NCBI GenBank assembly: GCA_963830935.1
Contig: CAWHOC010000005.1
Coordinates: forward strand, 1,839 to 65,838
Source of the DNA: an uncultured bacterium
GTDB taxonomy: Bacteria > Patescibacteriota > Minisyncoccia > UBA6257 > 2-01-FULL-56-20
Reading direction: 5' to 3'
Length of the DNA stretch: 64,000 bases
The notes under the pieces: model-generated
Seen by the model: the letters and a program-made list of their open reading frames with translations, nothing else
What the model was told of the DNA's origin: nothing
Database searches by the model: none
Part shown: positions 1 through 64,000 of the stretch, piece after piece
Position numbering within the stretch: position 1 is the stretch's first letter
How the letters are laid out: every line of letters starts with the position of its first letter
Program-made: the position numbers and the translations under genes

Positions 1-59
1 CCTTGTTCATACCCCAATTATACCTCGGCAATGAAAACTTAATAGTATAATAGGACTAT

Positions 60-834
60 ATGAAATCGGTGAAAAAATCGACGCCACCCATCACCCACAT
101 CCTCCGCACGCGGATAAAGCGTGACATCGTCTGCGAATTTTTGCCGCCGGCAAAACCATCGCGCAAAGTGATCATCCTTTGCAGCGGGGCGCCGTCATAT
201 CCCGGGAAAAGGGACCTGCTGAAGTTCCTATCCACGAAGGGATATTGGGTGTTCCTCCCCCGCTATCGCGGCAGCTGGGAAAGCGGCGGTTTGTTCCTGA
301 AGATCTCGCCGCACCGCGACGTGCTTGACGTGATCAACCAACTCCCGCGCGGATTCAAAGATCTCTGGTCCGGCAAAACATATAAAATTGCGAGGCCGGA
401 GATTTATCTCATCGGCTCTAGCTTTGGCGGCGCGGCGGTGATCCTCTCGTCGCGCGACCGGCGCGTGCGCCGCGCGGTCGCTTTTTCGCCCGTCACCGAC
501 TGGCGCGCAGAGACAAAAGCCGAGCCGATCGAAAAACTCTTCCAGTTCACGCGCGCGGCGTTCGGCAACGGTTACCGCGGCACGCAACGCGATTGGAATA
601 AATTAAAAACCGGCACGTTTTATAATCCCGCGCACGAAGCGGCACTCCATCGACGGCGCAAAGCTCCTCATCTTTCACGCGAAGGACGACACGATCGTCT
701 ACGCGCGGACATCGGCGGCATTCGCGCGCGCGACCGGCGCGCGGCTCGTGTTACTCCCGCGCGGCGGCCATCTTTCCGTCTCCAACACGATGGCGCCGAA
801 ATTTTGGAAAGAAATAAAACTGTTTTTAAAATGA
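60..834 (+). CDS. alpha/beta-fold hydrolase (S9/dienelactone-hydrolase-like); frame broken near 640
   Basis: ORF 60..869 has the nucleophile elbow GSSFGG. After about 640 the plausible C-terminus (IDGAKLLIFHAKDDTIVYA...LPRGGHLSVSN...KLFLK, with triad Asp and His) lies in the +1 frame and ends at TGA 832-834. TATAAT at 46-51 sits 8 nt before the ATG. Confidence 0.7.
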
Positions 835-1131
835 TTTGCGGAATTTTGAAAAAGAAAATCACTAGCTAGATAACAGAAAGGGCCACGTTTAGTAGACGTG
901 GCCCTCGGATGAGCTCTGAGCGCGGTTCCAATTCCTGGAAAAGGAGTGTCTCGCTTTATGGCAAAAGCGAAAACTTTCGCGCTTGGGCTCTTTTGAACTT
1001 ATGAGTTCTTAAGGTTCAAGAACTACCTATATACTACACCACAGAATGGCGTTGTCAACATCTCCAAAAAACCTTGTAAAACGCTGGCTGGCAGCCCATA
1101 CCGCGACCGCCAGCCGAACATTCTGGCCACC

Positions 1132-1671
1132 TCAGCGCCAAACAATAGCGCCTTGATAGCCGGTCTGGAGTTGTACACGTTTATCAATATTCCCAAGAGC
1201 CCTCATGTTACTGACGCCGTCATACCAGTGTCCCGTAGCTTTCGCCACGATAACCAGCAGAGCGATCCGTCTGTGCCCCCCACGATAGAGTCGCCGGCTG
1301 AGCAAGTCCACGCCGAGATCCGCCAATACGTTCAGAGATGTTACCCCTGGCGCATTGCGACCTCCAACGAAACGTGTCCACCCGGCTTCTCTCATCGGCC
1401 ACGAAATCAGAAACTTCCCTGACGTCGTGTACGCATTCGTAGGACGCTCCAACCCGCTGGCGGTGGTCTCCATATCAACCACCGTCCCCCCGGCAAAGTA
1501 CGCCTCCGAGGCAAAGCGGATCCAATCCCTTTTGGGGACCTTCACCACCTGCCGCAAAGCCGTTGGCTCATCCGGAAGTGCGGATTGGAACTGGGTTTGG
1601 GCGTGCGCTTGGTTTACTAGGCCAAACGCGATCAACAACATAAGTTTGGGAACATTGGTAGACAATGCCAT
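1132..1671 (-). CDS. secreted hypothetical protein
   Basis: 179 aa ORF with an N-terminal signal-like segment (LMLLIAFGLVNQAHAQ). AAGGGGG Shine-Dalgarno about 8 nt upstream. No recognisable family motif. Confidence 0.45.
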   Translation of the reverse strand: MALSTNVPKLMLLIAFGLVNQAHAQTQFQSALPDEPTALRQVVKVPKRDWIRFASEAYFAGGTVVDMETTASGLERPTNAYTTSGKFLISWPMREAGWTRFVGGRNAPGVTSLNVLADLGVDLLSRRLYRGGHRRIALLVIVAKATGHWYDGVSNMRALGNIDKRVQLQTGYQGAIVWR

Positions 1672-1859
1672 TTGTCTACCCCCTTTCTACGGAATTGGAA
1701 CTGCGAATATTGTACCATAGATAATTATGCTTGTAAATAGGCCCTCATCAGCGCCCCCTTTACTTTTCTCATAAAATCTGCTATAGTTGTCCATAGTCGC
1801 AGCTTGCAATCAGTGCGGCCTGCAACAAAATTTAATAAGAAAACGGAAGGAGCAGCACC

Positions 1860-3737
1860 ATGCGCAGCATAGCCGCCTTTACCGCGTCTGTTTTGAATGC
1901 GTCCAGGCGTAACTGCCTGGTCGTTGCCCTCACAGTCATAACCCTCCTGGCCACCATCACTGGATGCAGTGGCGGAGGCGGAGGCGGAGGTATCACGAAT
2001 CCCGTCACCGTCTCTTCGGTAAGCATGAAGCTCACCCCGGCGAGCGGTGCAATCACGATGGGTCAGACATTGACCTGCAGTGGCACCGTCACGTACAGCG
2101 ACGGCAGCACGGACAGCAACGTCAGCTACACTGCCACCGACGGCACGATCACTTCTTCGGGAGTGTTCACGCCGACGGCAGTAGGAGCAGCGAGCTGCAC
2201 GGCAACTGCCGCCAAGGACTCTAGTAAGTCCGCAACGGCGGCGATCACGGTCACGGCAGCGTCTGTTACCGTAACCTCGGTGAGCAATGTTTGCTCGCCG
2301 ACAGCCATCACGACGGCGCAGACCTCAAGTTGCGTGGGTACCGCCACTCATAGTGACGGGTCCACAAATCACGCGGTCAGCTTCACGTTGACGACTGGAT
2401 CGGTGGGATCGGTTGCGCAGACGGGTGTCTACTCGTCGAGCGCCACCGGGACCGCGATCGTTACAGCAACATCGACCGAGGATGCCACAAAGTCCGGCAA
2501 TTCGGGAACGATCACAGTAAGCGCTGTGCCCGTCACCGTAACCTCGGTGAGCAACACGGCGACTCCCTCATCGATTCAGATGGGGCAGACGTCAACCTGC
2601 TTGGGAACTGTCACCTACAGTAACAACACGAGCGACCACGCAGTGAGCTACACCGCGACTGGCGGGACGATCACCCCTTCGGGAGTGTTCACACCGACGG
2701 CAGTAGGAGCAGCGAGTTGCACGGCGACATCCACGATGGATGCTACCAAGTCGTTCACGGCGACGATCACAGTAACTGCTGTGGCGCCGCCCGCTCCAAC
2801 GATCACTGCGACGCCCGCTGGCCCCCTTAATCAGGGCCAGTCGACGACCATCGCATGGAACGCGAATGCCGGAACTGGCGCCAGCGCGAATATTTCCGGT
2901 CCCAACCTCACCACGAGCACGGCCCTCACAGGAAGTGTTTCTGTGGCACCACCGACAGGAACGGATACGTATACCATTACCGCAACGAACGCCGGTGGCA
3001 GCACCACCGCGAGCGTCACGGTTACGGTCAACGCGCCTGCGCCAACCGCATCGCTCGTGTGCACGCCTACCAGCGTCACACTGGGCAGCACGGTTTCGTG
3101 CACAATCGCGAGCACAAACGCCACTCAGGTGATCGCATCCTCGACCGACGGGAGTTGGGCGGGATCGGTTACTCTCAATGGAACAGTGTCGGTAACCCCG
3201 ACATCGACCACTGGCTCAGTCGTGTACGGGGTCACCGCGAACGGATCCGGCGGAAGCGCAACTGCGTCATCCGGAACCATCACGGTAACGAATACGGAGA
3301 TTCAGCTGACTTCGGTCAATGATCCGGTAACATATTGCGTTGGACAGTGCGGGTTCGTAAACCTCACTTTCACCGGAGCGAACCTTGCCGCTGGACAAGT
3401 ACCTTCTTGCACTCCCAATTGCAATATCTTGTCTGCGCAGATACTCAGTTCTACGCAGGTAAGTGTCACATTTGGGATCGACCAGGTCCACGAAGGATCC
3501 GGTTGGCGCTCGTTCAAGATCTGCAAAAGTGACGGAACGGGATGCTCGAGTACGGTTGCCTTCGGACTATACAGTCAGAACATGTGTGCCTCGGCAACCT
3601 CCGGGGAAACATTCTGTCTGAACCCGCAAGAAACCGTGGCTGGAAAAAACGGAAACGGATACGTTGATAGTTTACCGCTGCCGGAATACCGGACGGAAAA
3701 TTCTATGTCGGTGCGCCGAATTGCTGTATTGCAGTAG
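1860..3737 (+). CDS. surface lipoprotein with tandem bacterial Ig-like (Big_2-type) repeats
   Basis: Lipobox LLATITGC followed by a poly-Gly linker. Repeated units of the form VTVTSVSN...ATGTAIVTATSTEDATKSG...ITV. GGAAGGAG Shine-Dalgarno 8 nt upstream. Internal 49-nt DNA repeats at 2153-2203 and 2676-2726. Confidence 0.75.
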   Translation: MRSIAAFTASVLNASRRNCLVVALTVITLLATITGCSGGGGGGGITNPVTVSSVSMKLTPASGAITMGQTLTCSGTVTYSDGSTDSNVSYTATDGTITSSGVFTPTAVGAASCTATAAKDSSKSATAAITVTAASVTVTSVSNVCSPTAITTAQTSSCVGTATHSDGSTNHAVSFTLTTGSVGSVAQTGVYSSSATGTAIVTATSTEDATKSGNSGTITVSAVPVTVTSVSNTATPSSIQMGQTSTCLGTVTYSNNTSDHAVSYTATGGTITPSGVFTPTAVGAASCTATSTMDATKSFTATITVTAVAPPAPTITATPAGPLNQGQSTTIAWNANAGTGASANISGPNLTTSTALTGSVSVAPPTGTDTYTITATNAGGSTTASVTVTVNAPAPTASLVCTPTSVTLGSTVSCTIASTNATQVIASSTDGSWAGSVTLNGTVSVTPTSTTGSVVYGVTANGSGGSATASSGTITVTNTEIQLTSVNDPVTYCVGQCGFVNLTFTGANLAAGQVPSCTPNCNILSAQILSSTQVSVTFGIDQVHEGSGWRSFKICKSDGTGCSSTVAFGLYSQNMCASATSGETFCLNPQETVAGKNGNGYVDSLPLPEYRTENSMSVRRIAVLQ

Positions 3738-4497
3738 AGCCAACCACCGGGTATTGTCCGGAGTGGATGGAAGGCTTTATGACGAAAATGGCGGGACAAG
3801 CAAACATCCCGAGGCCACAGTGGCTATTCCTCGCTACCGGATGCGTGGTAATGCGGCAGCGAACGGGTATACCTGTCTCATTCAACCGAGTGCGACAAAT
3901 AATTTGTCGTGCGTCAACGTTACGGGGGCTAGTTCTTCCAACCACACGGCCACGAGCGTCAACGTGGGGACCAACCCACAATCGCTCGCGATGGGGGTTG
4001 TGGGCGGTAAGACGTACGTCTTTGTGCTTACCGGCGGAAGTGCCCCCGCTCTCTGGAGCGTGGACGTGACCGACGGCATGACGAACATCGTCTCTCAACC
4101 GGTGACGGGCGTCACGGCCAACCTTCCCGGCGGATCGGCGATCACTGTCTTCGATTCGTTGGGCGTCGGGATCGTCATCTCCTTTGGTGATAACGTTGCC
4201 ATCCCCTTCAGCGAAACCACGCTGAAGCCGGCGGCAATAGCGATCACGTTGCCGGGAGTTCCCGTCAGCGCTGTGGCGGACACCGTGAACGGCATCGCTG
4301 TCATAGGCAATGCCGATCAGCCGAATGCCGGAGGAACCTTGACCGAGGTGAATCCGGTAACCGGTACGGTCACGCTGGTTCCAACCGTCGAGACGACGGT
4401 TCTCCCAGTGGGAACGGTTCCCGCCACAACGGGCAAAGGATTTCTCGTTTGCCCGCAGGATGGCGTTTCGCCTTGCACCTCATACACTCTCCCTTAA
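3664..4497 (+). CDS. probable C-terminal continuation of the 1860 lipoprotein gene (beta-rich, hypothetical)
   Basis: No signal peptide or convincing start. Across 3660-3790 the three frames can be chained: NGNGYVDS / FTAAGIPDGKFYVGAPNCCIAVEPTTGYCPEWMEGF / YDENGGTSKHPEATVAIP. This implies two frame breaks. The region ends at a strong terminator. Confidence 0.5.
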   Translation: MIVYRCRNTGRKILCRCAELLYCSRANHRVLSGVDGRLYDENGGTSKHPEATVAIPRYRMRGNAAANGYTCLIQPSATNNLSCVNVTGASSSNHTATSVNVGTNPQSLAMGVVGGKTYVFVLTGGSAPALWSVDVTDGMTNIVSQPVTGVTANLPGGSAITVFDSLGVGIVISFGDNVAIPFSETTLKPAAIAITLPGVPVSAVADTVNGIAVIGNADQPNAGGTLTEVNPVTGTVTLVPTVETTVLPVGTVPATTGKGFLVCPQDGVSPCTSYTLP

Positions 4498-4516
4498 TTT
4501 TTAGGGAAACAACAAA

Positions 4517-4545
4517 GCCCCCGGCACATAACCGGGGGCGTTTTC
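4517..4545 (+). terminator. rho-independent terminator
   Basis: GCCCCCGG-cacataa-CCGGGGGC followed by GTTTTCT. Confidence 0.8.
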
Positions 4546-4577
4546 TATCTTACTACTTGGGCACTGAGGTACTATTT

Positions 4578-5291
4578 TTATTTTAATACGGATTGGTAAT
4601 TCTTGAGCAGAAAGATAGTCTCCTCACGCAGATGGTTTTTAACCCACGCTTTTGCTTTTTCATCCGGCAGAAGCTCGGCAAGACCACGCAGTATCTCATT
4701 GTCTTTCACTGTCTCAATAACCGGGATGCAGTCGGCGATGTGCTCTTTGATGGTCTTGCCAGTCCTTGCTTTCAATACTTCAACATTGATATCCCAGTTG
4801 TTTTTGGCAAAAAACCAAACATCGTAAATATCACGCATGGCAAGCGTTCGACGGTCAGTCAAGGCGGCAAGCTTGCTAGCGAAGAGGTAGTCTTTTTTGC
4901 CAGCCAACATGGAAATACCGAGATATTCTTTGAGCTCGTAATGTGCCTTGGCATCGGGCATGAGGATCCTCACGTTTATTTCAATCTTGACGTTGTGATC
5001 GGTATCGCCGTAGGAGAGCAGAAAGAATATCGTATTTCGTTTGATGTATTGGTCTTTCACTTCACCGTACGGCTTGAGCATAACGCCAACTTTTTCATAC
5101 ACTGTCTGCTGTGTAGCTTCATCGTTTGTAAACAAATCGAAATCAAGATCCACAGAGAATCCGGAAAGGCCGTAGAAAAAGTAAGCACAGGTGCCGCCTT
5201 TGAAACCGATAAGAGACGAGATGGTCGTGTCGGAGTAGATGTCCCGTAAAATCCTCCCCATGATAAGCTGATGTTTTTCTTTATTGAGCAT
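4578..5291 (-). CDS. AbiEii/AbiGii-family nucleotidyltransferase toxin (type IV TA)
   Basis: FKGGT and FSVDLDFD motifs typical of the DUF1814/AbiEii family. AT-rich relative to flanks. Overlaps the upstream antitoxin gene by 11 nt. Confidence 0.8.
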   Translation of the reverse strand: MLNKEKHQLIMGRILRDIYSDTTISSLIGFKGGTCAYFFYGLSGFSVDLDFDLFTNDEATQQTVYEKVGVMLKPYGEVKDQYIKRNTIFFLLSYGDTDHNVKIEINVRILMPDAKAHYELKEYLGISMLAGKKDYLFASKLAALTDRRTLAMRDIYDVWFFAKNNWDINVEVLKARTGKTIKEHIADCIPVIETVKDNEILRGLAELLPDEKAKAWVKNHLREETIFLLKNYQSVLK

Positions 5292-5901
5292 ATTTTTGAT
5301 AGTTCTTTAATCGTTTAATCAGTTGTTTGTTTTCGTAAATTTTTACCAGCTCGAAGCAGGACTCCCAATTAATCGATCGGAGATTGTCGAAGTAGAATTT
5401 CGGAGACAGATAAATGGTATCGAGGAATGCTCGCTCCGGCGTGGCGATACTGTAGCCCTTTTCTTTTTTAATGCCAATGCCGCTGTATAAAATACTGTCC
5501 TTCAATTTGCGAAAGACGATCGTGTGTCCGTCGATCTTTTTGGTCATCGGATAGGGACCGGCCACAAAGACTGCTTCTTGATGCTGGAAGATGATCCCGG
5601 CTTCACGGAGTACGGTTTCAAAACTTATGTAGGAGGGAGAGTAGATGCTTCCGGCCAACTCTTTCAAATCATATTCTTTGTTTTTTGCAAAAATACCACG
5701 AGAGATACGGATCAGCGATCCCTGTTTTGCATAGTACTTAATCTTGGCTAGCAAGTTTGCCGTATCGGTTTCCTCCCAAATCAAAGCTATATCCTTGATA
5801 GTTAGGATAGTTTTGGGTGAAGCGTATAACTTGGCAATTAGGTTATCTGTGGACATATAATCAGTTTGTTTGATGGAATGGATATATTCCTTACTTTCCA
5901 T
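5281..5901 (-). CDS. AbiEi-family antitoxin / transcriptional regulator
   Basis: The segment YAKQGSLIRISRGIFA and the C-terminal AbiEi_4-like region resemble AbiEi. Likely start is MESKEYIH at 5901 (the ORF is open to 5961). Paired with AbiEii. Confidence 0.7.
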   Translation of the reverse strand: MESKEYIHSIKQTDYMSTDNLIAKLYASPKTILTIKDIALIWEETDTANLLAKIKYYAKQGSLIRISRGIFAKNKEYDLKELAGSIYSPSYISFETVLREAGIIFQHQEAVFVAGPYPMTKKIDGHTIVFRKLKDSILYSGIGIKKEKGYSIATPERAFLDTIYLSPKFYFDNLRSINWESCFELVKIYENKQLIKRLKNYQKYAQ

Positions 5902-5980
5902 TGTATATTGTTGATAAAATGGAGTCAAAAATAGAAAATGCCGCAGCATGCACTGCGGCATTTCGTGAAGCGCTTTTTCC

Positions 5981-6693
5981 CTACTGCCCCGGACACCCTG
6001 CCCCGTTCGGATTCTGTTCGCACCGGCTCGTGCCGCCCACCGTCACCTGGACGGGCAGGCTGACCGTCGCGGAACTGGGATCATACCCGGTATTGGTGCA
6101 AGTAAAGGTATAGACCGTGGTGGCCGCAGGCGCGACGGACTGGGTGCCGCTCGCAGTGGTCGGCCCGGTCCATGTGATCGGATAGTTGGAACCATCGTTT
6201 CCTGTCAGAGTACACTGGTTCACATTCTGGCAGTTATACGATAACTTTGAGGATTCAGGGATCACGATGCTCGAAGGATTCGCGCTGATGATAGGATTGC
6301 TGCAGATCGGGCAAGTGCCGCCTGGACCTGGAGTGCACGCTCCGAGCGGCGGCGCGGTGACGGTGATCGGATAGGTGTCGCATATGCTTGTATACCTGGC
6401 ACAGAGCAAGCTTTAACCGTGGCGGTTCCGGCGCTCGCGGGAGTGAACTTCGCGGTATCCACGCCGGTCGAAGAGATCGATCCCGCATCGACGGTCCACG
6501 TGACCGCGTTGCTGTAGCCGCCCGTTCCCGTCACACTCGCGGTGCAGTTCGAAATCTGGGTCGTGTCGATCGATGAAGGATTGCAGTTGACGATCATCAC
6601 ACCGGTTACCGCGTTGCCCGGATTGGCGGGGGTGACGGTATAGTGAACGGTAAGAATACTTGAGGAGGAGGATTGTTCTTGTCTTGGCCGGGG
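5981..6693 (-). CDS. Ig-like (Big_2-type) domain surface protein; frame broken near 6400; possibly a continuation of the 6706..8961 gene
   Basis: ORFs 6262..6600 (NAVTWTVDAGSISSTGVDTAKFTPASAGTATVKA) and 5981..6409 (PITVTAPP...TVYTFTCTNTGYDPSSATVSLPVQVTV) join at about 6400. The frame is open from 6693 with no ATG, directly after the stop of the upstream gene. Confidence 0.5.
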
Positions 6694-6705
6694 CTAGAAA
6701 CTCCA

Positions 6706-8961
6706 TTAAAACGTTATATGTCCCGTATAACTTCCCACTGGCTGGGAGGCGGCGTTGATCGTTACCATTTCCGACGCATCATTGCCGGAGTTGTCGTTCG
6801 TCAATCCCGATGCATCAGCCGAAGGAGTAGCGGTGAGCCAACTCGAATCCGACGTTGTGGTCCATGTGAGCGTCGATCCTGGCGCACCCGTGTTACTTAT
6901 CTGCACCTGACCACTGGTGGAACTGCCTTGAGTTGAAGTGAGGGAGAGTGGATTCGTCGAACTCACCGCGATGTTTGCAATCGGGTTCCAAAGGATGGTG
7001 TAATTTACCGCCCCGGCGGCGGTCAGCGTTTGCATGGCAGGTTGCTGCAGAACAAATGCCTCTGCCGTCGAATCAAAGATGCTCTTCGTAAGGGAAAGCA
7101 ATGCATCGATCACCCCTATTTTTTTCTGCGCAATCGGGGTCATCCGCACTGAGTTAAAGGAGTAGAGAGCAGAATCTGCCGGATTATAGAGAGTAATTTT
7201 ATTGGTAAGCATAGTTACGCTGCCATAACTCGACGACGGGGTTGCTGTGTTCACTGCCGGCTGGTTCACATATGTCTGCGAAGAACCATGACACAGCTCA
7301 TTTCCTACCCAATCGCAAACGTCGCCGTCATAGTTCAAAATCGAAGGATCGGTTGCGGGAAGAGGGCCCGAGCCCAGATCCGTTATATCCCATGCTGCAT
7401 TGACCGGACCATTGGTTACGGCGTCCTCGGATGTGACCGTAATGGTACCCGTGGCAACGGTCGTAGAGGTCGGTGTGGTGGTGGCCACATTCCCCACTGT
7501 AATCGACACCGGCATCTGGCTGCCGAACGGATTGCCGGGCCCATCCTCCATCTGCCATGTTTCGGTATACGCCCCTGGCGTCGCCGGGGCGGTAAGAGAG
7601 TTGAGCTTGAACGCCACGCTCTGGCCCGGCTCAACATTCGAGTCTCCCCCTGTCGTCGAGCATTGGATGGAGTTGCCCCATGTGCTGCCGCATCCTGACT
7701 CCCATGTGCCGCCGCATCCGCCGAACTCAGCCGGTCTGCACATGGACTCGGAACAACTTCTTACCGTGCAATATCCGCTCACCGGCGCCTCGCACGACTC
7801 TTGATCGGAGCAGGAGCTGTTGCTGCATGCCTGCGTTGATGATACCGTGCACGTCTGCTGCGAGACCTGGCTGTATTGCGCGGGATTGCTGCCAACGCCG
7901 AATGAACCGGAAACATGCTGTAATTCAAATACGTTGGAATAGTTGCTTAAAGAAACGGTGCACGACGTCCCGACTGCATCGCTCGTCGACGGCTCGGCTC
8001 CGCCGGGTCCGTCACATGTCGACCCCGGCTGCTGCGATCCCGCTATGACGGTTGACTGGTCGGAAGTCCAGGCGCTTGCGCCCGTATTTTTAACCGTGAT
8101 CTCCAGAGGATTGCCATCGGAACCGTTCGTCACGGTCTGGGAAGTGTTGAAGGTAGTGGGGATGTTATTGGATGTTCCTGCGGCATCCAACATATCGTCA
8201 CTCATGTACACCCTCGCGTCATCGGGGTCAAAGGCATTATCACAGTCCTTTGAATGCGCACTCCATATTTGTCCGCTGTCAGTGCTATACGGACTCCCGC
8301 CGACGAATAACGCCCCCATGCTTCCTGGATCATACTCACCGGACGGGATAGATTGACCATATGCGTTCGATATCGGAGCACAAGGTAATCCCCAAATATA
8401 ATTACCGTAGTCCGTTGTGCCCACCAATTGCCCCTGACTATCCTCCGAAATCTCCATCCCGATCTTAAGATTGGTAATGATCACTCCCGCCGGAAGAGGA
8501 TTACCCTTTATGATCGTTATCGAGGCGTTCCCACCGCCCTGCGTCACCATTTCATTGGCGGAACCCGACCACCCCCATTCCGACCAATTGCCGGTATTGC
8601 TAAGGGTGGAAGCGCCGGAAGCGGTCACCTTCCACTGTCCCGTCGCCGCTCCATCGATGCTCTGGCTCGCCAAGGGGGACGTAAAGCAAACATATGGATT
8701 TGTGGTGCCGTTCGAAGAATATATGCACAACTGGATCTGGAAATCGTTCGCGAACGGCCCGTCCGACGGAAGAGTGATATCATATTCGGCTGCTCCCGAT
8801 CCGGAAATTGTTGCGATACTAGGATTCGGGAATTGCTGGACCTGCGCGTGTACGGCGCTCACTCCTGTTCGCGCGAATAGGACGACGGCCACTATCGCGG
8901 CAACCCCGACCACAAATACCGTTACGGCCACCGCATAAAATCTTTTCTTGAAACTTTTCAT
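6706..8961 (-). CDS. large secreted/anchored Cys-rich protein, candidate pilus-associated adhesin
   Basis: 751 aa with N-terminal anchor FYAVAVTVFVVGVAAIVAVVLFA. Cys-rich segment CTVSSTQACSNSSCSDQESCEAPVSGYCTVRSCSESMCRPAEFGGCGG. Segments resembling NBR1-type Ig folds (APATPGAYTETWQMEDGPGNPFGSQMPVSITV). Located directly downstream of the minor pilins. Confidence 0.6.
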   Translation of the reverse strand: MKSFKKRFYAVAVTVFVVGVAAIVAVVLFARTGVSAVHAQVQQFPNPSIATISGSGAAEYDITLPSDGPFANDFQIQLCIYSSNGTTNPYVCFTSPLASQSIDGAATGQWKVTASGASTLSNTGNWSEWGWSGSANEMVTQGGGNASITIIKGNPLPAGVIITNLKIGMEISEDSQGQLVGTTDYGNYIWGLPCAPISNAYGQSIPSGEYDPGSMGALFVGGSPYSTDSGQIWSAHSKDCDNAFDPDDARVYMSDDMLDAAGTSNNIPTTFNTSQTVTNGSDGNPLEITVKNTGASAWTSDQSTVIAGSQQPGSTCDGPGGAEPSTSDAVGTSCTVSLSNYSNVFELQHVSGSFGVGSNPAQYSQVSQQTCTVSSTQACSNSSCSDQESCEAPVSGYCTVRSCSESMCRPAEFGGCGGTWESGCGSTWGNSIQCSTTGGDSNVEPGQSVAFKLNSLTAPATPGAYTETWQMEDGPGNPFGSQMPVSITVGNVATTTPTSTTVATGTITVTSEDAVTNGPVNAAWDITDLGSGPLPATDPSILNYDGDVCDWVGNELCHGSSQTYVNQPAVNTATPSSSYGSVTMLTNKITLYNPADSALYSFNSVRMTPIAQKKIGVIDALLSLTKSIFDSTAEAFVLQQPAMQTLTAAGAVNYTILWNPIANIAVSSTNPLSLTSTQGSSTSGQVQISNTGAPGSTLTWTTTSDSSWLTATPSADASGLTNDNSGNDASEMVTINAASQPVGSYTGHITF

Positions 8962-8965
8962 TTTT

Positions 8966-9421
8966 TTATTTCACTAAATAGGTGATGCCCACGTGCGACC
9001 CTTTGCTCGCTGTGCTGATCACCACCGACAATTGACTATTGCTTTGGGACGCCGAGATGGCGTCGAACGTCGGCCGGGTGGTAAGCGAGCCGGTCACTGT
9101 CCAGCCGTCCCCCGGAAGATACGCCATATATTGTTTGTAGAGCGCGCCGACCGTGCTCGACGAATCATACTCCGCCGTATACTGATTGGTGCTCGTAGAG
9201 TACGCGATGGAATAGCTTCCGCTGATCGCAGCGGCGCTATCGAGGATCAGATCCTTCGGGAATTGCGGGACGAGCTGCCCTTGCGGCGCATAGACGGGCA
9301 CGGGCCCGGTCGCGACCGGAGCTGGTTTTGTTGCCGTCGGCCCCCAAACGAACCACGCTACCACTACGCCCACAACCACCACTATACCGACCCACACCCA
9401 AAGTGTTTTTGGATCTTTCAT
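8966..9421 (-). CDS. N-terminally anchored hypothetical protein
   Basis: 151 aa with a single N-terminal TM (LWVWVGIVVVVGVVVAWFVW). Lies in the pilus operon between the minor pilins and the 751 aa protein. Confidence 0.5.
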   Translation of the reverse strand: MKDPKTLWVWVGIVVVVGVVVAWFVWGPTATKPAPVATGPVPVYAPQGQLVPQFPKDLILDSAAAISGSYSIAYSTSTNQYTAEYDSSSTVGALYKQYMAYLPGDGWTVTGSLTTRPTFDAISASQSNSQLSVVISTASKGSHVGITYLVK

Positions 9422-9492
9422 ACCTTAATAGTAGCAGATACGGGGAAATGTGGGGGTGTGGATAATCCGGGCCGCCGCGGAGCGCAGGCGCG

Positions 9493-10158
9493 TCAACACC
9501 CGTAGGGGGTGACGGTGGTGTCGCAGTCTATGATGCGGGAGGATACCGTGGTCTGGAGGTAGATGGTGTCACTCGCAACGCCCGGGTCGGTAGAGCTCGG
9601 CGCAACGCCGATCACAATGGTGACGCGCGGCGGCGTATGGTCGTCTTCCACCTGCCCATACAGATAAAATTTCAGATATTTTACCGTGATATCGCCGCCG
9701 GTGATGGAGAGGGCGCCGTTCGTAAGTTGTGTCGAACTTTCTATGAGCGCACCCGCGAGCGGACCGGTCGAGGTCGTCTCATACAGAACGTGATTCAAAT
9801 CTGCATCATAGAAATCCAACCCGCTACACGTCCACATTCCGGCGGGTGCGGTTGATGTAGAGATGACACACCCGCAGTCCGGAAGCGCGTTGCCGGCGGC
9901 ATTGCCACGAGGCGTGCCCACGCCCCAGTCGGTGACGGGCGGATTGGCCGCGTGGCAAAAAAGATATCCGGTGCGAATCTCGCGCGACATCTGCTCGAGC
10001 ACCAAGCTCACGTTGCTCTGTGCGGAGATAAGCAAAGAAACCTGGCGCTCCGTTCGCACGGCGTTCGTAAATCCTCCCACCGCGATCGTGATAATGATGA
10101 CGAACAGGCCGACGGTGATCAGCAACTCGACGAGGGTAAATCCTTTTTTCATGATCAT
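9493..10158 (-). CDS. prepilin-type minor pilin (PilW/PulJ-like)
   Basis: N-terminal KKG/FTLVELLITVGLFVII prepilin cleavage-methylation motif. 4-nt overlap with the upstream pilin gene. Confidence 0.75.
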   Translation of the reverse strand: MIMKKGFTLVELLITVGLFVIIITIAVGGFTNAVRTERQVSLLISAQSNVSLVLEQMSREIRTGYLFCHAANPPVTDWGVGTPRGNAAGNALPDCGCVISTSTAPAGMWTCSGLDFYDADLNHVLYETTSTGPLAGALIESSTQLTNGALSITGGDITVKYLKFYLYGQVEDDHTPPRVTIVIGVAPSSTDPGVASDTIYLQTTVSSRIIDCDTTVTPYGC

Positions 10159-10775
10159 GGGTACCAGTTATAAAAATGATCCTCCAGCGTGATGCTGTCC
10201 GGGATTCCCTCGTTCGTCCATCCGACGACCGACTGGACATCGAATTCGTACGATTGGGGCGGAATCTCGGGCGGGGTCGAGGGGACCGCGGTAATGTACA
10301 CGTCCCGCGTAAAGTTCGTCGCGATGCCTGTGACGTTATAGGAATAGAGATGGGTGACAGGATCCATATAAAGATGATCCGTGGCCACTGCCCCACCAAC
10401 CTTCGGTGGCACGTAACAACTCGTTGATGGATCGGTGGGCGGGGCAACGGTATAGTCGAGGGCATAATCGCCCTGTTGCCCCGGGCTCAATCCAAAACTG
10501 CATCCCCAATCGATGTTCTCCGGATTGCCCGGTATGTCCGTTGAAAATCCGTAATAGGCGTCGTAGTCGATGAGGTTCTTCGCAAGCTCGATCCCTTCCG
10601 AAGCGAGATAGGTCGCTTGCGTATCATTCGTCGTCGTCCGGTTCAGCTCAAAGGACTTGTTGAGCAGTGTCACGATGCCGATGAACCCGACCGTGAGAAC
10701 GCTGAGCGCGATGAGCGCCTCAACAAGCGTTTGCCCGCGGCGGGAATGGATGATGGTGTCCGTGTTCATATTCAT
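10155..10775 (-). CDS. prepilin-type minor pilin (PilV-like)
   Basis: N-terminal RRG/QTLVEALIALSVLTVGF motif. Confidence 0.7.
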   Translation of the reverse strand: MNMNTDTIIHSRRGQTLVEALIALSVLTVGFIGIVTLLNKSFELNRTTTNDTQATYLASEGIELAKNLIDYDAYYGFSTDIPGNPENIDWGCSFGLSPGQQGDYALDYTVAPPTDPSTSCYVPPKVGGAVATDHLYMDPVTHLYSYNVTGIATNFTRDVYITAVPSTPPEIPPQSYEFDVQSVVGWTNEGIPDSITLEDHFYNWYP

Positions 10776-10838
10776 GGGTATGGTCTATAAACTTACCTGA
10801 CCCGCAGGGTTGACGGTGATAGTGCGCGTGAGGTTCCG

Positions 10839-11416
10839 TCAGTGGTGCGGAGATACACGTTCGCCTCCTGCGGCGGATTCGTTCCCGCCCGGATCGCAAA
10901 TGCTTTGGAAGTCCGTCCCGTCAGTGCTCACGAGCGTGCACGGGTCGGGAGGATAGAACATGATGTATTGGATAGTAGCGCTCGCAACCGGGTCAGTAGA
11001 GCTCACGAGCACAACACCTTGTTGGGTCGCCACCTGCCAGCTTCCGGACTGATATTTTTGTATCGAGTTCGGGTCGATCGCTTGTGACGTGCTCGCGATG
11101 GAAGGGCAGATCGGCTTCGTCCCGAGGGCACGGTGCTCGTCGCGGAATCGTATGCAAACAGCGAGTACGAGGAGGTTGTGAAATCGAAACTGACCCCGTA
11201 TGCGCACGTGGTATCGTTCTGGCTGTACGTCGCGATGGAAAGCTCCCTCGCCTCAAGAATAAGCTGAGCTATCTTTGATTCCTCTATGGAAAGCGCTATC
11301 TGGTTCTGCCCCACATGGCTGTAGACGATGGCGAGCGTGGAGAGCACCGCCGTGATGGCGGCCACGATGAGTATCTCTATCAGCGTAAATCCTTTTTTAT
11401 TTGCTTTATCCGCCAT
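10839..11416 (-). CDS. prepilin-type minor pilin (FimT/GspH-like); frame broken near 11130
   Basis: N-terminus MADKANKKG/FTLIEILIVAAITAV. ORF 11003..11416 loses sense after about residue 95. The plausible C-terminus is in ORF 10839..11207. Confidence 0.65.
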
Positions 11417-11467
11417 AGGAGTATTCTATCATTTCCCCGGCACTTCCGCGGCACTTCCGCGGCGCGT

Positions 11468-12277
11468 TCACCGAATGCCGAGGATGGAAAAATACCAGCC
11501 GAGGATCGGTACACCCCAGAAGAACATCGCCGCGGCGCCGAGCGCGAGGAACGGCCCGAACGGCAAGGAGCTTCTCATACTGCTCTTGCCGCGCGCGATC
11601 GCGAAGACGCCGACCACGGCACCGATGATGAACGAGAATGCCAGCACAAAAATGATGTCGGGCCAGCCAAAGAGGAGCCCGAGCGGGATCGCAAGCTTAA
11701 GATCGCCCATGCCCATGCCTTTGCCGCGCGTGACAGCGATGAGGAGCGCGAAGAAAATGCCGGCGACCGCGCCGCCGATCAACGTGCTAAGCACCACACT
11801 TCCCTGCCAGCCGGGAACGATCGCGAGGAGGACACCGGCCACGGCGAGAAAGATATTGATCTCGTCCGGGATAATGCCCATCCTGATGTCTATCACGGAC
11901 ATCACGAGCAATGCCTCAAAGATGGCGACCCAGAGGGTTGCTTCGAGCGCAGGCGAAGTAGCCGTTGATGCTCCGGCAAACACTGCGAGCGGCACGAACA
12001 CAAAAATAAGACCGGATAATAGCTCCACGATCGGATACTGGATGTTCAGCCGCGCCTTGCACTCGCGGCACCGACCGCCTTGGATAAGAAAGCTCGCGAT
12101 CGGTATAAGCTCGAACCATTGCAGCGTCCTTTTGCAATGCATGCAATGCGACCGGCCGCCGATCGCCTTTGCGTCGAACAAAAAATGTTCGCCGTCATAG
12201 CGCAGCGTGACCACATTCAGAAAACTTCCGATCGCGACGCCAAAGACGAACAAAATAGCCAAGGCCAGCGGATCCAT
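11468..12277 (-). CDS. pilD: prepilin peptidase (A24 family)
   Basis: CMHC...CRECK zinc motif, GMGMGDLKL active-site region, polytopic membrane protein. Confidence 0.9.
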   Translation of the reverse strand: MDPLALAILFVFGVAIGSFLNVVTLRYDGEHFLFDAKAIGGRSHCMHCKRTLQWFELIPIASFLIQGGRCRECKARLNIQYPIVELLSGLIFVFVPLAVFAGASTATSPALEATLWVAIFEALLVMSVIDIRMGIIPDEINIFLAVAGVLLAIVPGWQGSVVLSTLIGGAVAGIFFALLIAVTRGKGMGMGDLKLAIPLGLLFGWPDIIFVLAFSFIIGAVVGVFAIARGKSSMRSSLPFGPFLALGAAAMFFWGVPILGWYFSILGIR

Positions 12278-12292
12278 ATACGTACTGATAAC

Positions 12293-12318
12293 AAAAAACC
12301 CGCCGAAGCGGGTTTTTT
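12293..12318 (-). terminator. bidirectional rho-independent terminator after the major pilin gene
   Basis: AAAAAACCCGC-cgaa-GCGGGTTTTTT. Confidence 0.8.
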
Positions 12319-12375
12319 GAAACTGTGTTCGCTCTCGTTAGAGCGAAACGCAGATCGTCGACGATGCGGCGCACG

Positions 12376-12855
12376 CTAATTTTCCGGGTTATCATCTTGC
12401 CCAGATCCAAAATCGGAAGGGGCGGTGTAAGTGCTAAAAACCGAATTGTTGGGATTTTCAAGCACTGTCTGTAACACGTAGGACGTCCCTGCGGCGTTTA
12501 TGGCGTAGGAATACTGATGGGGAGTAACATTCGATGGATCCACCGGAATGGAAGAGATACCGATACCCGCATTGATCGTCGATGTAGCCATATTACTATA
12601 TGCAGTTACATCGTCACCGCCGAGAGTGACCGCCCCACAGGTGGTACCGGCGGCACCGCCAGGATACACTCCGCACTTGTTGTAGTACAGCTCAAGCCCG
12701 TTCTGTACCTCACTGAGGTCGGAAAGCCTCCGCGCATCGCGTCCTGCCTGCTGGGTCGGGCCGAGGCCCACCAGCACGACCGACGCCAAAATGGCGATGA
12801 TCGCGACGACGATCAAGATTTCGATGAGGGTGAAGCCCTTTCTTGTGTTTTTCAT
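12376..12855 (-). CDS. pilA: type IV major pilin
   Basis: MKNTRKG/FTLIEILIVVAIIAILASVVLVGL prepilin signal. Likely start at 12855 (the ORF is open to 12900). Followed by a terminator. Confidence 0.8.
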   Translation of the reverse strand: MKNTRKGFTLIEILIVVAIIAILASVVLVGLGPTQQAGRDARRLSDLSEVQNGLELYYNKCGVYPGGAAGTTCGAVTLGGDDVTAYSNMATSTINAGIGISSIPVDPSNVTPHQYSYAINAAGTSYVLQTVLENPNNSVFSTYTAPSDFGSGQDDNPEN

Positions 12856-12917
12856 TTCTTCTTTAAATAGAAATCTTTCTCGACCTTTTGAATATTTCAA
12901 CCCTTTTATTATAGCAT

Positions 12918-14129
12918 TTAGTGGATATTCTCCGTGAGGCTGTAAATGGGGATAAGAATTGAGGCAAAAAGCAGGCCTACCATAAGGCCGATGCCGATCA
13001 TGAGCACCGGTTGGATGAGGTCCACCAGGTTATTGGTGACCTCGTCCGCCTCGCGGGTATAGATGTTGGAAAGGCGGGTGAACATTTCCTCTATCTTACC
13101 GGTCGTCTCCCCCACCGCCACCATCTGCGACACGAGCGGCGCGAAGAACTCCGGCCGCTTGGCGATGCTCGCCGAAAGGAGCGATCCCTGCCGCACGTCC
13201 TCGGCGATGTCGTGCACCACGTCGCGGTACAAACTGTTCCCCACCATGTGCCCGATGATCTCGAGCGCCTGTGCGATCGGAATGCCGCCGTGCACGAGGA
13301 GCGCCGCCGAGTTGCCGAAGCGCGCCATGATGACGGGTAGATATACTTTCTTGACGATCGGAAGACGGATCTTCGCCTCATCGAGCAGGGCCTCCCCTTC
13401 GTCCGTCTGCGCATAGTTGATAACGACCGCGCCGAGCACGATGACGGCGATGATCACTGCGATCCACCACGCGTGGAGGAAATTCCCCGTGTCCAAAAGC
13501 ACCTGTGTGTACCACGGAAGGGAAACCCCGTTCTCCGCGAACACGGCGCCGAGCGACGGATAGACAAATGTGATAAGGATAAACGCGACAACAATGAAAA
13601 GGCCGACGACGATGCCCGGATAGACGAGCGCCGACGCGGCCTTGCTCGCAAGGTCGCCTTCTTTTTCCGTATAGTCGGCGAGGAACGACGCGACCTCGTT
13701 CAAGTTTCCGGTGACCTCCGCCGCACGCACCATCTCTATGTAATAATCCGGGAATATCTTGCCCTGGCGCGCCATCGCCTGCGAAAAGGTGATGCCCGCG
13801 TCGATGTCCTCCGTCACCTGCGAGATCCCGAGCTTCAAGTTCGCGTTCGTCGTCTGCTCATACAGGATCTTGAGCGCGTTGTTCAACGGAAGCCGCGCCT
13901 CGAGCAGTGTCGCGAGCTGGCGCGTGAACACGACAAGGTCTTTGCGCCCCACGCGGTTGAAGAACCCGGCGATGTTATCGAACGCGCTCGGCGGCCGGTC
14001 GGCAACAACGCTCAGCACGAAAAGGTCGTGGCTCGAAAGGATCGCGCTCGCGGCGTCGCGATCCGAGGCCTCCACGAATCCCACTTGCGTCGCCCCTTCT
14101 TTTGTCTTGGCCTGATATTTGAATTTCAT
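12918..14129 (-). CDS. pilC: type IV pilus platform protein (GspF family)
   Basis: 403 aa with two GspF-type repeats, three TM segments and typical PilC spacing. Confidence 0.9.
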   Translation of the reverse strand: MKFKYQAKTKEGATQVGFVEASDRDAASAILSSHDLFVLSVVADRPPSAFDNIAGFFNRVGRKDLVVFTRQLATLLEARLPLNNALKILYEQTTNANLKLGISQVTEDIDAGITFSQAMARQGKIFPDYYIEMVRAAEVTGNLNEVASFLADYTEKEGDLASKAASALVYPGIVVGLFIVVAFILITFVYPSLGAVFAENGVSLPWYTQVLLDTGNFLHAWWIAVIIAVIVLGAVVINYAQTDEGEALLDEAKIRLPIVKKVYLPVIMARFGNSAALLVHGGIPIAQALEIIGHMVGNSLYRDVVHDIAEDVRQGSLLSASIAKRPEFFAPLVSQMVAVGETTGKIEEMFTRLSNIYTREADEVTNNLVDLIQPVLMIGIGLMVGLLFASILIPIYSLTENIH

Positions 14130-14132
14130 GCG

Positions 14133-15206
14133 CTATGTGCGCTCCAGCAATATGCGGAGCTCCGATGGGTTCAGCGAATACAGTTCCGCGTTCTCCTGCG
14201 TGATCTCCTTGTTCTTGATGAGGTTCACGAGCGAGCGGTTGAGCGTCACCATGCCTTCCTGCAAACTCGTTTCGATGACGAGGTCGATCTGATACGTTTT
14301 GCGTTCGCGGATCAGGTTGCGGATGGCGGGATTCACGATCATGATCTCCATCGCGGGAATGCGACCGCCCGAGACGCGCGGGAGCAACCGGATCGAGACG
14401 ATTGCGACGAGCGTGGCGGCGAGCTGTGACGTCACCTGCCCCTGCTGGTCAGCCGGGAACGAGTCGATGATGCGGTCGATCGTCTGCGACGCGGAATTGG
14501 TGTGCAGCGTGGAGACCACAAGGTGGCCCGTCTCGGAAGCGGTCATGGCGGTGCCGATCGAAACACCGTCGCGCATCTCGCCGATCATCACGACGTCCGG
14601 GTCCTGGCGAAGCACCGTGCGGAGCGCAGAATGGAAACTCGTGGCGTCGCTGCCCACTTCACGCTGGGAGACGATGCACTTGTCCTGCGTGAAAAGATAT
14701 TCCACCGGGTCTTCGATCGTAATGATGTGGTCGGTGCGCGTGTGATTGATCTCATCCACGATCGCCGCGAGCGTGGATGACTTGCCGTGCCCGGCGGGAC
14801 CGACGACGAGCACGAACCCTTGCGAGAGCTGGGCGAAATCGTGCAGGAGCGGCGGAAGATTCAGCTCCTCGATCGTCTTGATGCGCGTAGGGATGAGGCG
14901 CATCGCCGCCGCGAGGTAGCCGCGCTGAAAATAGACGTTCACGCGGAAGCGCGCTTTCTCCTCCAAGCTGTACGCGAAGTCCACCTGCCGCTGAGTGATG
15001 AGCTTCGCTTTCTGCTCCGGCGTCAGCAATTCCGAGATGATCCCCTCCGCCGATTCCGGCGTCATGATCGGTTCCTTCTGGAGCGGCACGAGCACGCCGT
15101 CGATGCGCAGCGTCGGCCGCCGGCCCACCGCGAGGTGAAGGTCCGACGCATTCTGCTTCGCCGTCGTCGTCAAAAGATCGTTGAGCTGCTGCTTAAAGTC
15201 GTCCAT
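14133..15206 (-). CDS. pilT: type IV pilus retraction ATPase
   Basis: Walker A GPAGHGKSST, IGEMRD, GHLVVSTLHTNSA. 357 aa and intact. Confidence 0.9.
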   Translation of the reverse strand: MDDFKQQLNDLLTTTAKQNASDLHLAVGRRPTLRIDGVLVPLQKEPIMTPESAEGIISELLTPEQKAKLITQRQVDFAYSLEEKARFRVNVYFQRGYLAAAMRLIPTRIKTIEELNLPPLLHDFAQLSQGFVLVVGPAGHGKSSTLAAIVDEINHTRTDHIITIEDPVEYLFTQDKCIVSQREVGSDATSFHSALRTVLRQDPDVVMIGEMRDGVSIGTAMTASETGHLVVSTLHTNSASQTIDRIIDSFPADQQGQVTSQLAATLVAIVSIRLLPRVSGGRIPAMEIMIVNPAIRNLIRERKTYQIDLVIETSLQEGMVTLNRSLVNLIKNKEITQENAELYSLNPSELRILLERT

Positions 15207-15298
15207 ATGGTTATATTACCACACTGCGTTTCTATCCCCAAAATAAGCAAGACCGACATTTTAAATCTTTTTAATCTGCCATTTCACATAATGGCGGG

Positions 15299-15676
15299 AT
15301 GGAGCAACAGAAAGCCAAGGATATTTATTTTAGTATTGGGCACGCATGGTGTCCCGCCCTTGGCGATTACGTTGCGTTTAGCAGCAAGGGATTCCGCCAT
15401 CTCATAAGAAAACGCGGATTATCACGCTCCCAAAACGAACAATTGAGGCGTCTTTCTCTCATTGCTTACGCCAAACAGATCGTCGAAAATTCTAAGCTAG
15501 TAGCGTCTCATCGTGTCGAGAACAGCAATCGCATCGTTTATTCCCACGATAACAAGAGAAGAGAAACCGCGCGGATCGATTTTTGGTCGCTTAAGGCAAA
15601 TAAAAACGGAAGGGTTATAACTGTAGTAATACGACAATCATCGGGAGGCACAAAACACTTTCTCAGCATATTTTGA
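15299..15676 (+). CDS. hypothetical protein inserted antisense between pilT and pilB
   Basis: 125 aa ORF, visibly AT-richer than its neighbours. CATAAT lies 6 nt before the ATG and a terminator follows. The KGFRHLIRKRG segment is only weakly reminiscent of small nuclease families. Confidence 0.5.
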   Translation: MEQQKAKDIYFSIGHAWCPALGDYVAFSSKGFRHLIRKRGLSRSQNEQLRRLSLIAYAKQIVENSKLVASHRVENSNRIVYSHDNKRRETARIDFWSLKANKNGRVITVVIRQSSGGTKHFLSIF

Positions 15677-15689
15677 TAAACGATAAAAA

Positions 15690-15720
15690 ATCGCCCCATA
15701 GTAATGGGACGATCTTTTTT
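15690..15720 (+). terminator. rho-independent terminator
   Basis: ATCGCCCCA-tagtaa-TGGGACGAT (8 of 9 bp) followed by CTTTTTT. Confidence 0.7.
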
Positions 15721-15850
15721 ATGCCCGCTATCAGCCGTAAGCCGATCAGGAACAGGGGCTGCCGACGTTCCCTACGGGCATGCCTTCATCATACGAAGGC
15801 AAAAAATAAAGTCAAACAAAAGTTAATAAATTTTTAATCTTTTATTCCTT

Positions 15851-17566
15851 CTATGCCTCTTCCGTTTCTCTAATGATCTCCTCTATAGAAACCACTCCCT
15901 TCAGCGCTTTCACGATACCGTCCTGGCGAAGCGTGATCATCCCCTGCTTTTTGGCCAGTTCCGTGATCTTCTGCGTGGTAACGCCGGTGGTCATCACTTC
16001 CTCGAGCTCCTTGGTGATCGAGCAGCGCTTCATAAATGCCGGTTCGTCCGAGATGCCGCGGCCCTTGCAGGTGGCGCATCCTTTCGCATGATAGATCTGG
16101 TACGGCGGCGGAATTGCGACGATCACCGCGGTCGGCAGGCCTTCGAGCGCCGTCTTGATGGTCTTCTGCACTTCGGGAACGGCTTCTTCGGGCTTTTTGC
16201 AGTCCGGGCAAGAATGCCCACAAGGCGCTGGGCGATGATCAGATTGAGTGACACGGCAAAAGAAACGGCTCCACTTTGAGGTCGATGAGGCGCGGGATGA
16301 CGCCGGCGCGTTGTTCGTGTGCAATGTGGAAAGCACGACGTGCCCCGTGAGCGCCGCCTGCACGGCAAGCCCGGCGGTCTCGTCGTCGCGGATCTCGCCG
16401 ACCATGATGATGTCCGGGTCCTGCCGCAAGATCTGCCGCAATCCCGACGCGAAGTCGTATCCGATCTCCGGCCGCACCTGCGACTGGTTGATGCCCGCCA
16501 CAAAATATTCCACCGGATCTTCGAGCGAAACGATGTTCACGTCTTCGGTGTTAAGGTTTGCAAAAATGCGTAGAGCGTCGTCGTCTTTCCGGAACCGGTC
16601 GGGCCGGTGATGAGCACCATGCCGAACGGCTTGTCAAGTCCTTCCTTGATGGTCTCGCGGGTTGGGATCAAGCGGTCAAGATTCTCAAAACTCTTGAGTC
16701 CGGTCGTGGGATCGAGCACGCGGATCACGATCTTTTCGCCGAGCGGCGTCGGGAACGTGGCGACGCGGAAGTCGATGTCGCGGTCGAACAGCTTCGCGCG
16801 GAAACGGCCGTCCTGCGGCACGCGTGTTCTCGTCGATCTTCAGATTGGAAATGACCTTGATGCGGGACGTGATCGGCTGGGCAAGCTCCTCCGGCATCGA
16901 CGCGACCTCGTGGAGATCGCCGTCGAGGCGCAAACGGATGCGCAACGATTTCTGCTGCGGCTCGATATGCACGTCCGACGCTTTGTTCAGCACCGCTTCC
17001 TTGAACGTGTCGGCGACGATCTTGATGATCGGCGCGTCCGCGCTGTCGCCGCCCTCAAGCTCGATCACCTGCTGGCCGCCCGATCCCTCTTTGACATTCA
17101 GCGATCGCACCGCCGACTCGATCTCCGCGCGATACGGGGAATATTTTTTGAGCGCCGCCTGCAGGTCGTCGTACGAAATGAGATAGACGCCAAGATTGAT
17201 ATGATTCTGCCGCGCGATGAACTTCATCGCGTCCTGCGCCTTCGAGTCGTCGGGGTGCAGCATGCCGATGACGAGCAGCCCGTCCTGCATGCTGATCGGG
17301 ACTGGTATGATAGGTGCGCGCGGTCTCTTCGGGCACGATGCCCATCAGCTTCGCGTCGAGGGCGTCGGGTCTATTTTTTTATACGGAACTTTGAGCAGCT
17401 CGCTCTTGAGCGCCGCCATCTGTTCGTCGGGAACGATCCGCTCGCGCCCGATGATGTCCTCCGGTGATTCGCCGCTCACGATCGCATCACGCTTGAGTCG
17501 CGTCGCGACGATCTCCGTGATCAATCCCCGGCTCTGCAGTTGTTGGAGAAGCTCGTCGTTCGTCAT
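15851..17566 (-). pseudogene. pilB: type IV pilus assembly ATPase PilB (GspE family), broken by about 7 frame shifts
   Basis: Fragments 17345..17566 (N-terminus), 16685..17290, 16537..16821 (Walker [11 protein letters not shown]) and 15851..16540 ([18 protein letters not shown]...CATCKGRG). Within 16200-16330 the sense sequence runs through all three frames: LHTNNA / [16 protein letters not shown] / [16 protein letters not shown] / CPDCKK. Confidence 0.85.
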
Positions 17567-17572
17567 ATCTAT

Positions 17573-17581
17573 ATTCTACCA
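17573..17581 (-). promoter_or_regulatory. extended -10 (TGgTAGAAT) 6 nt upstream of the pilB ATG
   Basis: The minus strand reads GTGGTAGAATATAGATATG. No Shine-Dalgarno between the box and the ATG. Confidence 0.45.
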
Positions 17582-17613
17582 CGCCGAATGAAAATATTCC
17601 AAAAGATACATAC

Positions 17614-17717
17614 ACAAGAAATACACGCACAGAAGGATTCCGGAGGCGCGAAGGCGCCGAGGCTTAGCGCGTTTTCAGCAGAAAACGACGCGGCCCTTCT
17701 GTGCGTGTATTTCTTGT
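17614..17717. other. long hairpin H1: 23-bp perfect arms around a 58-nt GC-rich two-hairpin module (same module as in H6)
   Basis: Arms ACAAGAAATACACGCACAGAAGG and CCTTCTGTGCGTGTATTTCTTGT. The interior holds GGAGGCGCGAAGGCGCCGAG and GCGCGTTTTCAGCAGAAAACGACGC. Confidence 0.7.
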
Positions 17718-17723
17718 ATTTGG

Positions 17724-18022
17724 TTAGGGGGCGATGAAGGGATTTGGACGTCCCACCGGTGCGGGGCCCGGGGGTCGGCAGCGGCAACGGTGGAGGTAAG
17801 CGTCAGGAATGCGGTGCTCTGCGTCACGGTGTCCGGCTGGACCGCGTTTTGGGCGATCGGAGCGATCATCCCCAGGTTGCCGCTCGCGGGAATAACAACG
17901 AGCTGTGGCTGGGCAAAGAATATATAGTAGACGGCGGCGGCGGCGATGGCCAAAAATACCACCCATCCTATGATGCCAAGCAGGTTCGTCTTTTTTTCTC
18001 CTTCGTCAACAATGATCGCCAT
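17724..18022 (-). CDS. small membrane-anchored pilus-operon protein with a C-terminal GRPNPF tail; frame broken near 17775
   Basis: N-terminal TM LLGIIGWVVFLAIAAAAVYYIFF in ORF 17675..18022. The plausible end PPGPAPVGRPNPFIAP is in ORF 17724..17966. The shift falls in a CCCCCGGGCCCC run. Confidence 0.45.
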
Positions 18023-18034
18023 GGTATTTTTTGT

Positions 18035-18641
18035 TTATGGGGCTTGATAATAGGTTACGACCGTCATGGTGTAATTAAACATGTCCGGGTTCGCCGCCTG
18101 GGTCTTTGTGGCCTGGATCGCATCGGACGAAAGCGATATCGAGTTCGCATCGAATATCCGGATGTTCGTCGCGAGCCCCATGAGAAAATTCTTGATGGAT
18201 TCGTAACTGCCCGATCCGGAGATCTGGAAGGAGACCGTTCCCGTGGGCTTGATGATCGATCCGGCGCCGCCGACGGAGGGAAGGCGCGACCGCCTGCACC
18301 GCCTGCGTTGAGATCCCCGTCGCCGTGACGGTGACGCCGGTATTCGCCGCGATGCCGTACACCTGCGCCAGGGCGCCGGATACATCCGGCCCGACCGGAA
18401 GCGCAAAGGCGACCGTTTGGCTTGAAGAAGCATCGCTCTCGTACGTGGTATACAAACTGTTCACGTCGTTCGCAAGCACTGACTGGTTCGCATACGCCGC
18501 GGCTTCGCTCTCCGTCTGTCCCTTAAGATCTTCGATGCTCGCGTACGCCGGGACGATGAACTCGAAGTAGACCACCAATGCCGCGGCGATGATCAGTGCC
18601 GCGATGATGATGCTGGAGAGACGTTTTGATTCCTGTTTCAT
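18035..18641 (-). CDS. pilO: PilO-like pilus assembly protein; frame broken near 18290
   Basis: N-terminal TM plus coiled coil (ORF 18075..18641). C-terminal domain GTVSFQISGSGSYESIKNFLMGLATNIRIFD in ORF 18035..18433. Confidence 0.6.
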
Positions 18642-18642
18642 A

Positions 18643-19210
18643 TTATTGGGTTGATGGCGACGCTAAAAATACCGACGGCTGCATGACGAGGACCGCGTTG
18701 AACGTCCATCCGCCGCCGGCGAGCCCCGGCGCGGCGACATTCGAAATGGTCAGCGATGAGACCTCGGGAGCGTTCTCAAAAATGGCGACTTGTTGGTTCA
18801 CATCGGCCTCAGTGGCGGCAATACCCCCGAGATTGACCTGATGTCCCGACGCAAGGGAAAACGATTGAAAATAGACGTTCGCCTCGGTGTTCTTCTCGAG
18901 CCATGAGAAGAATTTCGGCATGCTCACGTGGTTTTGCAAAAGTGACTGGAGATTCACGATCTGCGAATAATAATCGATCAGCGCGGCTTGTTTGCTCGCG
19001 GGGATGGACTGGTCCAACACGTTCATTTTATTTTGCTCGGTCGTAAGCTGTGACTTCAAATACGGCTCATAGCCGAACGAAAGCCCAACATAGATGATGA
19101 TCGCGAGAAAAAGAAGGCCGCCGGCGAAACATCAACGCGCCAGGCGCCCATCCCTGCGTGCCGGTGGGCTCCCGCCCCAATTGCTCTATCACTTTTTCTG
19201 GAAGAGGCAT
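18643..19210 (-). CDS. pilN: PilN-like pilus assembly protein; frame broken near 19135
   Basis: MPLPEKVIEQL... followed by TM FAGGLLFLAIIIYVGLSFGY in another frame, joining ORF 18643..19059. Position between pilM and pilO. Confidence 0.55.
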
Positions 19211-19246
19211 TGACCTAGTTACTGGTAATTGATTACTGGCGGTGGG

Positions 19247-20325
19247 TTATTTACTGAACTGCTTGATCCCGAGGCCGAGCGCGACGGTCATCGGCGCCTG
19301 AAGTTCCGGAAGGAACGGCGCGATCACGTCCGGATACTCGAATTTTGAAAATGGCGATGCTTTTACGACCGGGATGCCGAACCCTTTTTCGAAATATTTC
19401 TCTATTCCGGAAAGGTTCGCGCCGCCCCCGCAAAGGACGATCCGTTCGGTCTTTGCCGCCATAGGAAACTGCTGACGGAACGTGTATTCCGCCTTCTTCA
19501 CCTCATTAACTATAACATCCAAAAACGGCATCATGATAGTGGATAACTCGTAATTCGGGCCGGTGCCGAGGATCCCCGCTCCTTCTTGAGCTCCTCCGCG
19601 CGCATCGGATTGATCCCCAAGCTCGTCGCAAGCGCGGTTGTGAGGGAGAACGCGGCGATGTCGCTCTGCGTGCTCCACGCGAGCACTCCTTTCTCCATGA
19701 AGATGATGTTCGTGGAGCGGGAGCCGATGTCCACGATGGTCGTCGCCGTCGGATCGCCGGCGAAGATCCGCGCGATGGAGAGCGACTCGATCTCGAGCGC
19801 GCGCAGGCGCAATCCCGCCGTGGTGAACATGTGTTGATATTTTTTGATCTGCTCCTGCGGAACGGAGATCAATAATATTTTCTGGTGTGCGAATCCTTTC
19901 TCGTCCTGATAGTCGGCGACCTTCATCCAGTCGAGCGCCACCTCCGAGAGCGGCATCGGCACATATTGCTTTGCCTGATACACGAGCGCCTTCGCAATGT
20001 CCTTCGCCTCCATCGCGGGAAAGTCGACGATCGTCATAAAAACGTCGAACGGCGGCAGGGACGCGATGGCGTCCTTCGTCGATGTGCCCATCTGCTGGAT
20101 GAGCGCCTTCAGAAGCCGCACCGCGTCATCTTCGAATATCTTGAGGCCGCTCGTCTGTAACGCCTGGTTGGCGCGCGCAAGATAGCCGCTCGATTCCAGC
20201 ATGCCATAGTTCACGACCCTCGGGGCTTTTTTGCCCCCGGTCACCTCCACCATTTTAATGGAAGTCGTGCCGATATCGACGCCAAGGTACGATTCGGCTT
20301 TTAAAAATGAGAACGGATTGTTCAT
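19247..20325 (-). CDS. pilM: PilM (actin-like ATPase fold) pilus assembly protein; frame broken near 19580
   Basis: YLGVDIGTTSIKMVEV in the N-terminal part (19531..20325). C-terminal RIVLCGGGANLSGIEKYFEKGFGIPV in 19247..19678. Confidence 0.8.
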
Positions 20326-20369
20326 ATTTCTTTAGGATCTTTTAATCCACCTTATTCTAGTATAATAGC

Positions 20370-21056
20370 ATGAAATTAAACTTCTTCGGAGACATTTTCT
20401 TTCCGGCGGCGTGCGTGGGGTGCGGGGATTCATTGCCAAGCGGCGTCATATGCGACGCGTGCCTGCAAGGCGTCGATCGGTTCGATACGCTTTTTTGCGG
20501 AACCTGCGCGGCGCGGCTTCCGGAGCGGAAAAAAATATGCCATAAGGACGCGCCGTACCTCCTCGGCGCCGCCGGCGCGTACGACGACGAGCCGCTGCGC
20601 GCGCTCATTCATGCCCTCAAGTTCCAGGGAATGACGGGCGCGGCGGAACCACTCGCCATGATCCTTGCGCACTATATCAAGCGGCTCGATCTTGATCTCG
20701 CCGAATTTGTCGTGACGCCCATCCCGCTTTCCACGCAGCGCGCGCGGGCGCGCGGGTTCAACCAGTCCGCGCTCATCGCGAAGCCCTTCGCCCGCGCGAT
20801 CGGCCTTCCCTTCGAAGAACATCTGCTCGCGCGCATCCTTCATCGCAAACCGCAAAGCGACACGGAGGATATTTTCGAGCGCAGGGAGAACATCAAAGGA
20901 TGCTTCGCGCCCGCGCCCGGCGCAGATGTGCGCGGCAAAAAAATAATTCTCGTTGACGACGTGACCACATCCGGCACGACCTTCGCAGAAGCGGCACGCG
21001 TCGCGAGGGACGCCGGCGCTAAAAAAGTATTCGCTCTCGCGTGCGCGAAGGCATAA
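20370..21056 (+). CDS. comF: ComF-family phosphoribosyltransferase-like competence protein
   Basis: N-terminal CxxC...C...C zinc cluster and C-terminal PRT motif ILVDDVTTSGTT. Confidence 0.85.
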   Translation: MKLNFFGDIFFPAACVGCGDSLPSGVICDACLQGVDRFDTLFCGTCAARLPERKKICHKDAPYLLGAAGAYDDEPLRALIHALKFQGMTGAAEPLAMILAHYIKRLDLDLAEFVVTPIPLSTQRARARGFNQSALIAKPFARAIGLPFEEHLLARILHRKPQSDTEDIFERRENIKGCFAPAPGADVRGKKIILVDDVTTSGTTFAEAARVARDAGAKKVFALACAKA

Positions 21057-21147
21057 AAAAGAGGGATAGCCATCTCGCTCCAGCGTAGCGACCAACGGAA
21101 GTCCCGTGGGAGAACGCCCACTCGCTCAATGACTATCCCTCTTTTTT
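21055..21147. terminator. bidirectional terminator-like hairpin H9 with a 63-nt GC-rich interior
   Basis: AAAAAAGAGGGATAG ... CTATCCCTCTTTTTT, located exactly between convergent stop codons at 21056 and 21156. Confidence 0.6.
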
Positions 21148-21155
21148 ACGATTCC

Positions 21156-21935
21156 CTATTGCGGGAGGATGCCGCTGATGAGATTGCTTACCGTGAACAG
21201 ATTCTGATACGTCGCGGAAAGCGACGCGAGCGATTGTTTGATGAGCGCGAGCGATTGGTCCGGGGAAAGATTTTGCACAAGCGCCGCCTGCGCCGCGGCG
21301 TTCTCGCTCTCGGCGGCATTGAAAGATGATTGCGCATTATTGAACGCGGTCTGCAGATCGGGATTCGGCGACGCGGCCTCAAGGAACGCGACCGCGCTTT
21401 GCGTCTGGCTCATGCGCGTCGCCGCGGTATTGAAAAGATTCTGGTTCTGGGCCCACAGGATGAAGTTGTTCACGTCCTCGCTGAGCGGGATCAAAGAACT
21501 TTCGCGCCACGAAAGCACTTGCTGGGCCACGGCTTTGGTGCCAGCGATGCCGACGACGTTCAGCTGTGCCAATTGAGAATTATAAAAACCTGCCGCTTCG
21601 TTGAGATTCCCCAGGAGTTGGGATTGCAGGGATTGTACGTCGCTCGGGACGGTGACTGCCGCCAAATTGGTCTGGAACGTCCGCACTTCCTGTTGGGCGC
21701 ATACGATCGTCTCGCCGACCAGATTCTTGCGCGCCAAAAGCTCCTGCTTGATCTCATCCGAAACGCTGAGCGACGGGTCATTCTGGATCGCCGTTATCTG
21801 CGCGATGTCCCCCGCCGTGATGCCACATTCGGCCGCGCGCGCCGTGGGTGCGGCGGCGATCCCAAAAATAAAAACAGCTCCTGCGGCGAGAATAGCGGAG
21901 AACGCGGTTGTGGCTATGGTATGCAATCGCTTCAT
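21156..21935 (-). CDS. secreted alpha-helical hypothetical protein, third gene of the ECF sigma operon
   Basis: Signal peptide AILAAGAVFIFGIAAAPTARA. The ATG abuts the TAA of the upstream gene. Confidence 0.5.
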   Translation of the reverse strand: MKRLHTIATTAFSAILAAGAVFIFGIAAAPTARAAECGITAGDIAQITAIQNDPSLSVSDEIKQELLARKNLVGETIVCAQQEVRTFQTNLAAVTVPSDVQSLQSQLLGNLNEAAGFYNSQLAQLNVVGIAGTKAVAQQVLSWRESSLIPLSEDVNNFILWAQNQNLFNTAATRMSQTQSAVAFLEAASPNPDLQTAFNNAQSSFNAAESENAAAQAALVQNLSPDQSLALIKQSLASLSATYQNLFTVSNLISGILPQ

Positions 21936-22461
21936 TTAATGTGACAGTTGTTGTAATGCCTGATCGACGGTAAGCGTCGTCGGCGTGGTCGAGAGGCGAG
22001 GTCGAGGTCGACTGGCTGCCGTCGCTCCCCGCCGGCGTGGAGACCGAAGATGTGGACTGCGCGCCGAGTGCCGCCGCGAATACCTTAGTGAGCGCCGCAG
22101 TCGACGTGACGGCGGACCCCGTCATCGCCGTCGTGGACGTCTGCGGATACTGAACATCCGCGAGCTGGATCTGCATATCGATCGCGTCCGCCTCGGCGTG
22201 TAATCCCTGCGGATCGATCACCGAATACTGGATGGGTGAGATCGAACGTGTTGGAGAAAAACTTCCCGTCAAGATAAGTATGAAAAATCCGGCGAGCACC
22301 ACCGCGACGCCCGTCTCGAGCACGTGCAAAAAAGCGAACATCCCACGCCACGTCGGCCGCGTGTTCTGCGGAGAAAGCAAAATCTCCGTGCGCGTACGTT
22401 GTGCAAATTCCGCGTCGGGCTGGATCTTCTTGAATTGTTTGAGGGTGTCGTATACGTTCAT
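21936..22461 (-). CDS. putative anti-sigma factor (single-pass membrane protein); frame broken near 21995
   Basis: ATGA overlap with the sigma gene. TM VAVVLAGFFILILTG. The plausible end STTPTTLTVDQALQQLSH-TAA lies in another frame and abuts the next ATG. Confidence 0.5.
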
Positions 22462-23003
22462 GTTTCGTCGCCCAATTTCTTTTTCAGTTCCTTGATGGCG
22501 CGGTGCTGGGCAAGCTTTATGGCGCCTTCCGATTTTTTGAGGATCGCCGCCGTTTCTTTGAGCGGCAGATCTTCGACGAATCGCAGGATGATCACGTCCT
22601 GATAATCCGGCTTGAGCTCTTGAATGGCCACATGCACCTTCTCGAGCTGCAACTTTATGGAAAGATCCGACTGCGCGACGGCGGGAATGATGGATGACTC
22701 CGGGTCCAGCTTGTCCAAGCTCACATCGTCCTTCCGCGAACGATAATGATCGATCACCATGTTCCGTGCGATCTGGTAGAGCCAGCTCGAGAACGGATGT
22801 CCGCGATGCTTATAGGTCCGTACCTTAGTCCAAGCGGACAGGAACACGTGATGGGTGATATCCTCGGCTTCCTCACGGCTACCGACTTTGACCACGATAA
22901 AACGGTAAATTGCCGGTTGATAACGGTCGTAGAGAGAGCCAAAAGCCGAGGAATCGCCCCCGACGGCTGACCGAATGAGTTTTTCTTCCTCACCGTCTAT
23001 CAT
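22458..23003 (-). CDS. ECF-type RNA polymerase sigma-70 family factor
   Basis: Region 2 (EDITHHVFLSAWTKVRTY...FSSWLYQIARNMVIDHYR) and region 4 HTH (LKETAAILKKSEGAIKLAQHRAIKEL). Confidence 0.9.
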   Translation of the reverse strand: MIDGEEEKLIRSAVGGDSSAFGSLYDRYQPAIYRFIVVKVGSREEAEDITHHVFLSAWTKVRTYKHRGHPFSSWLYQIARNMVIDHYRSRKDDVSLDKLDPESSIIPAVAQSDLSIKLQLEKVHVAIQELKPDYQDVIILRFVEDLPLKETAAILKKSEGAIKLAQHRAIKELKKKLGDET

Positions 23004-23157
23004 GTAGAACGAGAATTATATGGATAAGTTACGCGTTTAGTCCGGGCCTTCTCTAGCAAAAATGCCCCACACAACATAGGGCACTCTTTATACGTTTAGG
23101 ATACCCCTTTTGGCCCTTCTCTACAAGATTGCTTTCCCCTATACTGTAGATAAATTT

Positions 23158-23841
23158 ATGACTGGAAAATTCATCGTCATCGAAGGCACGGACGGGTCGG
23201 GGAAGGGAGAACAGACGGTTCGCCTCGCAAAGCGAATGAAAGATTCGGGAATGACGGTCGCACCTTTTGATTTTCCGAGATATGCCGAACCATCCGCTTG
23301 GTTTGTAAGCCAGTTTCTCAACGGCAATTTCGGAACGATCGACGAGGTCGGCCCGAAGACCGCTTCCCTGTTTTATGCACTCGACCGATACGCCGCCGCG
23401 CCGGAGATCCGCAAAGCGCTCACGGAAAGTGATGTCGTGATCTCCAATCGCTATGTCGCATCGAGCTTGGGCCATCAGGGATCGAAGTACGACGACGTGA
23501 ACGAGCGCAAAAAATATTTCGAGTGGAACAATGACCTCGAGTATGGCATCAACGGGATCCCAAAACCAGACCTCAATATCATCCTTCATATCCCCGCGGA
23601 GATCGCGCAAGAACTGGTAGATAAAAAAATGGAGCGTCAATATCTGAGCGGCAAGAAGCGGGATATTCACGAAGCGGACATCCATCATTTAAAGAGGGCC
23701 GAAGAGACGTATAAGCAGCTCGCGGAATTATATCCGAGCGACTTTACCGTCGTGGAATGCGTGGAGAACGGGCAGCTGCTTTCGATCGACGCGGTGCACG
23801 AAAAAGTATGGGCGATCGCCGCAAAGACGCTCGAGCTATAG
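23158..23841 (+). CDS. tmk: thymidylate (dTMP) kinase
   Basis: P-loop IVIEGTDGSGKGEQ and DRY motif. Likely start at MTGKF (the ORF is open from 23110). Confidence 0.85.
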   Translation: MTGKFIVIEGTDGSGKGEQTVRLAKRMKDSGMTVAPFDFPRYAEPSAWFVSQFLNGNFGTIDEVGPKTASLFYALDRYAAAPEIRKALTESDVVISNRYVASSLGHQGSKYDDVNERKKYFEWNNDLEYGINGIPKPDLNIILHIPAEIAQELVDKKMERQYLSGKKRDIHEADIHHLKRAEETYKQLAELYPSDFTVVECVENGQLLSIDAVHEKVWAIAAKTLEL

Positions 23842-23856
23842 TACTATAACGTCGCG

Positions 23857-25539
23857 CTATTCGCTCTTCCCCTGCAGGCGATTCCGCAACTTCTCTTCCT
23901 TGGCAAGGATGGCCTCTTCGGTGCCTCGCCGGGCGAAGCTGTAATCGTTCATATCGACGATCATCGCTTTACTGATAAGCGGCAATTTATCTTTCAATAG
24001 GCGGAACTTTTCCTGCTCGATAAAACGGTAATTCGGATGTCCCTGCGGCCCGGTGCGAAGCTCCGCCTCCCAGAAGAACTGGCGCAGGTTCTGATACTGC
24101 TGGAACCGCGCGCGGTACGCGAGCGGAACGACGTACTGAGCGAGCTCCGGAGAATATGCCTCCAGTTTTTTGAACAACGGTACGATCGATTCCAGCGCCG
24201 CGCGATAGCGCTGCTCGAGCCCCGCCCACACGATCTCTTGTGGCATATCATACCCGTGGCGGACGCTGAAGAGCTGACGCTCCTGCGTCATCATCCGGTG
24301 ACGGTGGAGGTCGCGGTACGCGCCGATGTCCATCAGGATATCGAAACGTACATAGCTGTTCTCGAACGCACGGCCCACTTTGTGCCAGCGCTGGGTGCGG
24401 CCGGAAAGGTACGCGCCGAGCAATTTTTCTTTTTCTTCCGGCGAAAGTTTTTTGGCCTTCGCGATGCACGCGTCCCACTCCGTATGGCTCGCCGCGTAGA
24501 GAATCCCCGCCAGCACTTTTAGTTCCGCATCGGCATCATATTCGACGAGCTTTACCACCGGGCCGGTCGCGGGCACGGCCTCATCGTCCGGCAAAAGATC
24601 TGCATGCGCCGTCTTCACGAAATCACGCGCGATCTGCATGCGATGCCCGAGATATTCCTGATATTGATGCGACTTCTCATCCTGCAGGCGAAGTAGGAGC
24701 GACGGGATCTCCTTGTCGAGCTCCCCGCGGAGCGTGTCCGATATCCACCGGAACTCCCCAAGCTCGTGCGCCGCCATCCGGTTCACCGCATACTCCAGCG
24801 CCTGCGCGTTCCCGCGGAAGCCGACCTGGCCGAGCGTCGCCATCGGCAATATGCCGCGCAACGTATCGAACGCCTTCTTCTCCAGCACGCCCTCCTTCTC
24901 TTCGTAATTCGCCTTCAGCCACACCTTAAGATCCTCGATGAGTGCGGTGTATGTTTCAAAAAGATTGTCGAGGGCGCTCTTGTATTCAGCGAGCAGTCCC
25001 AATTTTTCCAAGTCCGGCTTCGGCGTGTAGTATAAATAATTTCCGCCCACCTTTTTTGCGAAGCTGACGTATCGCGTGGATTTCTCGATCGGTTCCAGGC
25101 CGATACGCTGATCCTCAAGATATTTCATCGCCACCTGCGAGATCCCCCAGAACGCCACGTGCGTGCCCGTCATCTGCGCGATCGAATCGTCGCCGTACTG
25201 CGAAAGCCACTTCACATAGAACGCCTGCGCGCGCTGATTGTTCAAAATATTCTTGAACCCATGCTCGTTGAGAAACGTGATCGTATCCTTCAATTCCTCG
25301 CCGAGCTTCGGATCGGTGTCGATGATCGGCTTCAGATATTCGTCGTGTAAAATGCGCACGAGCGATCCGCTCGCGCGGCTCGCGCGGGAGCAGAGCGCGC
25401 CCACGATCTCCGGCGGCAGATTGCGCAGCACCGAGATGAACCCGTCGAGGTCGCTCACGAACGGACCCAGAAGAAACCGCTCCTCGTCGGTCCATGCTTC
25501 ACTCGGAAAATCGGGGCGGTATGCGGTGTTATCGTTCAT
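23857..25539 (-). CDS. thyX: long-form ThyX-family FAD-dependent thymidylate synthase
   Basis: 560 aa with a ThyX-like RHRMMTQERQ motif in the C-terminal half. Flanked by tmk and dcd. Confidence 0.55.
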   Translation of the reverse strand: MNDNTAYRPDFPSEAWTDEERFLLGPFVSDLDGFISVLRNLPPEIVGALCSRASRASGSLVRILHDEYLKPIIDTDPKLGEELKDTITFLNEHGFKNILNNQRAQAFYVKWLSQYGDDSIAQMTGTHVAFWGISQVAMKYLEDQRIGLEPIEKSTRYVSFAKKVGGNYLYYTPKPDLEKLGLLAEYKSALDNLFETYTALIEDLKVWLKANYEEKEGVLEKKAFDTLRGILPMATLGQVGFRGNAQALEYAVNRMAAHELGEFRWISDTLRGELDKEIPSLLLRLQDEKSHQYQEYLGHRMQIARDFVKTAHADLLPDDEAVPATGPVVKLVEYDADAELKVLAGILYAASHTEWDACIAKAKKLSPEEKEKLLGAYLSGRTQRWHKVGRAFENSYVRFDILMDIGAYRDLHRHRMMTQERQLFSVRHGYDMPQEIVWAGLEQRYRAALESIVPLFKKLEAYSPELAQYVVPLAYRARFQQYQNLRQFFWEAELRTGPQGHPNYRFIEQEKFRLLKDKLPLISKAMIVDMNDYSFARRGTEEAILAKEEKLRNRLQGKSE

Positions 25540-25552
25540 TGGCGCGCGCAGG

Positions 25553-26146
25553 TTATTTTCCGAACTTCATCCACTGATTGTTCTTTTTGAAGTTCTTCCA
25601 GTATTGCGACGCTTGCGGCTTCATCGCGCCAAAATATTTACTGCCCAACGCCTTCTTTCCATACGGATGGTCCGCGGGCGAAGAGAGCGGCGTGAACGAC
25701 ATCTGCGCGATCGGCATCTTATAATAGAGCTTGATCGGCAACGGCGAAACGTTGTGCAGCTCGAGCGTCATCTTCAATTTATTTCCCGGATCGAGATAGC
25801 CCGCCGTCGCGTGGATGATGAGCCCGATGCGCCCGAGCGACGACTTTCCTTCCAACCGCCCCACCATATCATCGCCGACGCCCACCACTTCATAGACCAT
25901 GCCGAGTACGAACTCGCCGGGGTGGAGCACAAACTGTTTTTTATCGTTGATCGTCGCCTTCTCCATGATGTGGTCGATCGGCTCTTTCGGATCAATGCAC
26001 ACATGGCTGTTCGTCTTAAACACCAAAAAATCCGCGCCAAGATGAAGGTCAATCGACGCCGGCTGGATCGCGTGAGGAAAAAGCGGCTCGACGGAGATCC
26101 GCCCGGCCTTGAGAGCCTTCTTGATATCGTGGTCGGAGAGGATCAT
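25553..26146 (-). CDS. dcd: dCTP deaminase
   Basis: MILSDHDIKKAL..., IDLHLG, RLEGKSSLGRIGLIIHATAGYLDPG. Start at 26146 (the ORF is open to 26296 across hairpin H2). TAAAAT lies 8 nt upstream. Confidence 0.9.
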   Translation of the reverse strand: MILSDHDIKKALKAGRISVEPLFPHAIQPASIDLHLGADFLVFKTNSHVCIDPKEPIDHIMEKATINDKKQFVLHPGEFVLGMVYEVVGVGDDMVGRLEGKSSLGRIGLIIHATAGYLDPGNKLKMTLELHNVSPLPIKLYYKMPIAQMSFTPLSSPADHPYGKKALGSKYFGAMKPQASQYWKNFKKNNQWMKFGK

Positions 26147-26184
26147 TGCTTTAGATTTTACTCTAATAAATTGATCCCGCAAAG

Positions 26185-26261
26185 CCCGCTCCACGCAGGA
26201 AAAACCCTTCGCCGAACGGTCATCTGCCTGGAGGCGAAGGGTTTTTCCTGCGTGGAGCGGG
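26185..26261. other. hairpin H2: 29-bp perfect arms, 19-nt loop GAACGGTCATCTGCCTGGA
   Basis: CCCGCTCCACGCAGGAAAAACCCTTCGCC pairs with GGCGAAGGGTTTTTCCTGCGTGGAGCGGG. The core matches H3 at 29 of 31 nt. Confidence 0.75.
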
Positions 26262-26393
26262 TAAGGGGAGTCGGACCCCTGTCGTCTGATTGGCAACCAG
26301 ATGTAATACCGTTATACGATACCCGCTTTACGGATTCATTATATAGAGCTTCGCAAAAAAATCAACGCCGCCGGACAAAAGAACTTGTCGCGA

Positions 26394-27408
26394 CTATTGC
26401 ACGCCTTCAGCCTGCTGATACGCCGCAGCCGAGATGTCCGCGATCGCCTTTTCCTGCGCCGCGATGCTCGTGGTCCCCTTCGTCATTACGCACAACAGGT
26501 AGGGATGCGCCGGGGGCATAGACGATCCGCAATCGTGCAGTTCCCACTGGTACGGCACACCATTCGAAAGATACGAAGCCAAGCCATATTTATGCGCCAC
26601 CGCCGTGGAGCTCGGTACGCCAGCCACGATCCCCTGCGTGAAGGTCGTCTGCGTCAACAGCGCGAGCGCTTTTTCCGAATCATCGCGTGAGAGGTATGTG
26701 GCATTGTAAAGAGTCTTGAACAGGATGGCGTATTGCTGTGGCGTCATGATATCGCTCGTTGAAGCCGTCACGTCGGGGTCGGTCGGAATATCGAGATCGG
26801 AATACACTGCTTGCACTCCTTGTTGCTCGGCCGGGGTCGCAAGCGTGGTGAGCACGTCCGCCGCGTCGTTGTCGGAATATTTGATCATGTACTCGATGAG
26901 TTGCTCGTTCGTATATTCCTGGCCGGGCGTGATACTGCTCGTCGGCGGGATTTCCTGTTGGGTATTGAGATTGGGACTTTCCGCCGGATAGCTATTTTCT
27001 TCCTCTAAAATACTGCTCGTGTTCTCGGCCATCGCGTAATACGCCATCATGATCGGCACCTTCCCCAGGCTCGACGGATAATATTTTTCATCGCCGTTTA
27101 TGCTCGCCCATTGTCCGGTCGTAAAATCGGAAAAATAAACCGACGCGTCAGTGATATCCCCCGCGCTCTTGTCTTGCGAGATCGCCGACTGTATTGCATT
27201 GCAACGGACTGATCCTGAGAAACGTCTTCACACTGCCCAGATTACAACTTATGAGCGGGCTGATGTACTGATATCCCCCAAGCCGCAGCGGCGGCGGGAT
27301 GGTGATGACGGTGGTTACCTTGTTAAGCAGCCACCCGAGACCAAAGCTCCCCGCGCAGGCGAGGATCGCAATAGCCCAATACACTCGTGTTCTGTTCGAT
27401 CTTCCCAT
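26394..27408 (-). CDS. class-A beta-lactamase-like serine hydrolase; frame broken near 27150
   Basis: SxxK (SLGK, just upstream of ORF 26394..27059), SDN (YSDND) and K-Y-G triads. N-terminal TM in ORF 27148..27408. Confidence 0.65.
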
Positions 27409-27472
27409 CCTTCTATATTACTAAATACGCCTCGAGTACGCATCTTGGTGCCTACTTACCCTTTCCAGCCCG

Positions 27473-27537
27473 AAAGAAAAATCATCGTATTCGCCGAATG
27501 GTCATCTGCCCGGAGGCGAATACGATGATTTTTCTTT
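27473..27537. other. hairpin H3: 23-bp perfect arms, 19-nt loop GAATGGTCATCTGCCCGGA
   Basis: AAAGAAAAATCATCGTATTCGCC pairs with GGCGAATACGATGATTTTTCTTT. Same loop module as H2. Confidence 0.75.
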
Positions 27538-27657
27538 GTTGGTGCCCTTCCAACGTCTCCAACTTGAAGGGACGCGCCCCGAGCGAGACCCCACAAGCAT
27601 TCTTGAGAGATTTCGGGGATCCCCTTTCCCCTTCCTTTGGAGGAACCTCGATCACTA

Positions 27658-28268
27658 GGCTACGGGAATGTATGGAGGAGATTTTAGGAGATAGTTCGAG
27701 CGCCGGAAGGACCTCGGTCGCTGTATAAAGCCTTCGGCAAAAACCCAAACAATGCCAAATTTTAGCCGTCGCGACAATGGGTCAAATCGGACAAATCGGA
27801 CACTCCAAGGCCATTTCGGACACCTGTCCGAAATGCAACATGCAACAAATGTAACGCTACGTACGATTTTAAGAAAATGATGTTTTTAGGAAACCGCCTT
27901 CTCGGATGGCTTGAAAAATAAGGGACTTTAGAGATTTTGGAATGTAACGTTCCAAATGCAACGCCAAAAATGTTACAAATGTTACACTGGTTCGGCATAT
28001 AACATTTTGGCACAAATGCACACGGCATAGGCTATTTTTAGTGTGCCATCTTCTATGCCGCGCGAACCTAACAAACGGGACAAAATGGGACACTTTTTAG
28101 GGTGTCCCATTTGGCAAAGAGGCGTGTCTCATTCTGAAAAATTGATGCCCGTAAAATAAGGCTTTTTTGATCAAATGAGACAAATGAGACACAAAACGGG
28201 TGTCTCACGGGAACGCCTCATTTATTTACCTCGGCCTCCCCTAAAATTAGAACTGGGTTCCCGTAGCC
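27658..28268. repeat. AT-rich non-coding array of degenerate tandem 9-mers (AAATNNNAC x2 + AC) bounded by imperfect inverted repeats
   Basis: IR blocks GGCTACGGGAA...ATTTTAGG at 27658-27688 and their reverse complement at 28240-28268. Tandem pairs lie at 27784-27803 (CGG), 27968-27987 (GTT), 28073-28093 (GGG) and 28173-28192 (GAG), with looser versions at 27831-27856 and 28008-28023. Most have a nearby inverted copy. Confidence 0.8.
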
Positions 28269-28303
28269 CCTCTTCCAGTATTGGTACTTTATAATGAAAA
28301 TAC

Positions 28304-28938
28304 ATGCTCGATGTTAACATTGGAGTTATTGTTATCGCCATCACCGCACTCGGATATGTAAGCAATTTTCTGAACTGGCGATTTTTGGATTATGCCCCGA
28401 TCCGTGCACTGTATTACGTTGGCGCCCTCGTGCACGAGACATCGCACGCCATCGCATGCATTCTGACCGGTGCACGGATCGAACAATTTACGGTTTTTTC
28501 AAACCAGCCGCAAGTCGTCCACCGCAAATCACGCCTGCCGATCCTGGGGGAACTCATCATCTCCGCCGCGCCGATTGCCGGAGGGCTACTCTTTTTATTT
28601 TTAGTGAACCGTTATGCGCTGGGTACTATTTTACGGTCCCATCATTCGGTGCGGTTTATGGATGGAAAATATTCCTTCTTGTCCCGTTTGGACTGCTGTC
28701 GCAAATCAATCTGCTTCAATGGCAAAGCTGGGTGATGATCTTTCTATCATTTAACTCTGGAGCTATGCTCGGTCCGTCAATGCAAGACCTGAAGAACGTC
28801 TGGCCTATGCTTATAGTGTTGCTTTTTTTCCAATCTCCGACAATTACTGAATTCGGGGCTGCCACGATAATTATGATCATCGTGAACATAATGATCCAGG
28901 CTATTGCCATAATCGGCGTGCAAATAACGAAACATTGA
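28304..28938 (+). CDS. polytopic membrane HExxH metalloprotease-like protein (M50B-like); frame broken near 28620
   Basis: HETSHA motif inside a TM region. ORFs 28304..28735 and 28456..28938 join. TATAAT lies 8 nt before the ATG. Confidence 0.5.
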
Positions 28939-29002
28939 TAGGGAATAAAAATTTGACAACAAATAGATATATTAATATAATATCACATAGAGGTGATGTA
29001 TC

Positions 29003-29359
29003 ATGAAATGGTTCGTGTTGTTCGCTGGGATCGTTCTTTTATCGCCTCCGACTGCCGACAGTCAGCCCGTCGATAGTCCGTGCGCAGGGAAAGCGGGCAT
29101 TGAATCTATTCCGCCCGAAATTCGGAAAGAGTTTCGGCAGGCACAGATGGACCGGGATCTCCAAGAGTCGATTCGAAAAGAAATTGAGATCGCCAACCGA
29201 CCCAGATCAGGCCTGAAGCTTACGATGGCCACGACTGACAGGGATGGAAGAATCGTTGACTATCGAATCATCGTGGCTTCCGCTCCGGGGTGCGTACTAG
29301 GGTGGATGCCTATCAATCCACCTGCAAACGCCAAACAACGGAGTCGTGTGTACTACTGA
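29003..29359 (+). CDS. small secreted hypothetical protein
   Basis: Signal peptide MKWFVLFAGIVLLSPPTADS. AGAGGTGA Shine-Dalgarno. Confidence 0.5.
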   Translation: MKWFVLFAGIVLLSPPTADSQPVDSPCAGKAGIESIPPEIRKEFRQAQMDRDLQESIRKEIEIANRPRSGLKLTMATTDRDGRIVDYRIIVASAPGCVLGWMPINPPANAKQRSRVYY

Positions 29360-29436
29360 TACCTTTCATATATCACTTTGGAAGGTATCTTTTTTATGTC
29401 TTATAACAACACTATGCGCGTCGCGCTATTGACCGC

Positions 29437-32400
29437 TCACAGCGACTTTAAGAGTGTGCCAAGTTCGTCGAATAACCCCTCAAGCGAACGGGATATAATC
29501 GCTGTTTGATCAACCGATTCCGCAGACGACGATCGGCTATTCGCGGCGAGCGACGAACCCGGGACGCTGACTGCGGATGTGCTATCATCACCGCCGCAGC
29601 TCGGATCCTGCGGGTAGAAATCGCAATAATCAGAGCAGTCAGGGGTTGGATCAATATCGCATGCATCCGTTGAATTCGAAGCGCCGCTGCACACGGGATC
29701 TTGTGCATTCAGCGAACAATAATCCTGGCATGCGGTGCCGGAGGGATCGCTCGCGCAGGAAGTGCTCGTCGCACACGTCGGATCGTCGGGAGTTTGATTA
29801 CAATAATCTTCTTCGATGTTGGCGGGTGCGTCCGGACACACTGGATTGTTTGGGTATAAGTTACAATCTACGATACAACTTCCATCCGCCCCCTGTATCA
29901 GGCCGGCGCCGCATGTTCCCTGGCACGCGCCTGTTGGCATCGCGAGCGAGCTGCCGTCCGGATTGACGCAGCTTACCGTACCGTCGCTCCCACACGAACA
30001 ATCGCTTCCATCGGGGTAGGTACACTGCATTACTCCTTGGGCATTCGGAGTGCATGTCTGATTTGTCGCCGACGGGCATTCCGGGCTCGCAACCGGATCG
30101 TCGGGGTTGCACTCGTCTGTCGGGGGAGGAGGCGGGGTTATTGGAGCATAAGTTTCGGGAGCGGAGCGTACATTTATATGGACTCCCGTTTGCGTCCAGA
30201 CATGTGCCTTGGGGAACGGTTACCGGACAGGAATACTGACCGCTTTGCCCGCAATTCACCGGCGCACAGGTATAATTATTTCCATAGTTGTCGGTACAAT
30301 AACCAGGAGTCGTGCCGTCGTTAGTCGGAGTATAATTGTCCACAATTGTTGCAGATGTCGTCGCATTCGGCATCCTGCACCCGCCGAGCGCCGTCGGATC
30401 GTTGATCCAACCACTATCAAGCTCGTCCGCCGTGCACTGTCCGACGATACTCCAAGTGTTATCCATGAAGACAACAGGGGCAGTCCCGGAAGGAGGATAC
30501 CATGGACTCGTGGCAAGAGGAGCTCCGGTCCCGACGCAACCAACGGAAGAAAGTGGAAGAGCCTGCTTCTGCTGGATCGCCTTTATAGTATTGTAAATAT
30601 TCTGAGCAATGGGGATCGGACCGTTGTTTCCTCCTCCTTGCATGGGTGAGTTTGTATTGCCATAGTCATCCCCGAGACCGAATATGCCATGACCCAACTC
30701 GTGTTCATCCGTACCTGCAGCGTTCAAGCTCGTAAGGGCTGCTCCCGTTGGCCAAAACTGTGTATTGAACATATCAACAACCACAGATTTGCCAGCGTTC
30801 AAAGCGTTCACGATTGCCGAAGCGGTTCCCGCAGGAACGTATTGGGAATAGCCGGAGTAGCCGGATTGAGCGATAGTGGTGGATAGATATACCGTCTGCG
30901 CGGCGAATTCATCCTGCTCGCTTACCGATACCCCATTCACTATGGTGTTGTTTTGTCCATCCGGTATGTTTCCTGCGCTCAGCACGACGAGTGCTCCGGC
31001 ATCCGAATTGTCTGTTGGTACCGGCAGCACCCCAGCTGTGTCGGCCTGATAATAGGGAGAAAGTCCATTGATGACGACGTTGATTATTTCATCCTGAGCG
31101 GCTTCGGGAGTGGTCGATCCCCAATTGATATTGTTGGGATTCGTCATTGAAGGATCCACGATGATATTGAAATCGGTCGATATGTGAGGAATGGTACCGT
31201 CGGGGCTAACCAAGACGGGGATTGCAATTCCTGCGGCGGATCCCGTGGTGCCAGGGGCTTGCACGGAGCACTGGCCGCCGTTGTTCGCCGGTGCTCCGGT
31301 CACCGCCTGGTCCGCAAGGCCGAAGTAGATTGCGACTTTTCCATTTTCAGACGCCATTCCAGAAATCTCGCCGAGCGCGTCAGTGGTCTCGGTAATCTGA
31401 TATCCGGCTTGCCCTAAAGCGTTTGCAATATAGTTTATAAACTGGATCGGGGTATTCCCACCAAGCACGTTCACCAAAGTACCATCCACACCAGCGGCAA
31501 TCGATGATTGGTGATATGGCGCAGTAGCAAGAAGCGACGATGGATTGTACGCGACCACCGCGTAATTTGACCCAGTAGTATATGATGTGTCAGTAAAGCT
31601 CGTAGCAGAGGTCGTGGCAATTTGTGTACCGTCACGATACACCTGATAAAGAATTTCATTCCCCGGATCTGCGTAGGTCTCTGTCAATGGATTCGCGGAA
31701 GCGGTCCATGAAAGCGACATTTTTGACGACCCGACGTTCGTGATGGTGAAATCTCCCGGAGGGGTGGGGCCGCCCCATGTGGAGCTGGTAATAGTCACTT
31801 GCAATTGCGGGGATACAAGGCCAACCACTCCGACTGCATTCACTGGCGCGACGCAGTAATAATACGTGCCTAAAGGAACGTTGACATCGGCATAGCCGTC
31901 AAGGACGTGGCCAACATCGTTGGGCACACCCGTCATAACAAGATCTGCGGGAGTCGCAGCGCACCCCGAAGTCGTGGTCCGATACAGATTCCATGTCAGA
32001 GACTGATATTGTTCATCCGTACTCTCATACCAATTCATTTCCGCAGAATCCCCTACCGTTATCGCATAAAGATTCGAGACGGGAACGACGGTTTCCGGGT
32101 TCGAAAAAGCGCTACCGGTGATCTGAGAGGCCCACGGGAGAACCGAAAGATATCCATCAATGATTTGGTAGAGTGGCATATTTTCGGTGTTCGCATCGTA
32201 AGGAACAATATAGCTTGGCAAAACAGAACCAGTGTAGGTCGTTGTGGCTACAACTCCGATTTCTGCCGGTTGCAGCAACCCATTAACGTAGGTGGATGAG
32301 CCAAAAATTTCGTACCCAAGGATGCCTGATGCATCGACGGAAGGGCTCCATGTGAGAGTGATGCTTGAGAGAGTATTATTCGTTTCCTCGATATTGCCGA

Positions 32401-33052
32401 TGAGCGATGGGGTGTTGCCGACAGTGGTGATGGTCGCCTCTATGGGTGCGGTAACAGGGCCGTAATAGGGGGACGTCCCTTGATCCAGCGCGTCGGCACA
32501 ATAATAGTAAGTACCCGGAGAGAGATTTTTGTCAGACAACATAGGATAATCGTCCTTAGGGAACCATGATCCCACAGAGACCGAGCTCACACTGCAGTCC
32601 GGGGAAAGAGATCTATAAAATATATATGTTAAATTAGTTCCATTGAGACCGTTCAAGGGCGCAGACTCACCAGTCGAAAAGCTTACGGTATTACCGGAAA
32701 CCGAAATGGAAAATCCGGTTACCGGACCAGGCGCTGGATAGGCGGATGCGGTGATAGGGAGCGACTCGGATGACGCCCCTGCGGAATTGTAGGCGACGAC
32801 ATAATAGACATACGGCACAGCTTCCTGCTGACCATTGCCGCCAGGAAGAGGCTGATATTCCTCAAGCCCAGTGTCCGTGAACGACGTCTGCGTGGTAGTG
32901 CTCACTTCGACGTTATCTCGATAGACGCCGTAATATGTCGCGGAGATACTGCTCGTGGACACTTGCCATGTGAGGGAAATCGACGAAGCGGTACCTCCAA
33001 CAGCCTGAAGATTTATCGGAGGTAATAATGAAGAAGAAATAAGTGGCGTCAA
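29437..33052 (-). CDS. giant surface protein: FN3 repeats, M64-like HExxH metallopeptidase motif and a Cys-rich C-terminus; frame broken near 30020
   Basis: Several FN3-like units (SSISLTWQ...YGVYRD..., MSLSWTAS...YQVYRDG). DEHELGHGIFGLGDDYG resembles the HEFGHxxxGLxDEY motif of peptidase M64. The C-terminal ORF 29437..30030 is rich in CxxxDP motifs. No signal peptide on the 33052 TTG start. Confidence 0.65.
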
Positions 33053-33127
33053 CGAGATCGGTTTAAGCGGCGATCGTGTAATCGGTCCACTTGCAACTAC
33101 TCAGTGCTTCCGACAGCGTAGGAGATT

Positions 33128-34648
33128 TTAAAAGAGGGCATGCTCTGATAATGAGGGTTTGTAGTTTAGTATTAAGTGAAACAAGGAGGGCTTCCTCCTG
33201 TGAGACACTCGCTCGTACTGGCAGAAGTGGTAGAGGGCGGAGATGATCGTCGTGGTGCTTGCCGCCGGCGTAGTTGTGGCGCTAGAAGCATTCACGATCG
33301 CCGAAGCGCTGTCGCTCCCACCCGCTCCTGAACAGGTGATCGTATATGTTGATGTTCCTACCGATGCAGCGATCTGCGTTGATTCCCCCGAGAGCGGCTG
33401 TTCTCCGGACCATGCTCCCGATGCCGTGCACGCGGTGGCATTTTGTGAAGACCACTCGAGAACCACGGAGGCGGACGTGGAATTAGTTATCAAGGACGCG
33501 GCCCCGCCAATGGTGACTGTCGGGGCAGGCGTCGTCGTGGAAGTGGACGCGGATGCAATCGTTACCACCACTTGCGCCGAAGGGATGCCGATGATGGTAC
33601 CGCTGGTGCTCACTGCCGCGACCACATAGTAGTACGTGCCCGGAGCGAGACCTGTATTGGTGTAGAATGTCCCGCCCACCACCGATGCGACGCTGTTGTT
33701 CGTAGCATTCGGGGTAAACCCTGAGGTCGTGCTGCGATATACGTTGTATCCCCACATGCCGGTTGGGGTATATGCGGTCCAGGAGAGAATCGCCGAGGTT
33801 CCGCTCGCGACCGCCGTCAGATTTAGTTCTTGGGTGGAAGAAATATTTTCGGAAACGGGTGTCGACGAAGCAGATCCGGAGAGAGTGTAAGAAACCACAT
33901 TGCTTGTACCGTTGGCGTTCTCTATGGAGATATTCTGAGCTGAAGTAGCGCCCGGGACGGAGGGCATTGTGAAACTCAGACTGGTACCTCCGTCGCTGCT
34001 CGGCACCTCGGGGACTGTGACGTATGTCCCCTGCCCGCTACTACCGGCACCTATATTGATTTGATTGGAACTCGTAAAGTTCAACCCTGCTACCGTGACC
34101 GTGGCTCCCGCTATACCGCTCGCGGGGACGATGCCCATGATTTCGGGAACAGTGCTTGCGATATCAAGCACGCTTACCGTCACCGACGCCGGGTTACTCG
34201 TGCCACCGGGACCAGAACAGGTAACCGTATAGGTGTATGACCCAATCCCTGCCGGACTCTCAAAAAGGGATCCACTCGCAGCAAGGGAATCGCTACCCAA
34301 GGAATCTGAGGCAGTACACGCCGTCGCGTTGGCACTGGTCCACGTGATCGTCGCCGCCTGACCGAGAGGAATGATCTGTGGACTGGCGGATATGCTCGCG
34401 GTGGGAACGGCGGGGGGGGTTATATTGCAAACCGTTTCGCTACACCCATCAGGTTCGATGACACTATGACCACCATAGGGACAAACGGGCACTACTAATG
34501 GGCAGGCAGGTGCAAAAGTGCCGCTGGGAGCAATCTCGGCGATTATCGCCCGTGCGGGAGGGACGGGGAAAAATGTATATCCTATAAGGAACAATAAAAA
34601 CACGCTGGCGACCGAGAGTAAAAATATATGGAACCTCTTCATGCTCAT
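33128..34648 (-). CDS. secreted surface protein with IPT/TIG and FN3 domains
   Basis: Signal peptide FHIFLLSVASVFLLFLIGY. IPT-like IMGIVPASGIAGATVTVAGLNF. FN3-like ILSWTAYTPTGMWGYNVYRST...GTYYYVVAAV. The last about 40 residues look out of frame, so it may continue into 29437..33052. Confidence 0.65.
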   Translation of the reverse strand: MSMKRFHIFLLSVASVFLLFLIGYTFFPVPPARAIIAEIAPSGTFAPACPLVVPVCPYGGHSVIEPDGCSETVCNITPPAVPTASISASPQIIPLGQAATITWTSANATACTASDSLGSDSLAASGSLFESPAGIGSYTYTVTCSGPGGTSNPASVTVSVLDIASTVPEIMGIVPASGIAGATVTVAGLNFTSSNQINIGAGSSGQGTYVTVPEVPSSDGGTSLSFTMPSVPGATSAQNISIENANGTSNVVSYTLSGSASSTPVSENISSTQELNLTAVASGTSAILSWTAYTPTGMWGYNVYRSTTSGFTPNATNNSVASVVGGTFYTNTGLAPGTYYYVVAAVSTSGTIIGIPSAQVVVTIASASTSTTTPAPTVTIGGAASLITNSTSASVVLEWSSQNATACTASGAWSGEQPLSGESTQIAASVGTSTYTITCSGAGGSDSASAIVNASSATTTPAASTTTIISALYHFCQYERVSHRRKPSLFHLILNYKPSLSEHALF

Positions 34649-34716
34649 GCCATTGTGCGGAGCTTCTTATAGAATCCCCACTATTAAATCTATAGTAACA
34701 CGTTAAGCATAGATTA

Positions 34717-34725
34717 GGGGGGGGG
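34717..34725. repeat. G9/C9 homopolymer in the divergent intergenic region
   Basis: GGGGGGGGG lies about 70 nt upstream of the surface-protein ATG (34648). On that strand it reads TTGCCCCCCCCC. Confidence 0.9.
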
Positions 34726-34822
34726 CAACACTCTGTCCTTGCCTTCTTCGCCCCTTCGTCGCATTGTAGCGACCAGCAAGGACGCTCTGGACTCGTCCCA
34801 CCGTTGCGTCATCAATTGTAGT

Positions 34823-36159
34823 ATGACCAACCAAATTAAGGGGTCGGCAGGAGCGGCGACCTCAACCAATCAACCGCTGCCGGTAAAGGTCGCATATTGC
34901 TTGTATGCAAGAAAATCAACGGAATCAGAGGAGCAGCAAGTCCTTTCGATAGACAGCCAGATCAAGGAGATGATCCAGATCGCCGAGCGGGATGGGCTCA
35001 CGATCGCGGAGATCCGGAAGGAATCCCATTCAGCAAAAGCCGTCGGCCAGCGCGAGGTGTTCAATGAGCTCCTGAAAGACATCCGCTCCGGCAAATTCAA
35101 CGGCATCCTCACCTGGGCACCGGATCGCTTTCGAGAAATGCTGGTGACCTCGGAGCTCGTGGACCTCATGGATCAGAAGGCGCTCGTGGAGATACGGACC
35201 TTCTCCCAGAAATTCACCAACAACCCAAGCGAGAAATTCATGCTGATGATCCTGTGCTCTACGGCAAAACTGGAAAATGACAACAAGTCGGAAAATGTGA
35301 AGCGGGGCCTCCGGACGCGGTGCGAACAAGGGTTCGCCCCAGCATGGCCCCGACTGGATATCTGAACGAGAAGCGAAAGGACAAACCGTGCGAAGTGATC
35401 GTTGATCCGCAGCGAGCGCCCGTGATCAAGCAGATGTTCGAGAAGGTGGCGAACGAGCAATGGTCGGGGCGGAAGCTCTACGCATGGCTGCGGCACGATG
35501 TGAAATTCAAGACCGCCACGGAAAAATTCCTTGCGCTCGGAAATATCTATATGCTTCTCAAAAAGACTTTCTACTATGGCGTCTTTGAATACCCGGTCGG
35601 ATCGGGAAACTGGTACACGGGGCAACATACGCCCATCATCACAAAAGAGCTATATGACCGAGTGCAGGAACAACTCGTCCGGAGCGAGATAAATAAGAAC
35701 AATAAGGAGTTCGCCTTTACGAAGCTCATATCATGCGGGGTCTGCGGATCGGGCGTCACGGCGTGCGAGAAGTACAAAGACCAGCAGAACGGAGACGTGC
35801 ATCGCTACGTATACTACCGCTGCACGAAAGCGAAAGATCCTCACTGTCCAGAGGGGTATATCAAGGAGGAAGAAATCATCGAACAGATCCTGAAGATCCT
35901 TGATACGCTCGACATCAGCGAACTCGGCATCAGGCAGAAATTCAAGGATGAGATATCGCGATACAACAAATTCCGAAGGATCGCTCTGGGCAAGAGCCGG
36001 GAGAAATCTGACCCAGAGGAATTCGATGCCAAATCGTATGCCGTCTATCTCCTGACCGAAGGATCGATTGCAGAAAAGCGTGAGCTGCTATCCAACCTTA
36101 AGAGCAGACTGATCCTCAAGGATAGAGTGGTCACGATAGAAGCCGGAGCGGAAAAATAA
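34823..36159 (+). pseudogene. large serine recombinase, decayed
   Basis: Resolvase N-domain YARKSTESEEQQVLSIDSQ. The recombinase/zinc-ribbon part lies in ORF 35320..36159, with a frame break near 35335. The expected DRLSRNAGDLGA motif is only readable in an alternative frame across about 35124-35160; the in-frame text is DRFREMLVTSE. Confidence 0.7.
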
Positions 36160-36179
36160 ATACTATCGTTCCTCACCAG

Positions 36180-36795
36180 CTATTCTTTAACACTGAACGT
36201 TGCAGGTAAAATTCCACCGTTCCGCCAGGCTTCTCCGAGAGATAAATATTGATGGCCAAAATCTTCACCAGCTTTGGTGGTATGCATGAGTTGGGCTGTG
36301 TACTTTACTGAAAACGTATCCGATGGGATTATGTCCTGATGAATCCTGATCAGCAAATACAGATCGGCCATTTCTACTGAAGAATATAGCTCTTCATAAT
36401 CCTGCAAGAACATGGCCATATCCATACCGTCGGTCATGTCGAAGCTCACAAAGACGACGAGCGTAGGGAGGCCTTGATGATTGGCTAATTGAGACATCGC
36501 CTTACCGTGATGCCTCTCTAGTTTGCTTCTGTGATTTCGGTCCCTCTTTTTTGAAATTGCTGCAAGTTCCTCATATGAGATCTCCGGATTATACGTCGGC
36601 ACATTTGCGTCAACGCAGTGATTTGACCTCACATATGGCGATGACCTCCCCGGCACTATTCAGGACCTCATAGTCGGGCGTCCTTGTATCCTTAACTTCC
36701 AACACTTTCTTGAGTGTCAGAGCATACCAACGCTCGAGCACAATTTTGATTGCCTTTTCACCAAGCTCACTTTGATATTGTTCGAGTTTCTCCAT
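36180..36795 (-). CDS. PD-(D/E)xK nuclease-fold protein; frame broken near 36620
   Basis: PDYEVLNSAGEVIAICEVKS carries the PD...E-x-K signature. ORFs 36610..36864 and 36180..36656 join. Confidence 0.5.
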
Positions 36796-36897
36796 ATGGA
36801 GAATATTCTTCCTCCGAACTTCCGCCCTTGCAAGGCGGGTTGCCCGATCGCCTGCGCGGGTCATGGACCAACGTCCCTTGAACCGCGCCCTGACTTG

Positions 36898-36969
36898 TGC
36901 CCCCGCGAAGAATCGAACTTCGATTACAAGATCCGCAATCTTGCGTCCTATCCGTTGAACGACGAGGGC
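36898..36969 (-). tRNA. tRNA-Arg (anticodon GCG)
   Basis: Manual cloverleaf: acceptor GCCCTCG/CGGGGGC (one G-U), D-arm GTTC-AACGGATA-GGAC, anticodon arm CAAGA-TTGCGGA-TCTTG, T-arm CGAAG-TTCGATT-CTTCG, discriminator A. No encoded CCA. Confidence 0.85.
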
Positions 36970-36975
36970 AAACGC

Positions 36976-37042
36976 AACCGGATGTCCTTTTGAGACGGAA
37001 ATGCCACGTTGAAACGTGACCGTCTCAAAAGGACATCTGGTT
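36976..37042. other. hairpin H4: 23-bp stem with a nested CACGTT-gaa-ACGTG hairpin
   Basis: AACCGGATGTCCTTTTGAGACGG pairs with CCGTCTCAAAAGGACATCTGGTT. Lies 7 nt from the tRNA 5' end. Confidence 0.65.
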
Positions 37043-37078
37043 GTTTATTGTTGATAATAAAAGAACAAGAGAAGGATA

Positions 37079-37547
37079 CTAGAATCTCAGGAATTTTTCA
37101 ATGGAATCGACGAGGGTCGGCTGGTGCTCGATCTCTTTGAGCACCAGCTTCAGGTTCGCGCGGATCTCCGCCACTTTCGGCGCCGGCACAATAAGCGAGA
37201 GCGCCGGCCGGATGCGCGAGCGGAAATAGAACGACCACATCCGCCCATTCCCCGTCGTCCAGGTCCGCGCTCCAGCTCTCGAACTCCTTCATGGAGTATG
37301 ACTTGTATCCCCCGATATTGAGCTCGGTGTCCGTCAGCGTAAACGTGAGCGTTCTCGGCGCCTTGTTCCCCCACACGATGAAAAGCATTTCCGCGATCAC
37401 AATGAAAAAGCCGAATAGAAAATCTTTCTGCCACACCGAGAACGCGATGATGAGCGCGGCAGCGATGATGGAGATCCAATACCACGAGACCTCCTTCTCG
37501 CGATACTCGAATTCCGGCGCCTCCCATGTTGTTTCGAACTTTGCCAT
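37079..37547 (-). CDS. two-TM membrane protein; frame broken near 37240
   Basis: ORF 37098..37547 has WYWISIIAAALIIAF and FLFGFFIVIAEMLFIVW. The plausible C-terminus FYFRSRIRPALSLIVPAPKVAEIRANLKLVLKEIEHQPTLVDSIEKFLRF lies in another frame and ends at 37079. Confidence 0.5.
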
Positions 37548-37562
37548 GATCCTATTTTACCA

Positions 37563-38099
37563 CTATTCTTTTCTGAATCCCATCAGTGGCTTATCGTCTT
37601 CCTCCGGCGGTGGCCCCATCAGCTGTTTTAGAACCTCAAACACGATTTTAAATTTTTTATCGTAATTCTTTTCCATTTCCATCACCTTTTCCGCCAGCTC
37701 CTTATTACTGGCCAATAATTGGCGCAAACGGACGAACGTCCGTATGATAGCGATGTTCACCGCCACCGCGCGATCGCTCCGCAGGACACTTGATAACATT
37801 GCCACGCCCTGCTCGGTAAAAGCATAGGGCATATATTTGATGTTTTCGCCTTGCTTCAAGGTCGCAATTTGCGACCTTGAATGGAAAATTTTAGCCTCTT
37901 CCACGCTTAACTGAAACATAAAATCATCAGGGAATCGCTCTTAATTCCTTTTTACCGCTTCATTGAGCCGTTTGGTTGGTACGCGATACAATTCCGCCAA
38001 ATCATAATCTGTCATGACCTTGCGCCCTCTTATTATAAATATCCGCCGCTCGATGATATCAAGCGGAATCACCATATTCTCATCTTTTAAATTTTCCAT
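37563..38099 (-). pseudogene. ORF6N (KilA-N-like) domain protein with an in-frame TAA at codon 53
   Basis: [70 protein letters not shown]... is continuous in one frame. The TAA is at 37941-37943. Confidence 0.75.
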
Positions 38100-38135
38100 A
38101 ACCGGATTATTACACGACCCACATTAAATCATTCT

Positions 38136-38189
38136 AAAACTTGAAGTCACAGATTGTGACTTCAAGTTTTTTGAGATCGCACATTGCGA
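38136..38189. promoter_or_regulatory. two palindromes upstream of ORF6N, related to a palindrome inside its CDS
   Basis: 38136-38170 is AAAACTTGAAGTCACA-gat-TGTGACTTCAAGTTTT. 38177-38189 is TCGCA-cat-TGCGA. The CDS palindrome TTCAAGGTCGCAA-t-TTGCGACCTTGAA is at 37855-37881. Confidence 0.5.
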
Positions 38190-38232
38190 CCCCAAACACG
38201 CCTCACCCCCACATCTGCGTACGCCCCAACAC

Positions 38233-38257
38233 AAAAACGACCGCCTCACGCGGTCGT
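38233..38257 (-). terminator. rho-independent terminator of the HU gene
   Basis: The minus strand reads ACGACCGC-gtga-GGCGGTCGT followed by TTTTT. Confidence 0.8.
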
Positions 38258-38298
38258 CTCTGTTCTTAAGATACTGAAGAAGGATCCTTTTTCAGCAA

Positions 38299-38574
38299 TT
38301 ACAGCACTGCTTCCTTGAGAAGCTTTCCGGCGCGGAACTTCGGTTTGATCGAAGCCTTGATCTGGATCTTTTCGCCGGTCTTGGGGTTGCGGCCTTCGCG
38401 CGCTGCGCGCTTGGCGACGCGGAACGTACCGAAGCCCGTGATCGCGACTTCCTCGCCGCGGCCCATGGTCTTTACGATCGTATCAAACACCGCATCTACT
38501 GCCCTCTCCGCGGCCGCCTTCGTCTCGATGCCGGTGGCCTTCTGAACCGCTTCCACTAATCCTTTTTTATTCAT
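38299..38574 (-). CDS. hup: HU-family DNA-binding protein
   Basis: 91 aa with GFGTFRVAKRAAREGRNPKTGEKIQIKA, the typical HU arm. Confidence 0.9.
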   Translation of the reverse strand: MNKKGLVEAVQKATGIETKAAAERAVDAVFDTIVKTMGRGEEVAITGFGTFRVAKRAAREGRNPKTGEKIQIKASIKPKFRAGKLLKEAVL

Positions 38575-38737
38575 GATGATGATAATTAGTTTATTTCGCG
38601 ACCTTTTGTGCTTTTAGCTCCCCTTTAGTATAGCAAAATCAGGGTTTTCTTGCACAAGGGGCGTCAAGCGGGTTATTAAATAATGATTAAAAGGAATTTG
38701 ACGCCTATATGAGATTTGCTATCCTTTTATTAAGATA

Positions 38738-38847
38738 GGTTTCCTGATTTTTCTCTTGATGGCAGAAAGGCGACACTGCGGGCGCCGGGGAGATCCCGGT
38801 GATCGATGAGGGAACTGCCGCCCCTCCAAGAGAAAAATGAGGAAGCC
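38738..38847. other. hairpin H5: 21-bp AT-rich stem around a 68-nt GC-rich interior
   Basis: GGTTTCCTGATTTTTCTCTTG pairs with CAAGAGAAAAATGAGGAAGCC (one mismatch, one G-U). The interior holds nested GGCAG...CTGCC and CCGGG-gagat-CCCGG. Confidence 0.6.
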
Positions 38848-38994
38848 TATTTTATTTCTCGATATTGCCCCCTCAGCTTCTTTTCTGGACGATAATAGCA
38901 ATTAAAAACGCTCTTGGCGCTCCCGTGAGGATCATAGACCACGATCAGCGCCTCATGCTCCTTCCGCGCCCACAATCGCTTATATTTACTGATT

Positions 38995-40116
38995 TTACAA
39001 AAGCGCGTCAAGATAATTTTTGCGATTGATGACTTGAAAAGATGCATCGGGATATGATTCGCGCCATGAAGCCGGCGGGGATGAGCGGGCCTCCGACCAC
39101 TTACATTCGATTGCCGCAAGTGCTCCGTTTGATTCCTTAATGATGTCCACTTCTTGCCCGGCATGCGTTCTCCAGAAATAATACGAATCGGATGCGCCTT
39201 CGATGGAACTTTTTTTTACCAACTCCATAAAAACGAAATTCTCCCAAAGAGCGCCGATGTCGTTGCGCAAAGCGAGTGGGTTGAACTGCGCGATCACCGC
39301 ATTGCGCACGCCATTATCAAGAAAATAATATTTTGACTTTTTCGATATTTCATTCCGCAAGTTGCGGCTGAATCCCCTGATCCTTTTGATGATGAACATT
39401 TTTTCCAAAAGATCGATGTATTTCGCAGCGGTCTTTGCATCCGTTCTCGCCGTGCGGGCAACTTCATTAATGGACACTTCGTTTCCCATCTGAAACGCAA
39501 GGCACTTTACGATATCAAGGAGTGTATCGGGAGACCGCACCGCCTCGAGCGCGAGCGCGTCCTTAAAAAGATATGACGAAATGAGCTCGCTCAAAATCTT
39601 CCTTTTTCTATCCACATCAGGTTCGTTTAACACTTCCGGGTATGAGCCATAGATGAGGAACCGTTCAAGATCGCCCTCAAGCTCAAAGCGGCTGCCTTCC
39701 ATTTCTCCTTGCGAAAACGGCAGAAGGGTCAGCGTAAAATGGCGACCGGTCAAAGGTTCTCCCACTTTGTTGGATAAATCGAAAGAAGACGATCCTGTCA
39801 GGATGATATTTTTTTCAGGGAAGGCGTCTATCATCATTTTTGCCCCAAGCCCGATTGAGGGAATGGATTGCGCCTCATCAATAGCGATAATGTCGTACGG
39901 GCTGGCGAAGTCAAGGATTCCGTTTCGATCTTCGGACTGAAAGATATTGCGCAAACGGATATCATCGCCAGTCGAAGAAAAAACGTTTTTGCCCGACTGT
40001 GTTTTTAAATATTCGCCGAGTAATGTTGTCTTTCCCACTCTCCGTGGTCCATAAACAACCAAAACTCTCTTTGGTTCCAAAGCCTCGACAATATTCTGCT
40101 TTCTCTTAAATTTCAT
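38995..40116 (-). CDS. AAA-family ATPase with a DUF4143-type C-terminal domain
   Basis: Walker A YGPRRVGKTTLL and Walker B IIAIDEAQ. 373 aa and intact. Confidence 0.8.
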   Translation of the reverse strand: MKFKRKQNIVEALEPKRVLVVYGPRRVGKTTLLGEYLKTQSGKNVFSSTGDDIRLRNIFQSEDRNGILDFASPYDIIAIDEAQSIPSIGLGAKMMIDAFPEKNIILTGSSSFDLSNKVGEPLTGRHFTLTLLPFSQGEMEGSRFELEGDLERFLIYGSYPEVLNEPDVDRKRKILSELISSYLFKDALALEAVRSPDTLLDIVKCLAFQMGNEVSINEVARTARTDAKTAAKYIDLLEKMFIIKRIRGFSRNLRNEISKKSKYYFLDNGVRNAVIAQFNPLALRNDIGALWENFVFMELVKKSSIEGASDSYYFWRTHAGQEVDIIKESNGALAAIECKWSEARSSPPASWRESYPDASFQVINRKNYLDALL

Positions 40117-40175
40117 TGAATTTATGGTATCATGATACTTCGAATTAAGTCAAATTTGTTCCTAAAACTCCCCAA

Positions 40176-40206
40176 AACAAAACAGCCCCGAAGGGCTGTT
40201 TTGTTC
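40176..40206. terminator. bidirectional rho-independent terminator
   Basis: AAAACAAAACAGCCC-cgaa-GGGCTGTTTTGTT. Confidence 0.8.
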
Positions 40207-40250
40207 TCTGATCCGAAAGTCACAAGCTATCGGATCATGTGAGCGAACGA

Positions 40251-43200
40251 CTAGTTGGTAAACCAGTGATGTTCGTGGCTAGGAACCGGGAGCGCGATGG
40301 ACGGGCTGAGGCGAAGCTGATGCTCGTGCCAGTGCGTCGCCATCGCTGCCAAGTCACAGCCCGTCAAGGAGGATCTGGTAGCTGCCCGTGCTGCCACCTG
40401 GTGCTGCCGAATTGAGCGCCGGTCCGGGGCGAGTAGGTCTTCACGAGCAAGGTCTTCGAAGAGCTGGACGGGATGACCCACTGGTGTGTTGACTCGGCAC
40501 CATAGTTGAATGTCGCCGTGATCCGTGCCAGTCAGCGTCGTCGAAGCCAAAGAGCACTCGACGGAGCCGAGGCATCATAGAGGCCAAGTTTCTCGTCGTG
40601 CTCGTCGGTGCGACCAACGATCCTGCCGTCTCCAAGGTGCACTGATATCACCTGTCGGGTTCATGTTGCCACTGCCTGCCGTGAAGGTGAATTCACCAAT
40701 GGTGTTACCAACAGCCAGGAGAGCTGTTCGGCGTTGACCATCCGGTCGTACCGGCGACATTCAACGTCGTCTGGTAGATCGTGAAGAGGTTACCCATACC
40801 ACTTGAGAGGGAAACGTACGTCGTCGTCGCGTTGGTCGCGTTGGTGTACTGGTAGCTCTGCAAGTCATACGCGTGCGTTCCGCCTGATGTCGCATACGGG
40901 TATGCATTCGTATCCGCCACCAAGTTCACGTACGTCGTGCTGTTCACAGGAACCGAGAGACCGGACAAGTTGAAGGTCAACACGCCGCTCTGCTCGCTCG
41001 CCGTGCTCAACACGTTTCCGCTCGTATCCGTCAACCGATAGTTGAAGAGATCCGAAGCATTGCCCTGTGGTCGAGGTGATTCGTCGTGGTCGCAGCGTCG
41101 ATGATCGTTACCTGCGTCAATGTCTCGCTGCCGTTATTATCAGCAGCAAACTGGTATTGAGCCACGTTCACGCCCGGAACATTCATGCCAAGCTATGAGG
41201 CCTGCGACGTGCCTGCCGAGAGCGATCCGGTCAAGGTGCCTCCCGTGTTGAAGGCGAGATCCTGACCCGGAACCGGAGTGGCAAGCGAGATCGCGTTGCC
41301 CGCCTGGGTTGACGCATTCACTGCATAGAGATCCGTCGCGCCGCCGCGGTCGTGGTCGTGCTCGCATTCGAGCTGATGTTTGCATAAACATCAAGCGTTA
41401 CGGAGCCGTTCGCGGCGATCGAGATCGGCGCGTTGCTGTTGAAGCTGTAGACGCCCGTGCTCGCGACCGTTGCATAGGTCTGGCCGAGCTGCGTGCTGCC
41501 ATCCATCACTTCAAGGTTGGTCAACCAGCTCGGGTACGCAGCGAGAACCGTGCTCGTTACCTGGATGGTAACGCCGGTCAAATTGACCGGGTTAACCTGT
41601 CCGGCAGTGAGCGTGTACGATCCGATCTTCACCTGCTGTGCGCCAGCCGAAGCCGACACCGGGGTACCCAAGCCATAGTTCTCGTTCACAACAAGATTCG
41701 TGCTTTGAGGCAAGAATGTGAAGGGTGTTGCCCGGAACCAGAAGATACTCGGCCCGGACCGGTCAATACGTCGTGTAGCTCTGCGCGGCAGTGCACCGGT
41801 CGTACCGTCAAACGTCACCTGCACAGAACCCGTGGAGGTCGCATTGATATCACCGTAGACCGTCAAGACGCGGGTCGTGTTGGCCGGGATGATGTAGTTC
41901 AAGTTGCCAGTGCCTTCAGGGACAGCTGTAGTGCCAGGTCGCGTTGACCGTGGTGCCGATCTGGGCGCCCTGATCGTCAATGACGCGGAAGTTGTTGATC
42001 GTCTGAGCGACGGTCGGCGTGATAGTGAAGTTCATTTGAGTGAACTTGATGCTGTCGCCGGAAGCCAAGACGTCAAACTTCGCGAGCACCTGGTTGGTGT
42101 TCCCTGCCACCACATTGGTGGTCGGGCTCGCCGGATCCCTGGATACTACGACGCCGCCGTTGTTGATCTGAACGTTGGAGAAGGTAACCGGGAAGCCTCC
42201 ATTGTTAAGAACGTTCTGGATGCTTGCGCCGATGCCGACTCCATACGTGGTGTCAACCGCCTGAATGTCAGACGACTGCTGTATGGAGAACTGGAACGTG
42301 CGGTTTACGCCGCCAGTGATGTCCGCATAGAGCGACAACACCGCCGATTGGCCGGAGGTCAACATGAGCGGCGCGCCGGAAAGGTCGAACGTCGCGATAT
42401 TGTTGCTGCCAAGCGAGGAAAGCGTCGCGCCAAGCTGGGTCGAACCATCCATCAGTTTGATGTTCTGGAGATAGCTCGGCGTTACGCTTCCGATATTCGT
42501 GAAGGTCAACGCGGTCACCTTGACCGGGTTGTTGCCGGCCTGAACCGTTACCTGACCGACGAGATCATTCAACTGGCCCGCATTACACCGTTGTTAAGCG
42601 ATGACGTCGCGCTCGTGATATTAAGCGTCGCCAAGTTATTGACCGATGCAATCGTGAACTGGGCGCTGTTCAACGGGAAGTTGCCCGAGAACGTGCCGCC
42701 GGTTACGTTAGCCGCGGAAGCCAAGCCGATCTGGAAGATGTGGCCTGAGTTCGACGCAGCCTGCGATCCGGTCTCTCCGCCATTGTTGACATCAACCGTG
42801 ACGGTGACGACCATCGTGGAATTCGCCGGGACCGTAAAGAGTCCTGCGCCATTCGAGAAGGTGATCGCGCCATTGTTGAAGCCGAGGTTTGACGCCAACT
42901 TGGTCGCGCCACTGTAGAGGTAGACGTTGTTCAAGTCGGAATCCTGCGAAAGTCCTGAACGGGTCAAGACCAAGTTCGTGACGGTGACGGGTGTCGCGCC
43001 AGCCGTGAAGTCAAGCTTCAGGACCGGAGTGTTCGACCGCGCCTGCCGCTACGTTGACCGAACCCGGGGTCTGCGTGGATCGACGGAGCGATCGCGACAA
43101 CGGAGCGCTGAGCCCTGTCGCGAAGCACCGTTACGTCCGTGAACCGTGGTCACCGTGGTCGTGTACCCGTGCTCATCGAATTGATGAAAGCGCGGGTCTT

Positions 43201-43596
43201 AGGACCAAAGTAACCAACCGAAGGGGTGATGCCGTTCGCTGCCTGGAATTTTCCGAGCGCTGCTTGCGTCAGCGCGCCGAAGTATTCGGTCGGAGTGGCG
43301 AGACCGCCGTGAGATATCCTTGTTGAATCAAAAACTTCTGGAGGGCCGTGACTGCGCGCCTGTGGAACCAACGGTGAGGTCGCTGGTAAAGTCATAGGTC
43401 GTGCGCCGACCGAGGGCCGCCAGAAGCATTCAATTGGACTCTGGAGTGTCTGGATCTGGGCGAGCAAAGCCGCGATCTGAGCCTGAAGGCTCGACGTGGT
43501 CTGTGCGCTTGCCACAGGTACCAGCGCAGCTGCTCCTACCATCCACAATACTGTGGTGGCGGTGAGTGCCGCTGAAACCAATTTTTTAGAATTCAT
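40251..43596 (-). pseudogene. large surface-layer-like protein (signal peptide, coiled coil, PG-binding-like segment, repeated beta-sandwich modules), at least 8 frame breaks
   Basis: N-terminus MNSKKLVSAALTATTVLWMVGAAALVPVASAQ...LQAQIAALLAQIQTLQ. The fragment GALTQAALGKFQAANGITPSVGYFGPKTRAFIN is present. Repeated modules (MDGSTQLG...SVTLDVYANIS) are spread over ORFs 42569..42973, 41916..42572, 41318..41980 and 40705..41034. The 3' limit is uncertain. Confidence 0.6.
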
Positions 43597-43822
43597 TTTT
43601 ATTTAATTTATCGATTTAATTATTGGTATCGACCTGTTCGCCCGTTATGGGCACTTTCAGCCGTCGACCTTTCCGTGCACCAAATCACGTTTTTATTTTT
43701 TGTTGTTCAGGACCGTTTCCGGCACTTCACTCTATTCGCTCGAGCGGCCGCCTCGTGAGGGAAAGCGACGACCGATCAAATAGAAGAGAGTGGCGAAAAC
43801 GGGGTTGGTATCGTATAAAAGA

Positions 43823-43843
43823 AAAAACTCGCTTTTGGCGAGG
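43823..43843 (-). terminator. rho-independent terminator
   Basis: The minus strand reads CCTCGCC-aaaa-GCGAG followed by TTTTTT. Confidence 0.55.
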
Positions 43844-44037
43844 CTGAAAATGAACAAACAAGAAATTCGACCATAAAAAGTCTCCTCTCCTGCCTGCTGC
43901 GTGCGGTTCAGCCTCACACCGAACCTGTTACTATTATACCCTTATGCTACGTTTGCTGCCGCGGAAAAGGTGTGGAAAAGTATCCAACACTCCCCTCTCT
44001 GATGGCACATAGATAGAACGTCCCGCCGGGCGAAAGG

Positions 44038-44710
44038 TTACCCCGCCTCCGGCATCTCGGCCATCACGTTCGCGCGGTAGAAAACCGACGGCCCGGCATT
44101 GCCGATCCGCTCGATAAGGCCCTGCTCAAGGAGCGTCTGGAGATCGTAGCGGATGGTCCGCTCGCTCGTATTCGGCAAAACATCCTGTATTTCCTTCAAC
44201 CGGCAATTGCCGGATTGCCGGATTCGCTCCAGTATCATATTTTGCCGGATTGCCGAATCGTTTGCCGATTGCCGGATTGCCGGATTCGCGCTCAAGCGTC
44301 GCTGCGGGCATCGTCATAGAAACCATGGCGGGCGCCACCTCTGCCGAATGCTCGGCAATCTCCGGCTTGGAGAATATTTCCGCAACGCTGACCTCGTCCG
44401 TCTTGACCGCCGCCTTCCGCTCCACTATTGCTGCATCAAGCGCGTAGATCTCCCGCATCATCACTTCCACGTTGGGGCTGCCGATCATGCCCACGTCTCC
44501 CCCGAACTTGACGAGACATTCCGTCACGCGGAGCGGGCGTTCTGTGGCGGCATAATCCTCCGCCGCCGCGGCGGCGAGGAGCGCCGTGCCGGACGCCCGG
44601 AGCGATTCGGCAAAGTCCTTTTCCTGCATCCGCTCCGCCAAACGGAATACTGCGTAGACGACCTCGTATGTTTTCGTGAGGATAAAGCGCTCTTTGCCGG
44701 TCTCTTTCAT
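44038..44710 (-). CDS. regulator with a C-terminal DeoR-type winged-helix HTH; frame broken inside an 8-nt tandem repeat at 44271-44286
   Basis: ORF 44126..44746 holds the N-terminal helical domain, with start MKETGKERF at 44710. ORF 44038..44295 holds ILERIRQSGNCRLKEIQDVLPNTSERTIRYDLQTLLEQGLIERIG. The junction lies in ATCCGGCA repeats that encode NPAIRQ. Confidence 0.65.
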
Positions 44711-44711
44711 A

Positions 44712-44746
44712 TGCCGGATTATAATCCGGCAATCCGGCAATTGCAA
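44712..44746 (-). promoter_or_regulatory. promoter TTGCAA-17-TATAAT whose spacer and -10 are built from the TTGCCGGA octamer; 20-bp perfect palindrome over the -10
   Basis: The minus strand reads TTGCAATTGCCGGATTGCCGGATTATAATCCGGCATATG. The palindrome TGCCGGATTATAATCCGGCA is at 44712-44731. TATAAT lies 7 nt before the ATG. Confidence 0.6.
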
Positions 44747-44749
44747 GGT

Positions 44750-45307
44750 TTAATGGTGCTGGGGAGGAAGCGGATGCTCTTTTGCGTAATCATCGCGAAC
44801 CATCCAGGATGCGATCTGGAAAATAAGCGTAAGTGATTCATCTTCGTGATTCACCACATAGTCCTTCACTCGATCCATAATTGGATCGTTCCGAAATGAA
44901 CCGATTGCTAGCTCTGCTTCTTTCTCGTAATCGTAGAGTGTTCGCAGACGCAGTGATTCCATGTGTTTGAAAATTCTTTGCCGGATTGCCGGATAGATCT
45001 CATCAAATCCAGAATCTTTAAGCAACTCCTTTCCTTTCTCGCTTGGGGTAGTCGGACTATTTCTTATCTGATACATCGTGTGCGATGAAAGTGTTGTCGC
45101 GTGTGCCGCGAGAAGTTCCCCCTGTTCCTTCAAAACACCTCTCATCTCTTTAAACTCTGTCTTCGTCTCGACCTTGAACTCCGTCATCTCAACAATAAAA
45201 CTACTCAATCGCTCATCAATGCGTATGATAAGTTCCCGCGTGTTGCCCAAAAGCAACGTGGCAATCCAGTTCCCAACCTTTGTGAACCTTGATAGATTTT
45301 GATCCAT
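44750..45307 (-). CDS. hypothetical protein
   Basis: ORF 44750..45352 with likely start MDQNLSRF at 45307. AT-richer than its surroundings. Contains one ATCCGGCA dimer at 44977-44995. Confidence 0.45.
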   Translation of the reverse strand: MDQNLSRFTKVGNWIATLLLGNTRELIIRIDERLSSFIVEMTEFKVETKTEFKEMRGVLKEQGELLAAHATTLSSHTMYQIRNSPTTPSEKGKELLKDSGFDEIYPAIRQRIFKHMESLRLRTLYDYEKEAELAIGSFRNDPIMDRVKDYVVNHEDESLTLIFQIASWMVRDDYAKEHPLPPQHH

Positions 45308-45393
45308 GATAAAGATTGTTTTTTTACGACAATCCCACCCTAGCACACTCACATTAAAAATATATTAAAAGAACTATGTCGAAAATGCGGAGC

Positions 45394-46098
45394 TTAGAGC
45401 GTCCAGCGGGCGGATGCGGCAACAATGACGAGCAGCGAGAAGAGCACACTCCCCGTGGCGAGCACTTTCGCGCGCGTGAGTTCACCGAACACGTATTGCG
45501 GCACGAGATCGATCAGAATGGCGGCAAGGAGGAATATAATCGCCGACTGATAGAGGAAATCGAGGGGGAGGAACAGCCCGACGATGATCAACTGCCACAT
45601 AAGGATGAACGTCATCCAGCCGAGCATACGGCGGAACGGCTGGGGGGCTTCGGAAAAATTCTTTATAAAACTCGCGACCATCGCGCTGATGGCCACTGCA
45701 GCGACCAGGCCGTACAGGAGCGCGCGCAAGCCGAACGATCCGCCGACGGTCAGGAAAAAACTTCTGAGCAGCAGATACGACAAGAAAAGCATAAGGATTT
45801 CATACGCGGAACGCCGGTCGATGATGAGAAGGTCTTTTACAAGGAGAATGAAATAGAAGATGGCGACGAAGATGATCGCGTCCAGAATCCCCTGGCTCCC
45901 CAGTAAGGATATTAAAAGCAGTGCGAAAAAGGGCGTCGCAACTTTGCCGGCGCCCGTGATCGGAATGAAATAGAGGAAAAGCGCGACGATGAGAAAAAGC
46001 CAGAACGGCAACGCCCACCATGCGACACCAAAAATGACGGCCTTAAGAAGTGAAGACCAGTTCGTTCGCTTTAAAGTTGACCTTAACTTTTCCACCAT
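45394..46098 (-). CDS. polytopic membrane protein, hypothetical
   Basis: Six or more hydrophobic segments. The only ATG (46098) overlaps the clpB 3' end by 56 nt. Confidence 0.5.
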   Translation of the reverse strand: MVEKLRSTLKRTNWSSLLKAVIFGVAWWALPFWLFLIVALFLYFIPITGAGKVATPFFALLLISLLGSQGILDAIIFVAIFYFILLVKDLLIIDRRSAYEILMLFLSYLLLRSFFLTVGGSFGLRALLYGLVAAVAISAMVASFIKNFSEAPQPFRRMLGWMTFILMWQLIIVGLFLPLDFLYQSAIIFLLAAILIDLVPQYVFGELTRAKVLATGSVLFSLLVIVAASARWTL

Positions 46099-48694
46099 CT
46101 TTGAATTCGCCGCGGATGATCTTGTCCGCCAGCTTATCAAGGATAACCTTCTGCATCAATCGCTTCAAGGGGCGCGCGCCGTATTCCGCGCTGAATCCTT
46201 CCTTGGCGAGGTGCGCGCGCGCCGCCGCCTCGACTTCCAGCTTGATCGCACGGTCCGCGAGGCGCTTCTCGATCAGCTTGATCTGGATGTCCACGATCTT
46301 GCCGATGTCCGCTTTATGGAGCGGATTGAAGATGACGACGTCGTCGATGCGGTTCAAAAACTCCGGACGGAAGCTGCCGCGCAATGCCTCCATCACCTTT
46401 TCGCGGTAATCCCCTTCCTCAAGCGACGCCTGCTGGCTTTCCGCGCTGAACCCGATGCGCGACATGGCTTTGAGGTATTCGCTGCCAACGTTCGATGTCA
46501 TGATGATGATCGAGTTCTTGAAGTTGACCACTTTGCCCTTGCTGTCGGTGAGGCGGCCGTTGTCCAACACCTGCAAAAGCAGGTTGAACACTTCGGGATG
46601 CGCTTTTTCTATCTCGTCAAAAAGGATCAAGCTGTACGGCCGGTGGCGAAGGATCTCGGTAAGCTGGCCGCCCTCCTCGTGGCCAACGTAGCCCGGCGGT
46701 GAGCCGATCAGCCGACTGACCGCGTGGCGCTCCATATACTCGGACATGTCCACGCGCACGAGCGCCTTTTCATCATTGAACATAAACTCCGCGAGCGTCC
46801 GGGCGAGCTCCGTCTTTCCAACCCCGGTGGGACCGAGGAACATGAATGAGCCGATCGGGCGGTTCTCGTCCGAAAGCCCCGCGCGGGAGCGGCGCAACGC
46901 GGAGGAAACCGAGGCGATCGCCTCATCCTGGCCGATCACGCGTTCGCGCAACACGTCCTCAATACGGATCAGCTTATCAGTATCCGTCTCGAGCATGCGC
47001 CGGAGGGGAATACCCGTCCAGACGGCCACGATGGCCGCCACGTCTTCCTTGTCCACGGATTCCTTGAGAAAACGCTCGCCGATTGCGCCTTTTGCCCGCT
47101 TGCCCGTCGACGGCCCGCCAAAATTCTTCTTTTCGAACATTTGAAAATCCTTCTCGGCGGCCGGCTGTTCGCCATACATGATCTGCGCCACGCGCTCGAG
47201 GTTGCCTTCACGCTCCGCGATCTCCGCCTCGCGCTTTAAGTTATCCACCTTTTGGCGAAGCTGGTGCAATGTCTCGAATTTGATCTTCTCCGAATGCCAC
47301 TTGCTCGAAAGCTCGTCGTTCTGCGTCTTCAGCTTCGCGAGCTCCTTCTCGATCGCCTTTAAACGATCGGTGGTGACCGACTTCTGCCCTTCCTGCGAAA
47401 GCGCCTGCTTCTCTATCTCCAGGCGCGTGATCTCGCGGCGCGCCTTGTCTATTTCCTTCGGCAAGCTCTCCGACTCCAACCGGCGCGCCGCGGCGGCCTC
47501 GTCGATGAGGTCAACTGCCTTGTCCGGCAAGAAACGGTCGGTGATGTAGCGCGCGGAAAGATTCACGGCCTCAACGATCGCCTCATCGCTGATGCGCATG
47601 CCGTGGTGGATCTCATATTTTTCCTTGAGCCCGCGCAAAATGGAAATCGAGTCCTCAATGGACGGCTCCTCTACTATGATCGGCTGGAAGCGCCGCTCGA
47701 GCGCCGGGTCCTTCTCTATATACTTCTGATATTCGCGGATCGTGGTCGCGCCGATCGCGTGGAGCTCGCCGCGCGCGAGCGCGGGCTTGAGCAAATTGGA
47801 CGCGTCGATCGCGCCTTCCGCGGCGCCGGCGCCGACGATCGTGTGGATCTCATCTATAAATAGGATGATGTTGCCGGAAGCATTCTTCACTTCCTTCATA
47901 AATGCCTTCAAGCGGTCCTCAAACTCGCCGCGGAACTTGGTTCCGGCGATGAGCGAGCCGAGATCTAACATTAATACTTGCTTGCCCTTAAGAAGCTCCG
48001 GCACGTCGCCCGAGGCGATGCGCTGGGCCAATCCTTCAACAATGGCGGTCTTTCCCACGCCCGGTTCGCCGATAAGGCACGGATTGTTCTTGGTGCGGCG
48101 CGAGAGCACCTGCATAAGCCGGCGCAATTCTTCCTCGCGGCCGATGACCGGATCAAGCTCCCCCGCTTTGGCCTTATCGCTTAGATTGATCGCGTATTTT
48201 TCCAACACCTGGAATTTGCTCTCCGGCGTCTCGTCCGTCACGCGCACGGAGCCGCGCAATTGCGCGAGCACGCGGAACGCGCTCTCGCGCCGCACGCCGA
48301 ACTTCTCAAGCAACGACTTTGCCGTACCGGCGACATCAAGCAGAGCAAGCAAAAGATGCTCGCACGAGACGAACTCATCCTTCTGTTGCGCGGCCACCTT
48401 CGCCGCCTGGTCGAGTACTTTCATGAGCTCCTGAGAAAGATAGAGCTGCCCGAGCGCGCTGTTGCTCACGATAGGCGGAATGCGATCAAGCTCTACCTCG
48501 ATCTGTTCGTCCAATTGCTCAAGATTGACGCCGCAACGCTCCAACACCGGAATGACGAGCGACTGCTCGTCCTCAAGCAGGGCCGCGAGCAGATGCACCG
48601 ACTTCAATTCTCCGTGATTCTTTTTTGCCGCGATCTCCTGCGCGTTCTGCAATGCTTCCTGGGCTTTTATAGTAAAACGATGAAAGTTTGGCAT
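46043..48694 (-). CDS. clpB: ATP-dependent chaperone ClpB
   Basis: 883 aa with an N-domain, two AAA+ modules ([16 protein letters not shown]) and a middle coiled coil. Intact. Confidence 0.95.
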
Positions 48695-48864
48695 TTCTGG
48701 ATTTAATTTTATTTCTGATAATACGCCGCAGGAGGTTAAAAAGTTCTTAACTAAATTATACCTTTAATACCGTACCTTGCGCCGATATCTATCAATTATA
48801 GCCGGAAAACGGTCATTGTCAATCTCAAGGGGAGATTGCTAATGATAGTGCCTCCGGCAAGATG

Positions 48865-49602
48865 TCACTCGCTGGCAAGCTTGTTCCACAGGGAATCGAA
48901 GATCAACTTCTGCGTCTCGGCAAGCCCCGCGTCCTCAATGACCACGCTGTGCGGCCGTCCCTGACTGAGCGAGATGATAGCCATCTTCTTGGCGTAAATG
49001 ATGATGTACGCGGGTGCGCCGCGTTTGGTGGTGATCCAGCGGCGTTCATCCAACCCGCGCACATCGCCGCCCGCGCCGATCGCGATCACCTTCGCTTTGA
49101 CCTTCGCCTTGATGCGCCGCTCCGAAAAACTGCTGAAGTTATAGTAGAGGTACTCGCGGATATTCGCTGCGGAGTATACGCGATACACTTTGTCCGCCTC
49201 GCTCGTCATTGTTTTTAAAACGTCTTCCAGTACGAGGCGCGTGCCGGTATGCCCGTCGTGAATCTTGATGACGGGGTCCTCGCGCTTCGTCGCGTAAAAC
49301 GCCTCGAGCGCGGGAAGCGATTTCGTCAGCTCTTTCCGCATGCCGACCAACTTCTGCCGTTCTTCTTTAAAAAACGATTTCAAGATGGACGGATCCTCCG
49401 GCACAAACTGCTGCCTTTGTTTTTTCTGCGAGTGGCTCACGAGGCCGCGATCCGATAGCTCTTTTAGTGCCTCATACACCGTGCCGCGATTGATCCCCGT
49501 GTCCCCCGCAATCTGGCGGATGGAGCCGGAGCCATTCTTCAACAGATGGAGGTAGACCTTTTCTTCGTTGTCCGAAAACCCGAGTTGTTCGAATATTTTC
49601 AT
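48865..49602 (-). CDS. TrmB-family transcriptional regulator
   Basis: MKIFEQLGFSDNEEKVYLHLLKNGSGSIRQIAGDTGINRGTVYEALKELSDRGLV is an N-terminal wHTH. Start at 49602 (the ORF is open to 49692). Confidence 0.65.
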   Translation of the reverse strand: MKIFEQLGFSDNEEKVYLHLLKNGSGSIRQIAGDTGINRGTVYEALKELSDRGLVSHSQKKQRQQFVPEDPSILKSFFKEERQKLVGMRKELTKSLPALEAFYATKREDPVIKIHDGHTGTRLVLEDVLKTMTSEADKVYRVYSAANIREYLYYNFSSFSERRIKAKVKAKVIAIGAGGDVRGLDERRWITTKRGAPAYIIIYAKKMAIISLSQGRPHSVVIEDAGLAETQKLIFDSLWNKLASE

Positions 49603-49735
49603 GTGCTTGATATTTTTATTGTGCGACCGTACTTTCCAGATTACTCCAGCACCATGGACTGTCAAATGTTTTATTGACAATAAAATTGACAACGCGGGCG
49701 GTTCAAAAAAAGAGGCCCGCGATATTCAGCGAGCC

Positions 49736-64000: not shown

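Follow-up and report, generated by a model that had tools for sequence, protein, structure and literature searches.

Frame breaks in a 64-kb Patescibacteriota contig stretch are very probably residual assembly indels, concentrated where co-existing strains differ

Many genes in the 64,000-nucleotide stretch of metagenomic DNA analysed here (the window) are interrupted by frame breaks, and taken as a whole these are very probably indels left behind in the consensus of a noisy metagenome assembly, which cluster in places where co-existing strains have diverged. The two halves of this reading differ in strength: that the breaks are assembly artefacts and not mutations of the organism is close to certain, and strain variation is the probable cause of their clustering. 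The frame breaks are no new biological feature. An earlier note on this DNA, made from the sequence alone, had put their number at about 35; the abundance stands, but the count was too low, the verified total being at least 57 (with 1–6.8 kb, which is without a usable reference, left out). The breaks are spread very unevenly, with an index of dispersion that is 3.96 for 1-kb bins and 6.5 for 2-kb bins (p ~1e-24 to 1e-27). The pilB gene has nine breaks vs. 1.5 expected (p=3e-5), or 5.2/kb, and a large surface-protein gene has 23 vs. 3.0 expected (p=2e-13), or about 7/kb. Outside these two genes the rate is only 0.42/kb, and with so low a background the complete lack of breaks in clpB or thyX is unremarkable. 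The suspicion that such clustering is at odds with uniform error is borne out by the strong over-dispersion (index 4–6.5), and the clusters coincide with strain-variable tracts.

The interval that had been flagged (15851..17566, minus strand) is, judged by its expected domains, its Walker A motif and its pilus neighbourhood, pilB, which is predicted to encode the type IV pilus extension ATPase of the GspE/PilB family. To call breaks, the DNA was aligned in a frameshift-aware manner to the protein of an intact 572-aa orthologue (P0001), which is carried by a 3.5-kb JGI contig (L001) that matches window positions 18042..14578 at 95.5% nucleotide identity. This gave nine single-base indels, comprising six deletions (17364, 16556, 16308, 16252, 16211 and 16053) and three insertions (17303, 16828 and 16019). 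Base-level alignment to L001 and the frameshift-aware alignment are concordant on all nine uncompensated indels, and a more distant reference contig (L002) returns the identical nine sites; beyond these, two pairs of indels (16673/16667 and 16119/16110) compensate each other at close range. Heavy damage to pilB had thus been recognised correctly by the earlier count of about seven, the number of which has to be raised to nine, and the placing of three breaks within 16200–16330 was exact (the 1-nt deletions at 16308, 16252 and 16211). A further break noted in a CCCCCGGGCCCC run near 17775 is also real; it consists of a 2-nt deletion at 17766 and a 1-nt insertion at 17785, and it lies not in pilB but in the 99-aa gene upstream (17727..18022, minus strand; the deletion is in a C5G3C4 run), which has these two breaks. 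The pilB frame switches among all three reading frames, and the raw open reading frames hold successive slices of the Pfam domain T2SSE (4–75, 77–168, 172–250 and onward). Once stitched, the 575-aa protein matches T2SSE from position 4 to 370 of 370 in one stretch (E=7e-123) and MshEN over 2–86 of 90, has the Walker A motif GPTGSGKTT and contains no in-frame stops. A search with the stitched protein listed 120 homologues from Candidatus Paceibacterota (CPR), all of them uninterrupted and 548–577 aa long (mostly 572–575). The top match is P0001 at 95% identity, named PilB by JGI, followed by P0002–P0006 at 90%, and pilB is also uninterrupted in the 14 contigs that carry P0004. The surrounding gene order (pilM, pilN-like, pilO-like, the 99-aa gene, pilB, pilT, pilC, pilA, pilD and then pseudopilins) is syntenic with that of eight related contigs (L002–L009). 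As a separate observation, the order of the pilB frame shifts is, on a rough and uncomputed reckoning, not unusual for a random walk.

What kind of event produces the breaks can be judged from 35 single-base events that are resolved to the nucleotide, 17 insertions and 18 deletions. The runs in which they lie (21 of length 1, 10 of length 2 and only 2 of length 5) equal the background, and a homopolymer-type error, as for Nanopore, 454 or IonTorrent data, was rejected on the grounds that 31 of the 35 indels fall in runs of one or two bases. GC content and repeats were likewise discarded as causes of the hot spots, being equal in hot and intact genes; self-comparison of the window showed pilB and the surface gene to be free of repeats, and no common motif, for example a methylation site, was seen by eye at the nine pilB indels. 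These features also bear on the idea that the breaks are read through by recoding, either programmed ribosomal frameshifting or transcriptional slippage, or that they are phase-variation switches. Such a reading would fit only the presence of +/-1 shifts in otherwise well conserved genes, and it would have to accommodate nine sites in a single gene, none in a slippery or repeat context, and a shift common to none of the 120 listed orthologues. In addition, the Walker A motif of pilB falls within out-of-frame sequence, and stops occur in the out-of-frame segments. We regard recoding as so improbable that it can be set aside. A compensatory return to frame within pilB, by frame-restoring pairs and a triple of indels, was considered too, and was rejected because of the same stops and the same position of the Walker A motif in out-of-frame sequence.

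Breaks of the same type, at lower density, are found along much of the window. Reference proteins for about 41 kb were taken from syntenic short-read contigs (L002–L009 for 6.9–26.4 kb, L010 for 37–58 kb) and from a long-read metagenome-assembled genome (MAG), L017. Within the pilus region, the pilO-like, pilN-like and pilM genes (18038..20325, minus strand) have one break each, at 18278, 19129 and 19571, and a pseudopilin gene (10788..11401, minus strand) has three (11130, 10880 and 10833) relative to a 206-aa orthologue in L002. The polynucleotide phosphorylase gene pnp (59304..61599, minus strand) has three breaks, near 61128, 60132 and 59826; four HSPs to the PNPase of another contig (L058) lie in differing frames, and the Pfam domains RNase_PH, PNPase, RNase_PH and RNase_PH_C are spread across four open reading frames. 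Single breaks are present in ftsK (53366..55619, plus strand; ~54212), a HAD-family hydrolase (52550..53318, minus strand; ~53165–53180), a gene of ~230–290 aa (44056..44749, minus strand; ~44302), an anti-sigma-like gene and a 155-aa gene (37082..37547, minus strand) with an extra base at 37235. A cysteine desulfurase of the Aminotran_5 family (sufS; 50111..51351, minus strand) has two breaks, caused by extra bases at 50583 and 50621, and a large serine recombinase (34739..36159, plus strand) has at least one, at ~35340. Four breaks (27218, 27201, 26524 and 26508) lie in a beta-lactamase-like gene (26406..27414, minus strand), for which the L017 orthologue is the sole reference. Finally, two genes within 28304..33052 have one break each: a G is missing at 28626 in an M50B-like peptidase, and one is in excess at 30166 in a 1286-aa fn3/RGI-lyase-like gene. 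Alignment found no frame breaks in clpB (46043..48694, minus strand), in pilD, pilA, pilC and pilT (11468..15206, minus strand), or in thyX, tmk, dcd, recA and the AAA ATPase of the window; clpB and the four pilus genes serve as intact controls. The catalogue of affected genes in the earlier note (at least three breaks in pnp; ftsK, the cysteine desulfurase, pilM/N/O, the hydrolase and the recombinase also hit) was therefore accurate, as was its list of unaffected ones (clpB, pilT-pilC-pilA-pilD, recA, thyX and the AAA ATPase).

Evidence for assembly artefacts comes from other assemblies of the same population, which we traced by exact-protein look-ups with intact window proteins; look-ups with PilT, PilC, RecA and ThyX had no match. 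These are Logan contigs from runs ERR11523672 and ERR11630400, JGI contigs from sample 3300055138, and two ENA assemblies with contigs named in the "contig_N" style, ERZ25039540 contig_10826 (335 kb) and ERZ25039472 contig_42325. Two of the Logan contigs match the window at 100% identity along 1.6 kb each, and the remaining ones are 99.4–99.8% identical; contig_10826 and contig_42325 are identical to it over stretches of 1–5 kb. Outside the surface gene, 23 break sites are covered by another assembly, and in all 23 cases that assembly has an indel relative to the window at the site or within about 15 nt. L001 contradicts 11 of the 23 (nine in pilB and two in the 99-aa gene). Logan/JGI contigs that are otherwise 99–100% identical contradict 28626, 30166, 37235, 50583 and 50621, and contig_10826 contradicts 19129, 19571, 21993, 35340, 44302, 54212 and 53165. 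For example, the breaks at 28626 and 30166 are isolated in otherwise identical sequence, and three contigs (L110, L111 and L109) have intact open reading frames there, without these indels; the extra base at 37235 is absent from L103, L102 and L109, and neither of the extra bases in the cysteine desulfurase is present in L107, L105 or L106. In ftsK an extra base at 54214 is absent from contig_10826, which also differs from the window by indels at 19125 and 19574 in the pilM/pilN/pilO region. The pilB insertion at 16018–16019 is missing not only from L001 but also from an otherwise identical k-mer contig (L112). Logan/JGI contigs thus carry intact open reading frames where the window lacks a G (28626) or has extra bases (30166, 37235, 50583, 50621 and 16018). 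In principle, the contigs used as references might belong to sister strains with intact genes.

The long-read-style assemblies are themselves broken, in different genes. The clpB gene, with no breaks in the window, has 12 in contig_10826 and 10 in contig_42325. In contig_10826 there are nine breaks in ftsK, three in thyX and four each in tmk, dcd and sigma70, vs. none or one in each of these in the window, and sufS has two breaks in the window, none in contig_10826 and four in a further assembly. Breaks that shift from gene to gene among assemblies of one population, including in thyX, ftsK and clpB, are errors and not biology. Two checks proposed at the outset, frameshift-aware alignment to orthologues and comparison with a second assembly, therefore point the same way: the former confirms the breaks, with nine in pilB, and in the latter other assemblies differ by an indel at 23 of 23 covered sites. 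The original reading of the breaks as assembly indels is upheld by the absence of the window indels from independent contigs at these 23 sites, and by the different sets of broken genes in the other long-read-style assemblies.

The position of the clusters is informative about their cause. Over 14.2 kb for which independent near-identical contigs are available, non-3n indels in 200-bp bins occur at 0.33/kb in bins without mismatches vs. 6.9–9.2/kb in bins with mismatches (Spearman rho 0.66, p=4e-10; permutation p=5e-5). Real strain differences, or alignment effects beside gaps, could account for part of this association. The hot tracts diverge by 4–10%, and the differences are real, mostly synonymous and allelic. 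Compared with contig_10826 the window is a mosaic, identical over 28–33, 38.5–40 and 49–50 kb and 6–10% different over 40–48.9 kb and 35–36.5 kb; the recombinase break lies in one of the tracts that diverge from contig_10826. The differences between the two in clpB are 80% third-position, and they are therefore real alleles. In addition, short-read/k-mer contigs end at the borders of the tracts (16049, 40203/40229, 27525, 33271, 50835 and 14578), as expected from a branching assembly graph.

The hottest locus is the large surface-protein gene (40251..43596, minus strand), which encodes a signal peptide followed by an S/T/N/G-rich body. At least eight breaks had been reported here; we count about 23, a number that ranges from 15 to 26 with the frameshift penalty. 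In six short-read contigs the gene is a single intact open reading frame of 1089–1130 aa. Three long-read-style assemblies (contig_10826, L017 and the window itself) cover it, and each has 23–27 breaks in it, mostly at differing positions; the breaks of L017 are restricted almost entirely to this gene. Between the window and contig_10826, 31% of the surface-gene codons differ, with non-synonymous changes exceeding synonymous ones, and the flanks are about 100% identical. A metagenome scan with the stitched protein found relatives at 70–77% amino-acid identity and none above 77%, so that its indels are not placeable at the nucleotide level. Every near-identical copy is likewise broken, and the gene stands outside the site-by-site assembly test. 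Shared, real breaks in this gene were considered as well; by a rough estimate about 5 of 24 break positions coincide between the window and contig_10826 vs. ~3.5 by chance, which gives them no support.

These data suggest how the pattern may have arisen. A low background of about 0.3–0.4 breaks/kb is present everywhere, with short hot tracts of 5–9/kb on top of it. The hot tracts would be loci where co-existing strains carry different alleles: pilB (~1.9 kb, 4% from an otherwise identical relative), the surface gene, and smaller ones in the cysteine desulfurase and the recombinase. Where two or more haplotypes are piled on one collapsed contig, or the chosen haplotype is thinly read, polishing may leave read-level indels in place, and failure of polishing would keep the consensus in hot tracts near raw-read quality. 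The local low coverage suggested in the earlier note is compatible with this. The platform behind the window assembly was most likely a long-read one, and the background of ~0.4/kb points to overall coverage that was modest. The MAG L017 belongs to the Microflora Danica project, which used Nanopore R10.4.1 reads, Flye and one Medaka polishing round (PMC12313526), and a near-finished R10.4 consensus requires about 40x coverage (PMC9262707). Assembly errors could also be clustered for a purely technical reason, such as a local drop in coverage, a single-read stretch at a graph junction or a failed polishing window. The density of 4–10/kb in hot tracts (pilB and the surface gene in the window, clpB and ftsK in contig_10826), which is near raw-read indel rates, would be expected from such failures, and the isolated breaks at 28626 and 30166 do lie in tracts with 100% identity to other assemblies. 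However, the hot tracts match real, mostly synonymous allelic divergence and the ends of k-mer contigs, and the surface gene is a hot spot in each of the three independent long-read-style assemblies, a coincidence that random local failure would not repeat. We therefore consider a purely technical origin of the clusters unlikely and prefer strain variation as their cause. That the hot spots are in turn genuine hot spots of microdiversity, with a ~1.9-kb pilB allele exchanged by recombination and an extremely fast-evolving surface gene, we would call an even bet.

The pilB cluster deserves separate consideration, because genuine decay of this gene had been offered as an alternative. The strain-variable tract that holds the cluster spans 16006..17900, extending beyond pilB through the intergenic sequence upstream and on to the neighbouring gene. 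The window and L001 differ by one mismatch in 14800–15999 and by none in 17900–18042, vs. 76 mismatches and 13 gap columns in pilB itself (15851–17566, 1716 bp), all of them above 16000; the divergence persists to about 17900, and L112 stops at 16049. The indels also cross the gene boundary, into the intergenic region and the 99-aa gene (17.6–17.8 kb). A pseudogene cannot outpace the divergence of its neutral flanks, and since pilB has diverged by 76 mismatches between flanks that are near-identical to L001, neutral decay in place is excluded. When the changes are polarised with L002, those specific to L001 comprise 28 synonymous and 1 non-synonymous, and those specific to the window 23 synonymous and 22 non-synonymous. 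The 21 amino-acid differences of the window PilB are at variable positions and are mostly residues that are common in 119 homologues (for example, K73 in 81, I232 in 84 and S207 in 77 of the 119). Only L298R and D300I are never seen in the homologues, and both lie at a compensated indel pair; save for these two, the stitched pilB has none of the signs of a pseudogene that were looked for (replacements at conserved sites, in-frame stops, larger deletions).

It could still be argued that assembly errors form a background and that pilB, possibly together with the surface gene, is in addition a true pseudogene, either decayed in place or imported as an already decayed allele. The nine breaks vs. 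1.5 expected and the 22 non-synonymous changes of the window lineage vs. 1 in L001 are in line with this, and an import by recombination is conceivable given that the tract is a distinct allele. Against it, besides the L001-identical flanks that exclude decay in place and the ordinary nature of the replacements, stands the ratio of 13 indel columns to ~45 lineage-specific substitutions, which by our own estimate is far above natural ratios. Moreover, the cluster runs past pilB, the insertion at 16018 is missing from an otherwise identical contig, and like clusters are present in clpB, thyX and ftsK of the sister assemblies. Pseudogenes are hence very unlikely, and genuine decay of pilB is contradicted by flanks identical to L001, by replacements that are common in homologues and by a cluster that extends past the gene boundary. 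To judge from its substitutions, the pilB tract is instead a genuine, functional-looking alternative allele with technical indels superimposed.

For users of these assemblies, the result is in the first place a quality flag. Gene calls on the window contig and on its sister long-read contigs would give dozens of false pseudogenes, including PilB, PNPase, FtsK and a cysteine desulfurase, and any conclusion on gene loss or metabolism in this CPR lineage would be wrong unless the contigs were first annotated in a frameshift-aware way or re-polished. As a by-product, the error clusters are non-random and point to variable loci, namely the pilB allele and the hypervariable surface protein. If this is true, the pilus motor and the main surface protein each occur in several co-existing alleles, as would fit diversifying selection by hosts or phages, and loci of microdiversity could be sought in long-read MAGs by their clustered consensus indels.

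The window can be compared with four kinds of known system. In programmed frameshifting (prfB, dnaX) and in phase-variable loci, there is a +/-1 shift inside a conserved open reading frame as here; such genes have one conserved site each, at a slippery sequence or simple repeat, whereas the window has 9–23 sites per gene, with no repeat context and no conservation. Pseudogenes of reduced or symbiotic genomes resemble the window in having several frameshifts in one gene beside intact neighbours, but in the window there is neither relaxed selection nor large deletions, and independent copies are without the indels. Residual indel errors of long-read assemblies are measured by IDEEL-type tests for truncated proteins and addressed by proovframe. 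Those of long-read metagenomes (Nanopore or PacBio CLR) share with the window +/-1 breaks in conserved, essential genes whose short-read orthologues are intact, and breaks that differ between assemblies of one organism; unlike in such data, the classic Nanopore signature of long homopolymers is absent in the window, and the errors concentrate in strain-variable tracts. Small-indel frameshifts are known to hinder gene prediction on long reads (bioRxiv 10.1101/2021.08.23.457338). Finally, in haplotype collapse during metagenome assembly, a comparison limited by the fact that the alleles here are seen in assemblies from different samples, we find these features in common with the window: allelic tracts of 4–10% divergence embedded in identical sequence, de Bruijn contigs that end at their borders, and an indel rate more than 20-fold higher inside the tracts.

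Independent short-read and k-mer contigs from the same population end at window positions 14578, 16049, 27525, 33271, 40203-40229 and 50835, and these coordinates coincide with the borders of the divergent, frameshift-rich tracts of the window. This is as expected if the assembly graph of the population branches at these points.

The window carries an insertion of ~9.5 kb (27420-36970) that adjoins a tRNA-Arg gene (36897-36969); a tRNA-Gly gene lies at 26253-26326. The insertion encodes a large serine recombinase (34739-36159), together with a 1286-aa fn3/RGI-lyase-like protein, an M50B-like peptidase and a 506-aa protein, and looks like an integrative element. It is present in the long-read-style assembly contig_10826 and in Logan contigs, all from the same population, and is absent from the three relatives compared, i.e. 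the syntenic short-read contigs L002 and L010 and the long-read MAG L017. The spacer between pilB and pilT (645 bp; 15207-15850) contains a plus-strand ORF of 125 aa (15299-15676) with a weak LPD3 match. An identical copy of this ORF-containing spacer is found in L001, a JGI contig of 3.5 kb, and in the k-mer contig L112, while the corresponding spacer in L002 measures only 100 bp.

Near the start of the window, a minus-strand gene for an AbiEii-family nucleotidyltransferase toxin (4578-5291) and the overlapping ORF upstream of it (5281-5961) likely constitute a type IV toxin-antitoxin pair, and a similar gene pair occurs in L049. Same-strand overlapping ORF pairs and a triple at 1860-4497 and 5981-6706 (625 + 277 aa; 142 + 112 + 97 aa) may hide further frame breaks; these ORFs were left out of the break count because they have no reference or Pfam match. 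At the other end of the window, the 517-aa ORF listed at 62437-63990 carries an S15 domain in its last 80 residues and is just rpsO with a long spurious upstream extension. An NYN-domain gene (61745-62437) is located between rpsO and pnp.

The surface-protein gene at 40251-43596 is hypervariable: a comparison of the window with contig_10826 shows differences in 31% of its codons (191 non-synonymous vs. 130 synonymous), whereas the flanks are ~100% identical, and the protein shares just 70-77% amino acid identity with any relative, compared to 92-94% for ClpB. Judged by eye from the translation stitched across frames, the N-terminal part appears to comprise a signal peptide and, after it, two repeats similar to a peptidoglycan-binding domain. 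The orthologous gene in L017 (15141-18611; MFD01223.bin.1.73), a public MAG that serves as GTDB species representative, has ~22-27 frame breaks, whereas the remaining 19 kb of this locus is almost free of them, so that a reference genome is affected by the same problem of annotation.

Follow-up and report, generated by a model that had tools for sequence, protein, structure and literature searches.

An uncatalogued self-folding cassette at the centre of gene-end palindromes in Patescibacteria

Patescibacteria account for a large share of bacterial diversity, and to our knowledge their RNA biology is almost unexplored, as is the way transcripts end in their very compact genomes. The whole stretch of 64,000 nucleotides analyzed here (hereafter the window) contains two GC-rich hairpins, H1 and H6, which a sequence-only reading had singled out for a common module enclosed in long and otherwise unrelated stems. 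What is this module, and why is it found inside these stems? Our results indicate that H1 and H6 are copies of an uncatalogued, self-folding cassette of ~70 nt that is specific to Patescibacteria. Several points go beyond the initial reading: the enclosing stems are probably ordinary terminators of the lineage, the cassette represents one of several tip families, it is dispersed at high copy number, and it also occurs in a tRNA-like RNA.

These results define a phylum-wide structured element with strong covariation that is absent from Rfam. Its architecture is unusual, with putative terminators built as long perfect palindromes that carry exchangeable conserved tip cassettes of at least five families. 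Duplicated tRNA ends and a tRNA-like small RNA are also linked to the module. In practical terms, the covariance model can be used for annotation and the cassette can serve as a marker for CPR contigs.

The hairpins of the window and their family

The arms of both hairpins could be located (Table 1), and H1 and H6 are real in the sense originally proposed: their RNA folding energies (respectively, −66 and −100 kcal/mol) correspond to z-scores of about −11 to −12 relative to shuffled sequences. In the left arm of H1, the perfectly paired stretch covers positions 17614–17636. The outer 33 nt of the H6 right arm consist of the last 10 codons and the stop codon of pnp, and the left arm is their inverted copy. 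H1 and H6 contain a common 20-mer, GGAGGCRCGAAGGYGCCGAG, on the plus strand at the two P2 cores listed in Table 1. As had been observed, 18 of its 20 positions are identical, and these two sites are the only matches in the window when three mismatches are allowed (0.05 expected by chance). The two differences (G..C versus A..T) are the partners of a single pair of helix P2b, whose stem reads GGCRC/GYGCC. In the first copy, GGA/GAG forms a tandem G.A internal loop, the stem is GGCGC/GCGCC, and the loop is GAAG (17650–17653). The second copy includes a flanking tandem GA (TC-GA-GGGG ... TCCT-GA-GA), and its P1 helix contains G.U pairs on the plus strand. The second hairpin that had been described, with an outer helix, a bulged A or AA, a variable inner helix and a (T)CAGCAG loop, is present in both copies as P3. 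Reading the arms of H1 and H6 side by side, we found no common sequence outside the conserved inner end of P1, in agreement with the initial description.

Table 1. Positions of the features of the window, and distribution of tip types among the orthologous pnp 3' ends
Feature	Position	Strand	Description
H1 left arm	17609–17636		Local sequence, not family-conserved; inverted repeat of 28 nt, 93% complementary
H1 right arm	17695–17722		Ends 2 nt short of the stop codon (17724–17726) of the upstream minus-strand ORF
Cassette copy 1 (family-1 core: P1 closing helix, P2, P3)	17629–17702	+	Covariance-model match, 70.9 bits, E = 1e-18
Copy 1, P2 hairpin core	17642–17661	+	GGAGGCGCGAAGGCGCCGAG
Copy 1, P3 hairpin	17667–17691	+	GCG-CGTTTT-(CAGCAG)-AAAACG-A-CGC, with the bulged A at 17688; read from sequence
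H6 left arm	59323–59368		Outer part (59323–59341) is an inverted copy of the pnp coding end
H6 right arm	59442–59491		Holds the last 10 pnp codons and the TAA stop (59459–59461); pnp on the minus strand
Cassette copy 2 (family-1 core)	59367–59443	+	Covariance-model match, 78.3 bits, E = 9e-21
Copy 2, P2 hairpin core	59381–59400	+	GGAGGCACGAAGGTGCCGAG; A-U at the covarying pair
Copy 2, P3 hairpin	59407–59433	+	GGCG-GCCGG-(TCAGCAG)-GCCGG-AA-CGCC
Promoter-like site of pilB	17573–17602	−	TTGGAA-18-TAGAAT with TG, directly after H1
Extended −10 of the gene after H6 (ATG 59294–59292)	59301–59309	−	TGTTAAAAT; read from sequence
Family 2 hairpin	26185–26261		
Family 2 hairpin	27473–27537		
Family 3 hairpin	21054–21148		
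Sixth-family hairpin	36981–37037		Recurs in L037, L126, L170
pnp site, family 1			L122, L134, L146
pnp site, family 2			Tip TCC..GATGA..GTTC; L119, L123, L127, L130
pnp site, family 3			Either orientation and a short form; L120, L126, L131, L145, L155
pnp site, family 4			TGCTGTG-N4-CACAAC
pnp site, plain small loops			L121, L124, L132, L142, L143, L148, L162
pnp site, deletion remnant			L118

An exact scan for GGAGGCNCGAAGGNGCCGAG across one genome per species matched at least 117 stretches. About half of the matches listed represent chance or coding occurrences in GC-rich phyla. The others were all found in MAGs labelled Patescibacteria, Paceibacterota, Parcubacteria, Kaiserbacteria, Nomurabacteria, Minisyncoccia, Taylorbacteria or Saccharibacteria. 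The architecture of H1 and H6 was recovered in 47 of the listed matches, which present a conserved core of 55–75 nt and near-perfect arms of 13–41 bp that differ at every site and are mutually unrelated. A covariance model was built from an alignment of 41 cores, with helices annotated P1, P2a, P2b, P3a and P3b. In this alignment, 94.4% of the cells are paired and the covariation score is 0.557 (relative to 0.165 for shuffles and ~0.1 for slid partners). Scanning with such a model had been recommended from the outset. In the window the model returned exactly two copies (78.3 and 70.9 bits), the next best hit scoring 10.9 bits, and DNA fetched from ~40 Patescibacteria assemblies yielded 79 copies at E < 1e-7. 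Some of these copies do not contain the exact 20-mer; up to three copies were found per 8 kb, and two lie within 250 nt.

Across the 79 copies, 20 of the 21 pairs vary on both sides, 94.7% of the cells are paired and the covariation score reaches 0.696 (relative to 0.183 for shuffles and ~0.1 for slid partners). The suggestion that covariation would reveal a functional RNA or single-stranded DNA structure is therefore supported. The P2b pair that was noticed first is G-C in 41 copies, A-U in 36, G-U in one and C-G in one. All nine pairs of the P3 helix covary across the family. The variants of P2b are all compensated (AGCGC/GCGCT, GCCGC/GCGGC, ATCGC/GCGAT and GGTCAT/ATGACC), and 6-bp versions also occur. 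The loop of P2 is GAAG, GUAG, GACG or GAAA, and GGA...GAG is found beside P2b in nearly all 79 copies, GGA being replaced by GCA in a few of them. The invariant elements are the C-G pair closing the C-GGA/GAG internal loop (a tandem G.A with one bulged G), the AG dinucleotide that precedes P3, the bulged A and YAGCAG loop of P3 itself, and the GGG/CCC of P1. The module is a three-way junction that comprises the closing helix P1, P2 with a GNAG tetraloop, and P3 with a bulged A and a YAGCAG hexaloop.

Both pilB and pnp are frameshifted in the window according to the ORF maps, and the assembly of the window is error-prone, which could invite an explanation by chance similarity or assembly artefact. 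The census refutes this explanation and leaves it with a negligible probability: the same architecture and the same covariation were observed in ~40 independent assemblies obtained with different technologies, and, as given above, very few occurrences of the 20-mer would be expected in the window by chance.

The motif had not been recognized in the sequence-only reading, and our searches of Rfam and of the literature gave no match to it either. Searching the whole window against Rfam 15 at gathering thresholds returned two tRNAs only. When positions 17560–17770 and 59280–59530 were searched on both strands at E ≤ 10, we obtained only noise outside the module. No module match was found with Rfam in 16 related loci, in the tRNA-like version or in the X element, both described below. 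The only tRNAs identified in the window by ARAGORN and Rfam are tRNA-Gly (26253–26326) and tRNA-Arg (36897–36969), and the module was not called. We found no description of the cassette in a full-text search of the literature. Resemblance to SRP RNA, RNase P, 6S, T-box, hammerhead, twister and mini-ykkC RNAs was rejected since the required core is absent and no model matched. Finally, the cassette is absent from 2.9 million viral contigs but for one chance coding match, which rules out a phage origin.

Position at gene ends, exchange between sites and strand polarity

The two copies of the window are located between co-directional minus-strand genes. Each had initially been placed after the stop codon of one cistron and before the next gene. 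For H1 this placement is correct, the hairpin lying after the stop at 17724 and before pilB, but the pnp stop is found inside the right arm of H6 rather than before H6. We identified pilB by its T2SSE and MshEN domains and pnp by the S1 domain of PNPase; the relatives of PilB present an identity of at most 71%. An alternative genetic code was ruled out as an explanation for the broken genes because pilB contains true frame changes, which suggests assembly errors or pseudogenes instead. The ATG of pilB is located at 17566, so close to its promoter-like site that the pilB mRNA is likely leaderless; the ATG that follows the promoter after H6 likewise appears to be leaderless. The arrangement of TGnTAAAAT followed by ATG is also observed after the terminator in pnp orthologues. 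A simple promoter scan made no call at the extended −10 of the gene that follows H6.

On the minus strand, UUUCGUUUUUGUA follows H6 and CUUUUGG follows H1 (by eye), and the inner stems of both hairpins are followed by U-runs that pair with A-runs. A consensus terminator scan called neither H1 nor H6, because their loops (>8 nt) and stems (>20 bp) exceed the limits of the scan. The arms adjoin or overlap stop codons, at 17724 for H1 and at 59459 for H6. In this lineage, the start of a family-1 palindrome is found at or within the stop codon of the gene upstream (fusA, pnp), or beside or inside the 3' end of a tRNA, and the cassette occupies the exact dyad centre of long, almost perfect palindromes. 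Tipped hairpins have arms that begin at the stop codon or within it; the plain terminators of the pnp site start 9–20 nt past it. In 250 kb that were not selected for family 1, perfect hairpins with tips of at least 15 nt outnumber plain ones by 47 to 17, a count that includes a few inverted repeats inside coding sequence, and the median arm length is 18 for tipped and 13 for plain hairpins.

Because these palindromes follow gene ends and the next promoter lies at once downstream, we consider the long stems to be the ordinary bidirectional intrinsic terminators of the lineage, standing outside the family itself and presumably ending transcription. Similarly to known bidirectional intrinsic terminators, they are located after stop codons or tRNA 3' ends and display an A-tract, a GC-rich stem and a T-tract followed by a promoter. 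Each strand would present a hairpin and then a U-run, and plain versions occur at the same orthologous site. As is required of an intrinsic terminator, H1 and H6 are stable GC-rich hairpins that immediately follow a gene end. They differ from known examples by their almost perfect stems of 20–45 bp, which often reach the coding end, and by a loop that is a conserved three-way junction of 60–75 nt.

We then compared 46 orthologous pnp 3' ends from metagenomes, in which the C-terminus of PNPase is 54–99% identical. In all 46, the palindrome of A-tract, stem and T-tract is present, and the promoter and gene that come after it are the same. Even relatives that are 95–99% identical differ in arms and tip, and the tip belongs to family 1, to at least three other recurrent families, or is a plain small loop (Table 1). 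Tips of other families were also found in the window itself. The module is therefore one of several interchangeable cassettes at the apex of terminators.

Exchange is also apparent from the cores themselves. Over 70 nt (GAGGGGAATCGC...GTCCCCGA), the cores of two loci of one MAG (L115 and L062) and of one locus of another MAG (L067) are 100% identical and their arms are unrelated; the core of L096, from a third MAG, is 98.5% identical to them. For 43 of 52 copies, the closest relative was found in another assembly. The arms pair right up to the boundary of the cassette. The copy of L067 is downstream of fusA, and a series of 12 fusA loci was analyzed, the EF-G of the relatives of L067 being 92–96% identical. 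L172 and L067 possess homologous arms and different cassette subtypes, and each substitution between their arms is mirrored in the opposite arm, including the stop codon (TAG/CTA versus TAA/TTA). In L165 and L169, the distal outer arm is common and corresponds to an inverted copy of the coding end AAAAAGAGATAG, whereas the inner arms and the cassette subtype differ. The fusA site of L170 contains the sixth tip family in place of family 1, and that of L176 only a remnant. We searched the 46 pnp loci and the 12 fusA loci for a pre-insertion empty site and found none that is unambiguous, only remnants (L118, L176) and swaps. These results show that the cassette is a separate exchangeable unit and that the arms are local sequences kept perfectly complementary: one arm corresponds to the 3' end or trailer of the gene itself, and the other is an inverted copy of it. 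Cassettes may enter existing palindromes, or their insertion may generate the inverted copy of the flank. Alternatively, the identical cores may result from ectopic conversion through conserved segments.

Among the terminator copies, the fold of the strand bearing GGAGGC is more stable than that of the complementary strand in 54 of 56 cores (mean difference of 3.7 kcal/mol) and in 46 of 56 whole hairpins. The mismatches of P2 and P3 comprise 16 G.U and 2 A.C, 8 of these G.U coming from one related group, and those of the arms 20 G.T and 7 A.C among 1096 pairs. Since orientation based on ORFs is noisy in GC-rich frameshifted DNA, we relied on tRNAs and on the pnp and fusA series. The GGAGGC strand is usually antisense to the terminated gene: this was observed in all 14 copies with a tRNA directly adjoining the arm, which involve at least 10 different tRNA genes, in all five pnp copies, in six fusA variants, and in H1, H6 and L115. 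A few sense-oriented exceptions were found (e.g., L027 and L103). The mRNA would consequently bear mostly the complement, which does not possess the G.A motifs, and this polarity is no less compatible with a target site or a selfish element than with docking on the mRNA. None of the explanations considered below accounts for it in full. Orientation relative to GC skew presents no clear bias (37:24) and both orientations occur within single loci, which speaks against a replication-linked orientation. For the perfect compensation seen in nested palindromes, homogenization at the DNA level could contribute instead of selection on RNA.

Relatives linked to tRNA genes

Several relatives of the module, other than H1 and H6, are linked to tRNA genes. 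In four loci (L002, L093, L108 and L113), a unit containing the module follows a tRNA and ends in a direct copy of the last 17–20 nt of this tRNA, and the 5' strand of its P1 helix is an inverted copy of the tRNA end. Direct repeats of the tRNA 3' end of the same length were found in these four loci and in L079, L085, L015 and L006. The flanking direct repeats expected of site-specific integrative elements are thus present around these relatives. The inserts measure only ~125–250 nt. On the far side of many family-1 hairpins that abut tRNAs, we further identified an element, X, whose core is GGAG-(hairpin with a CAGCAG loop)-UGAG. It is flanked by two copies of tRNA sequence, the T-arm in inverted and the 3' end in direct orientation, and a plain terminator comes next. 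L085 presents two such tRNA-bracketed units in tandem. The pattern represents either the footprint of site-specific integration into tRNA genes, in the segment from the T-loop to the 3' end, or RNAs that mimic tRNA 3' ends.

Another version was found in 10 MAGs with Saccharibacteria, Nomurabacteria or unclassified labels, where the P2-P3 module is part of a unit of ~125 nt directly upstream of tRNA-Asn. This unit is on the strand of the tRNA and opens with a copy of the tRNA leader and first bases. A promoter-like TTG...TAAGAT was seen by eye ~40 nt upstream in several loci. The consensus fold obtained with RNAalifold is cloverleaf-like with five helices, a 9-bp acceptor-like helix being stacked on a short hairpin at the position of the T-arm, and several pairs are G.U in most sequences. 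This tRNA-like context on the tRNA strand, together with the many G.U pairs, shows that the module is an RNA domain there. The tRNA-like RNA is probably matured by tRNA-processing enzymes. With its acceptor-like helix on a T-arm-like hairpin, and with its co-oriented repeat of the tRNA-Asn leader and first bases, this version is similar to tRNA-like small RNAs such as mascRNA and the tRNA-like domain of tmRNA. In contrast to those, it presents neither an anticodon loop nor a T-loop and was called neither by ARAGORN nor by Rfam, and the copies of the window are wholly devoid of the tRNA-like chassis.

Explanations for the conserved tip

The best-supported explanation, to which we give about an even chance, is a self-folding and exchangeable RNA cassette: it would cap the bidirectional terminator palindromes and expose a conserved surface for recognition. 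This reading builds on the family membership, the fold, the position at terminators and the arm-independent exchange established above, and on the module being an RNA in its tRNA-like version. P1 would join the ends of the cassette, so that the insert would behave as a compact loop and be tolerated; the terminator hairpin would still form, and termination or protection of the 3' end would be retained. The invariant unpaired nucleotides, which are dispensable for a terminator, would then constitute a docking site for a putative conserved trans factor, such as a protein binding tandem G.A pairs or a complementary RNA. The 5'-GA/5'-GA tandem mismatches of P2 beside a G-C stem resemble kink-turns, K-loops and loop E motifs, which are bound by L7Ae-type and ribosomal proteins. 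A second GA/GA flanks P1 in one subfamily, and the tip of family 2 is closed by GA/GA. Relative to a kink-turn, the tandem sheared G.A is present, but one unpaired G is found in place of the 3-nt bulge.

The same cassette could, on the other hand, be a selfish and non-autonomous mobile DNA element without any host RNA function. This is the main rival, which we take seriously but regard as on the unlikely side. A recombinase or transposase acting in trans would recognize the folded single strand, as in integron attC sites or at the ends of IS200/IS605 elements, and would insert the cassette at palindrome centres or gene 3' ends, where it would persist since a compact loop insert is harmless. 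The copy number, the subtypes across genomes, the nested insertion seen in the second copy of L009 and the tandem tRNA units are what is expected of a mobile element. Many copies are found per genome, identical cores occur in unrelated arms across assemblies with their nearest relative mostly elsewhere, and one orthologous site can hold different families or subtypes. The direct repeats around the tRNA-linked units, once in tandem, correspond to the classic footprint of site-specific integration. In addition, the conserved bulged A and the G.A mismatches resemble marks of strand selectivity, and the excess of G.T over A.C also fits a single folded DNA strand. However, no transposase or integrase could be linked to the cassette (the ORFs scanned in the window include no transposase), no clean empty site or target duplication was observed at the protein-gene sites of the pnp and fusA series, the viral contigs contain nothing but a chance match, and orientation is unconstrained by GC skew and mixed in single loci. 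Ectopic gene conversion via the conserved P1/P2 segments could yield identical cores without transposition. Finally, the module is part of a syntenic, putatively promoter-driven and G.U-rich tRNA-like RNA in other CPR lineages, which argues for an RNA with a cellular role.

Relative to known elements, the cassette has traits in common with intrinsic terminators, with dispersed palindromic repeats and with folded sites of the attC type, but it inverts the usual logic: conservation lies in the tip, and the arms are unique. Like REP/BIME/REPIN, BOX and Correia elements, it is intergenic, abundant and hairpin-forming, it is located at gene 3' ends, and it has possibly spread in trans; in those elements, however, the arms are conserved and mobilized and the loop is variable. 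No RAYT-like gene could be linked to the cassette, and the common terminal inverted repeats or arms of MITE and REP-type elements are lacking, the arms of the 47 copies being unrelated. Similarities with integron attC sites include the position at gene 3' ends, imperfect nested hairpins, a conserved structure with few extrahelical or mismatched bases, one strand that folds preferentially, and units that are exchangeable. Unlike attC sites, the cassette is found without R and L boxes, integron integrase or cassette array, and the conserved 20-mer and loops are at the apex rather than at the base of the stem. With regard to IS200/IS605 palindrome-associated elements, two imperfect hairpins are present here, the ORFs scanned in the window include no transposase, the orientation relative to GC skew is 37:24, and single loci contain both orientations.

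A further version of mobility, which we judge unlikely, is that the cassette belongs to a new kind of mobile element able to make its own terminator, landing by the 3' end of a transcription unit and copying the flank in inverted form. Fold-back or template-switch synthesis, primed where P1 joins the ends of the cassette, would generate the long perfect palindrome. This would explain why the arms are paired to the cassette boundary (T|GAGGGG...CCCCGA|A) and unique at every site, why they repeatedly contain the last codons of the upstream gene, its stop codon or a tRNA 3' end, why tipped arms are longer, and why the side of the cassette on which the original flank lies hardly ever changes. It would likewise explain the direct and inverted copies of tRNA ends around the tRNA-linked relatives.

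Two explanations by RNA function remain to be weighed against the recognition cassette. The GGAGGC strand could be transcribed alone from stand-alone small RNA genes, for instance as a short divergent transcript from the symmetric −10 of the downstream gene. The long stem would then be its own bidirectional terminator and a substrate of RNase III that releases the capped tip as an abundant small RNA. This strand folds better than its complement and, being antisense to the flanking genes, would need another transcript to be made. Moreover, −10 boxes overlap beside H1 (TATATT, 17570–17575 on the plus strand; TAGAAT, 17578–17573 on the minus strand), TATTTT precedes H6 (59300–59305 on the plus strand), and the module of Saccharibacteria-type genomes would be released from a precursor that resembles a tRNA. 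We nevertheless consider small RNA genes quite improbable: the plus-strand promoters are weak, without a −35, and were not called by the scan, in tRNA-flanked copies the neighbouring element lies too close to the left arm for a promoter to fit, sense-oriented copies exist (L027, L103), and other tip families occur in both orientations at one site. A cis-regulatory aptamer or a self-cleaving ribozyme, acting as a riboswitch or in 3'-end processing within the terminator, appears highly improbable. Aptamers and small ribozymes typically present such a three-way junction, with unpaired nucleotides that do not vary, and terminator-embedded aptamers are known, such as the HMP-PP thiS class. But the copies follow unrelated genes (pnp, fusA, tRNAs and pilus genes) and hence present no gene association, stems of 25–45 bp would not be switched by a ligand, and the cassette lies antisense to the transcript in most cases. 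Rfam gave no match to a ribozyme or riboswitch at E ≤ 10, and the hammerhead core CUGANGA...GAAA is absent from the consensus.

Whether as a mobile cassette or as the target of an RNA acting in trans, the element would, if this proves true, represent a new mechanism. In the latter case, a sense RNA such as the tRNA-like version may kiss complementary loops on many mRNA and tRNA 3' ends. The loops possess the corresponding complements, GAAG with CUUC and CAGCAG with CUGCUG.

Other palindromes with recurrent tips and their decay

Two long hairpins of the window carry the same 19-nt tip, GAAYGGTCATCTGCCYGGA (family 2), on unrelated arms. This tip is closed by GCC/GGC with tandem GA, and its family was seen again in several relatives, 3' of pnp and of the next gene (L119, L122, L123, L125, L127, L130 and L148). 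The last 9 nt of tRNA-Gly (CCCGCTCCA) form part of the right arm of the hairpin at 26185-26261. Relatives of the family 3 tip were found in L104, L120, L121, L126, L127, L129 and L145; they run in either direction, and a short form also occurs. The tip AAATGCCACGTTGAAACGTGA has further copies in L037, L126 and L170. No relatives were found for the 68-nt tip.

The L009 copy of family 1, the three-way-junction cassette, contains about 45 extra nucleotides that form a hairpin directly after stem P2b, a nested insertion within the cassette. Truncated cassettes persist at a pnp and at a fusA site. At the pnp site, a short repeat (TCCG/TTCG) is common to both deletion endpoints, which shows that decay of these palindromes proceeds through microhomology deletions.

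Coordinates of the features in the window and in related loci (L)
Feature	Location	Remark
Family 2 hairpin	window 26185-26261	
Family 2 hairpin	window 27473-27537	
Family 3 palindrome	window 21054-21148	tip 21074-21128
Tipped palindrome	window 36975-37043	tip AAATGCCACGTTGAAACGTGA
Tipped palindrome	window 38731-38854	68-nt tip 38759-38826
Family 1 copy with extra hairpin	L009 2182-2293	
Cassette remnant	L118 3165-3210	pnp site
Cassette remnant	L176 2819-2880	fusA site
Element X	L079 about 5190-5360	also L085, L015, L039, L069, L099
Element Y	L006, L020, L036, L097	
Group I intron	L025 5591-5866	Rfam
LOOT RNA	L025 1357-1474	Rfam
LOOT RNA	L038 5828-5951	Rfam
tmRNA	L002 6879-7301	Rfam
Extended -10 sites and gene starts	window 17564-17602, 59292-59309	minus strand
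Inverted repeat in pnp	window 60369-60503	orthologues, for example L118 2121-2255
pilB	window 15851-17566	frame changes
pnp	window 59459-61463	frame changes

Structured elements beside tRNA and tmRNA genes

An inverted copy of the T-arm and a direct copy of the last 17-19 nt of the neighbouring tRNA flank the structured elements X and Y; L085 holds a tandem pair of such units, and similar arrangements occur in L002, L093, L108 and L113. This flanking pattern resembles footprints left by integration, or mimics of the 3' ends of tRNAs. A family-1-like copy also lies about 35 nt from the 5' end of the L002 tmRNA.

The P2-P3 module of family 1 was further found inside an unannotated cloverleaf-like RNA of ~125 nt directly upstream of tRNA-Asn (L025, L026, L030, L034, L038, L045, L060, L098, L110 and L116). 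This RNA is rich in G.U pairs and gave no Rfam match, and its 9-bp acceptor-like helix copies the leader and 5' end of tRNA-Asn. The adjoining tRNA-Asn gene is interrupted after the anticodon region in L025 and L045.

Promoters and neighbouring genes

Genes 3' of the terminators, at the window sites and in the pnp orthologues (L118-L149), start 6-7 nt past an extended -10 box (TGnTAAAAT or TAGAAT), a spacing which implies that their mRNAs would be leaderless. The symmetry of these -10 regions is almost complete, and transcription could start from them either way.

The pnp coding region itself holds an inverted repeat with arms of 14-19 nt about 100 nt apart. It is conserved in place in 14 pnp orthologues and may reflect mRNA structure or protein-level symmetry. 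Both pnp and pilB are broken by frame changes, and a 229-aa PilB fragment has its own protein entry in public records (P0001); the frame changes are therefore either indel errors of the source assembly or marks of pseudogenes. The fusA gene of L067 is truncated too.

Follow-up and report, generated by a model that had tools for sequence, protein, structure and literature searches.

The tiny genomes of Patescibacteria (CPR) are generally regarded as nearly repeat-free, and transcript ending and processing in these bacteria are very little understood. Bidirectional intrinsic terminators carry a G+C-rich stem between an A-run and a T-run, are symmetric for both strands, and are found just past the 3' ends of genes or in the gap between two convergent ones; their loops canonically span 3-8 nt. 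Integron attC sites are likewise hairpin-forming, lie at gene 3' ends and vary in sequence among copies. They conserve the base of the stem (R''/R' boxes) and bulges, vary in the centre, and occur in arrays beside an integrase. As Elhai et al. reportedly described in 2008, cyanobacterial SDRs (small dispersed repeats) are dispersed non-coding sequences of ~20-30 nt located inside hairpins. REP and REPIN elements, which are linked to RAYT transposases, are short, dispersed, multi-copy extragenic palindromes that form hairpins in single-stranded DNA or mRNA, are often found at gene ends and turn over within the genome (PMC3116915). REPINs conserve the recognized arms, the REP sequences, and vary the spacer (PMC3116915). 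Template-switch mutagenesis (TSM) is a mutational process, not an element: it perfects imperfect inverted repeats and builds full hairpins by reverse-complement copying of adjacent sequence (PMC7202029, PMC10710096), so that quasipalindromes become perfect (PMC7202029) and a whole perfect hairpin can be created in one event (PMC10710096).

Here we describe two hairpins, H2 and H3, in a 64-kb window, that is, the whole stretch of DNA that was analysed. They belong to what is apparently an undescribed repeat family of ultra-small Patescibacteria, termed F1. Both hairpins, including the perfect arms and shared core noted in the first-pass annotation, were re-found by an inverted-repeat search, and no other perfect inverted repeat with close spacing in the window is as long. 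H2 (26185-26261, minus strand) is located directly 3' of a tRNA-Gly(GCC) gene, and its 29-nt arms (26185-26213 and 26233-26261) are 100% complementary. H3 (27473-27537, minus strand) has 23-nt arms of equally perfect complementarity (AAAGAAAAATCATCGTATTCGCC / GGCGAATACGATGATTTTTCTTT; 27473-27495 and 27515-27537), and each hairpin encloses a 19-nt loop. The conserved 31-nt apices, at 26208-26238 in H2 and 27490-27520 in H3 (both minus strand), lie on the same strand and are identical at 29/31 positions. In H2, the clamp TTCGCC/GGCGAA surrounds a loop that reads UCCAGGCAGAUGACCGUUC in the minus-strand transcript; H3 carries the variant UCCGGGCAGAUGACCAUUC, which differs at the two most variable loop positions. 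The earlier statement that no U-tract follows either stem is misleading, since T-runs sit within the 3' arms of both hairpins (GGCGAATACGATGA-TTTTTCTTT in H3 and GGCGAAGGG-TTTTT in H2), each with a mirrored A-run. Nested in H2 is a terminator-like unit, AAAAACCC-TTCGCC-loop-GGCGAA-GGGTTTTT, and the outer 15 bp of H2 prolong the palindrome into the 3' end of tRNA-Gly. This 3' end, CCCGCTCCA, is part of an H2 arm, and the last 9 nt of the tRNA gene, including the encoded CCA, pair within H2. A generic terminator scan of the window for loops of 3-8 nt called neither H2 nor H3. A covariance model built from the F1 family, run over the window with filters off, scored the two hairpins at 73.9 and 66.6 bits and detected no other copies, the next-best match being 17 bits.

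The gene between the hairpins encodes a Beta-lactamase2-family hydrolase (PF13354; 26394-27408, minus strand) with an ORF that is frameshifted near 27200-27220. The distances given earlier hold, with H3 ~65 nt and H2 about 132 nt from this ORF, and both hairpins are directly oriented around this single gene and match synteny breakpoints relative to L032, a syntenic locus brought in through BLAST. From this arrangement arose the idea that the hairpins are attC-like cassette boundaries or recombination sites that mobilize the hydrolase gene, which we regard as very improbable. The hydrolase gene lies between two tRNA units and is outside the repeat element. Overlooked in the first-pass annotation, the tRNA-Gly(GCC) gene (26253-26326, minus strand) sits between the hydrolase and H2, inside the supposed cassette, with its own sigma-70-like promoter (26338-26365, minus strand; TTGATT-16-TATAAT), which is conserved at 100% in locus L077 and at ~92% in L032 and L063. 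H2 belongs to the 3' end of tRNA-Gly, which it overlaps. When the proposed check on relatives was run, L032 proved to have this hydrolase gene with no F1 hairpin on either side, and L077 has hydrolase, tRNA-Gly and F1 together, followed by a different downstream sequence. No F1 copies were present at the loci of close homologs of the window's dcd, and synteny upstream of dcd was not kept.

H3 now follows no called gene; on one side it borders an integrated element and on the other the promoter region of the hydrolase. A ~9.4-kb segment (27548-36896) is missing from L032; it contains a large serine recombinase split over two ORFs (34739-36159, plus strand), an M50B-like peptidase, a 1063-aa fn3 protein and iteron-like repeats. 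We interpret this segment as an integrated serine-recombinase element that parted H3 from tRNA-Arg(GCG) (36897-36969, minus strand), its inferred original upstream partner and the integration target of the element. A junction remnant, GGGCAC-CAAC (27538-27547, minus strand), resembles a tRNA-Arg 3' end, lies 5 nt before the H3 arm and has as its homologue GGGGGCAC-CGAAGCAAC in L032, where the site is unoccupied. Most likely H3 is a former hairpin just 3' of tRNA-Arg that was moved 9.4 kb by element insertion, and it can be placed at a gene 3' end only by way of this probable ancestral arrangement. A search of the island ends for a tRNA-Arg fragment or a long direct repeat found no more than a brief resemblance at the GGGCAC(C) junction and a loose one over 23-30 nt. 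The breakpoint at H3 relative to L032 is accounted for by insertion of the serine-recombinase element at tRNA-Arg. Moreover, F1 hairpins across the family are single and unpaired around genes, and in contrast to attC sites their centre is conserved, their stems are perfect and their stem base is variable. No attC feature, neither conserved stem-base boxes nor extrahelical bases, was found in F1, and the sole recombinase nearby is the serine recombinase of the inserted element. A cassette bracketing the hydrolase is already contradicted by these observations.

Scans of public data returned 30 genome matches and 81 metagenome loci, which yielded 73 unique F1 hairpins, all of them apparently in Patescibacteria; viral contigs contained 0 matches. 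Further copies of the core thus exist, and the first-pass notion of a conserved loop on a variable stem describes a genuine family. The loop is 19 nt long in all members, with the consensus GAACGGTCATCTGCCTGGA closed by (TT)CGCC/GGCG(AA). It is identical in 59/73 members, a conservation partly forced by the search patterns, and locus pairs retrieved by pattern are biased to intact cores; positions that the search pattern left free are nearly invariant. Variation is highest at the fourth loop position (63 A, 6 G, 3 C, 1 T). The same consensus recurs in lineages whose conserved genes share only about 70% identity, and unrelated stems carry an identical core, both within and between genomes. This loop conservation points to recognition by some factor, in keeping with the earlier suggestion of a protein-recognized hairpin. 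The lack of an assignment to a known family was also borne out. In an Rfam 15 search of the window at gathering thresholds, just two tRNAs reached threshold; a permissive search returned only sub-threshold generic hairpins (mir-2007, 27.7 bits against a threshold of 100; DUF3800-IX, 23.9 against 36.8). Neither type of search gave a credible match in the F1, F2 and F5 regions, and our search of the literature found no description of such elements. Resemblances of CAGAUGA/GGA to hammerhead, box C/D, SRP-RNA and CsrA-site motifs came without Rfam support or the required partner motifs. An inner helix in the loop lacks support: it is only weakly predicted, and the variants of GG to TA, GA, AG or GC are uncompensated, although the pattern had fixed the partner positions. 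Searches with 10-mers outside the hairpins for a trans RNA partner or master copy gave chance-level matches and, within an L31-like coding sequence, one match of 12-13 nt that was judged coincidental.

By contrast to the loop, the arms of F1 hairpins are unrelated between loci. Their median length is 24 bp, and 95.9% of stem cells are paired compared with 63.5% in shuffles. Changes on both sides of a pair occupy 379 cells compared with 101 in shuffles, a value attained in 0/500 shuffles. Each of the four Watson-Crick pair types is represented at stem positions 3-10, which correspond to columns 3-10 of alignment A6 and their partner columns 42-49. The cells that depart from Watson-Crick pairing comprise 13 G.T, 26 A.C and 22 transversions, and F1 stems therefore bear no RNA wobble signature; selection on the stems at the RNA level only was rejected, as the transcribed strand shows no G.U excess. 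A T-run begins 8-20 nt after the loop in 60/73 members, compared with 14% at control positions, and a mirrored A-run is present in 58 members; 13/73 members lack the A-run/T-run. The palindrome continues beyond the T-run in 48/60 cases and reaches 3-9 nt into tRNA ends. Ordinary terminators of the same loci are perfect A-run/T-run palindromes, too. One chimeric F1 copy, L118, has non-complementary arms.

Of the 73 F1 hairpins, 60 have the 3' end of a gene facing them at a distance of at most 120 nt, and in 22 of these the gene is a tRNA gene; gene context was called with a codon-usage model, and a cruder ORF-based context led to the same conclusions. The first-pass annotation had likened H2 and H3 to something other than ordinary terminators, a view that does not stand against terminator geometry in 60/73 members and a position at a gene 3' end in 60/73. 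Like bidirectional intrinsic terminators, F1 hairpins combine a G+C-rich stem, flanked by A-run and T-run and symmetric for both strands, with a location just beyond a gene's 3' end or in the space between convergent genes. They share with them the stem-loop, the T-run and the position 3' of a transcription unit, but not the short loop. The 19-nt F1 loop is far larger than canonical loops, which speaks against a terminator reading, and its sequence is conserved from locus to locus and genome to genome; the arms span 20-34 bp of perfect Watson-Crick pairing and often run past the T-run into neighbouring genes. Copies with a gene on one side only split 33:9 in orientation, the majority presenting the loop as UCCAGGCAGAUGACCGUUC in the transcript, and the related F4 loops follow tRNAs in the same orientation in 3/3 cases. 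Orientation is not tied to replication: GC/AT skew around the copies is inconsistent, and copies are opposite in 5/8 same-contig pairs.

Comparison of orthologous sites revealed that stems co-vary and that the hairpin may flip. Between L014 and L044 the loop is flipped within homologous stems, and between L072 and L108 the entire hairpin is inverted. In a tRNA-Ile set, each arm mirrors the substitutions and indels of the other. F1 may be replaced at an orthologous site by an ordinary terminator, by another conserved-apex family or by nothing. For example, the terminator of an L31-like gene has an outer stem common to an ordinary hairpin (L018) and F1 hairpins (L096, L097), and F1 is switched to F2 despite 90-95% flank identity (L073 versus window position 17614). 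Empty sites are L095, L051 and L054, and empty alleles retain one arm only; alignments of filled against empty alleles contain no direct duplications at the boundaries. At secondary orthologous sites, which had not triggered retrieval, F1 was missing or replaced in 17 cases and decayed in 1, a ratio as compatible with recent, repeated copying as with selection; L116 is one clearly decaying copy. At least five analogous conserved-apex families of the same architecture coexist, four of them with copies in the window. These apex families are discrete and without intermediates, and loops at an edit distance of 1-5 from the F1 consensus numbered zero. The trinucleotide UCC is retained in the independently found F4, L030b and L042 variants, whereas F7 loops read UCG.

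With its conserved apex, locus-specific perfect arms, flipping and replacement by sister families, this architecture reverses that of REP/REPIN elements. F1 hairpins do resemble the latter in being short, dispersed, multi-copy palindromes at gene ends that turn over. Yet they have no GTAG-type motif, no RAYT gene was noticed in an incidental, non-systematic look at the fetched loci, and a REP/REPIN identity was rejected given that arms are unrelated between loci and a shared palindromic arm sequence is missing. Similarly, F1 does not qualify as a MITE, as just a 4-6 bp clamp is shared and boundary duplications are missing. Cyanobacterial SDRs belong to another phylum, have other sequences and are not known as the apex of a terminator palindrome with A-run/T-run arms. 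F1 hairpins match TSM-generated hairpins in mirrored substitutions and indels, one-arm empty alleles and outward extension of the palindrome (PMC7202029, PMC10710096); template switching alone leaves the loop identity at dozens of loci unexplained.

We think that F1 hairpins are probably bidirectional palindromes of the intrinsic-terminator type, with arms perfected by template switching and an apical module recognized by a factor. They would form a lineage-specific dispersed family at transcription-unit 3' ends within a clade of Patescibacteria, with an excess of copies directly behind tRNA genes. One layer would be the locus-specific arms, with A-run, G+C-rich stem and T-run in the design of the small-loop terminators of these genomes, presumably held perfectly Watson-Crick at the DNA level. 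It is likely that template switching at quasipalindromes uses one arm or flank as the template for the other and pushes the palindrome outward into the ends of tRNA genes or CDSs, and that arm-to-arm recombination also perfects the arms and flips the loop. We infer template switching as the arm-perfecting mechanism, and judging by their geometry F1 hairpins would terminate transcription. The second layer would be an apical module of 27-31 nt, (TT)CGCC plus the 19-nt loop plus GGCG(AA), the sequence of which is probably constrained because a conserved trans-acting factor recognizes it. Such a factor would most likely read the loop on the transcript, where four fifths of the one-sided copies present UCCAGGCAGAUGACCGUUC; the module may also be copied between hairpins. 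It is awkward for a purely RNA-level reading that the 33:9 bias is not absolute and that hairpins flip with the loop intact. No candidate for the factor came to light.

Alternatively, the apex might be a miniature selfish copy-paste module of 27-31 nt that colonizes the loops of existing palindromic terminators or seeds new ones, a possibility we hold tentatively. It would spread by template switching between hairpins through CGCC/GGCG microhomology, or by means of a hairpin-specific enzyme; its sequence would be kept solely for mobility, and termination would be a property of the host hairpin. The identical core on unrelated stems, the coexistence of discrete families, the patchy occupancy of orthologous sites (the L31-like gene, the F1-to-F2 switch and the empty sites), the decaying L116 and the chimeric L118 all favour this explanation. 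However, no transposase or other linked enzyme and no target-site duplications were found, the size is far below that of known MITEs and viral contigs lack copies, while the transcription orientation bias and tRNA enrichment suggest a host-level role. The identity of the consensus across lineages of ~70% identity also counts against it, and some recognition constraint is therefore needed anyway. About equally tentative is a novel class that combines both ideas, sequence-specific apical modules on locally made perfect palindromes, copied or seeding by template switching and read by a factor, possibly RNase P acting on a permuted acceptor-end mimic. If so, these hairpins would be "programmable" terminators that also mark the 3' ends of tRNA and mRNA for processing or decay.

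We consider two further explanations unlikely, and to a similar degree. The apex could be an RNA-processing signal, a circularly permuted tRNA acceptor end acting as a cis external guide sequence for RNase P or as the site of another endonuclease. The external-guide-sequence principle of RNase P was reportedly established by Forster and Altman in 1990. The transcript would read stem-GCC|UCC(N)...UUC|GGC-stem, with a G1-C72-like closing pair followed by N73-C74-C75 and the remaining loop as a "5' leader", and a cut within the loop would open up the terminator hairpin, so that 3' exonucleases could enter on single-stranded RNA to mature tRNA 3' ends or degrade mRNA. This layout fits F1, at positions that are fixed by the search patterns, which also force the invariance of UCC and the closing pair. 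The 22/73 F1 and 3/3 F4 copies directly 3' of tRNAs, the bias that places UCC in RNA, the large unstructured loop, and the variability of the A76-equivalent fourth position with UCC kept in F4, L030b and L042 are in line with such a signal; the conserved central GGCAGAUGACCG, the UCG of F7 loops, the 9/42 one-sided copies in opposite orientation, and U at N73 and C at N-1, which are not preferred RNase P determinants, are not. The other explanation holds that the 19-bp asymmetric sequence, in duplex form or single-stranded at the tip of an extruded cruciform, would be bound by a putative DNA-binding protein, either a polar transcription roadblock like mTERF or TTF-I or a structure-specific protein that stabilizes or processes long palindromes. 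DNA-symmetric arms without a wobble signature, palindromes that run past the transcribed T-run and intact loops in flipped copies would agree with a DNA-level site, but orientation is biased to transcription and not to contig direction, as the same-contig pairs demonstrate, and no candidate protein was found. To our knowledge, there is no bacterial precedent for terminator-embedded protein sites of this kind.

Many tRNA and protein genes have terminators with one conserved 19-nt loop, which implies that a sequence-specific factor may act at 3' ends, and the F1 system offers a natural setting in which to study template-switch generation of hairpins in bacteria. The apex families can serve as readily searchable markers of gene 3' ends in these MAGs, and perhaps also for lineage typing.

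The first-pass annotation placed the hairpins H2 and H3 correctly, and their arms are perfect as it described, pairing over 29/29 bp in H2 (26185-26213/26233-26261) and 23/23 bp in H3 (27473-27495/27515-27537), each around a 19-nt loop. It was also right about the common 31-nt core, which lies on the same strand in both (26208-26238 and 27490-27520; 29/31 identical). Among perfect inverted repeats with close spacing, no others in the window are as long as H2 and H3. A covariance model of the hairpin family to which they belong (F1), run on the window with filters off, found these two copies only, at 73.9 and 66.6 bits, the next match scoring 17 bits. Over the window, Rfam reported two tRNAs alone, and a permissive search gave only sub-threshold generic hairpin matches.

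The pattern CGAANGGTCATCTGCCNGGAG, scanned against one genome for each species, returned 30 loci. Seven had no flanking stem and were scattered over unrelated phyla at about the chance expectation. In the other 23, palindromic arms surround the core, imperfectly in a few, and 21 of these cluster, at 2-9 copies per MAG, in five MAGs of Patescibacteria, whose labels are Paceibacterota, Parcubacteria, Minisyncoccia and, once, 'Saccharibacteria'; the two singletons, L007 and L025, are labelled delta proteobacterium and 'uncultured bacterium'. A metagenome scan with loop positions 4-6 and 16 left free found 81 further loci, and a scan of viral contigs gave 0 matches. Further copies, which the first-pass annotation had proposed to look for, thus exist in genomes and metagenomes alike. 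Removal of duplicates and the requirement of a stem of at least 8 bp left 73 unique F1 hairpins. Their loop is GAACGGTCATCTGCCTGGA in 59/73, and the clamp is TTCGCC in 35/73 and CTCGCC in 14/73. Stems have a median of 24 bp and are fully perfect in 25/73, with arm sequences unrelated from locus to locus. The earlier suggestion of an unknown family with a conserved loop and variable stems is upheld and extended by these 73 unique hairpins, which fall outside Rfam.

The stems co-vary. In a fixed-register alignment of 1,168 stem cells, standard pairs occupied 95.9% of cells versus 63.5% in shuffles, and both sides had changed in 379 cells versus ~101, a value reached by 0/500 shuffles; most stem positions show all four Watson-Crick pair types. 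Because most loop positions are fixed by the search patterns, we also looked for copies outside these patterns. In 830 kb, no hairpin loop differed from that of F1 by an edit distance of 1-5, and F1 is therefore a discrete family. The loop positions that the search pattern left free are nearly invariant among the 73 hairpins. The F1 apex appears to be a sequence-constrained module, and this constraint is robust after allowing for ascertainment bias. Its consensus is identical across lineages whose conserved genes are only ~70% identical, and, one decayed example apart, each copy is either whole or exchanged in its entirety, from which we infer that some conserved trans-acting machinery reads the apex sequence.

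The remark that no U-tract directly follows either stem is misleading, because T-runs are present inside the arms of both, each with an A-run as its mirror (AAAGAAAAA…TTTTTCTTT in H3, AAAAACCC-core-GGGTTTTT in H2). Across the family, a T-run begins 8-20 nt (median 13) past the loop in 60/73 hairpins, compared to 14% at random positions, and is mirrored by an A-run in 58/73. Ordinary terminators of the same genomes are perfect A-run/T-run palindromes with loops of 3-9 nt, for example, CAAAAAGCGCCGG-ctttcc-CCGGCGCTTTTTG; F1 is alike in design, with a large apex added. In the syntenic relative L032, the stretch immediately 3' of dcd (L032:4586-4673) is a perfect palindrome of 38 bp around a 12-nt loop, an illustration that very long perfect palindromic terminators are normal in this lineage.

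Gene calls came from a log-odds model of codon usage, and tRNA calls from ARAGORN. In 60/73 the F1 hairpin has a gene 3' end facing it within 120 nt, and in 22 of the 60 this end is that of a tRNA, the last 3-9 nt of which are often overlapped by the arm. Hairpins lie between convergent genes in 18/73; one-sided copies place the loop UCCAGGCAGAUGACCGUUC in the transcript in 33/73 and the complementary loop in 9/73. Orientation is independent of contig direction, with same-contig copies opposite in 5/8 contig pairs, and local GC skew around the copies is inconsistent. At the DNA level the arms are symmetric: non-Watson-Crick cells comprise 13 G.T, 26 A.C and 22 transversions, and the transcribed strand thus carries no G.U signature. 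In 48/60, the palindrome reaches 1-16 nt past the T-run, a part that a terminated transcript would not include.

Orthologous sites were identified by colinear matching of both 250-nt flanks of each F1 hairpin at 70-95% identity. We observed an identical hairpin in 19 cases, F1 in the same orientation with a changed stem and an essentially unchanged core in 27, a flipped F1 in 5, an empty site in 3 and other sequence in 14. In a set of loci at tRNA-Ile (L022, L026, L048, L093), each arm substitution or indel is mirrored in the opposite arm. In L014 and L044 the tRNA-Pro is identical and the arms are homologous, but the loop is inverted, and between L072 and L108 the whole hairpin is inverted, its single mismatch included. 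The 'other' outcomes include ordinary small-loop terminators, other apex families and one visibly decayed F1. This last copy, in L116 (orthologous to L046:5806-5874; flanks 88% identical), has the loop GAACTGTCGTCTGTAGGTA with 5 changes and an imperfect stem; individual copies can thus lose constraint. Two 'empty' alleles (L095, L054) keep a homolog of a single arm, the one beside the downstream gene, so that the filled allele corresponds to the empty allele plus the loop and the neighbouring sequence copied in inverted form. Template switching during DNA replication, proposed earlier for the perfect arms, would explain the arms but leave the shared loop unexplained.

L018, with a 6-nt loop, and L096 and L097, with F1, have the outer stem AAAAATAC/GTATTTTT in common at the terminator of an L31-like gene. 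The L31-like coding sequence (HP(E/K)YF...V(I)CACGN; L018:~460, L080:~265, L096:~5191, L097:~933), which by motif alone we take to be ribosomal protein L31, contains a 12-13-nt match to the F1 loop, AACGGTCATCTGC, with an F1 hairpin 200-600 nt away in 4/4 loci; we judged this match coincidental. In L118 (1559-1750), the F1 core lies directly 3' of tRNA-Arg(TCG) between two non-complementary arms. Its 5' arm is like those of F1 hairpins in L057 and L078 and its 3' flank is unrelated, and L118 might be a chimera of two F1 copies that recombined.

When every hairpin of the fetched DNA with a long stem and a large loop was clustered by its apex, further families emerged, F2, F4, F5, F6, F7 and one with a 9-nt loop, each with perfect arms that are unrelated between loci. 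F2 (13 members; outer arms 16-33 bp) has an apex of 56-95 nt, CGGAGSCNCGAAGGNGSCGAG plus a variable inner hairpin, and occurs at window 17614-17717 and 59344-59466, L032:4706-4813, L008:4987-5113, L014:4476-4590 and L058:2820-2946. Because the apex holds two inner hairpins, the whole would form a three-way junction. F2 occupies sites orthologous to F1 elsewhere, 3' of tRNA-Gly-GCC in L032 and 3' of tRNA-Ile in L008; the F2 copy at window 17614 has F1 as its counterpart in L073, with flanks 90-95% identical. F4 (apex GACATTAATCTTTCAGGA) has the GCC/GGC clamp of F1 and lies directly 3' of tRNAs in 3/3 cases, in the orientation of the F1 majority. F7, GAATTATTCTTATCACGA and variants co-varying around a TCTT tetraloop, was found in L078, L086 and L032, and the 9-nt loop family, GCAGATTAA, in L013, L045 and L050. 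The layout GCC|GA[AC]…TCT…[CG]GA|GGC is common to F1, F4 and F7. F5 has an apex of ~36-63 nt, ...TCGCTCCARCGTAGCGACCAACGGAAGTCCCGTG...ACTCGCTCA (window 21054-21148, L009:6063-6159, L088:6659-6736), and stands in place of F1 at one orthologous site (L010 versus L053). The 21-nt F6, GACGG-AAATRCCACGTTGRAACGTGA-CCGTC, occurs at window 36975-37043 (core 36981-37037) and L096:3315-3401; the window copy lies between the upstream gene stop and the tRNA-Arg 5' end, where the syntenic L032 has no hairpin. Rfam searches of the F2 and F5 regions gave no match, and the literature searched contains no description of these hairpin families.

On structural and positional grounds, the best-supported reading of the sequences is that F1 hairpins are palindromes of the bidirectional intrinsic-terminator type, placed at the ends of genes and of tRNAs in particular, with arms most plausibly made and preserved at the DNA level. 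They are kin to intrinsic terminators and dispersed extragenic palindromes, with an architecture that inverts that of REP/REPIN elements and that is undescribed in Rfam 15 and in the literature searched. The machinery reading the apex may serve the host at the RNA level, as the bias in orientation with respect to transcription and the enrichment at tRNAs suggest. Alternatively, it may serve only the spread of the module itself, as a copy-paste or mobile component, with which the patchy occupancy of sites, the coexistence of sister families and the discreteness of F1 are consistent. A more specific idea, on evidence that is thin and partly forced by the search design, is that the transcript GCC|UCC(N)…UUC|GGC imitates a tRNA acceptor end in permuted form, so that RNase P would be able to cleave the loop of the terminator; in keeping with this, the loop varies most at its fourth position, the equivalent of A76.

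The first-pass annotation had regarded the two hairpins as a possible cassette boundary around the beta-lactamase-like hydrolase gene (26394-27408), and had missed a tRNA-Gly(GCC) (26253-26326, minus strand) between this gene and H2. This tRNA has its own promoter-like site (26365-26338), and its last 9 nt, CCCGCTCCA, form part of the H2 arm. With the tRNA inside and the hydrolase merely between two tRNA units, each ending, or formerly ending, in an F1 hairpin, we reject the cassette; the bracketing is incidental. Relatives also argue against it. In L077 the 3' end of the hydrolase, the promoter and the tRNA-Gly are those of the window (100% identity through CCCGCTC); next comes an F1 hairpin whose 31-nt core is identical but whose arms are unrelated, and the region downstream is a different one. 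L032 has an F2 hairpin at the same position.

L032, reached via its dcd homolog, is syntenic with the window in the order sigma factor, dcd, tRNA-Gly, beta-lactamase-like gene, tRNA-Arg, next gene and HU. From the hydrolase start to tRNA-Arg there are ~50 nt in L032; in the window, H3 and ~9.4 kb intervene. Read on the minus strand, the unoccupied junction in L032 is tRNA-Arg …GGGGGCAC then CGAAGCAACAAAAGG, and the window reads …GGGGGCAC then AAGTCAGG on the tRNA side and …GGAAGGGCAC then CAAC-AAAGAAAAATC, running into the H3 arm, on the far side. From these junctions, H3 most likely once lay 5 nt past tRNA-Arg and was displaced by integration of an element. The arrangement so predicted, with the tRNA-Arg 3' end leading straight into an F1 core, is present in L118 and L038. 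The minus-strand order in the window is accordingly F6 hairpin, tRNA-Arg, integrated element, H3, putative hydrolase pseudogene, tRNA-Gly, H2 and dcd. H2 also lies at a rearrangement junction, because, on comparing window 23110-26146 with L032:3370-4591, dcd is inverted in the window and tmk and a long (560-aa) ThyX-like gene are interposed between the sigma-factor gene and dcd. Directly after H2, a weak promoter-like TTGCGG-16-TAAAAT (26155-26182, minus strand) lies ~8 nt before the dcd ATG and would yield a leaderless or near-leaderless dcd mRNA.

The ~9.4-kb segment (27548-36896), absent from L032 and abutting the tRNA-Arg 3' end, is probably a mobile element that integrated at this site. 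Its genes specify a large serine recombinase (34739-36159) with Resolvase, Recombinase and Zn-ribbon domains, split over two ORFs, as well as an M50B-like peptidase and a 1063-aa protein with fn3/RGI-lyase domains, alongside ORFs of 197 aa (Cys-rich) and 506 aa. The recombinase ORFs overlap at 35320-35365. The recombinase and the beta-lactamase-family gene (PF13354; frameshift near 27200-27220) carry a single frameshift each, and these split genes may be either pseudogenes or assembly indel errors. The segment ends share a loose 23-30-nt similarity (GGGCGCG..TTCAAG..GACGTTGG). Its ORF-poor end (27783-28190) contains the short tandem motifs GTCCGATTT (twice), GTCCCATTTTGTCCCGTTT, GTCTCATTT (twice) and AACATTTGT repeats, which resemble iterons or operator sites; the window has 7 occurrences of GTCNSATTTG versus 1.6 expected, and 5/7 lie within this end.

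Follow-up and report, generated by a model that had tools for sequence, protein, structure and literature searches.

A multi-module array of variable repeat words in the attL arm of a Paceibacterota serine-recombinase island: candidate recognition sites for helper phages

The window analyzed here is a 64,000-nt stretch of a Paceibacterota (candidate phyla radiation) genome, and it contains a 9.36-kb integrative island (27542–36902) whose attL-proximal, recombinase-distal arm is non-coding and carries a dense array of short repeats. Comparison with related genomes showed that the island had been integrated by a large serine recombinase (LSR) in the final 6 nt of tRNA-Arg(GCG). Specifically, related Paceibacterota genomes have an empty site: synteny with loci L236 and L237 breaks at position 27452 of the window and restarts at 36897, the two ends are adjacent there, and the empty site reads GCATCTTG-GTGCCCCCGCG. 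The core GTGCCC is present at both ends of the island, the arm motifs are mirrored 13–15 nt from it, and homology with an orthologous island (L302) begins exactly at the attL core. Presence/absence polymorphism, a precise empty site, and a core at both ends, the features expected of an LSR island, were thus all found (Table 1). The hairpin next to the tRNA lies outside the island, and one of the same kind abuts the tRNA-Arg of locus L238. The first-pass annotation had suggested a mobile element, in agreement with this result; it had also named HU and ORF6N as neighboring DNA-binding proteins, but these two fall beyond the limits of the island and have no relation to it.

The recombinase gene matches Pfam families PF00239 (34739–35365) and PF07508 plus PF13408 (35320–36159), with no resolvase-type C-terminal helix-turn-helix (HTH_7) among its Pfam domains, and its C-terminal 279 aa are 86% identical to the intact 447-aa P0003; homologues of the recombinase number roughly 4,000. 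All five of the related recombinase genes that were checked stop slightly more than 100 nt short of the 3′ end of a tRNA-Arg or tRNA-Lys, and the four related islands that were read have an intrinsic terminator between the recombinase gene and attP. Among the cargo genes, the M50B-like peptidase is split across two frames, and the fn3-type surface proteins are 1,063 and 506 aa long. Pfam and PHROGs searches found no rep, primase, helicase, par, or terminase gene in the window island and no DNA-binding protein among its small ORFs, while an exact-sequence look-up of two flanking proteins returned no record. Across the island family, cargo includes type I restriction-modification, CBASS, a diversity-generating retroelement (reverse transcriptase plus bAvd), and fn3 or beta-helix surface proteins. 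Only some of the related elements encode ParB_N-methylase fusions.

Table 1. Positions of the island's features in the window (DR1 and DR2, first and second direct repeat of a module)
Feature	Position	Strand	Remarks
Older att scar CTTGGTGCC	27444–27452	+	Runs straight into the tRNA-Arg 3′ end in empty-site L236
Perfect 23-bp hairpin with T-rich tail	27473–27537	.	Native B-arm DNA beside the tRNA, outside the island
attL core GTGCCC	27542–27547	+	Repeats the final 6 nt of tRNA-Arg
P′ arm of the recombinase site	27548–27575	+	CTTGAAGGGACG (27563–27574) mirrors CGTCCCTTGAAC (36872–36883), at roughly equal distance from the respective att core
Conserved leader	27576–27783	+	G(A/G)GATTTY direct repeats at 27605–27619 and 27677–27691; (G)ACCTCG(A/G)TC motifs at 27642–27659 and 27709–27723
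Terminal inverted repeat, left arm GGCTACGGGAA	27658–27668	+	Inside the leader; not conserved in L302 or L283
CGG module	27784–27834	+	Direct words AAATCGGAC AAATCGGACAC (27784–27803; DR1 27784–27792, DR2 27793–27803); third and inverted words form the perfect palindrome ATTTCGGACAC-C-TGTCCGAAAT (27813–27834); conserved in L302 and L283
Looser GCA/GTA group	27835–27963	+	Words at 27835–27856; palindrome TTTGGAATGT-A-ACGTTCCAAA at 27936–27956
GTT module	27968–28008	+	DR1 27968–27976, DR2 27977–27987; partial inverted partner TAACATTTT at 28000–28008
GGC module	28005–28049	+	TTTTGGCAC AAATGCACAC (28005–28023), 17-nt spacer GGCATAGGCTATTTTTA, GTGTGCCAT (28041–28049)
GGG module	28073–28112	+	Irregular AAACGGGAC-A-AAATGGGACAC (28073–28093), 8-nt loop TTTTTAGG, GTGTCCCATTT (28102–28112); arms perfect over 11 bp
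GAG module	28124–28224	+	Upstream inverted word GTGTCTCATT (28124–28133), DR1-DR2 (28173–28192), loop AAAACGG, GTGTCTCAC (28200–28208), CCTCATTTA (28216–28224)
Terminal inverted repeat, right arm TTCCCGTAGCC	28258–28268	+	Past the end of the homology with L302
Island cargo	28304–34648	.	M50B-like peptidase, small 118-aa protein, Cys-rich protein, two fn3-type surface proteins
Motif upstream of the recombinase gene, CTGGACTC...TTGCGTCATC...TAGTATGAC	34785–34827	+	Conserved before recombinase genes of this family
LSR gene	34823–36159	+	Resolvase, Recombinase, and Zn-ribbon domains; one frameshift near 35320–35365
P arm and attR core GTGCCC (36897–36902)	36871–36902	+	Overlaps the 3′ end of tRNA-Arg
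tRNA-Arg(GCG), integration target	36897–36969	−	

The conserved non-coding unit extends from 27542, 116 nt to the left of 27658, to ~28224 and consists of the recombinase P′ half-site, a leader of ~200 nt with short repeats of its own, and the modules, five of which are clear in the window while a sixth, the GCA/GTA group, is looser. In each clear module, a word specific to that module (AAAT-NNN-ACAC) occurs twice as a direct tandem repeat and once or twice inverted, with loops of either 7–9 or 17–20 nt, two classes that differ by about one helical turn. The array is AT-rich (GC content of 41–47% versus 55% for the window). Every word that the first-pass annotation had listed was found at the position given there, and the number of repeats exceeds chance: the interval 27543–28235 holds eight exact tandem 9-mers, eight inverted 9-mers (loop ≤40 nt), and nine AAATNNNACA words, compared with means of 0.004, 0.14, and 0.20, respectively, in 1,000 dinucleotide shuffles, none of which reached the observed counts. 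The double-word pattern (≤2 mismatches) matched four times in 64 kb, always inside the array (0.39 matches expected), and only three further AAATNNNACA words lie in the remaining 63 kb of the window. Elsewhere in 352 kb of related loci, the array words occur at chance level.

An 11-nt terminal inverted repeat (27658–27668 and 28258–28268), perfect in the window, had been taken to bound the array, and a second, inner inverted-repeat pair is also present in the region. Because the outer repeat is lineage specific, being absent from the orthologues L302 and L283, the array is not a unit delimited by inverted repeats. The two ORFs predicted in this region proved non-coding, as the first-pass annotation had proposed, since the alignment of the window with L302 has 1-nt and 7-nt indels inside them. 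Searches for a known family were equally negative: with Rfam 15 at the gathering score, only the two tRNAs matched in the window, a permissive search of 27400–28400 returned nothing with an E-value below 1, and seven related loci yielded tRNAs but no array match. Further, blastn of the array region against annotated phages and plasmids gave nothing relevant, and the module regions of L005, L240, and L243 had no match in phages. A literature search with CACTATAAAAA, GTCCGAAAT, and Patescibacteria serine recombinases retrieved nothing relevant, so that the array, presented from the outset as matching no described element, has neither an Rfam family nor a counterpart in that literature.

Analysis of related elements revealed that the same arm, with the order att core, leader, and modules on the LSR strand, recurs in at least 10 independent elements, and that the array occupies the LSR-distal end wherever the contig is long enough to tell. 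The architecture is kept in elements ranging from 31% to 53% GC. The closest comparison is the orthologous island L302, which occupies the same host locus and whose array is 79% identical by blastn, versus 69.5–71% for the flanking host genes, a difference that could reflect recent transfer rather than selection. Between the two, words of the GCA/GTA group swap T and C, and the spacer of the GAG module (28134–28172) is 100% conserved. The GGC copy of the window is one G short, given that L302 reads AAATGGCACAC. The arm was also found in a 9.6-kb island (L283); in L305–L314, where GGA, GTT, and GAG modules lie 5.7 kb upstream of the recombinase gene; in L287/L288 (one element with differing left flanks), L290, and L292, where the array is directly upstream of that gene; and in L326–L328, which have GAG modules only and a P-core-P′ junction that is intact and, in the case of L326, would fit a circular or tandem form. 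The order of GTT before GAG modules recurs across elements, and the GAG module is recognizable in 11 of the 13 array-bearing elements counted, occupying the final position in nine. A two-module pattern of 28 specified bases detected 20 metagenome loci, of which nine (eight distinct elements) hold arrays whose modules differ in their words; the other 11 consist of single-word or irregular repeats, e.g., satellites. We set aside the arrays of L289/L291/L298 (with (AT)n tracts) and L285/L294 as 9-mer satellites of another kind. No array was detected within the 10 kb examined of L282 and L284, whose islands may be longer.

The grammar of the words was assessed in 25 modules from 11 elements. The variable stem positions 5–7 form Watson–Crick pairs in 22–25 of the 25 modules, only two of the 275 stem pairs are G:T (versus 26 other mismatches), and the triplets of DR1 and DR2 are identical in 21 of the 25, an identity that a plain hairpin would not require. 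From this pattern, we infer that the words act as double-stranded DNA recognition sites and not as RNA. They would be read by proteins supplied in trans, because the recombinase is the sole protein common to the array-bearing islands compared, which share no regulator gene, and its half-sites look different. As the islands have only the recombinase and the non-coding arm in common, the arm is probably a cis-element on which their spread or control depends.

A possible link to terminases came from viral contigs, which, together with the related islands, were searched for the grammar along the lines suggested by the first-pass annotation. In these contigs, an array-type word with a tandem duplication lies within ~200 nt upstream of small-terminase genes of two Pfam families or inside their first codons, with inverted partners in some cases only. 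Among the matches listed, AAATNNNACACTATAAAAAAG occurred in more than 120 viral contigs; in the eight that were read in detail, it falls either immediately ahead of a small-terminase-like gene or within the 5′ portion of that gene, and it occurs in two different frames as well as in non-coding DNA. In 22 of 121 listed contigs, it follows an exact duplicate 9-mer, and near-duplicates were noted in many others. GTT modules are positioned 42–175 nt upstream of Terminase_2 genes in L334/L340 and L336, and tblastn detected no such recombinase in the contigs with modules upstream of terminase genes. Homologous small-terminase genes were found within LSR elements (L265, L315–L317, L203, and L341) and, in L306, within an element integrated beside an array; the terminase-carrying elements L341 and L315 have the same leader and a single module. 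The terminase-like proteins of L306 and L315 are 209 and 148 aa long, respectively. Most phage copies in the terS leader (TATAAAAAAG pattern) have no inverted partner nearby, and in one phage class the triplet variation (CCG/CGG/CTG/CAG) is a mere wobble base of a Ser codon. Neither the terminal-inverted-repeat pattern nor the two-module pattern was found in viral contigs, and the short-loop hairpin pattern returned just a few plain hairpins. The motif-bearing contigs resemble AT-rich Bacteroidota-type phages rather than known phages of the candidate phyla radiation. One contig (L240) has the same GTT words clustered like iterons ahead of a Prim-Pol/DUF3987 primase-helicase gene instead of a terminase gene.

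The array is best read, as originally suggested, as a bank of related but non-identical protein-binding sites. Because its units also lie upstream of phage small-terminase genes, the array may let helper phages recognize the island, and we tentatively favor, at somewhat less than even confidence, a DNA-level bank of helper-phage recognition sites of a pac-like or late-activation type. The same grammar upstream of terS suggests recognition by a terminase or a late activator. Each module would copy a cis-site kept by a phage, or by a terminase-carrying relative, at the head of its terminase operon, and that site could serve either to initiate packaging (pac-like), being bound by the small terminase, or to activate the late operon. 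With several such sites, all oriented into the island body and differing in their words, an island devoid of a terminase would become recognizable by more than one helper. Proximity to a small-terminase gene, as expected of a pac site, was observed for the phage copies, while the window island has no terminase gene. A more specific version, in which the array works as a "master key," is rather unlikely: here, five or six terminase-leader sites would each copy that of a different helper or terminase-bearing relative, enabling any of several helpers to package or activate an island without a terminase, capsid, or regulator of its own. The recurring order of the modules, with GTT before GAG and GAG usually last, would not be expected if the array were simply a set of independent helper sites.

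The principal rival is a transcriptional hub, the multi-operator arrangement mentioned in the first-pass annotation, in which each module would be a regulated promoter/operator controlling expression of the island or the recombinase; the NNNACA of DR1 would serve as a −35-like element, an AT-rich hexamer in the spacer as the −10-like element, and the inverted word would lie over the start. Several long-loop modules do contain a TAnnnT or cAnnnT hexamer 17–18 nt after NNNACA (the GAG modules of L286, L243, and L287, the GTT module of L305, and the GGC module of the window), as do about half of the long-loop modules of other elements with a TAnnnT-like hexamer at the right distance, and in L243 a ribosome-binding site and a start ATG come after the module. 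The array's position directly upstream of the recombinase gene in L287, L290, and L292 also fits, as does the location of the phage copies at the head of the late (terminase) operon, the expected place of a late promoter. However, short-loop modules, including GGG and GAG of the window, leave no room for a −10 element; the cargo gene adjoining the array is often on the opposite strand; and the words are at chance level elsewhere in the 352 kb. The hub is further weakened by the lack of sigma-70-like sites in 27300–28500 (none found versus 1.6 expected), by the conserved motif that the recombinase gene itself carries upstream, together with the terminator that this gene has in the four related islands, and by the absence of a common regulator gene, so that it stays a live rival that we regard as unlikely. 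A role in replication is more improbable. Under that explanation, single-stranded hairpins, cruciforms, or iterons would be priming or origin sites of a helper primase-helicase, and if the modules are read by such an enzyme, the excised circle would be copied by the helper's replication protein. This is compatible with the at least 10 GTT words, some direct and some inverted, that separate an SSB-like gene from the helicase gene of L240 (whose product has a weak C-terminal match to a resolvase-type helix-turn-helix), with the almost purely Watson–Crick stems, with the fixed orientation, and with the AT-richness of the array, but most array-bearing islands, like that of the window, have no rep, primase, or helicase gene, the origin-like GC-skew switch that the first-pass annotation suggested looking for is absent, and a single contig supports the replication-module link while many support the terminase link.

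The array could alternatively be transcribed into a structured non-coding RNA or long leader RNA of successive hairpins, acting as a protein sponge, as processing sites, or as a retro-regulator of the recombinase mRNA, which we rank slightly below replication in probability. On both strands, folding of the region is better than that of shuffled controls (z = −4.1 for plus, −7.2 for minus), its orientation is fixed relative to the recombinase gene, and arm triplets co-vary between modules, with one compensatory change in the GTT module between the window and L302, where DR2 changes from GTT to GTG and the inverted copy from AAC to CAC while DR1 is unchanged. Against an RNA stand the scarcity of G:T pairs noted above and the unpaired DR1, which duplicates the stem sequence needlessly for an RNA hairpin; eight arrays gave no Rfam match at gathering or permissive thresholds, no consensus structure was predicted for the leader, and no promoter-like site was found. 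Read-through into the array is also unlikely, as the recombinase gene of the four related islands has a terminator ahead of attP. Accessory binding sites for the island's own recombinase, comparable to the res sites of Tn3/gamma-delta and serving directionality control or autoregulation, are less probable again. The array always adjoins the P′ half-site and, in minimal elements, occupies the stretch from attL to the recombinase gene. No protein other than the recombinase is common to the islands, and the words may resemble resolvase half-sites of the TGTCYNNTA type; res subsites vary in spacing. Nevertheless, in the elements compared, the words are unlike the recombinase half-sites (P, P′, B, and B′ of attP, attL, and attR), the enzyme lacks a resolvase-type helix-turn-helix, and the same modules precede terminase genes in contigs in which tblastn detected no such recombinase. 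Finally, the perfect terminal inverted repeat with its inner pair, in an AT-rich non-coding region, might indicate a miniature inverted-repeat transposable element or functionless decaying repeat debris, but this reading is largely refuted and very improbable: the outer repeat is unconserved in the orthologues, the 64 kb hold a single copy and the viral contigs none, the architecture persists across elements of widely differing GC content, and the array is more conserved than neighboring coding genes.

A number of known sequence types were also compared with the array and rejected. Promoters of T7/SP6/K11-type single-subunit RNA polymerases share ACACTATA with some modules and were set aside because the motif occurs once per phage locus, its spacing is 1–2 nt shorter, and the window modules contain no TATA. 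A mimic of the tRNA anticodon loop (U-NNN-A) was ruled out since the triplet occupies paired stem positions, DNA uptake sequences because the words are no more frequent than chance elsewhere in the related loci, and DnaA boxes, dif/Xer sites, and sigma-54 promoters owing to misfits in spacing or sequence. Retro-regulation of the lambda sib type was dismissed in view of the terminator before attP in the four related islands. In addition, the repeats differ between modules and include tandem 9-mers, and the island has no cas gene (CRISPR array) and no tyrosine integrase (integron attC array). The iteron origin and partition site (parS/parC) put forward in the first-pass annotation both fail, as the island has no rep or par gene: there is neither an initiator gene nor a Par protein, and the words, 9–11 bp long and of at least five types, differ from a single 17- to 22-bp iteron.

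To our knowledge, the mobile elements of the candidate phyla radiation are almost uncharted. If the modules are helper-recognition sites, they would show how minimal islands without transfer genes move between episymbiotic cells, with a single element spreading its risk over several helper specificities. The word grammar supplies testable candidate recognition sites for two small-terminase families of many uncultured phages, and the recombinase with its inferred att sites (GTGCCC in the tRNA 3′ end and an attP of ~60 bp) is defined enough for testing as an integration tool.

Several known systems share parts of this design. The FRT site of Flp and the Fur box are alike in geometry only, with two direct copies, a short spacer (7–9 nt in the short-loop modules), and one inverted copy; unlike them, the array has several word types in a row and a second loop class of 17–20 nt, and the island has no tyrosine recombinase or Fur-like regulator. 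Rolling-circle/CRESS (geminivirus) origins and plasmid iterons likewise combine lineage-specific words, two direct and one inverted, with a hairpin and match word identity to the specificity of a trans-acting protein, as may be paralleled by the GTT cluster beside the primase-helicase gene of viral contig L240. In contrast to these origins, the islands have no Rep or initiator gene, the array words themselves form the hairpin arms, and each island carries several specificities. The res sites of Tn3/gamma-delta/Sin resemble the array as clusters of short half-sites for a recombinase-type helix-turn-helix, inverted and direct with varied spacing, as neighbors of a serine recombinase gene and crossover site, and in the word shape TGT-NNN-A/T-rich. 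The island enzyme, however, is an LSR without the resolvase helix-turn-helix, the array words differ from the island's att half-sites, the triplet is common to all words of a module and different between modules, and the array can be 6–7 kb from the recombinase gene. Similar to the phage copies of the array units, pac/cos sites and their satellite copies (SaPI/PICI and P4) are cis-sites built from repeated short words that lie at or within the 5′ portion of a small-terminase gene. Like those satellites, the island is integrative, has no structural genes, carries a candidate site for helper machinery at one end in a fixed direction, and has relatives with their own small and large terminase genes. 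It differs from them in lacking the usual genes for a repressor, primase, and capsid-size factor, in using an LSR that targets a tRNA 3′ end, in residing in a candidate-phyla-radiation bacterium, and in having several modules with different words side by side, an arrangement that, as far as we know, is undescribed for satellites.

All words of the first-pass annotation, which had described an AT-rich word array between inverted repeats, were present as listed when we read 27300-28700 and ran a repeat finder. With up to two mismatches allowed, the double word matched four times in the 64 kb, always within the array, against 0.39 expected, and the arms of the GGG module are perfect (11 bp, 8-nt loop; 28083-28112). 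Across 27543-28235 there are eight exact tandem 9-mers, eight inverted 9-mers (loop ≤40 nt) and nine AAATNNNACA/TGTNNNATTT words; 1000 dinucleotide-preserving shuffles gave means of 0.004, 0.14 and 0.20, respectively, and reached the observed counts in 0/1000 cases. The remaining 63 kb of the window hold only three AAATNNNACA/TGTNNNATTT words. The terminal inverted repeat GGCTACGGGAA/TTCCCGTAGCC does exist in the window but is not conserved in the orthologous islands L302 or L283, and homology with L302 begins exactly at the attachment core and stops at ~28223; the unit is therefore 27542 to about 28224, and not 27658-28268 as first delimited. In blastn the array is 79% identical to that of L302, compared with 69.5-71% for flanking host genes. 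The CCCGTAGC/GCTACGGG string of the terminal repeat (28258-28268) also recurs downstream of the array in L290 (~726-746, as a local 9-bp hairpin, CCCCGTAGC-TCT-GCTACGGGG) and in L287 (~705-722, a weaker hairpin), which may be chance.

The window genome is Paceibacterota-type (54.6% GC, with pilM, comF, thyX and dcd), and a genome scan with the neighbouring beta-lactamase-like protein revealed three relatives, L236-L238. By blastn, the window up to 27452 and from 36897 on is contiguous in L236 and nearly contiguous in L237, the empty site reading ...GCATCTTG-GTGCCCCCGCG..., with host DNA running straight into the tRNA-Arg(GCG) 3′ end. The two cores in the window lie 9.36 kb apart, and their arms bear mirrored motifs, CTTGAAGGGACG (27563) and CGTCCCTTGAAC (36872), 13-15 nt away from the core. 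The island showed every tested feature of an integrative element mobilised by a large serine recombinase (LSR), and the older scar beside it makes the tRNA-Arg(GCG) 3′ end a recurrent insertion hot spot. HU and ORF6N, once proposed as binding candidates, were wrong choices, as both lie beyond the tRNA and outside the island; the anti-repressor-like ORF6N gene (37563-38233) sits in a stretch unaligned with L237 or L238, which marks another small variable spot. Within 10 kb, three genes are split by one frameshift each (beta-lactamase-like, 26394-27408; M50B-like peptidase; recombinase), and one array word lacks a G relative to L302; these look like homopolymer indel errors of a long-read assembly, with real decay as the alternative.

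Homologues of the window recombinase number >4000; among the best 120, the named ones are mostly Patescibacteria and Parcubacteria, and in each of the five relatives checked the recombinase gene stops slightly more than 100 nt before the 3′ end of a tRNA-Arg or tRNA-Lys. Searching metagenomes for a pair of double words spaced 160-190 nt (28 specified bases) gave 20 loci: nine, representing eight distinct elements, have arrays of different-word modules, and the other 11 have repeat arrays of a single word or of irregular build. Further islands, L283, L305-L314, L326-L328, L315-L317 and L341, came from contigs of recombinase homologues. Wherever both are visible, the array shares the strand of the recombinase gene. 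Its place is either the recombinase-distal end, cargo separating the two, or immediately upstream of the gene (L287, L288, L290, L292). Ahead of the modules runs a leader containing direct repeats of the form G(N)GATTTY and the motif CTCGGTC(G)GGG. The intact junction of L326-L328 indicates that the array comes after the recombinase gene, across attP, when the element is circular or in tandem. Across the family the arm is conserved and keeps its position and orientation; statistically strong and conserved in evolution, the array is a real cis-element of islands that form an uncharacterised family.

Features of the window and of related loci (L-numbers, from genome, metagenome and viral scans)
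Feature	Position or locus	Detail
Exact double word AAATNNNAC-AAATNNNACAC	27784, 27968, 28173	CGG, GTT, GAG
Double word, 2 mismatches	27838	
GGG copy	28073	irregular, AAACGGGAC-A-AAATGGGACAC
Fifth module	28005-28049	GGC
Core GTGCCC (6 nt)	27542-27547; 36897-36902	second copy = last bases of tRNA
Island content		repeat region, M50B-like peptidase, small secreted-looking proteins, two fn3-type surface proteins, LSR
LSR	tRNA-proximal island end	Resolvase, Recombinase, Zn-ribbon domains; one frameshift splits gene
Frameshift-split genes	28304-28938; 34823-36159	M50B-like peptidase; recombinase
Perfect 23-bp hairpin	27473-27537	native tRNA-adjacent DNA; hairpin of same kind there in L238
Older scar CTTGGTGCC	27444	
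tRNA-Arg site, window	27444-27547, 36897-36902	old scar + 9.36-kb island
tRNA-Arg site, L236		empty
tRNA-Arg site, L237	9555-9585	31-nt filler between two core copies
tRNA-Arg site, L238	6203-9677	3.4-kb insert, 1071-aa surface-protein gene, no recombinase
Array	L302	orthologue, same host locus; CGG, GCA, GTT/GTG, GGC, GGA, GGG, GAG
Array	L286	CTG, CGG, GTT, GAG
Array	L287/L288	GGC, GGC, GTT, GAG; one element, left flanks differ
Array	L290	GGA, GTT, GAG
Array	L292	GTT, GGG, GAG
Array	L300	GGA, TAG, GAG
Array	L303	AAG, GTT, GAG, CTG, GTA, GGG
Array	L283	9.6-kb island; CGG + GAG modules just inside attL
Array	L305-L314	GGA, GTT, GAG; 5.7 kb upstream of recombinase gene
Array	L326-L328	GAG modules only; left end = intact P-core-P′ junction
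Leader	L315-L317	one degenerate module
Leader	L341	one GTT module
Recombinase upstream motif	window 34785-34827; L282, L283, L284, L305 ~9900-10000; L287 650-690; L326 3285-3315	
Cargo, defence	L282-L284, L305, L315, L329, L332, L243	type I restriction-modification; CBASS (SMODS + SAVED) with LexA-like peptidase
Cargo, other	same islands	diversity-generating retroelement (reverse transcriptase + bAvd); AAA_5/VWA proteins; Fic-like proteins (by eye); very large beta-helix or fn3 surface proteins
Satellite-like arrays	L289, L291, L298; L285, L294; L304	GAG; GTC; GAA
AAATNNNACACTATAAAAAAG viral loci	L005, L058, L086, L121-L235	e.g. L125 oriented position 9544, L129 position 6874

Every recombinase gene of the family is preceded by a conserved motif, CTGGACTC...TTGCGTCATC(A/C)nTTGT...ATGAC, and cargo varies among the islands. 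A further copy of this motif directly follows the array in L326, an arrangement that looks as though cargo had entered between the array and the promoter region of the recombinase. In the same locus, a duplicate of the last 140 nt of recombinase region and P arm occupies the island's left end (2785-2925 versus 11330-11470) and is joined to the P′ arm as an intact attP-like junction, pointing to a second copy, in tandem or partly deleted, or to assembly of a circular form. A second element, inserted at the same core, abuts the array-bearing island in tandem in L306, L308, L310 and L311 (536-3884), encoding a ParB_N-methyltransferase fusion, a small-terminase-like protein and a shorter serine recombinase.

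Across 25 modules from 11 elements, the order is DR1 (AAATnnnAC), DR2 (AAATnnnACAC), loop and IR (GTGTnnnATTT), often with a second or an upstream inverted copy. Loops measure 7-9 nt (e.g., TATAAAAGG, TTTTTAGG, AAAACGG) or 17-20 nt, the latter resembling a short loop with a degenerate first inverted copy attached. At stem positions 5-7 the modules differ, yet Watson-Crick pairing holds in 22-25 of the 25, and the DR1 and DR2 triplets agree in 21 of 25. From the window to L302, DR2 and IR of the GTT module changed jointly (GTT/AAC to GTG/CAC), with DR1 still GTT. Elsewhere in the related loci (352 kb) the words occur at chance level. Kilobase-long, satellite-like 9-mer tandem arrays share the word shape (AAATGAGAC, AAATGTCAC), and that of L289 also has (AT)n tracts; the sequences read of L289/L291/L298 and L285/L294 contained neither leader nor recombinase, and these arrays are probably a different kind of repeat, possibly eukaryotic.

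A structured RNA transcribed from the array would accord with its fold, which beats shuffles on both strands (z = -4.1 and -7.2), but such folding is expected of any inverted-repeat set, and the two strands are about equal in this respect. Hardly any stem pairs are G:T (2 of 275 pairs, with 26 other mismatches), DR1 is an unpaired duplicate of the stem, the window and related loci gave no Rfam matches for the array, no consensus RNA structure was predicted for the leader, no promoter-like site was found in the window around the array (27300-28500), and the recombinase gene has its own terminator ahead of attP in L282, L283, L284 and L326. Together, these results argue against RNA and point to the words as candidate double-stranded DNA recognition sites, cruciform or single-stranded hairpins being a lesser alternative. 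As to what reads them, the recombinase is the only protein common to array-bearing islands; its half-sites in attP, attL and attR are unlike the words, a domain search found no resolvase-type helix-turn-helix in it, and no host regulon using the words appeared in the 352 kb of related loci. The simplest remaining option is that the reader would be supplied in trans by another mobile element.

The word grammar of the array recurs at terminase-gene leaders. In a viral scan with the double word, 12 of 121 matches had equal triplets, against ~2 expected, and extending one class of these matches gave AAATNNNACACTATAAAAAAG (21 nt, 18 specified bases), present in >120 IMG/VR viral contigs among the matches listed. 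In 22 of the 121 matches listed, it has an exact duplicate 9-mer ahead of it, and near-duplicates were seen by eye in many others. In eight contigs read in detail, AAATNNNACACTATAAAAAAG either immediately precedes a small-terminase-like gene (Pfam HTH_Tnp_1_2, weak Sf6-terminase match) or falls within its 5′ part; in the contigs so read it occurs once per locus, except in L203, which has a long internal repeat. It falls in two reading frames as well as in non-coding leaders, which implies a constraint on the DNA. For a large group of uncultured phages, apparently Bacteroidota-type, AAATNNNACACTATAAAAAAG is a candidate signal for packaging or for the late operon. Upstream of the Terminase_2-type genes in L334/L340 and L336, at a distance of 42-175 nt, stand GTT modules with three direct copies and at most three inverted ones. 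The LSR elements L265, L315-317, L203 and L341 encode homologues of the first terminase family (HTH_Tnp_1_2), as does the tandem element right beside the array-bearing island in L306. After the leader, terminase-bearing LSR elements (L315, L341) have one module and terminase-less islands two to six.

The head of the terminase operon is the usual place of pac sites and late promoters. Since the words occur there, the reading we prefer, though we give it somewhat less than even weight, is that the modules form a helper-recognition bank, pac-like or late-activating, of DNA sites read in trans and copied from terminase leaders. Each module would be a copy of a cis-site that phages keep at the head of the operon, and the bank at the island end, directed into the island, could let several helpers start packaging (pac-like) or switch on the island (late activation). 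Against such a bank, however, the GTT word of L240 forms an iteron-like cluster beside a primase-helicase, most small-terminase-leader copies from the TATAAAAAAG pattern lack a nearby inverted partner, some of the triplet variation in phages is only codon wobble, and the recurring module order is not accounted for. The original description as a bank of protein-binding sites of a mobile element appears broadly right. Tests of the array as an iteron origin, partition site, miniature inverted-repeat element, CRISPR array, integron array, Rfam RNA or res-type site were negative. Results were mixed for promoters, since about half of the long-loop modules in other elements have a TAnnnT-like hexamer at promoter spacing from NNNACA, and for pac sites, since the phage copies adjoin a small-terminase gene but the window's island has none.

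The literature searched contained no description of such an array. What is new here is that minimal islands of candidate-phyla-radiation bacteria carry modules with different words in a row, together with the link of these words to terminase-gene leaders. The geometry of two direct copies and one inverted copy we take to be like that of FRT and the Fur box, and the word shape is presumably like that of resolvase half-sites. Among known systems, the array would come closest in function to the recognition sites taken over by phage satellites from their helpers.

Follow-up and report, generated by a model that had tools for sequence, protein, structure and literature searches.

An 8-nt promoter word also fixed by codon choice inside its own gene points to self-repression by an uncharacterised Paceibacteria regulator

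The locus described here raises one question: what is a single 8-nt word doing both in the promoter of a putative regulator gene and inside the coding sequence of that same gene? To our knowledge, next to nothing has been learned of how candidate-phyla-radiation bacteria, which cannot be grown alone, control transcription, and a literature search found no paper containing the 16-mer formed by two copies of the word and nothing relevant on Patescibacteria regulators. The evidence below points to an uncharacterised Paceibacteria transcription factor that represses itself and whose promoter word is also fixed by codon choice in its own coding sequence. Throughout, the window means the whole 64-kb stretch of DNA that was analysed.

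The exact octamer ATCCGGCA occurs 15 times in the window, against a mean of 3.65 and a maximum of 9 in shuffled sequence, and 10 of the 15 copies lie inside about 800 bp (44208-44994), of which the promoter holds 3, the gene 5 and the upstream neighbour 2. The gene holds two further copies with one mismatch (44250-44257 and the adjoining ATCGGCAA unit). An earlier sequence-only reading had counted twelve octamers in this interval, which we recover as 10 exact and 2 one-mismatch copies; its seven in-gene octamers correspond to 5 exact and 2 one-mismatch copies, and both of those it placed in the upstream neighbour are exact. At up to one mismatch, octamer density is 19.8 per kb across 44190-45000 and 1.8 per kb in the remaining window. 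The 16-mer pair is present as four exact copies and one with 1 mismatch where 0.14 are expected, and all five fall within the same ~800 bp. One of them lies outside the regulator gene and its promoter:

44978 to 44993, minus strand: exact octamer pair in the upstream neighbour gene, encoding YPAIRQ, 283 nt before the regulator ATG

This pair is lineage-specific, being found in the 94%-identical locus L144 and missing from the L004 orthologue of the neighbour, which reads TAT CCA CAA TTA AGA GAA. As a separate observation on the setting, a conserved, covarying RNA leader lies directly downstream; an Rfam scan of the window and the downstream region returned nothing at the locus.

On the gene strand, the promoter reads TTGCAA (44746-44741), TTGCCGGATTGCCGGAT (44740-44724), TATAAT (44723-44718), CCGGCAT and ATG (44710-44708), exactly as the sequence-only reading had it, including the spacer built of two octamers. 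A simple promoter scan independently picked TTGCAA-17-TATAAT, with 10 of 12 matches, and both hexamers are of the ordinary sigma-70 type. The octamer pair occupies the 17-nt spacer, so that the site and the regulator's core promoter overlap:

44741 to 44746, minus strand: -35 hexamer TTGCAA of the regulator promoter, from the sequence and the promoter scan, kept in orthologues
44724 to 44740, minus strand: 17-nt spacer composed of tandem octamers TTGCCGGA TTGCCGGA T, the proposed primary operator, from the sequence and orthologous loci
44718 to 44723, minus strand: -10 hexamer TATAAT, 7 nt before the ATG, from the sequence, the promoter scan and orthologues
44711 to 44718, minus strand: inverted 7-of-8 copy, TCCGGCAt on the gene strand, completing the palindrome at 44712-44731
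44694 to 44701, minus strand: 7-of-8 copy aCCGGCAA in codons 4-6 (T-G-K), 9 nt after the ATG

The 7 nt between the -10 and the ATG leave no room for a Shine-Dalgarno sequence, and from this position of the -10 the regulator mRNA is probably leaderless. The sequence TGCCGGATTATAATCCGGCA (44712-44731) is a perfect 20-bp palindrome over the -10 box, as previously noticed; as a conserved unit, however, the palindrome does not stand, since its downstream arm differs in most orthologues. The window, L002, L013 and the near-identical L144 alone have this arm intact, and L012 departs from it at one base. What the orthologous promoters conserve is instead the direct pair of octamers within the spacer. 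At the codon 4-6 site, nearly all orthologues retain the CGGCAA core and encode Gly as GGC, and the octamer is exact in L008, L010, L012, L017 and L022.

The helix-turn-helix (HTH) gene had been treated as one frame, which does not hold for the window, where the N-terminal and HTH open reading frames (ORFs) occupy separate frames, with an overlap at the repeat region:

44126 to 44710, minus strand: frame-A ORF of 194 aa, identical to P0001, with an N-terminal four-helix bundle, a linker and an out-of-frame tail after residue 148
44038 to 44295, minus strand: frame-B ORF of 85 aa, a DeoR-type winged helix-turn-helix, fused in frame to the N-terminal domain in orthologues
44284, minus strand: one T more than in the orthologous reading, giving GAAT-CCGGCA in place of GAA-CCG-GCA, from the P0002 protein and orthologous DNA

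This extra T breaks the gene in two and gives rise to a perfect octamer pair; P0002, from another sample, comes from an intact gene. Between the window and the 94%-identical L144, 58 gap openings occur over 3.5 kb, and the adjacent surface-protein gene is broken into at least six frame segments. Because the assemblies are indel-rich, the frameshifts are likely errors, and the extra T at 44284 is probably assembly noise. A programmed +1 ribosomal frameshift at GAA-U-CCG was considered and rejected, as the site is without slippery or stall context and orthologues carry no extra base. The split gene should not be annotated at face value.

Orthologues are single proteins of 215-260 aa, and a protein profile search places at least 523 protein clusters in the family. 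The frame-B ORF matches Pfam PF08220 (E = 4.5e-10, 39.6 bits against a cut-off of 21), a match that is precomputed on nearly all full-length homologues. The DeoRC sugar-phosphate sensor domain (PF00455) gave no match and the HTH is C-terminal, unlike the DeoR/GlpR layout; NCBIfam DeoR equivalogs match over their first ~50 positions only, with scores far under the cut-offs. "DeoR family" is a misleading name for this C-terminal-HTH architecture. The AF2 model of the intact orthologue P0002 (pLDDT 86), a monomer prediction only, has a four-helix bundle (pLDDT ~98 across residues 10-100), a disordered linker and a winged helix, with the HTH at residues ~149-215 of 223. In a Foldseek search, residues 4-105 best matched 2gsc_A (E = 9e-4, target TM 0.79, rmsd 1.6 Å, 105 columns), followed by 2rld and 8ub7_E, all at 13-16% sequence identity, and the 194-aa N-terminal ORF matched no Pfam or NCBIfam family, PF05635 included, at E <= 0.1. 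The N-terminal domain is predicted to be an Avd/23S-IVS-like four-helix bundle. Matches to DARPin and designed-repeat proteins from a PDB sequence search with the family profile included no significant stretch and were set aside as a compositional artefact of Ala-rich helices.

How far does the promoter arrangement extend beyond the window? Of 22 orthologous loci, 16 have the tandem pair TTGCCGGATTGCCGGA (up to 2 mismatches) directly ahead of the gene, with protein identity down to ~35%. Wherever the -35 and -10 are readable in orthologues, the spacer between the hexamers is filled by the octamer pair, and the arrangement cTTGCAA-TTGCCGGATTGCCGGAT-TATAAT recurs at loci whose proteins are 82% to ~35% identical and whose farther-upstream DNA is unrelated. 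The octamer is no general repeat. In 378 kb of DNA flanking the gene, taken from the window and 20 different orthologous loci, it occurs at 0.14 per kb. The density rises to 1.5 per kb between -400 and -61 and to 23 per kb over the last 60 bp ahead of the start codon, and it is 6.7 per kb within the gene body. The proposal of an autoregulatory operator, itself putative, has come through both comparisons, with a word that is local and is kept at the promoters of orthologues even where the proteins are only 35-40% identical.

Elsewhere, in about 380 kb of flanking DNA, the pair is close to absent. Outside the gene, the promoter region and the window's upstream neighbour, only three pairs with up to 2 mismatches occur in all DNA examined; two of these three, within the window, lie in coding-like DNA without promoter context. 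Neither the window nor the ±10 kb flanks of the 22 genomes contain a second promoter with the octamer pair, which is essentially confined to the regulator gene in ~440 kb of Paceibacteria DNA. A metagenome scan for the 16-mer returned at least 120 stretches, nearly all of them chance occurrences in unrelated taxa and mostly coding for x-A-G-L-P-E/D; among the matches listed, L046 and L105 are the only orthologues. Two candidate sites near clpB were set aside as coincidence: a single octamer upstream of the clpB promoter (48855-48862), and a recurrent match 2.2-2.9 kb upstream of the regulator ATG, inside clpB in the window, which reads as the conserved ClpB peptide FLPDKAID.

The restriction of the pair to one locus argues for a factor encoded locally. 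A conserved spacer does not by itself name its binder, and the word could instead be bound by another protein, such as a nucleoid-associated or global factor, or could act as a spacer element for a special sigma factor. We regard this as unlikely: near-exclusivity to one gene is unlike a global factor, the hexamers are ordinary, and the regulator is the sole gene that always accompanies the site, the upstream neighbour gene differing among loci. The proposed link of factor to site rests on this locality and on conservation.

Further copies lie inside the gene:

44269 to 44284, minus strand: in-gene pair 1, TCCGGCAATCCGGCAA on the gene strand, in the disordered linker, encoding (E/N)PAIRQ; orthologues read aCCGGCAATCCGGCAA
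44242 to 44257, minus strand: in-gene pair 2, TTCGGCAATCCGGCAA, encoding SAIRQ at the start of HTH helix 1
44199 to 44222, minus strand: in-gene pair 3 and an inverted copy, TCCGGCAATCCGGCAATTGCCGGt, encoding IRQSGNCR
44171 to 44178, minus strand: 7-of-8 forward copy TTGCCGAA, encoding L-P-N; orthologues with LPD or LPE have the exact TTGCCGGA

Pair 3 is found in nearly every orthologue, and its 21 nt at 44202-44222 match the reverse complement of the promoter core GCAATTGCCGGATTGCCGGAT exactly. The locus is thereby an unusually clean case of overlapping code, the same 21 nt serving as promoter core and, reversed, as codons of the regulator's DNA-binding domain. Codon choice at these sites is strongly biased: in pair 2 the Arg codon is CGG in 18 of 20 orthologous genes and the Gln codon CAA in 19 of 20, and at the L-P-N/LPD/LPE site the Pro codon is CCG in 18 of 19. 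When codons were resampled with the proteins fixed and local codon usage (2000 simulations), the 20 orthologous genes held a mean of 8.2 octamers and a maximum of 17, compared with 95 observed. Codon entropy at R, Q, S, G, N and C of IRQSGNC (CGG CAA TCC GGC AAT TGC) is 0-0.29 bits; at invariant residues elsewhere, including the recognition helix SERTIRYDLQ, it is 0.83-2.39 bits. The 95 octamers are read as SGN/SGK (35), IRQ (29), LPD/E (13), N/DPA (8), xAGx (8) and NCRM (2), in all three frames and both orientations. By this measure of codon choice, the in-gene copies are maintained by selection at synonymous sites, that is, at the nucleotide level. The sequence-only reading had remarked on an operator word doubling as a coding repeat, and synonymous-site selection strengthens that point.

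Promoter and in-gene copies do not always persist together. At 5 of the 22 loci (L011, L013, L014/L015, L020, L023) the promoter copies are degenerate yet the in-gene pair is retained, and L019 has promoter copies and zero exact in-gene octamers. The distance from promoter to in-gene site ranges from ~500 to 670 bp across orthologues and its helical phase is not conserved, a variation that neither favours nor rules out looping. Both the recognition helix and the octamer word are invariant among orthologues, and the best 120 of 523 profile matches included no divergent relative with an altered recognition helix. A promoter at the in-gene site, whether antisense or internal, was rejected, as no conserved -10-like hexamer is present there.

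Synonymous constraint would equally arise from an RNA element. The in-gene UCCGGCAA could form an mRNA structure (such as a CCGGCAAUUGCCGG hairpin), or could bind UUGCCGGAUUGCCGGA in transcripts reading through from the upstream gene, and in either way affect how the mRNA is translated or how stable it is. The promoter and in-gene copies are indeed perfect complements of each other across 21 nt, and their orientations are always opposed. However, the promoter copies sit exactly in the -35/-10 spacer, a position that is meaningful for DNA binding and untranscribed from this promoter, and the arrangement persists where the upstream gene differs or is absent. The extra copies, with their variable positions and both orientations, also fit multiple protein sites better than one helix, and we consider control at the RNA level quite improbable.

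The repeat units themselves might be a contingency tract whose phase variation toggles a full-length and a split regulator. Eight nucleotides are not a multiple of three, the window has one additional T at the first pair where P0002 is intact, and L144 has ~8 extra nt at the same place, forming a third unit, one more than in the window or P0002. Against this, the assemblies of the window and L144 are those with the many gap openings noted above, so the frameshifts are probably errors. The tracts hold 2-3 tandem units (2.1-2.4 per tract), far fewer than known slippage tracts, and truncated homologues were found only when the N-terminal domain was mostly intact, which biases breakpoints toward the linker. 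The chance that this explains the repeats is small.

A perfect 21-nt inverted repeat on either side of a segment with the -10 box and the gene's 5' part is also the anatomy used to call invertons, and the promoter core with its reverse complement ~520 bp into the gene might form an invertible on/off switch. All orthologous assemblies examined in which both copies are covered share one orientation, no recombinase is among the 15 genes called near L001, indels rather than inversion junctions account for those truncated homologues whose origin could be traced, and inversion does not need the further copies beyond the two repeats; we give this very little credence. Finally, it is scarcely credible that the in-gene copies are a DNA shadow of a peptide repeat (PAIRQ / SAIRQ / RIRQ) plus codon bias, with only the promoter copies regulatory: EPAIRQSANDSAIRQxxILERIRQSGNCR is conserved with a 9-aa (27-nt) period and its RIRQSGNC sits in helix 1 of the modelled winged helix, yet the octamers far exceed the number expected from the proteins and local codon usage, CGG (~20% of Arg codons in these genomes) and CAA (~10-45% of Gln codons) are chosen in 19 of 20 and 20 of 20 cases, and the word also occurs in other frames, at variable linker positions and in both orientations, so it is not a peptide repeat.

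We favour, with a probability of roughly two in three (0.68), a local auto-repressor with operators at its promoter and auxiliary operators in its own gene. In this model, the octamer (core nnCGGCAA / TTGCCGnn) would be a half-site for the winged-helix domain of the protein encoded here, with two tandem copies in the 17-nt spacer and one or two inverted copies downstream (-8, +9). Because the pair lies within the -35/-10 spacer, bound protein would exclude RNA polymerase, giving negative autoregulation. The second cluster, with 5-8 copies 430-540 bp downstream in DNA for the linker and the first helix of the DNA-binding domain, is most plausibly an auxiliary operator set, through which the same oligomer would loop the promoter to the gene body, raise the local concentration of repressor or block elongation. 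We infer binding of the word, repression, cooperation between promoter and in-gene sites, and oligomerisation of the N-terminal bundle. One point against the model is the spacing, since adjacent half-sites at 8 bp are closer together than is usual for winged-helix domains. The locus offers a candidate factor-site pair open to testing wholly in vitro or in E. coli, and what it predicts is clear.

The structural matches 2gsc, 2rld and the diversity-generating retroelement (DGR) protein Avd (8ub7_E) assemble as pentamers. We speculate, as a tentative and rather doubtful extension of the auto-repressor model, that the repressor is multivalent and possibly pentameric (Avd-like), placing flexible winged-helix arms on the promoter and in-gene 8-bp arrays at once. 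An operator in the invariant IRQSGNC codons would then lock protein to site, neither drifting across the class Paceibacteria. If true, this would be a natural, self-referential dual code for regulation and protein, and the candidate-phyla-radiation bacteria would have their first defined transcription factor-operator pair.

Known systems share parts of this arrangement. The predicted fold of residues 4-105 superposes on 23S-rRNA-IVS / S23 proteins and DGR Avd, which lack a fused DNA-binding domain and have no sequence-level match here. MetJ, a ribbon-helix-helix protein that binds as a dimer per palindromic box, uses met-boxes of 8-bp units, 2-5 in a row; tandem 8-bp units overlapping the promoter are common to both, whereas here the unit is asymmetric and the domain a winged helix. 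E. coli DeoR is an oligomeric, multi-operator looping repressor whose 16-bp operator consists of two abutting 8-bp halves. The likeness lies in the DeoR-type HTH, the 8-bp halves and several separated sites at one locus, and in the NCRM-encoding orthologues TCCGGCAA-TTGCCGGA forms a 16-bp palindrome; unlike DeoR, the present protein has a C-terminal and not an N-terminal HTH, no DeoRC, an N-terminal four-helix bundle and direct-repeat promoter sites. In E. coli PurR, the operators lie downstream of the promoter with one inside the purR coding sequence, comparable to lacO2 in lacZ and galOI in galE. Here too the putative operator is duplicated in the regulator's own coding sequence, and in PurR such a copy acts with the promoter-proximal site. 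In contrast to the single copy in purR, the gene described here has 5-8 in-gene copies, placed in DNA for the linker and the first helix of the DNA-binding domain and read in three frames, with synonymous sites frozen across a class-level clade.

The regulator gene is preceded by a promoter that was read from the sequence and also chosen by a consensus promoter scan (TTGCAA-17-TATAAT), with the following elements:

44746-44741, minus strand: -35 hexamer TTGCAA
44740-44724, minus strand: spacer TTGCCGGATTGCCGGAT, the 17 nt between -35 and -10
44723-44718, minus strand: -10 hexamer TATAAT, followed by CCGGCAT and then ATG (44710)

Only 7-8 nt separate the -10 box from the ATG, which leaves no space for a ribosome-binding site, and the regulator mRNA is therefore probably leaderless. 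The 64 kb contain 15 exact copies of the octamer ATCCGGCA (mean 3.65 and maximum 9 in shuffled sequence), 10 of which fall within 44208-44994. Two octamers in tandem form a 16-mer pair, found as four exact copies and one with a single mismatch (0.14 expected), all in this same stretch. The sequence-only reading had counted twelve octamers, a number that we reproduced once one-mismatch copies were included, and the perfect 20-bp palindrome it described over the -10 box is seen at 44712-44731.

We measured octamer density on both strands of the window and the orthologous loci. Against a background of 0.14 per kb (378 kb), which shows that the octamer is not a general repeat, density is 23 per kb over the 60 bp that precede the start codon, 6.7 per kb across the regulator gene body, and 1.5 per kb between -400 and -61. 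Other loci have their own additional copies within 300 bp upstream of the regulator. Pairs with up to two mismatches are nearly absent outside the locus; the rest of the window has two, both in coding-like DNA without promoter context. We set aside two single octamers. One recurs 2.2-2.9 kb 5′ of the regulator ATG and in the window lies inside clpB, where we attribute it to the conserved peptide FLPDKAID. The other, about 30 nt upstream of the clpB promoter, is probably there by chance:

48795-48822, minus strand: clpB promoter TTGACA-16-TATAAT, perfect consensus (12/12)

Taking one genome per species gave 22 orthologous loci with 32-82% protein identity and partly kept synteny (ClpB, a membrane protein, a variable ~180-aa protein, the regulator, and a secreted PG-binding protein). 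When the 90 nt 5′ of the start codon were compared, cTTGCAA-TTGCCGGATTGCCGGAT-TATAAT-N7/8-ATG was near-unchanged in L002-L010 and L012, and recognizable versions were found in L016-L019, L021 and L022, for example TTGACT-TTGCCGGATTGCCGGA-TATACT. DNA farther upstream is unrelated between loci. A pair with up to two mismatches stands directly 5′ of the regulator gene in 16 of the 22 loci, and so the proposal of an autoregulatory operator holds up on both octamer frequency and orthologous promoters. The variant TTGCAGGA occupies both spacer copies in the L007 promoter (L001:5965-5990) and recurs at the L007 coding site for NCRM, while in an additional locus, L145, it occupies the second spacer copy only; it seems that octamer position 5 is tolerant or that copies exchange sequence. 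The downstream arm of the palindrome is whole only in the window, L002, L013 and the near-identical same-species locus L144, and is one base off in L012. Thus, the palindrome exists in the window as described, but the conserved unit is the direct pair in the spacer instead. Just inside the gene, codons 4-6 of nearly all orthologues contain the core CGGCAA, with Gly always encoded by GGC.

A further pair lies in the upstream neighbor:

44750-45307, minus strand: gene for a 185-aa protein, weak DUF2357 match (E = 0.014), no family assigned
44978-44993, minus strand: pair encoding YPAIRQ

The N-terminus of the 185-aa protein, MDQNLSRFTKVGNWIATLLLGNTRELI, is kept, its C-terminal half varies between loci, and the gene is missing from several. 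Since the pair is common to the window and the 94%-identical L144, but the L004 orthologue reads YPQLRE (TAT CCA CAA TTA AGA GAA) at the same position, it is a recent, lineage-specific gain.

That the operator word is reused as a coding repeat within the regulator, also part of the sequence-only reading, is borne out at the nucleotide level. Resampling synonymous codons in the coding sequences of 20 orthologues, with each locus's own codon usage, yielded 8.2 octamers in total (maximum 17 over 2000 runs), compared with 95 observed. Among residues invariant in these sequences, the IRQSGNC codons (R, Q, S, G, N, C = CGG CAA TCC GGC AAT TGC) have an entropy of 0-0.29 bits, the (A)IRQ nine codons before it 0.57 bits for R and 0.29 bits for Q, and the P of LPD 0.30 bits, while the remaining residues, including the recognition helix SERTIRYDLQ, range from 0.83 to 2.39 bits. 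The octamer also occurs in all three frames and both orientations, encoding SGN/SGK (35), IRQ (29), N/DPA (8), LPD/E (13), xAGx (8) and NCRM (2), as well as at variable sites of the non-conserved linker. Together these three results support nucleotide-level selection on the coding copies. Read on the gene strand, the in-gene ATCCGGCAATCCGGCAATTGC matches the reverse complement of the promoter core GCAATTGCCGGATTGCCGGAT exactly over 21 nt. Invariant Cys169 is encoded by the TGC of the palindromic core, so its conservation may be partly a DNA constraint. The three in-gene pairs at 44199-44284 recur every 27 nt (9 aa: PAIRQSAND / SAIRQNMIL / ERIRQSGNC), which to us suggests descent from an old 27-nt triplication. 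A role of the in-gene copies at the RNA level is an unlikely alternative, and it would leave the copies set exactly in the non-transcribed spacer unexplained.

In the window, the regulator gene is split into two overlapping ORFs in different frames, next to a surface-protein gene that is itself broken:

44126-44710, minus strand: N-terminal ORF, 194 aa, no match in searches of Pfam and NCBIfam
44038-44295, minus strand: DeoR-type HTH ORF, 85 aa (PF08220, E = 4.5e-10)
40671-43596, minus strand: surface-protein gene in at least six frame segments; the L002 orthologue frame is open for more than 999 codons

Compared with P0002, a nearly identical intact orthologue, and with orthologous DNA, the window has a single additional T at 44284, changing GAA CCG GCA (E-P-A) to GAAT CCGGCA, which creates a perfect pair and loses the frame; the 194-aa database protein P0001 is the truncated product. 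L144:1501-2025 (ENA ERZ25039540 contig_10826) is frameshifted at the same pair through a different change, with ~8 additional nt in the linker giving a third octamer-like unit (AAACCGGC AGAACCGGC AATCCGGCAA), and two more CCGGCA-like words. Changes of +1 and about +8 nt at one pair would suggest phase variation through unit slippage, but this is undermined by evident indel noise in both assemblies. We do not trust the T44284 frameshift, because the adjacent surface-protein gene is fragmented (through either gene decay or many assembly indel errors), a 3.5-kb comparison of the window with the 94%-identical L144 shows 58 gap openings, and the other traceable truncated homologues come from long-read-style assemblies with further indels.

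Conservation in the 440-nt stretch separating the regulator from the next gene exceeds that of the proteins, with 77-92% nucleotide identity among loci whose regulators are 58-82% identical:

43597-43810, minus strand: leader of the secreted PG_binding_1/surface-protein gene, about 215 nt (RNAalifold, L002-L014 equivalents, alignment A4)
~43822-43935, minus strand: TATAAT, hairpin and terminator region upstream of the leader
43842-43828, minus strand: intrinsic terminator CAGCCUCGCCAAAAGCGAG-U7

Across 14 loci, RNAalifold gave the leader 37 pairs, 12 with compensatory changes. In its long stem CCCCGUUUUCG..CUAUUUG pairs with CGAAUAGAG..CCGGAAACGG, followed by a GGUCGAC-hairpin-GGUCGAU domain. 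An Rfam search of the leader region returned no family at the gathering threshold or at E <= 10, and the leader looks like an undescribed cis-regulatory RNA, a candidate new riboswitch-like element. The upstream region comprises, in order, TATAAT, an invariant hairpin AGGUUCGGUGUGAGGCUGAACC, a GGUCGA motif and the terminator. Given the complementarity of the hairpin loop (GAGGCUGAA) with UUCAGCCUC on the terminator's 5′ side, this region may be an antiterminator/attenuator, or else a small RNA; a leader peptide is unlikely, as the intervening ATG is not conserved.

Homologues of the regulator, from Candidatus Paceibacterota/Parcubacteria metagenome-assembled genomes (118 matches in a first search, 523 clusters in a profile search), are single proteins of ~215-260 aa that carry the HTH C-terminally. 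For P0002, the AlphaFold2 model based on 105 homologues (mean pLDDT 86) predicts:

P0002 residues 4-105: four-helix bundle (pLDDT ~98)
P0002 residues ~115-148: disordered linker
P0002 residues 149-215: winged helix

In the PDB, Foldseek matched the bundle best to 2gsc (target TM 0.79, rmsd 1.6 A), to 2rld (S23/23S-IVS family) and to Avd, a DGR accessory protein (8ub7_E); the C-terminal part matched assorted winged helices of MarR, HxlR and ArsR. Although its HTH is DeoR-like, the protein is outside the DeoR/GlpR family, since it lacks a DeoRC domain and has its HTH at the opposite terminus from that family.

The most economical reading of the sequence is that the regulator is a local auto-repressor with the octamer as its putative half-site. 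The primary operator would overlap the promoter spacer and transcription start, with a second, selected cluster ~0.5 kb within the regulator's own gene and occasional sites upstream. An oligomer whose several winged helices are each placed independently is suggested by the Avd-like bundle together with the long flexible linker; speculatively, such an oligomer would fit close half-site arrays in either orientation. Since the site is restricted to the regulator gene, it is unlikely to be used by a foreign or global factor. For an invertible switch, an inverted repeat of the right kind is present, but no recombinase is among the genes called at L001, every assembly examined shows one orientation only, and the additional octamers would be unexplained. 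A pure peptide repeat is excluded by the resampling, the codon entropy and the use of three frames and both orientations.

For a regulator to have an operator in its own promoter is commonplace. Out of the ordinary here are a multi-copy candidate operator cluster, under synonymous selection within the codons of the regulator's DNA-binding domain and kept from about 80% to about 32% protein identity, the uncharacterized domain architecture of the regulator, and the host bacterial group, for which essentially no regulatory biology is known. In its proposed anatomy, with promoter and auxiliary sites, the locus resembles those of repressors that combine a promoter operator with auxiliary operators, such as lacO2, galOI, the purR coding-region operator and the multiple operators of DeoR.
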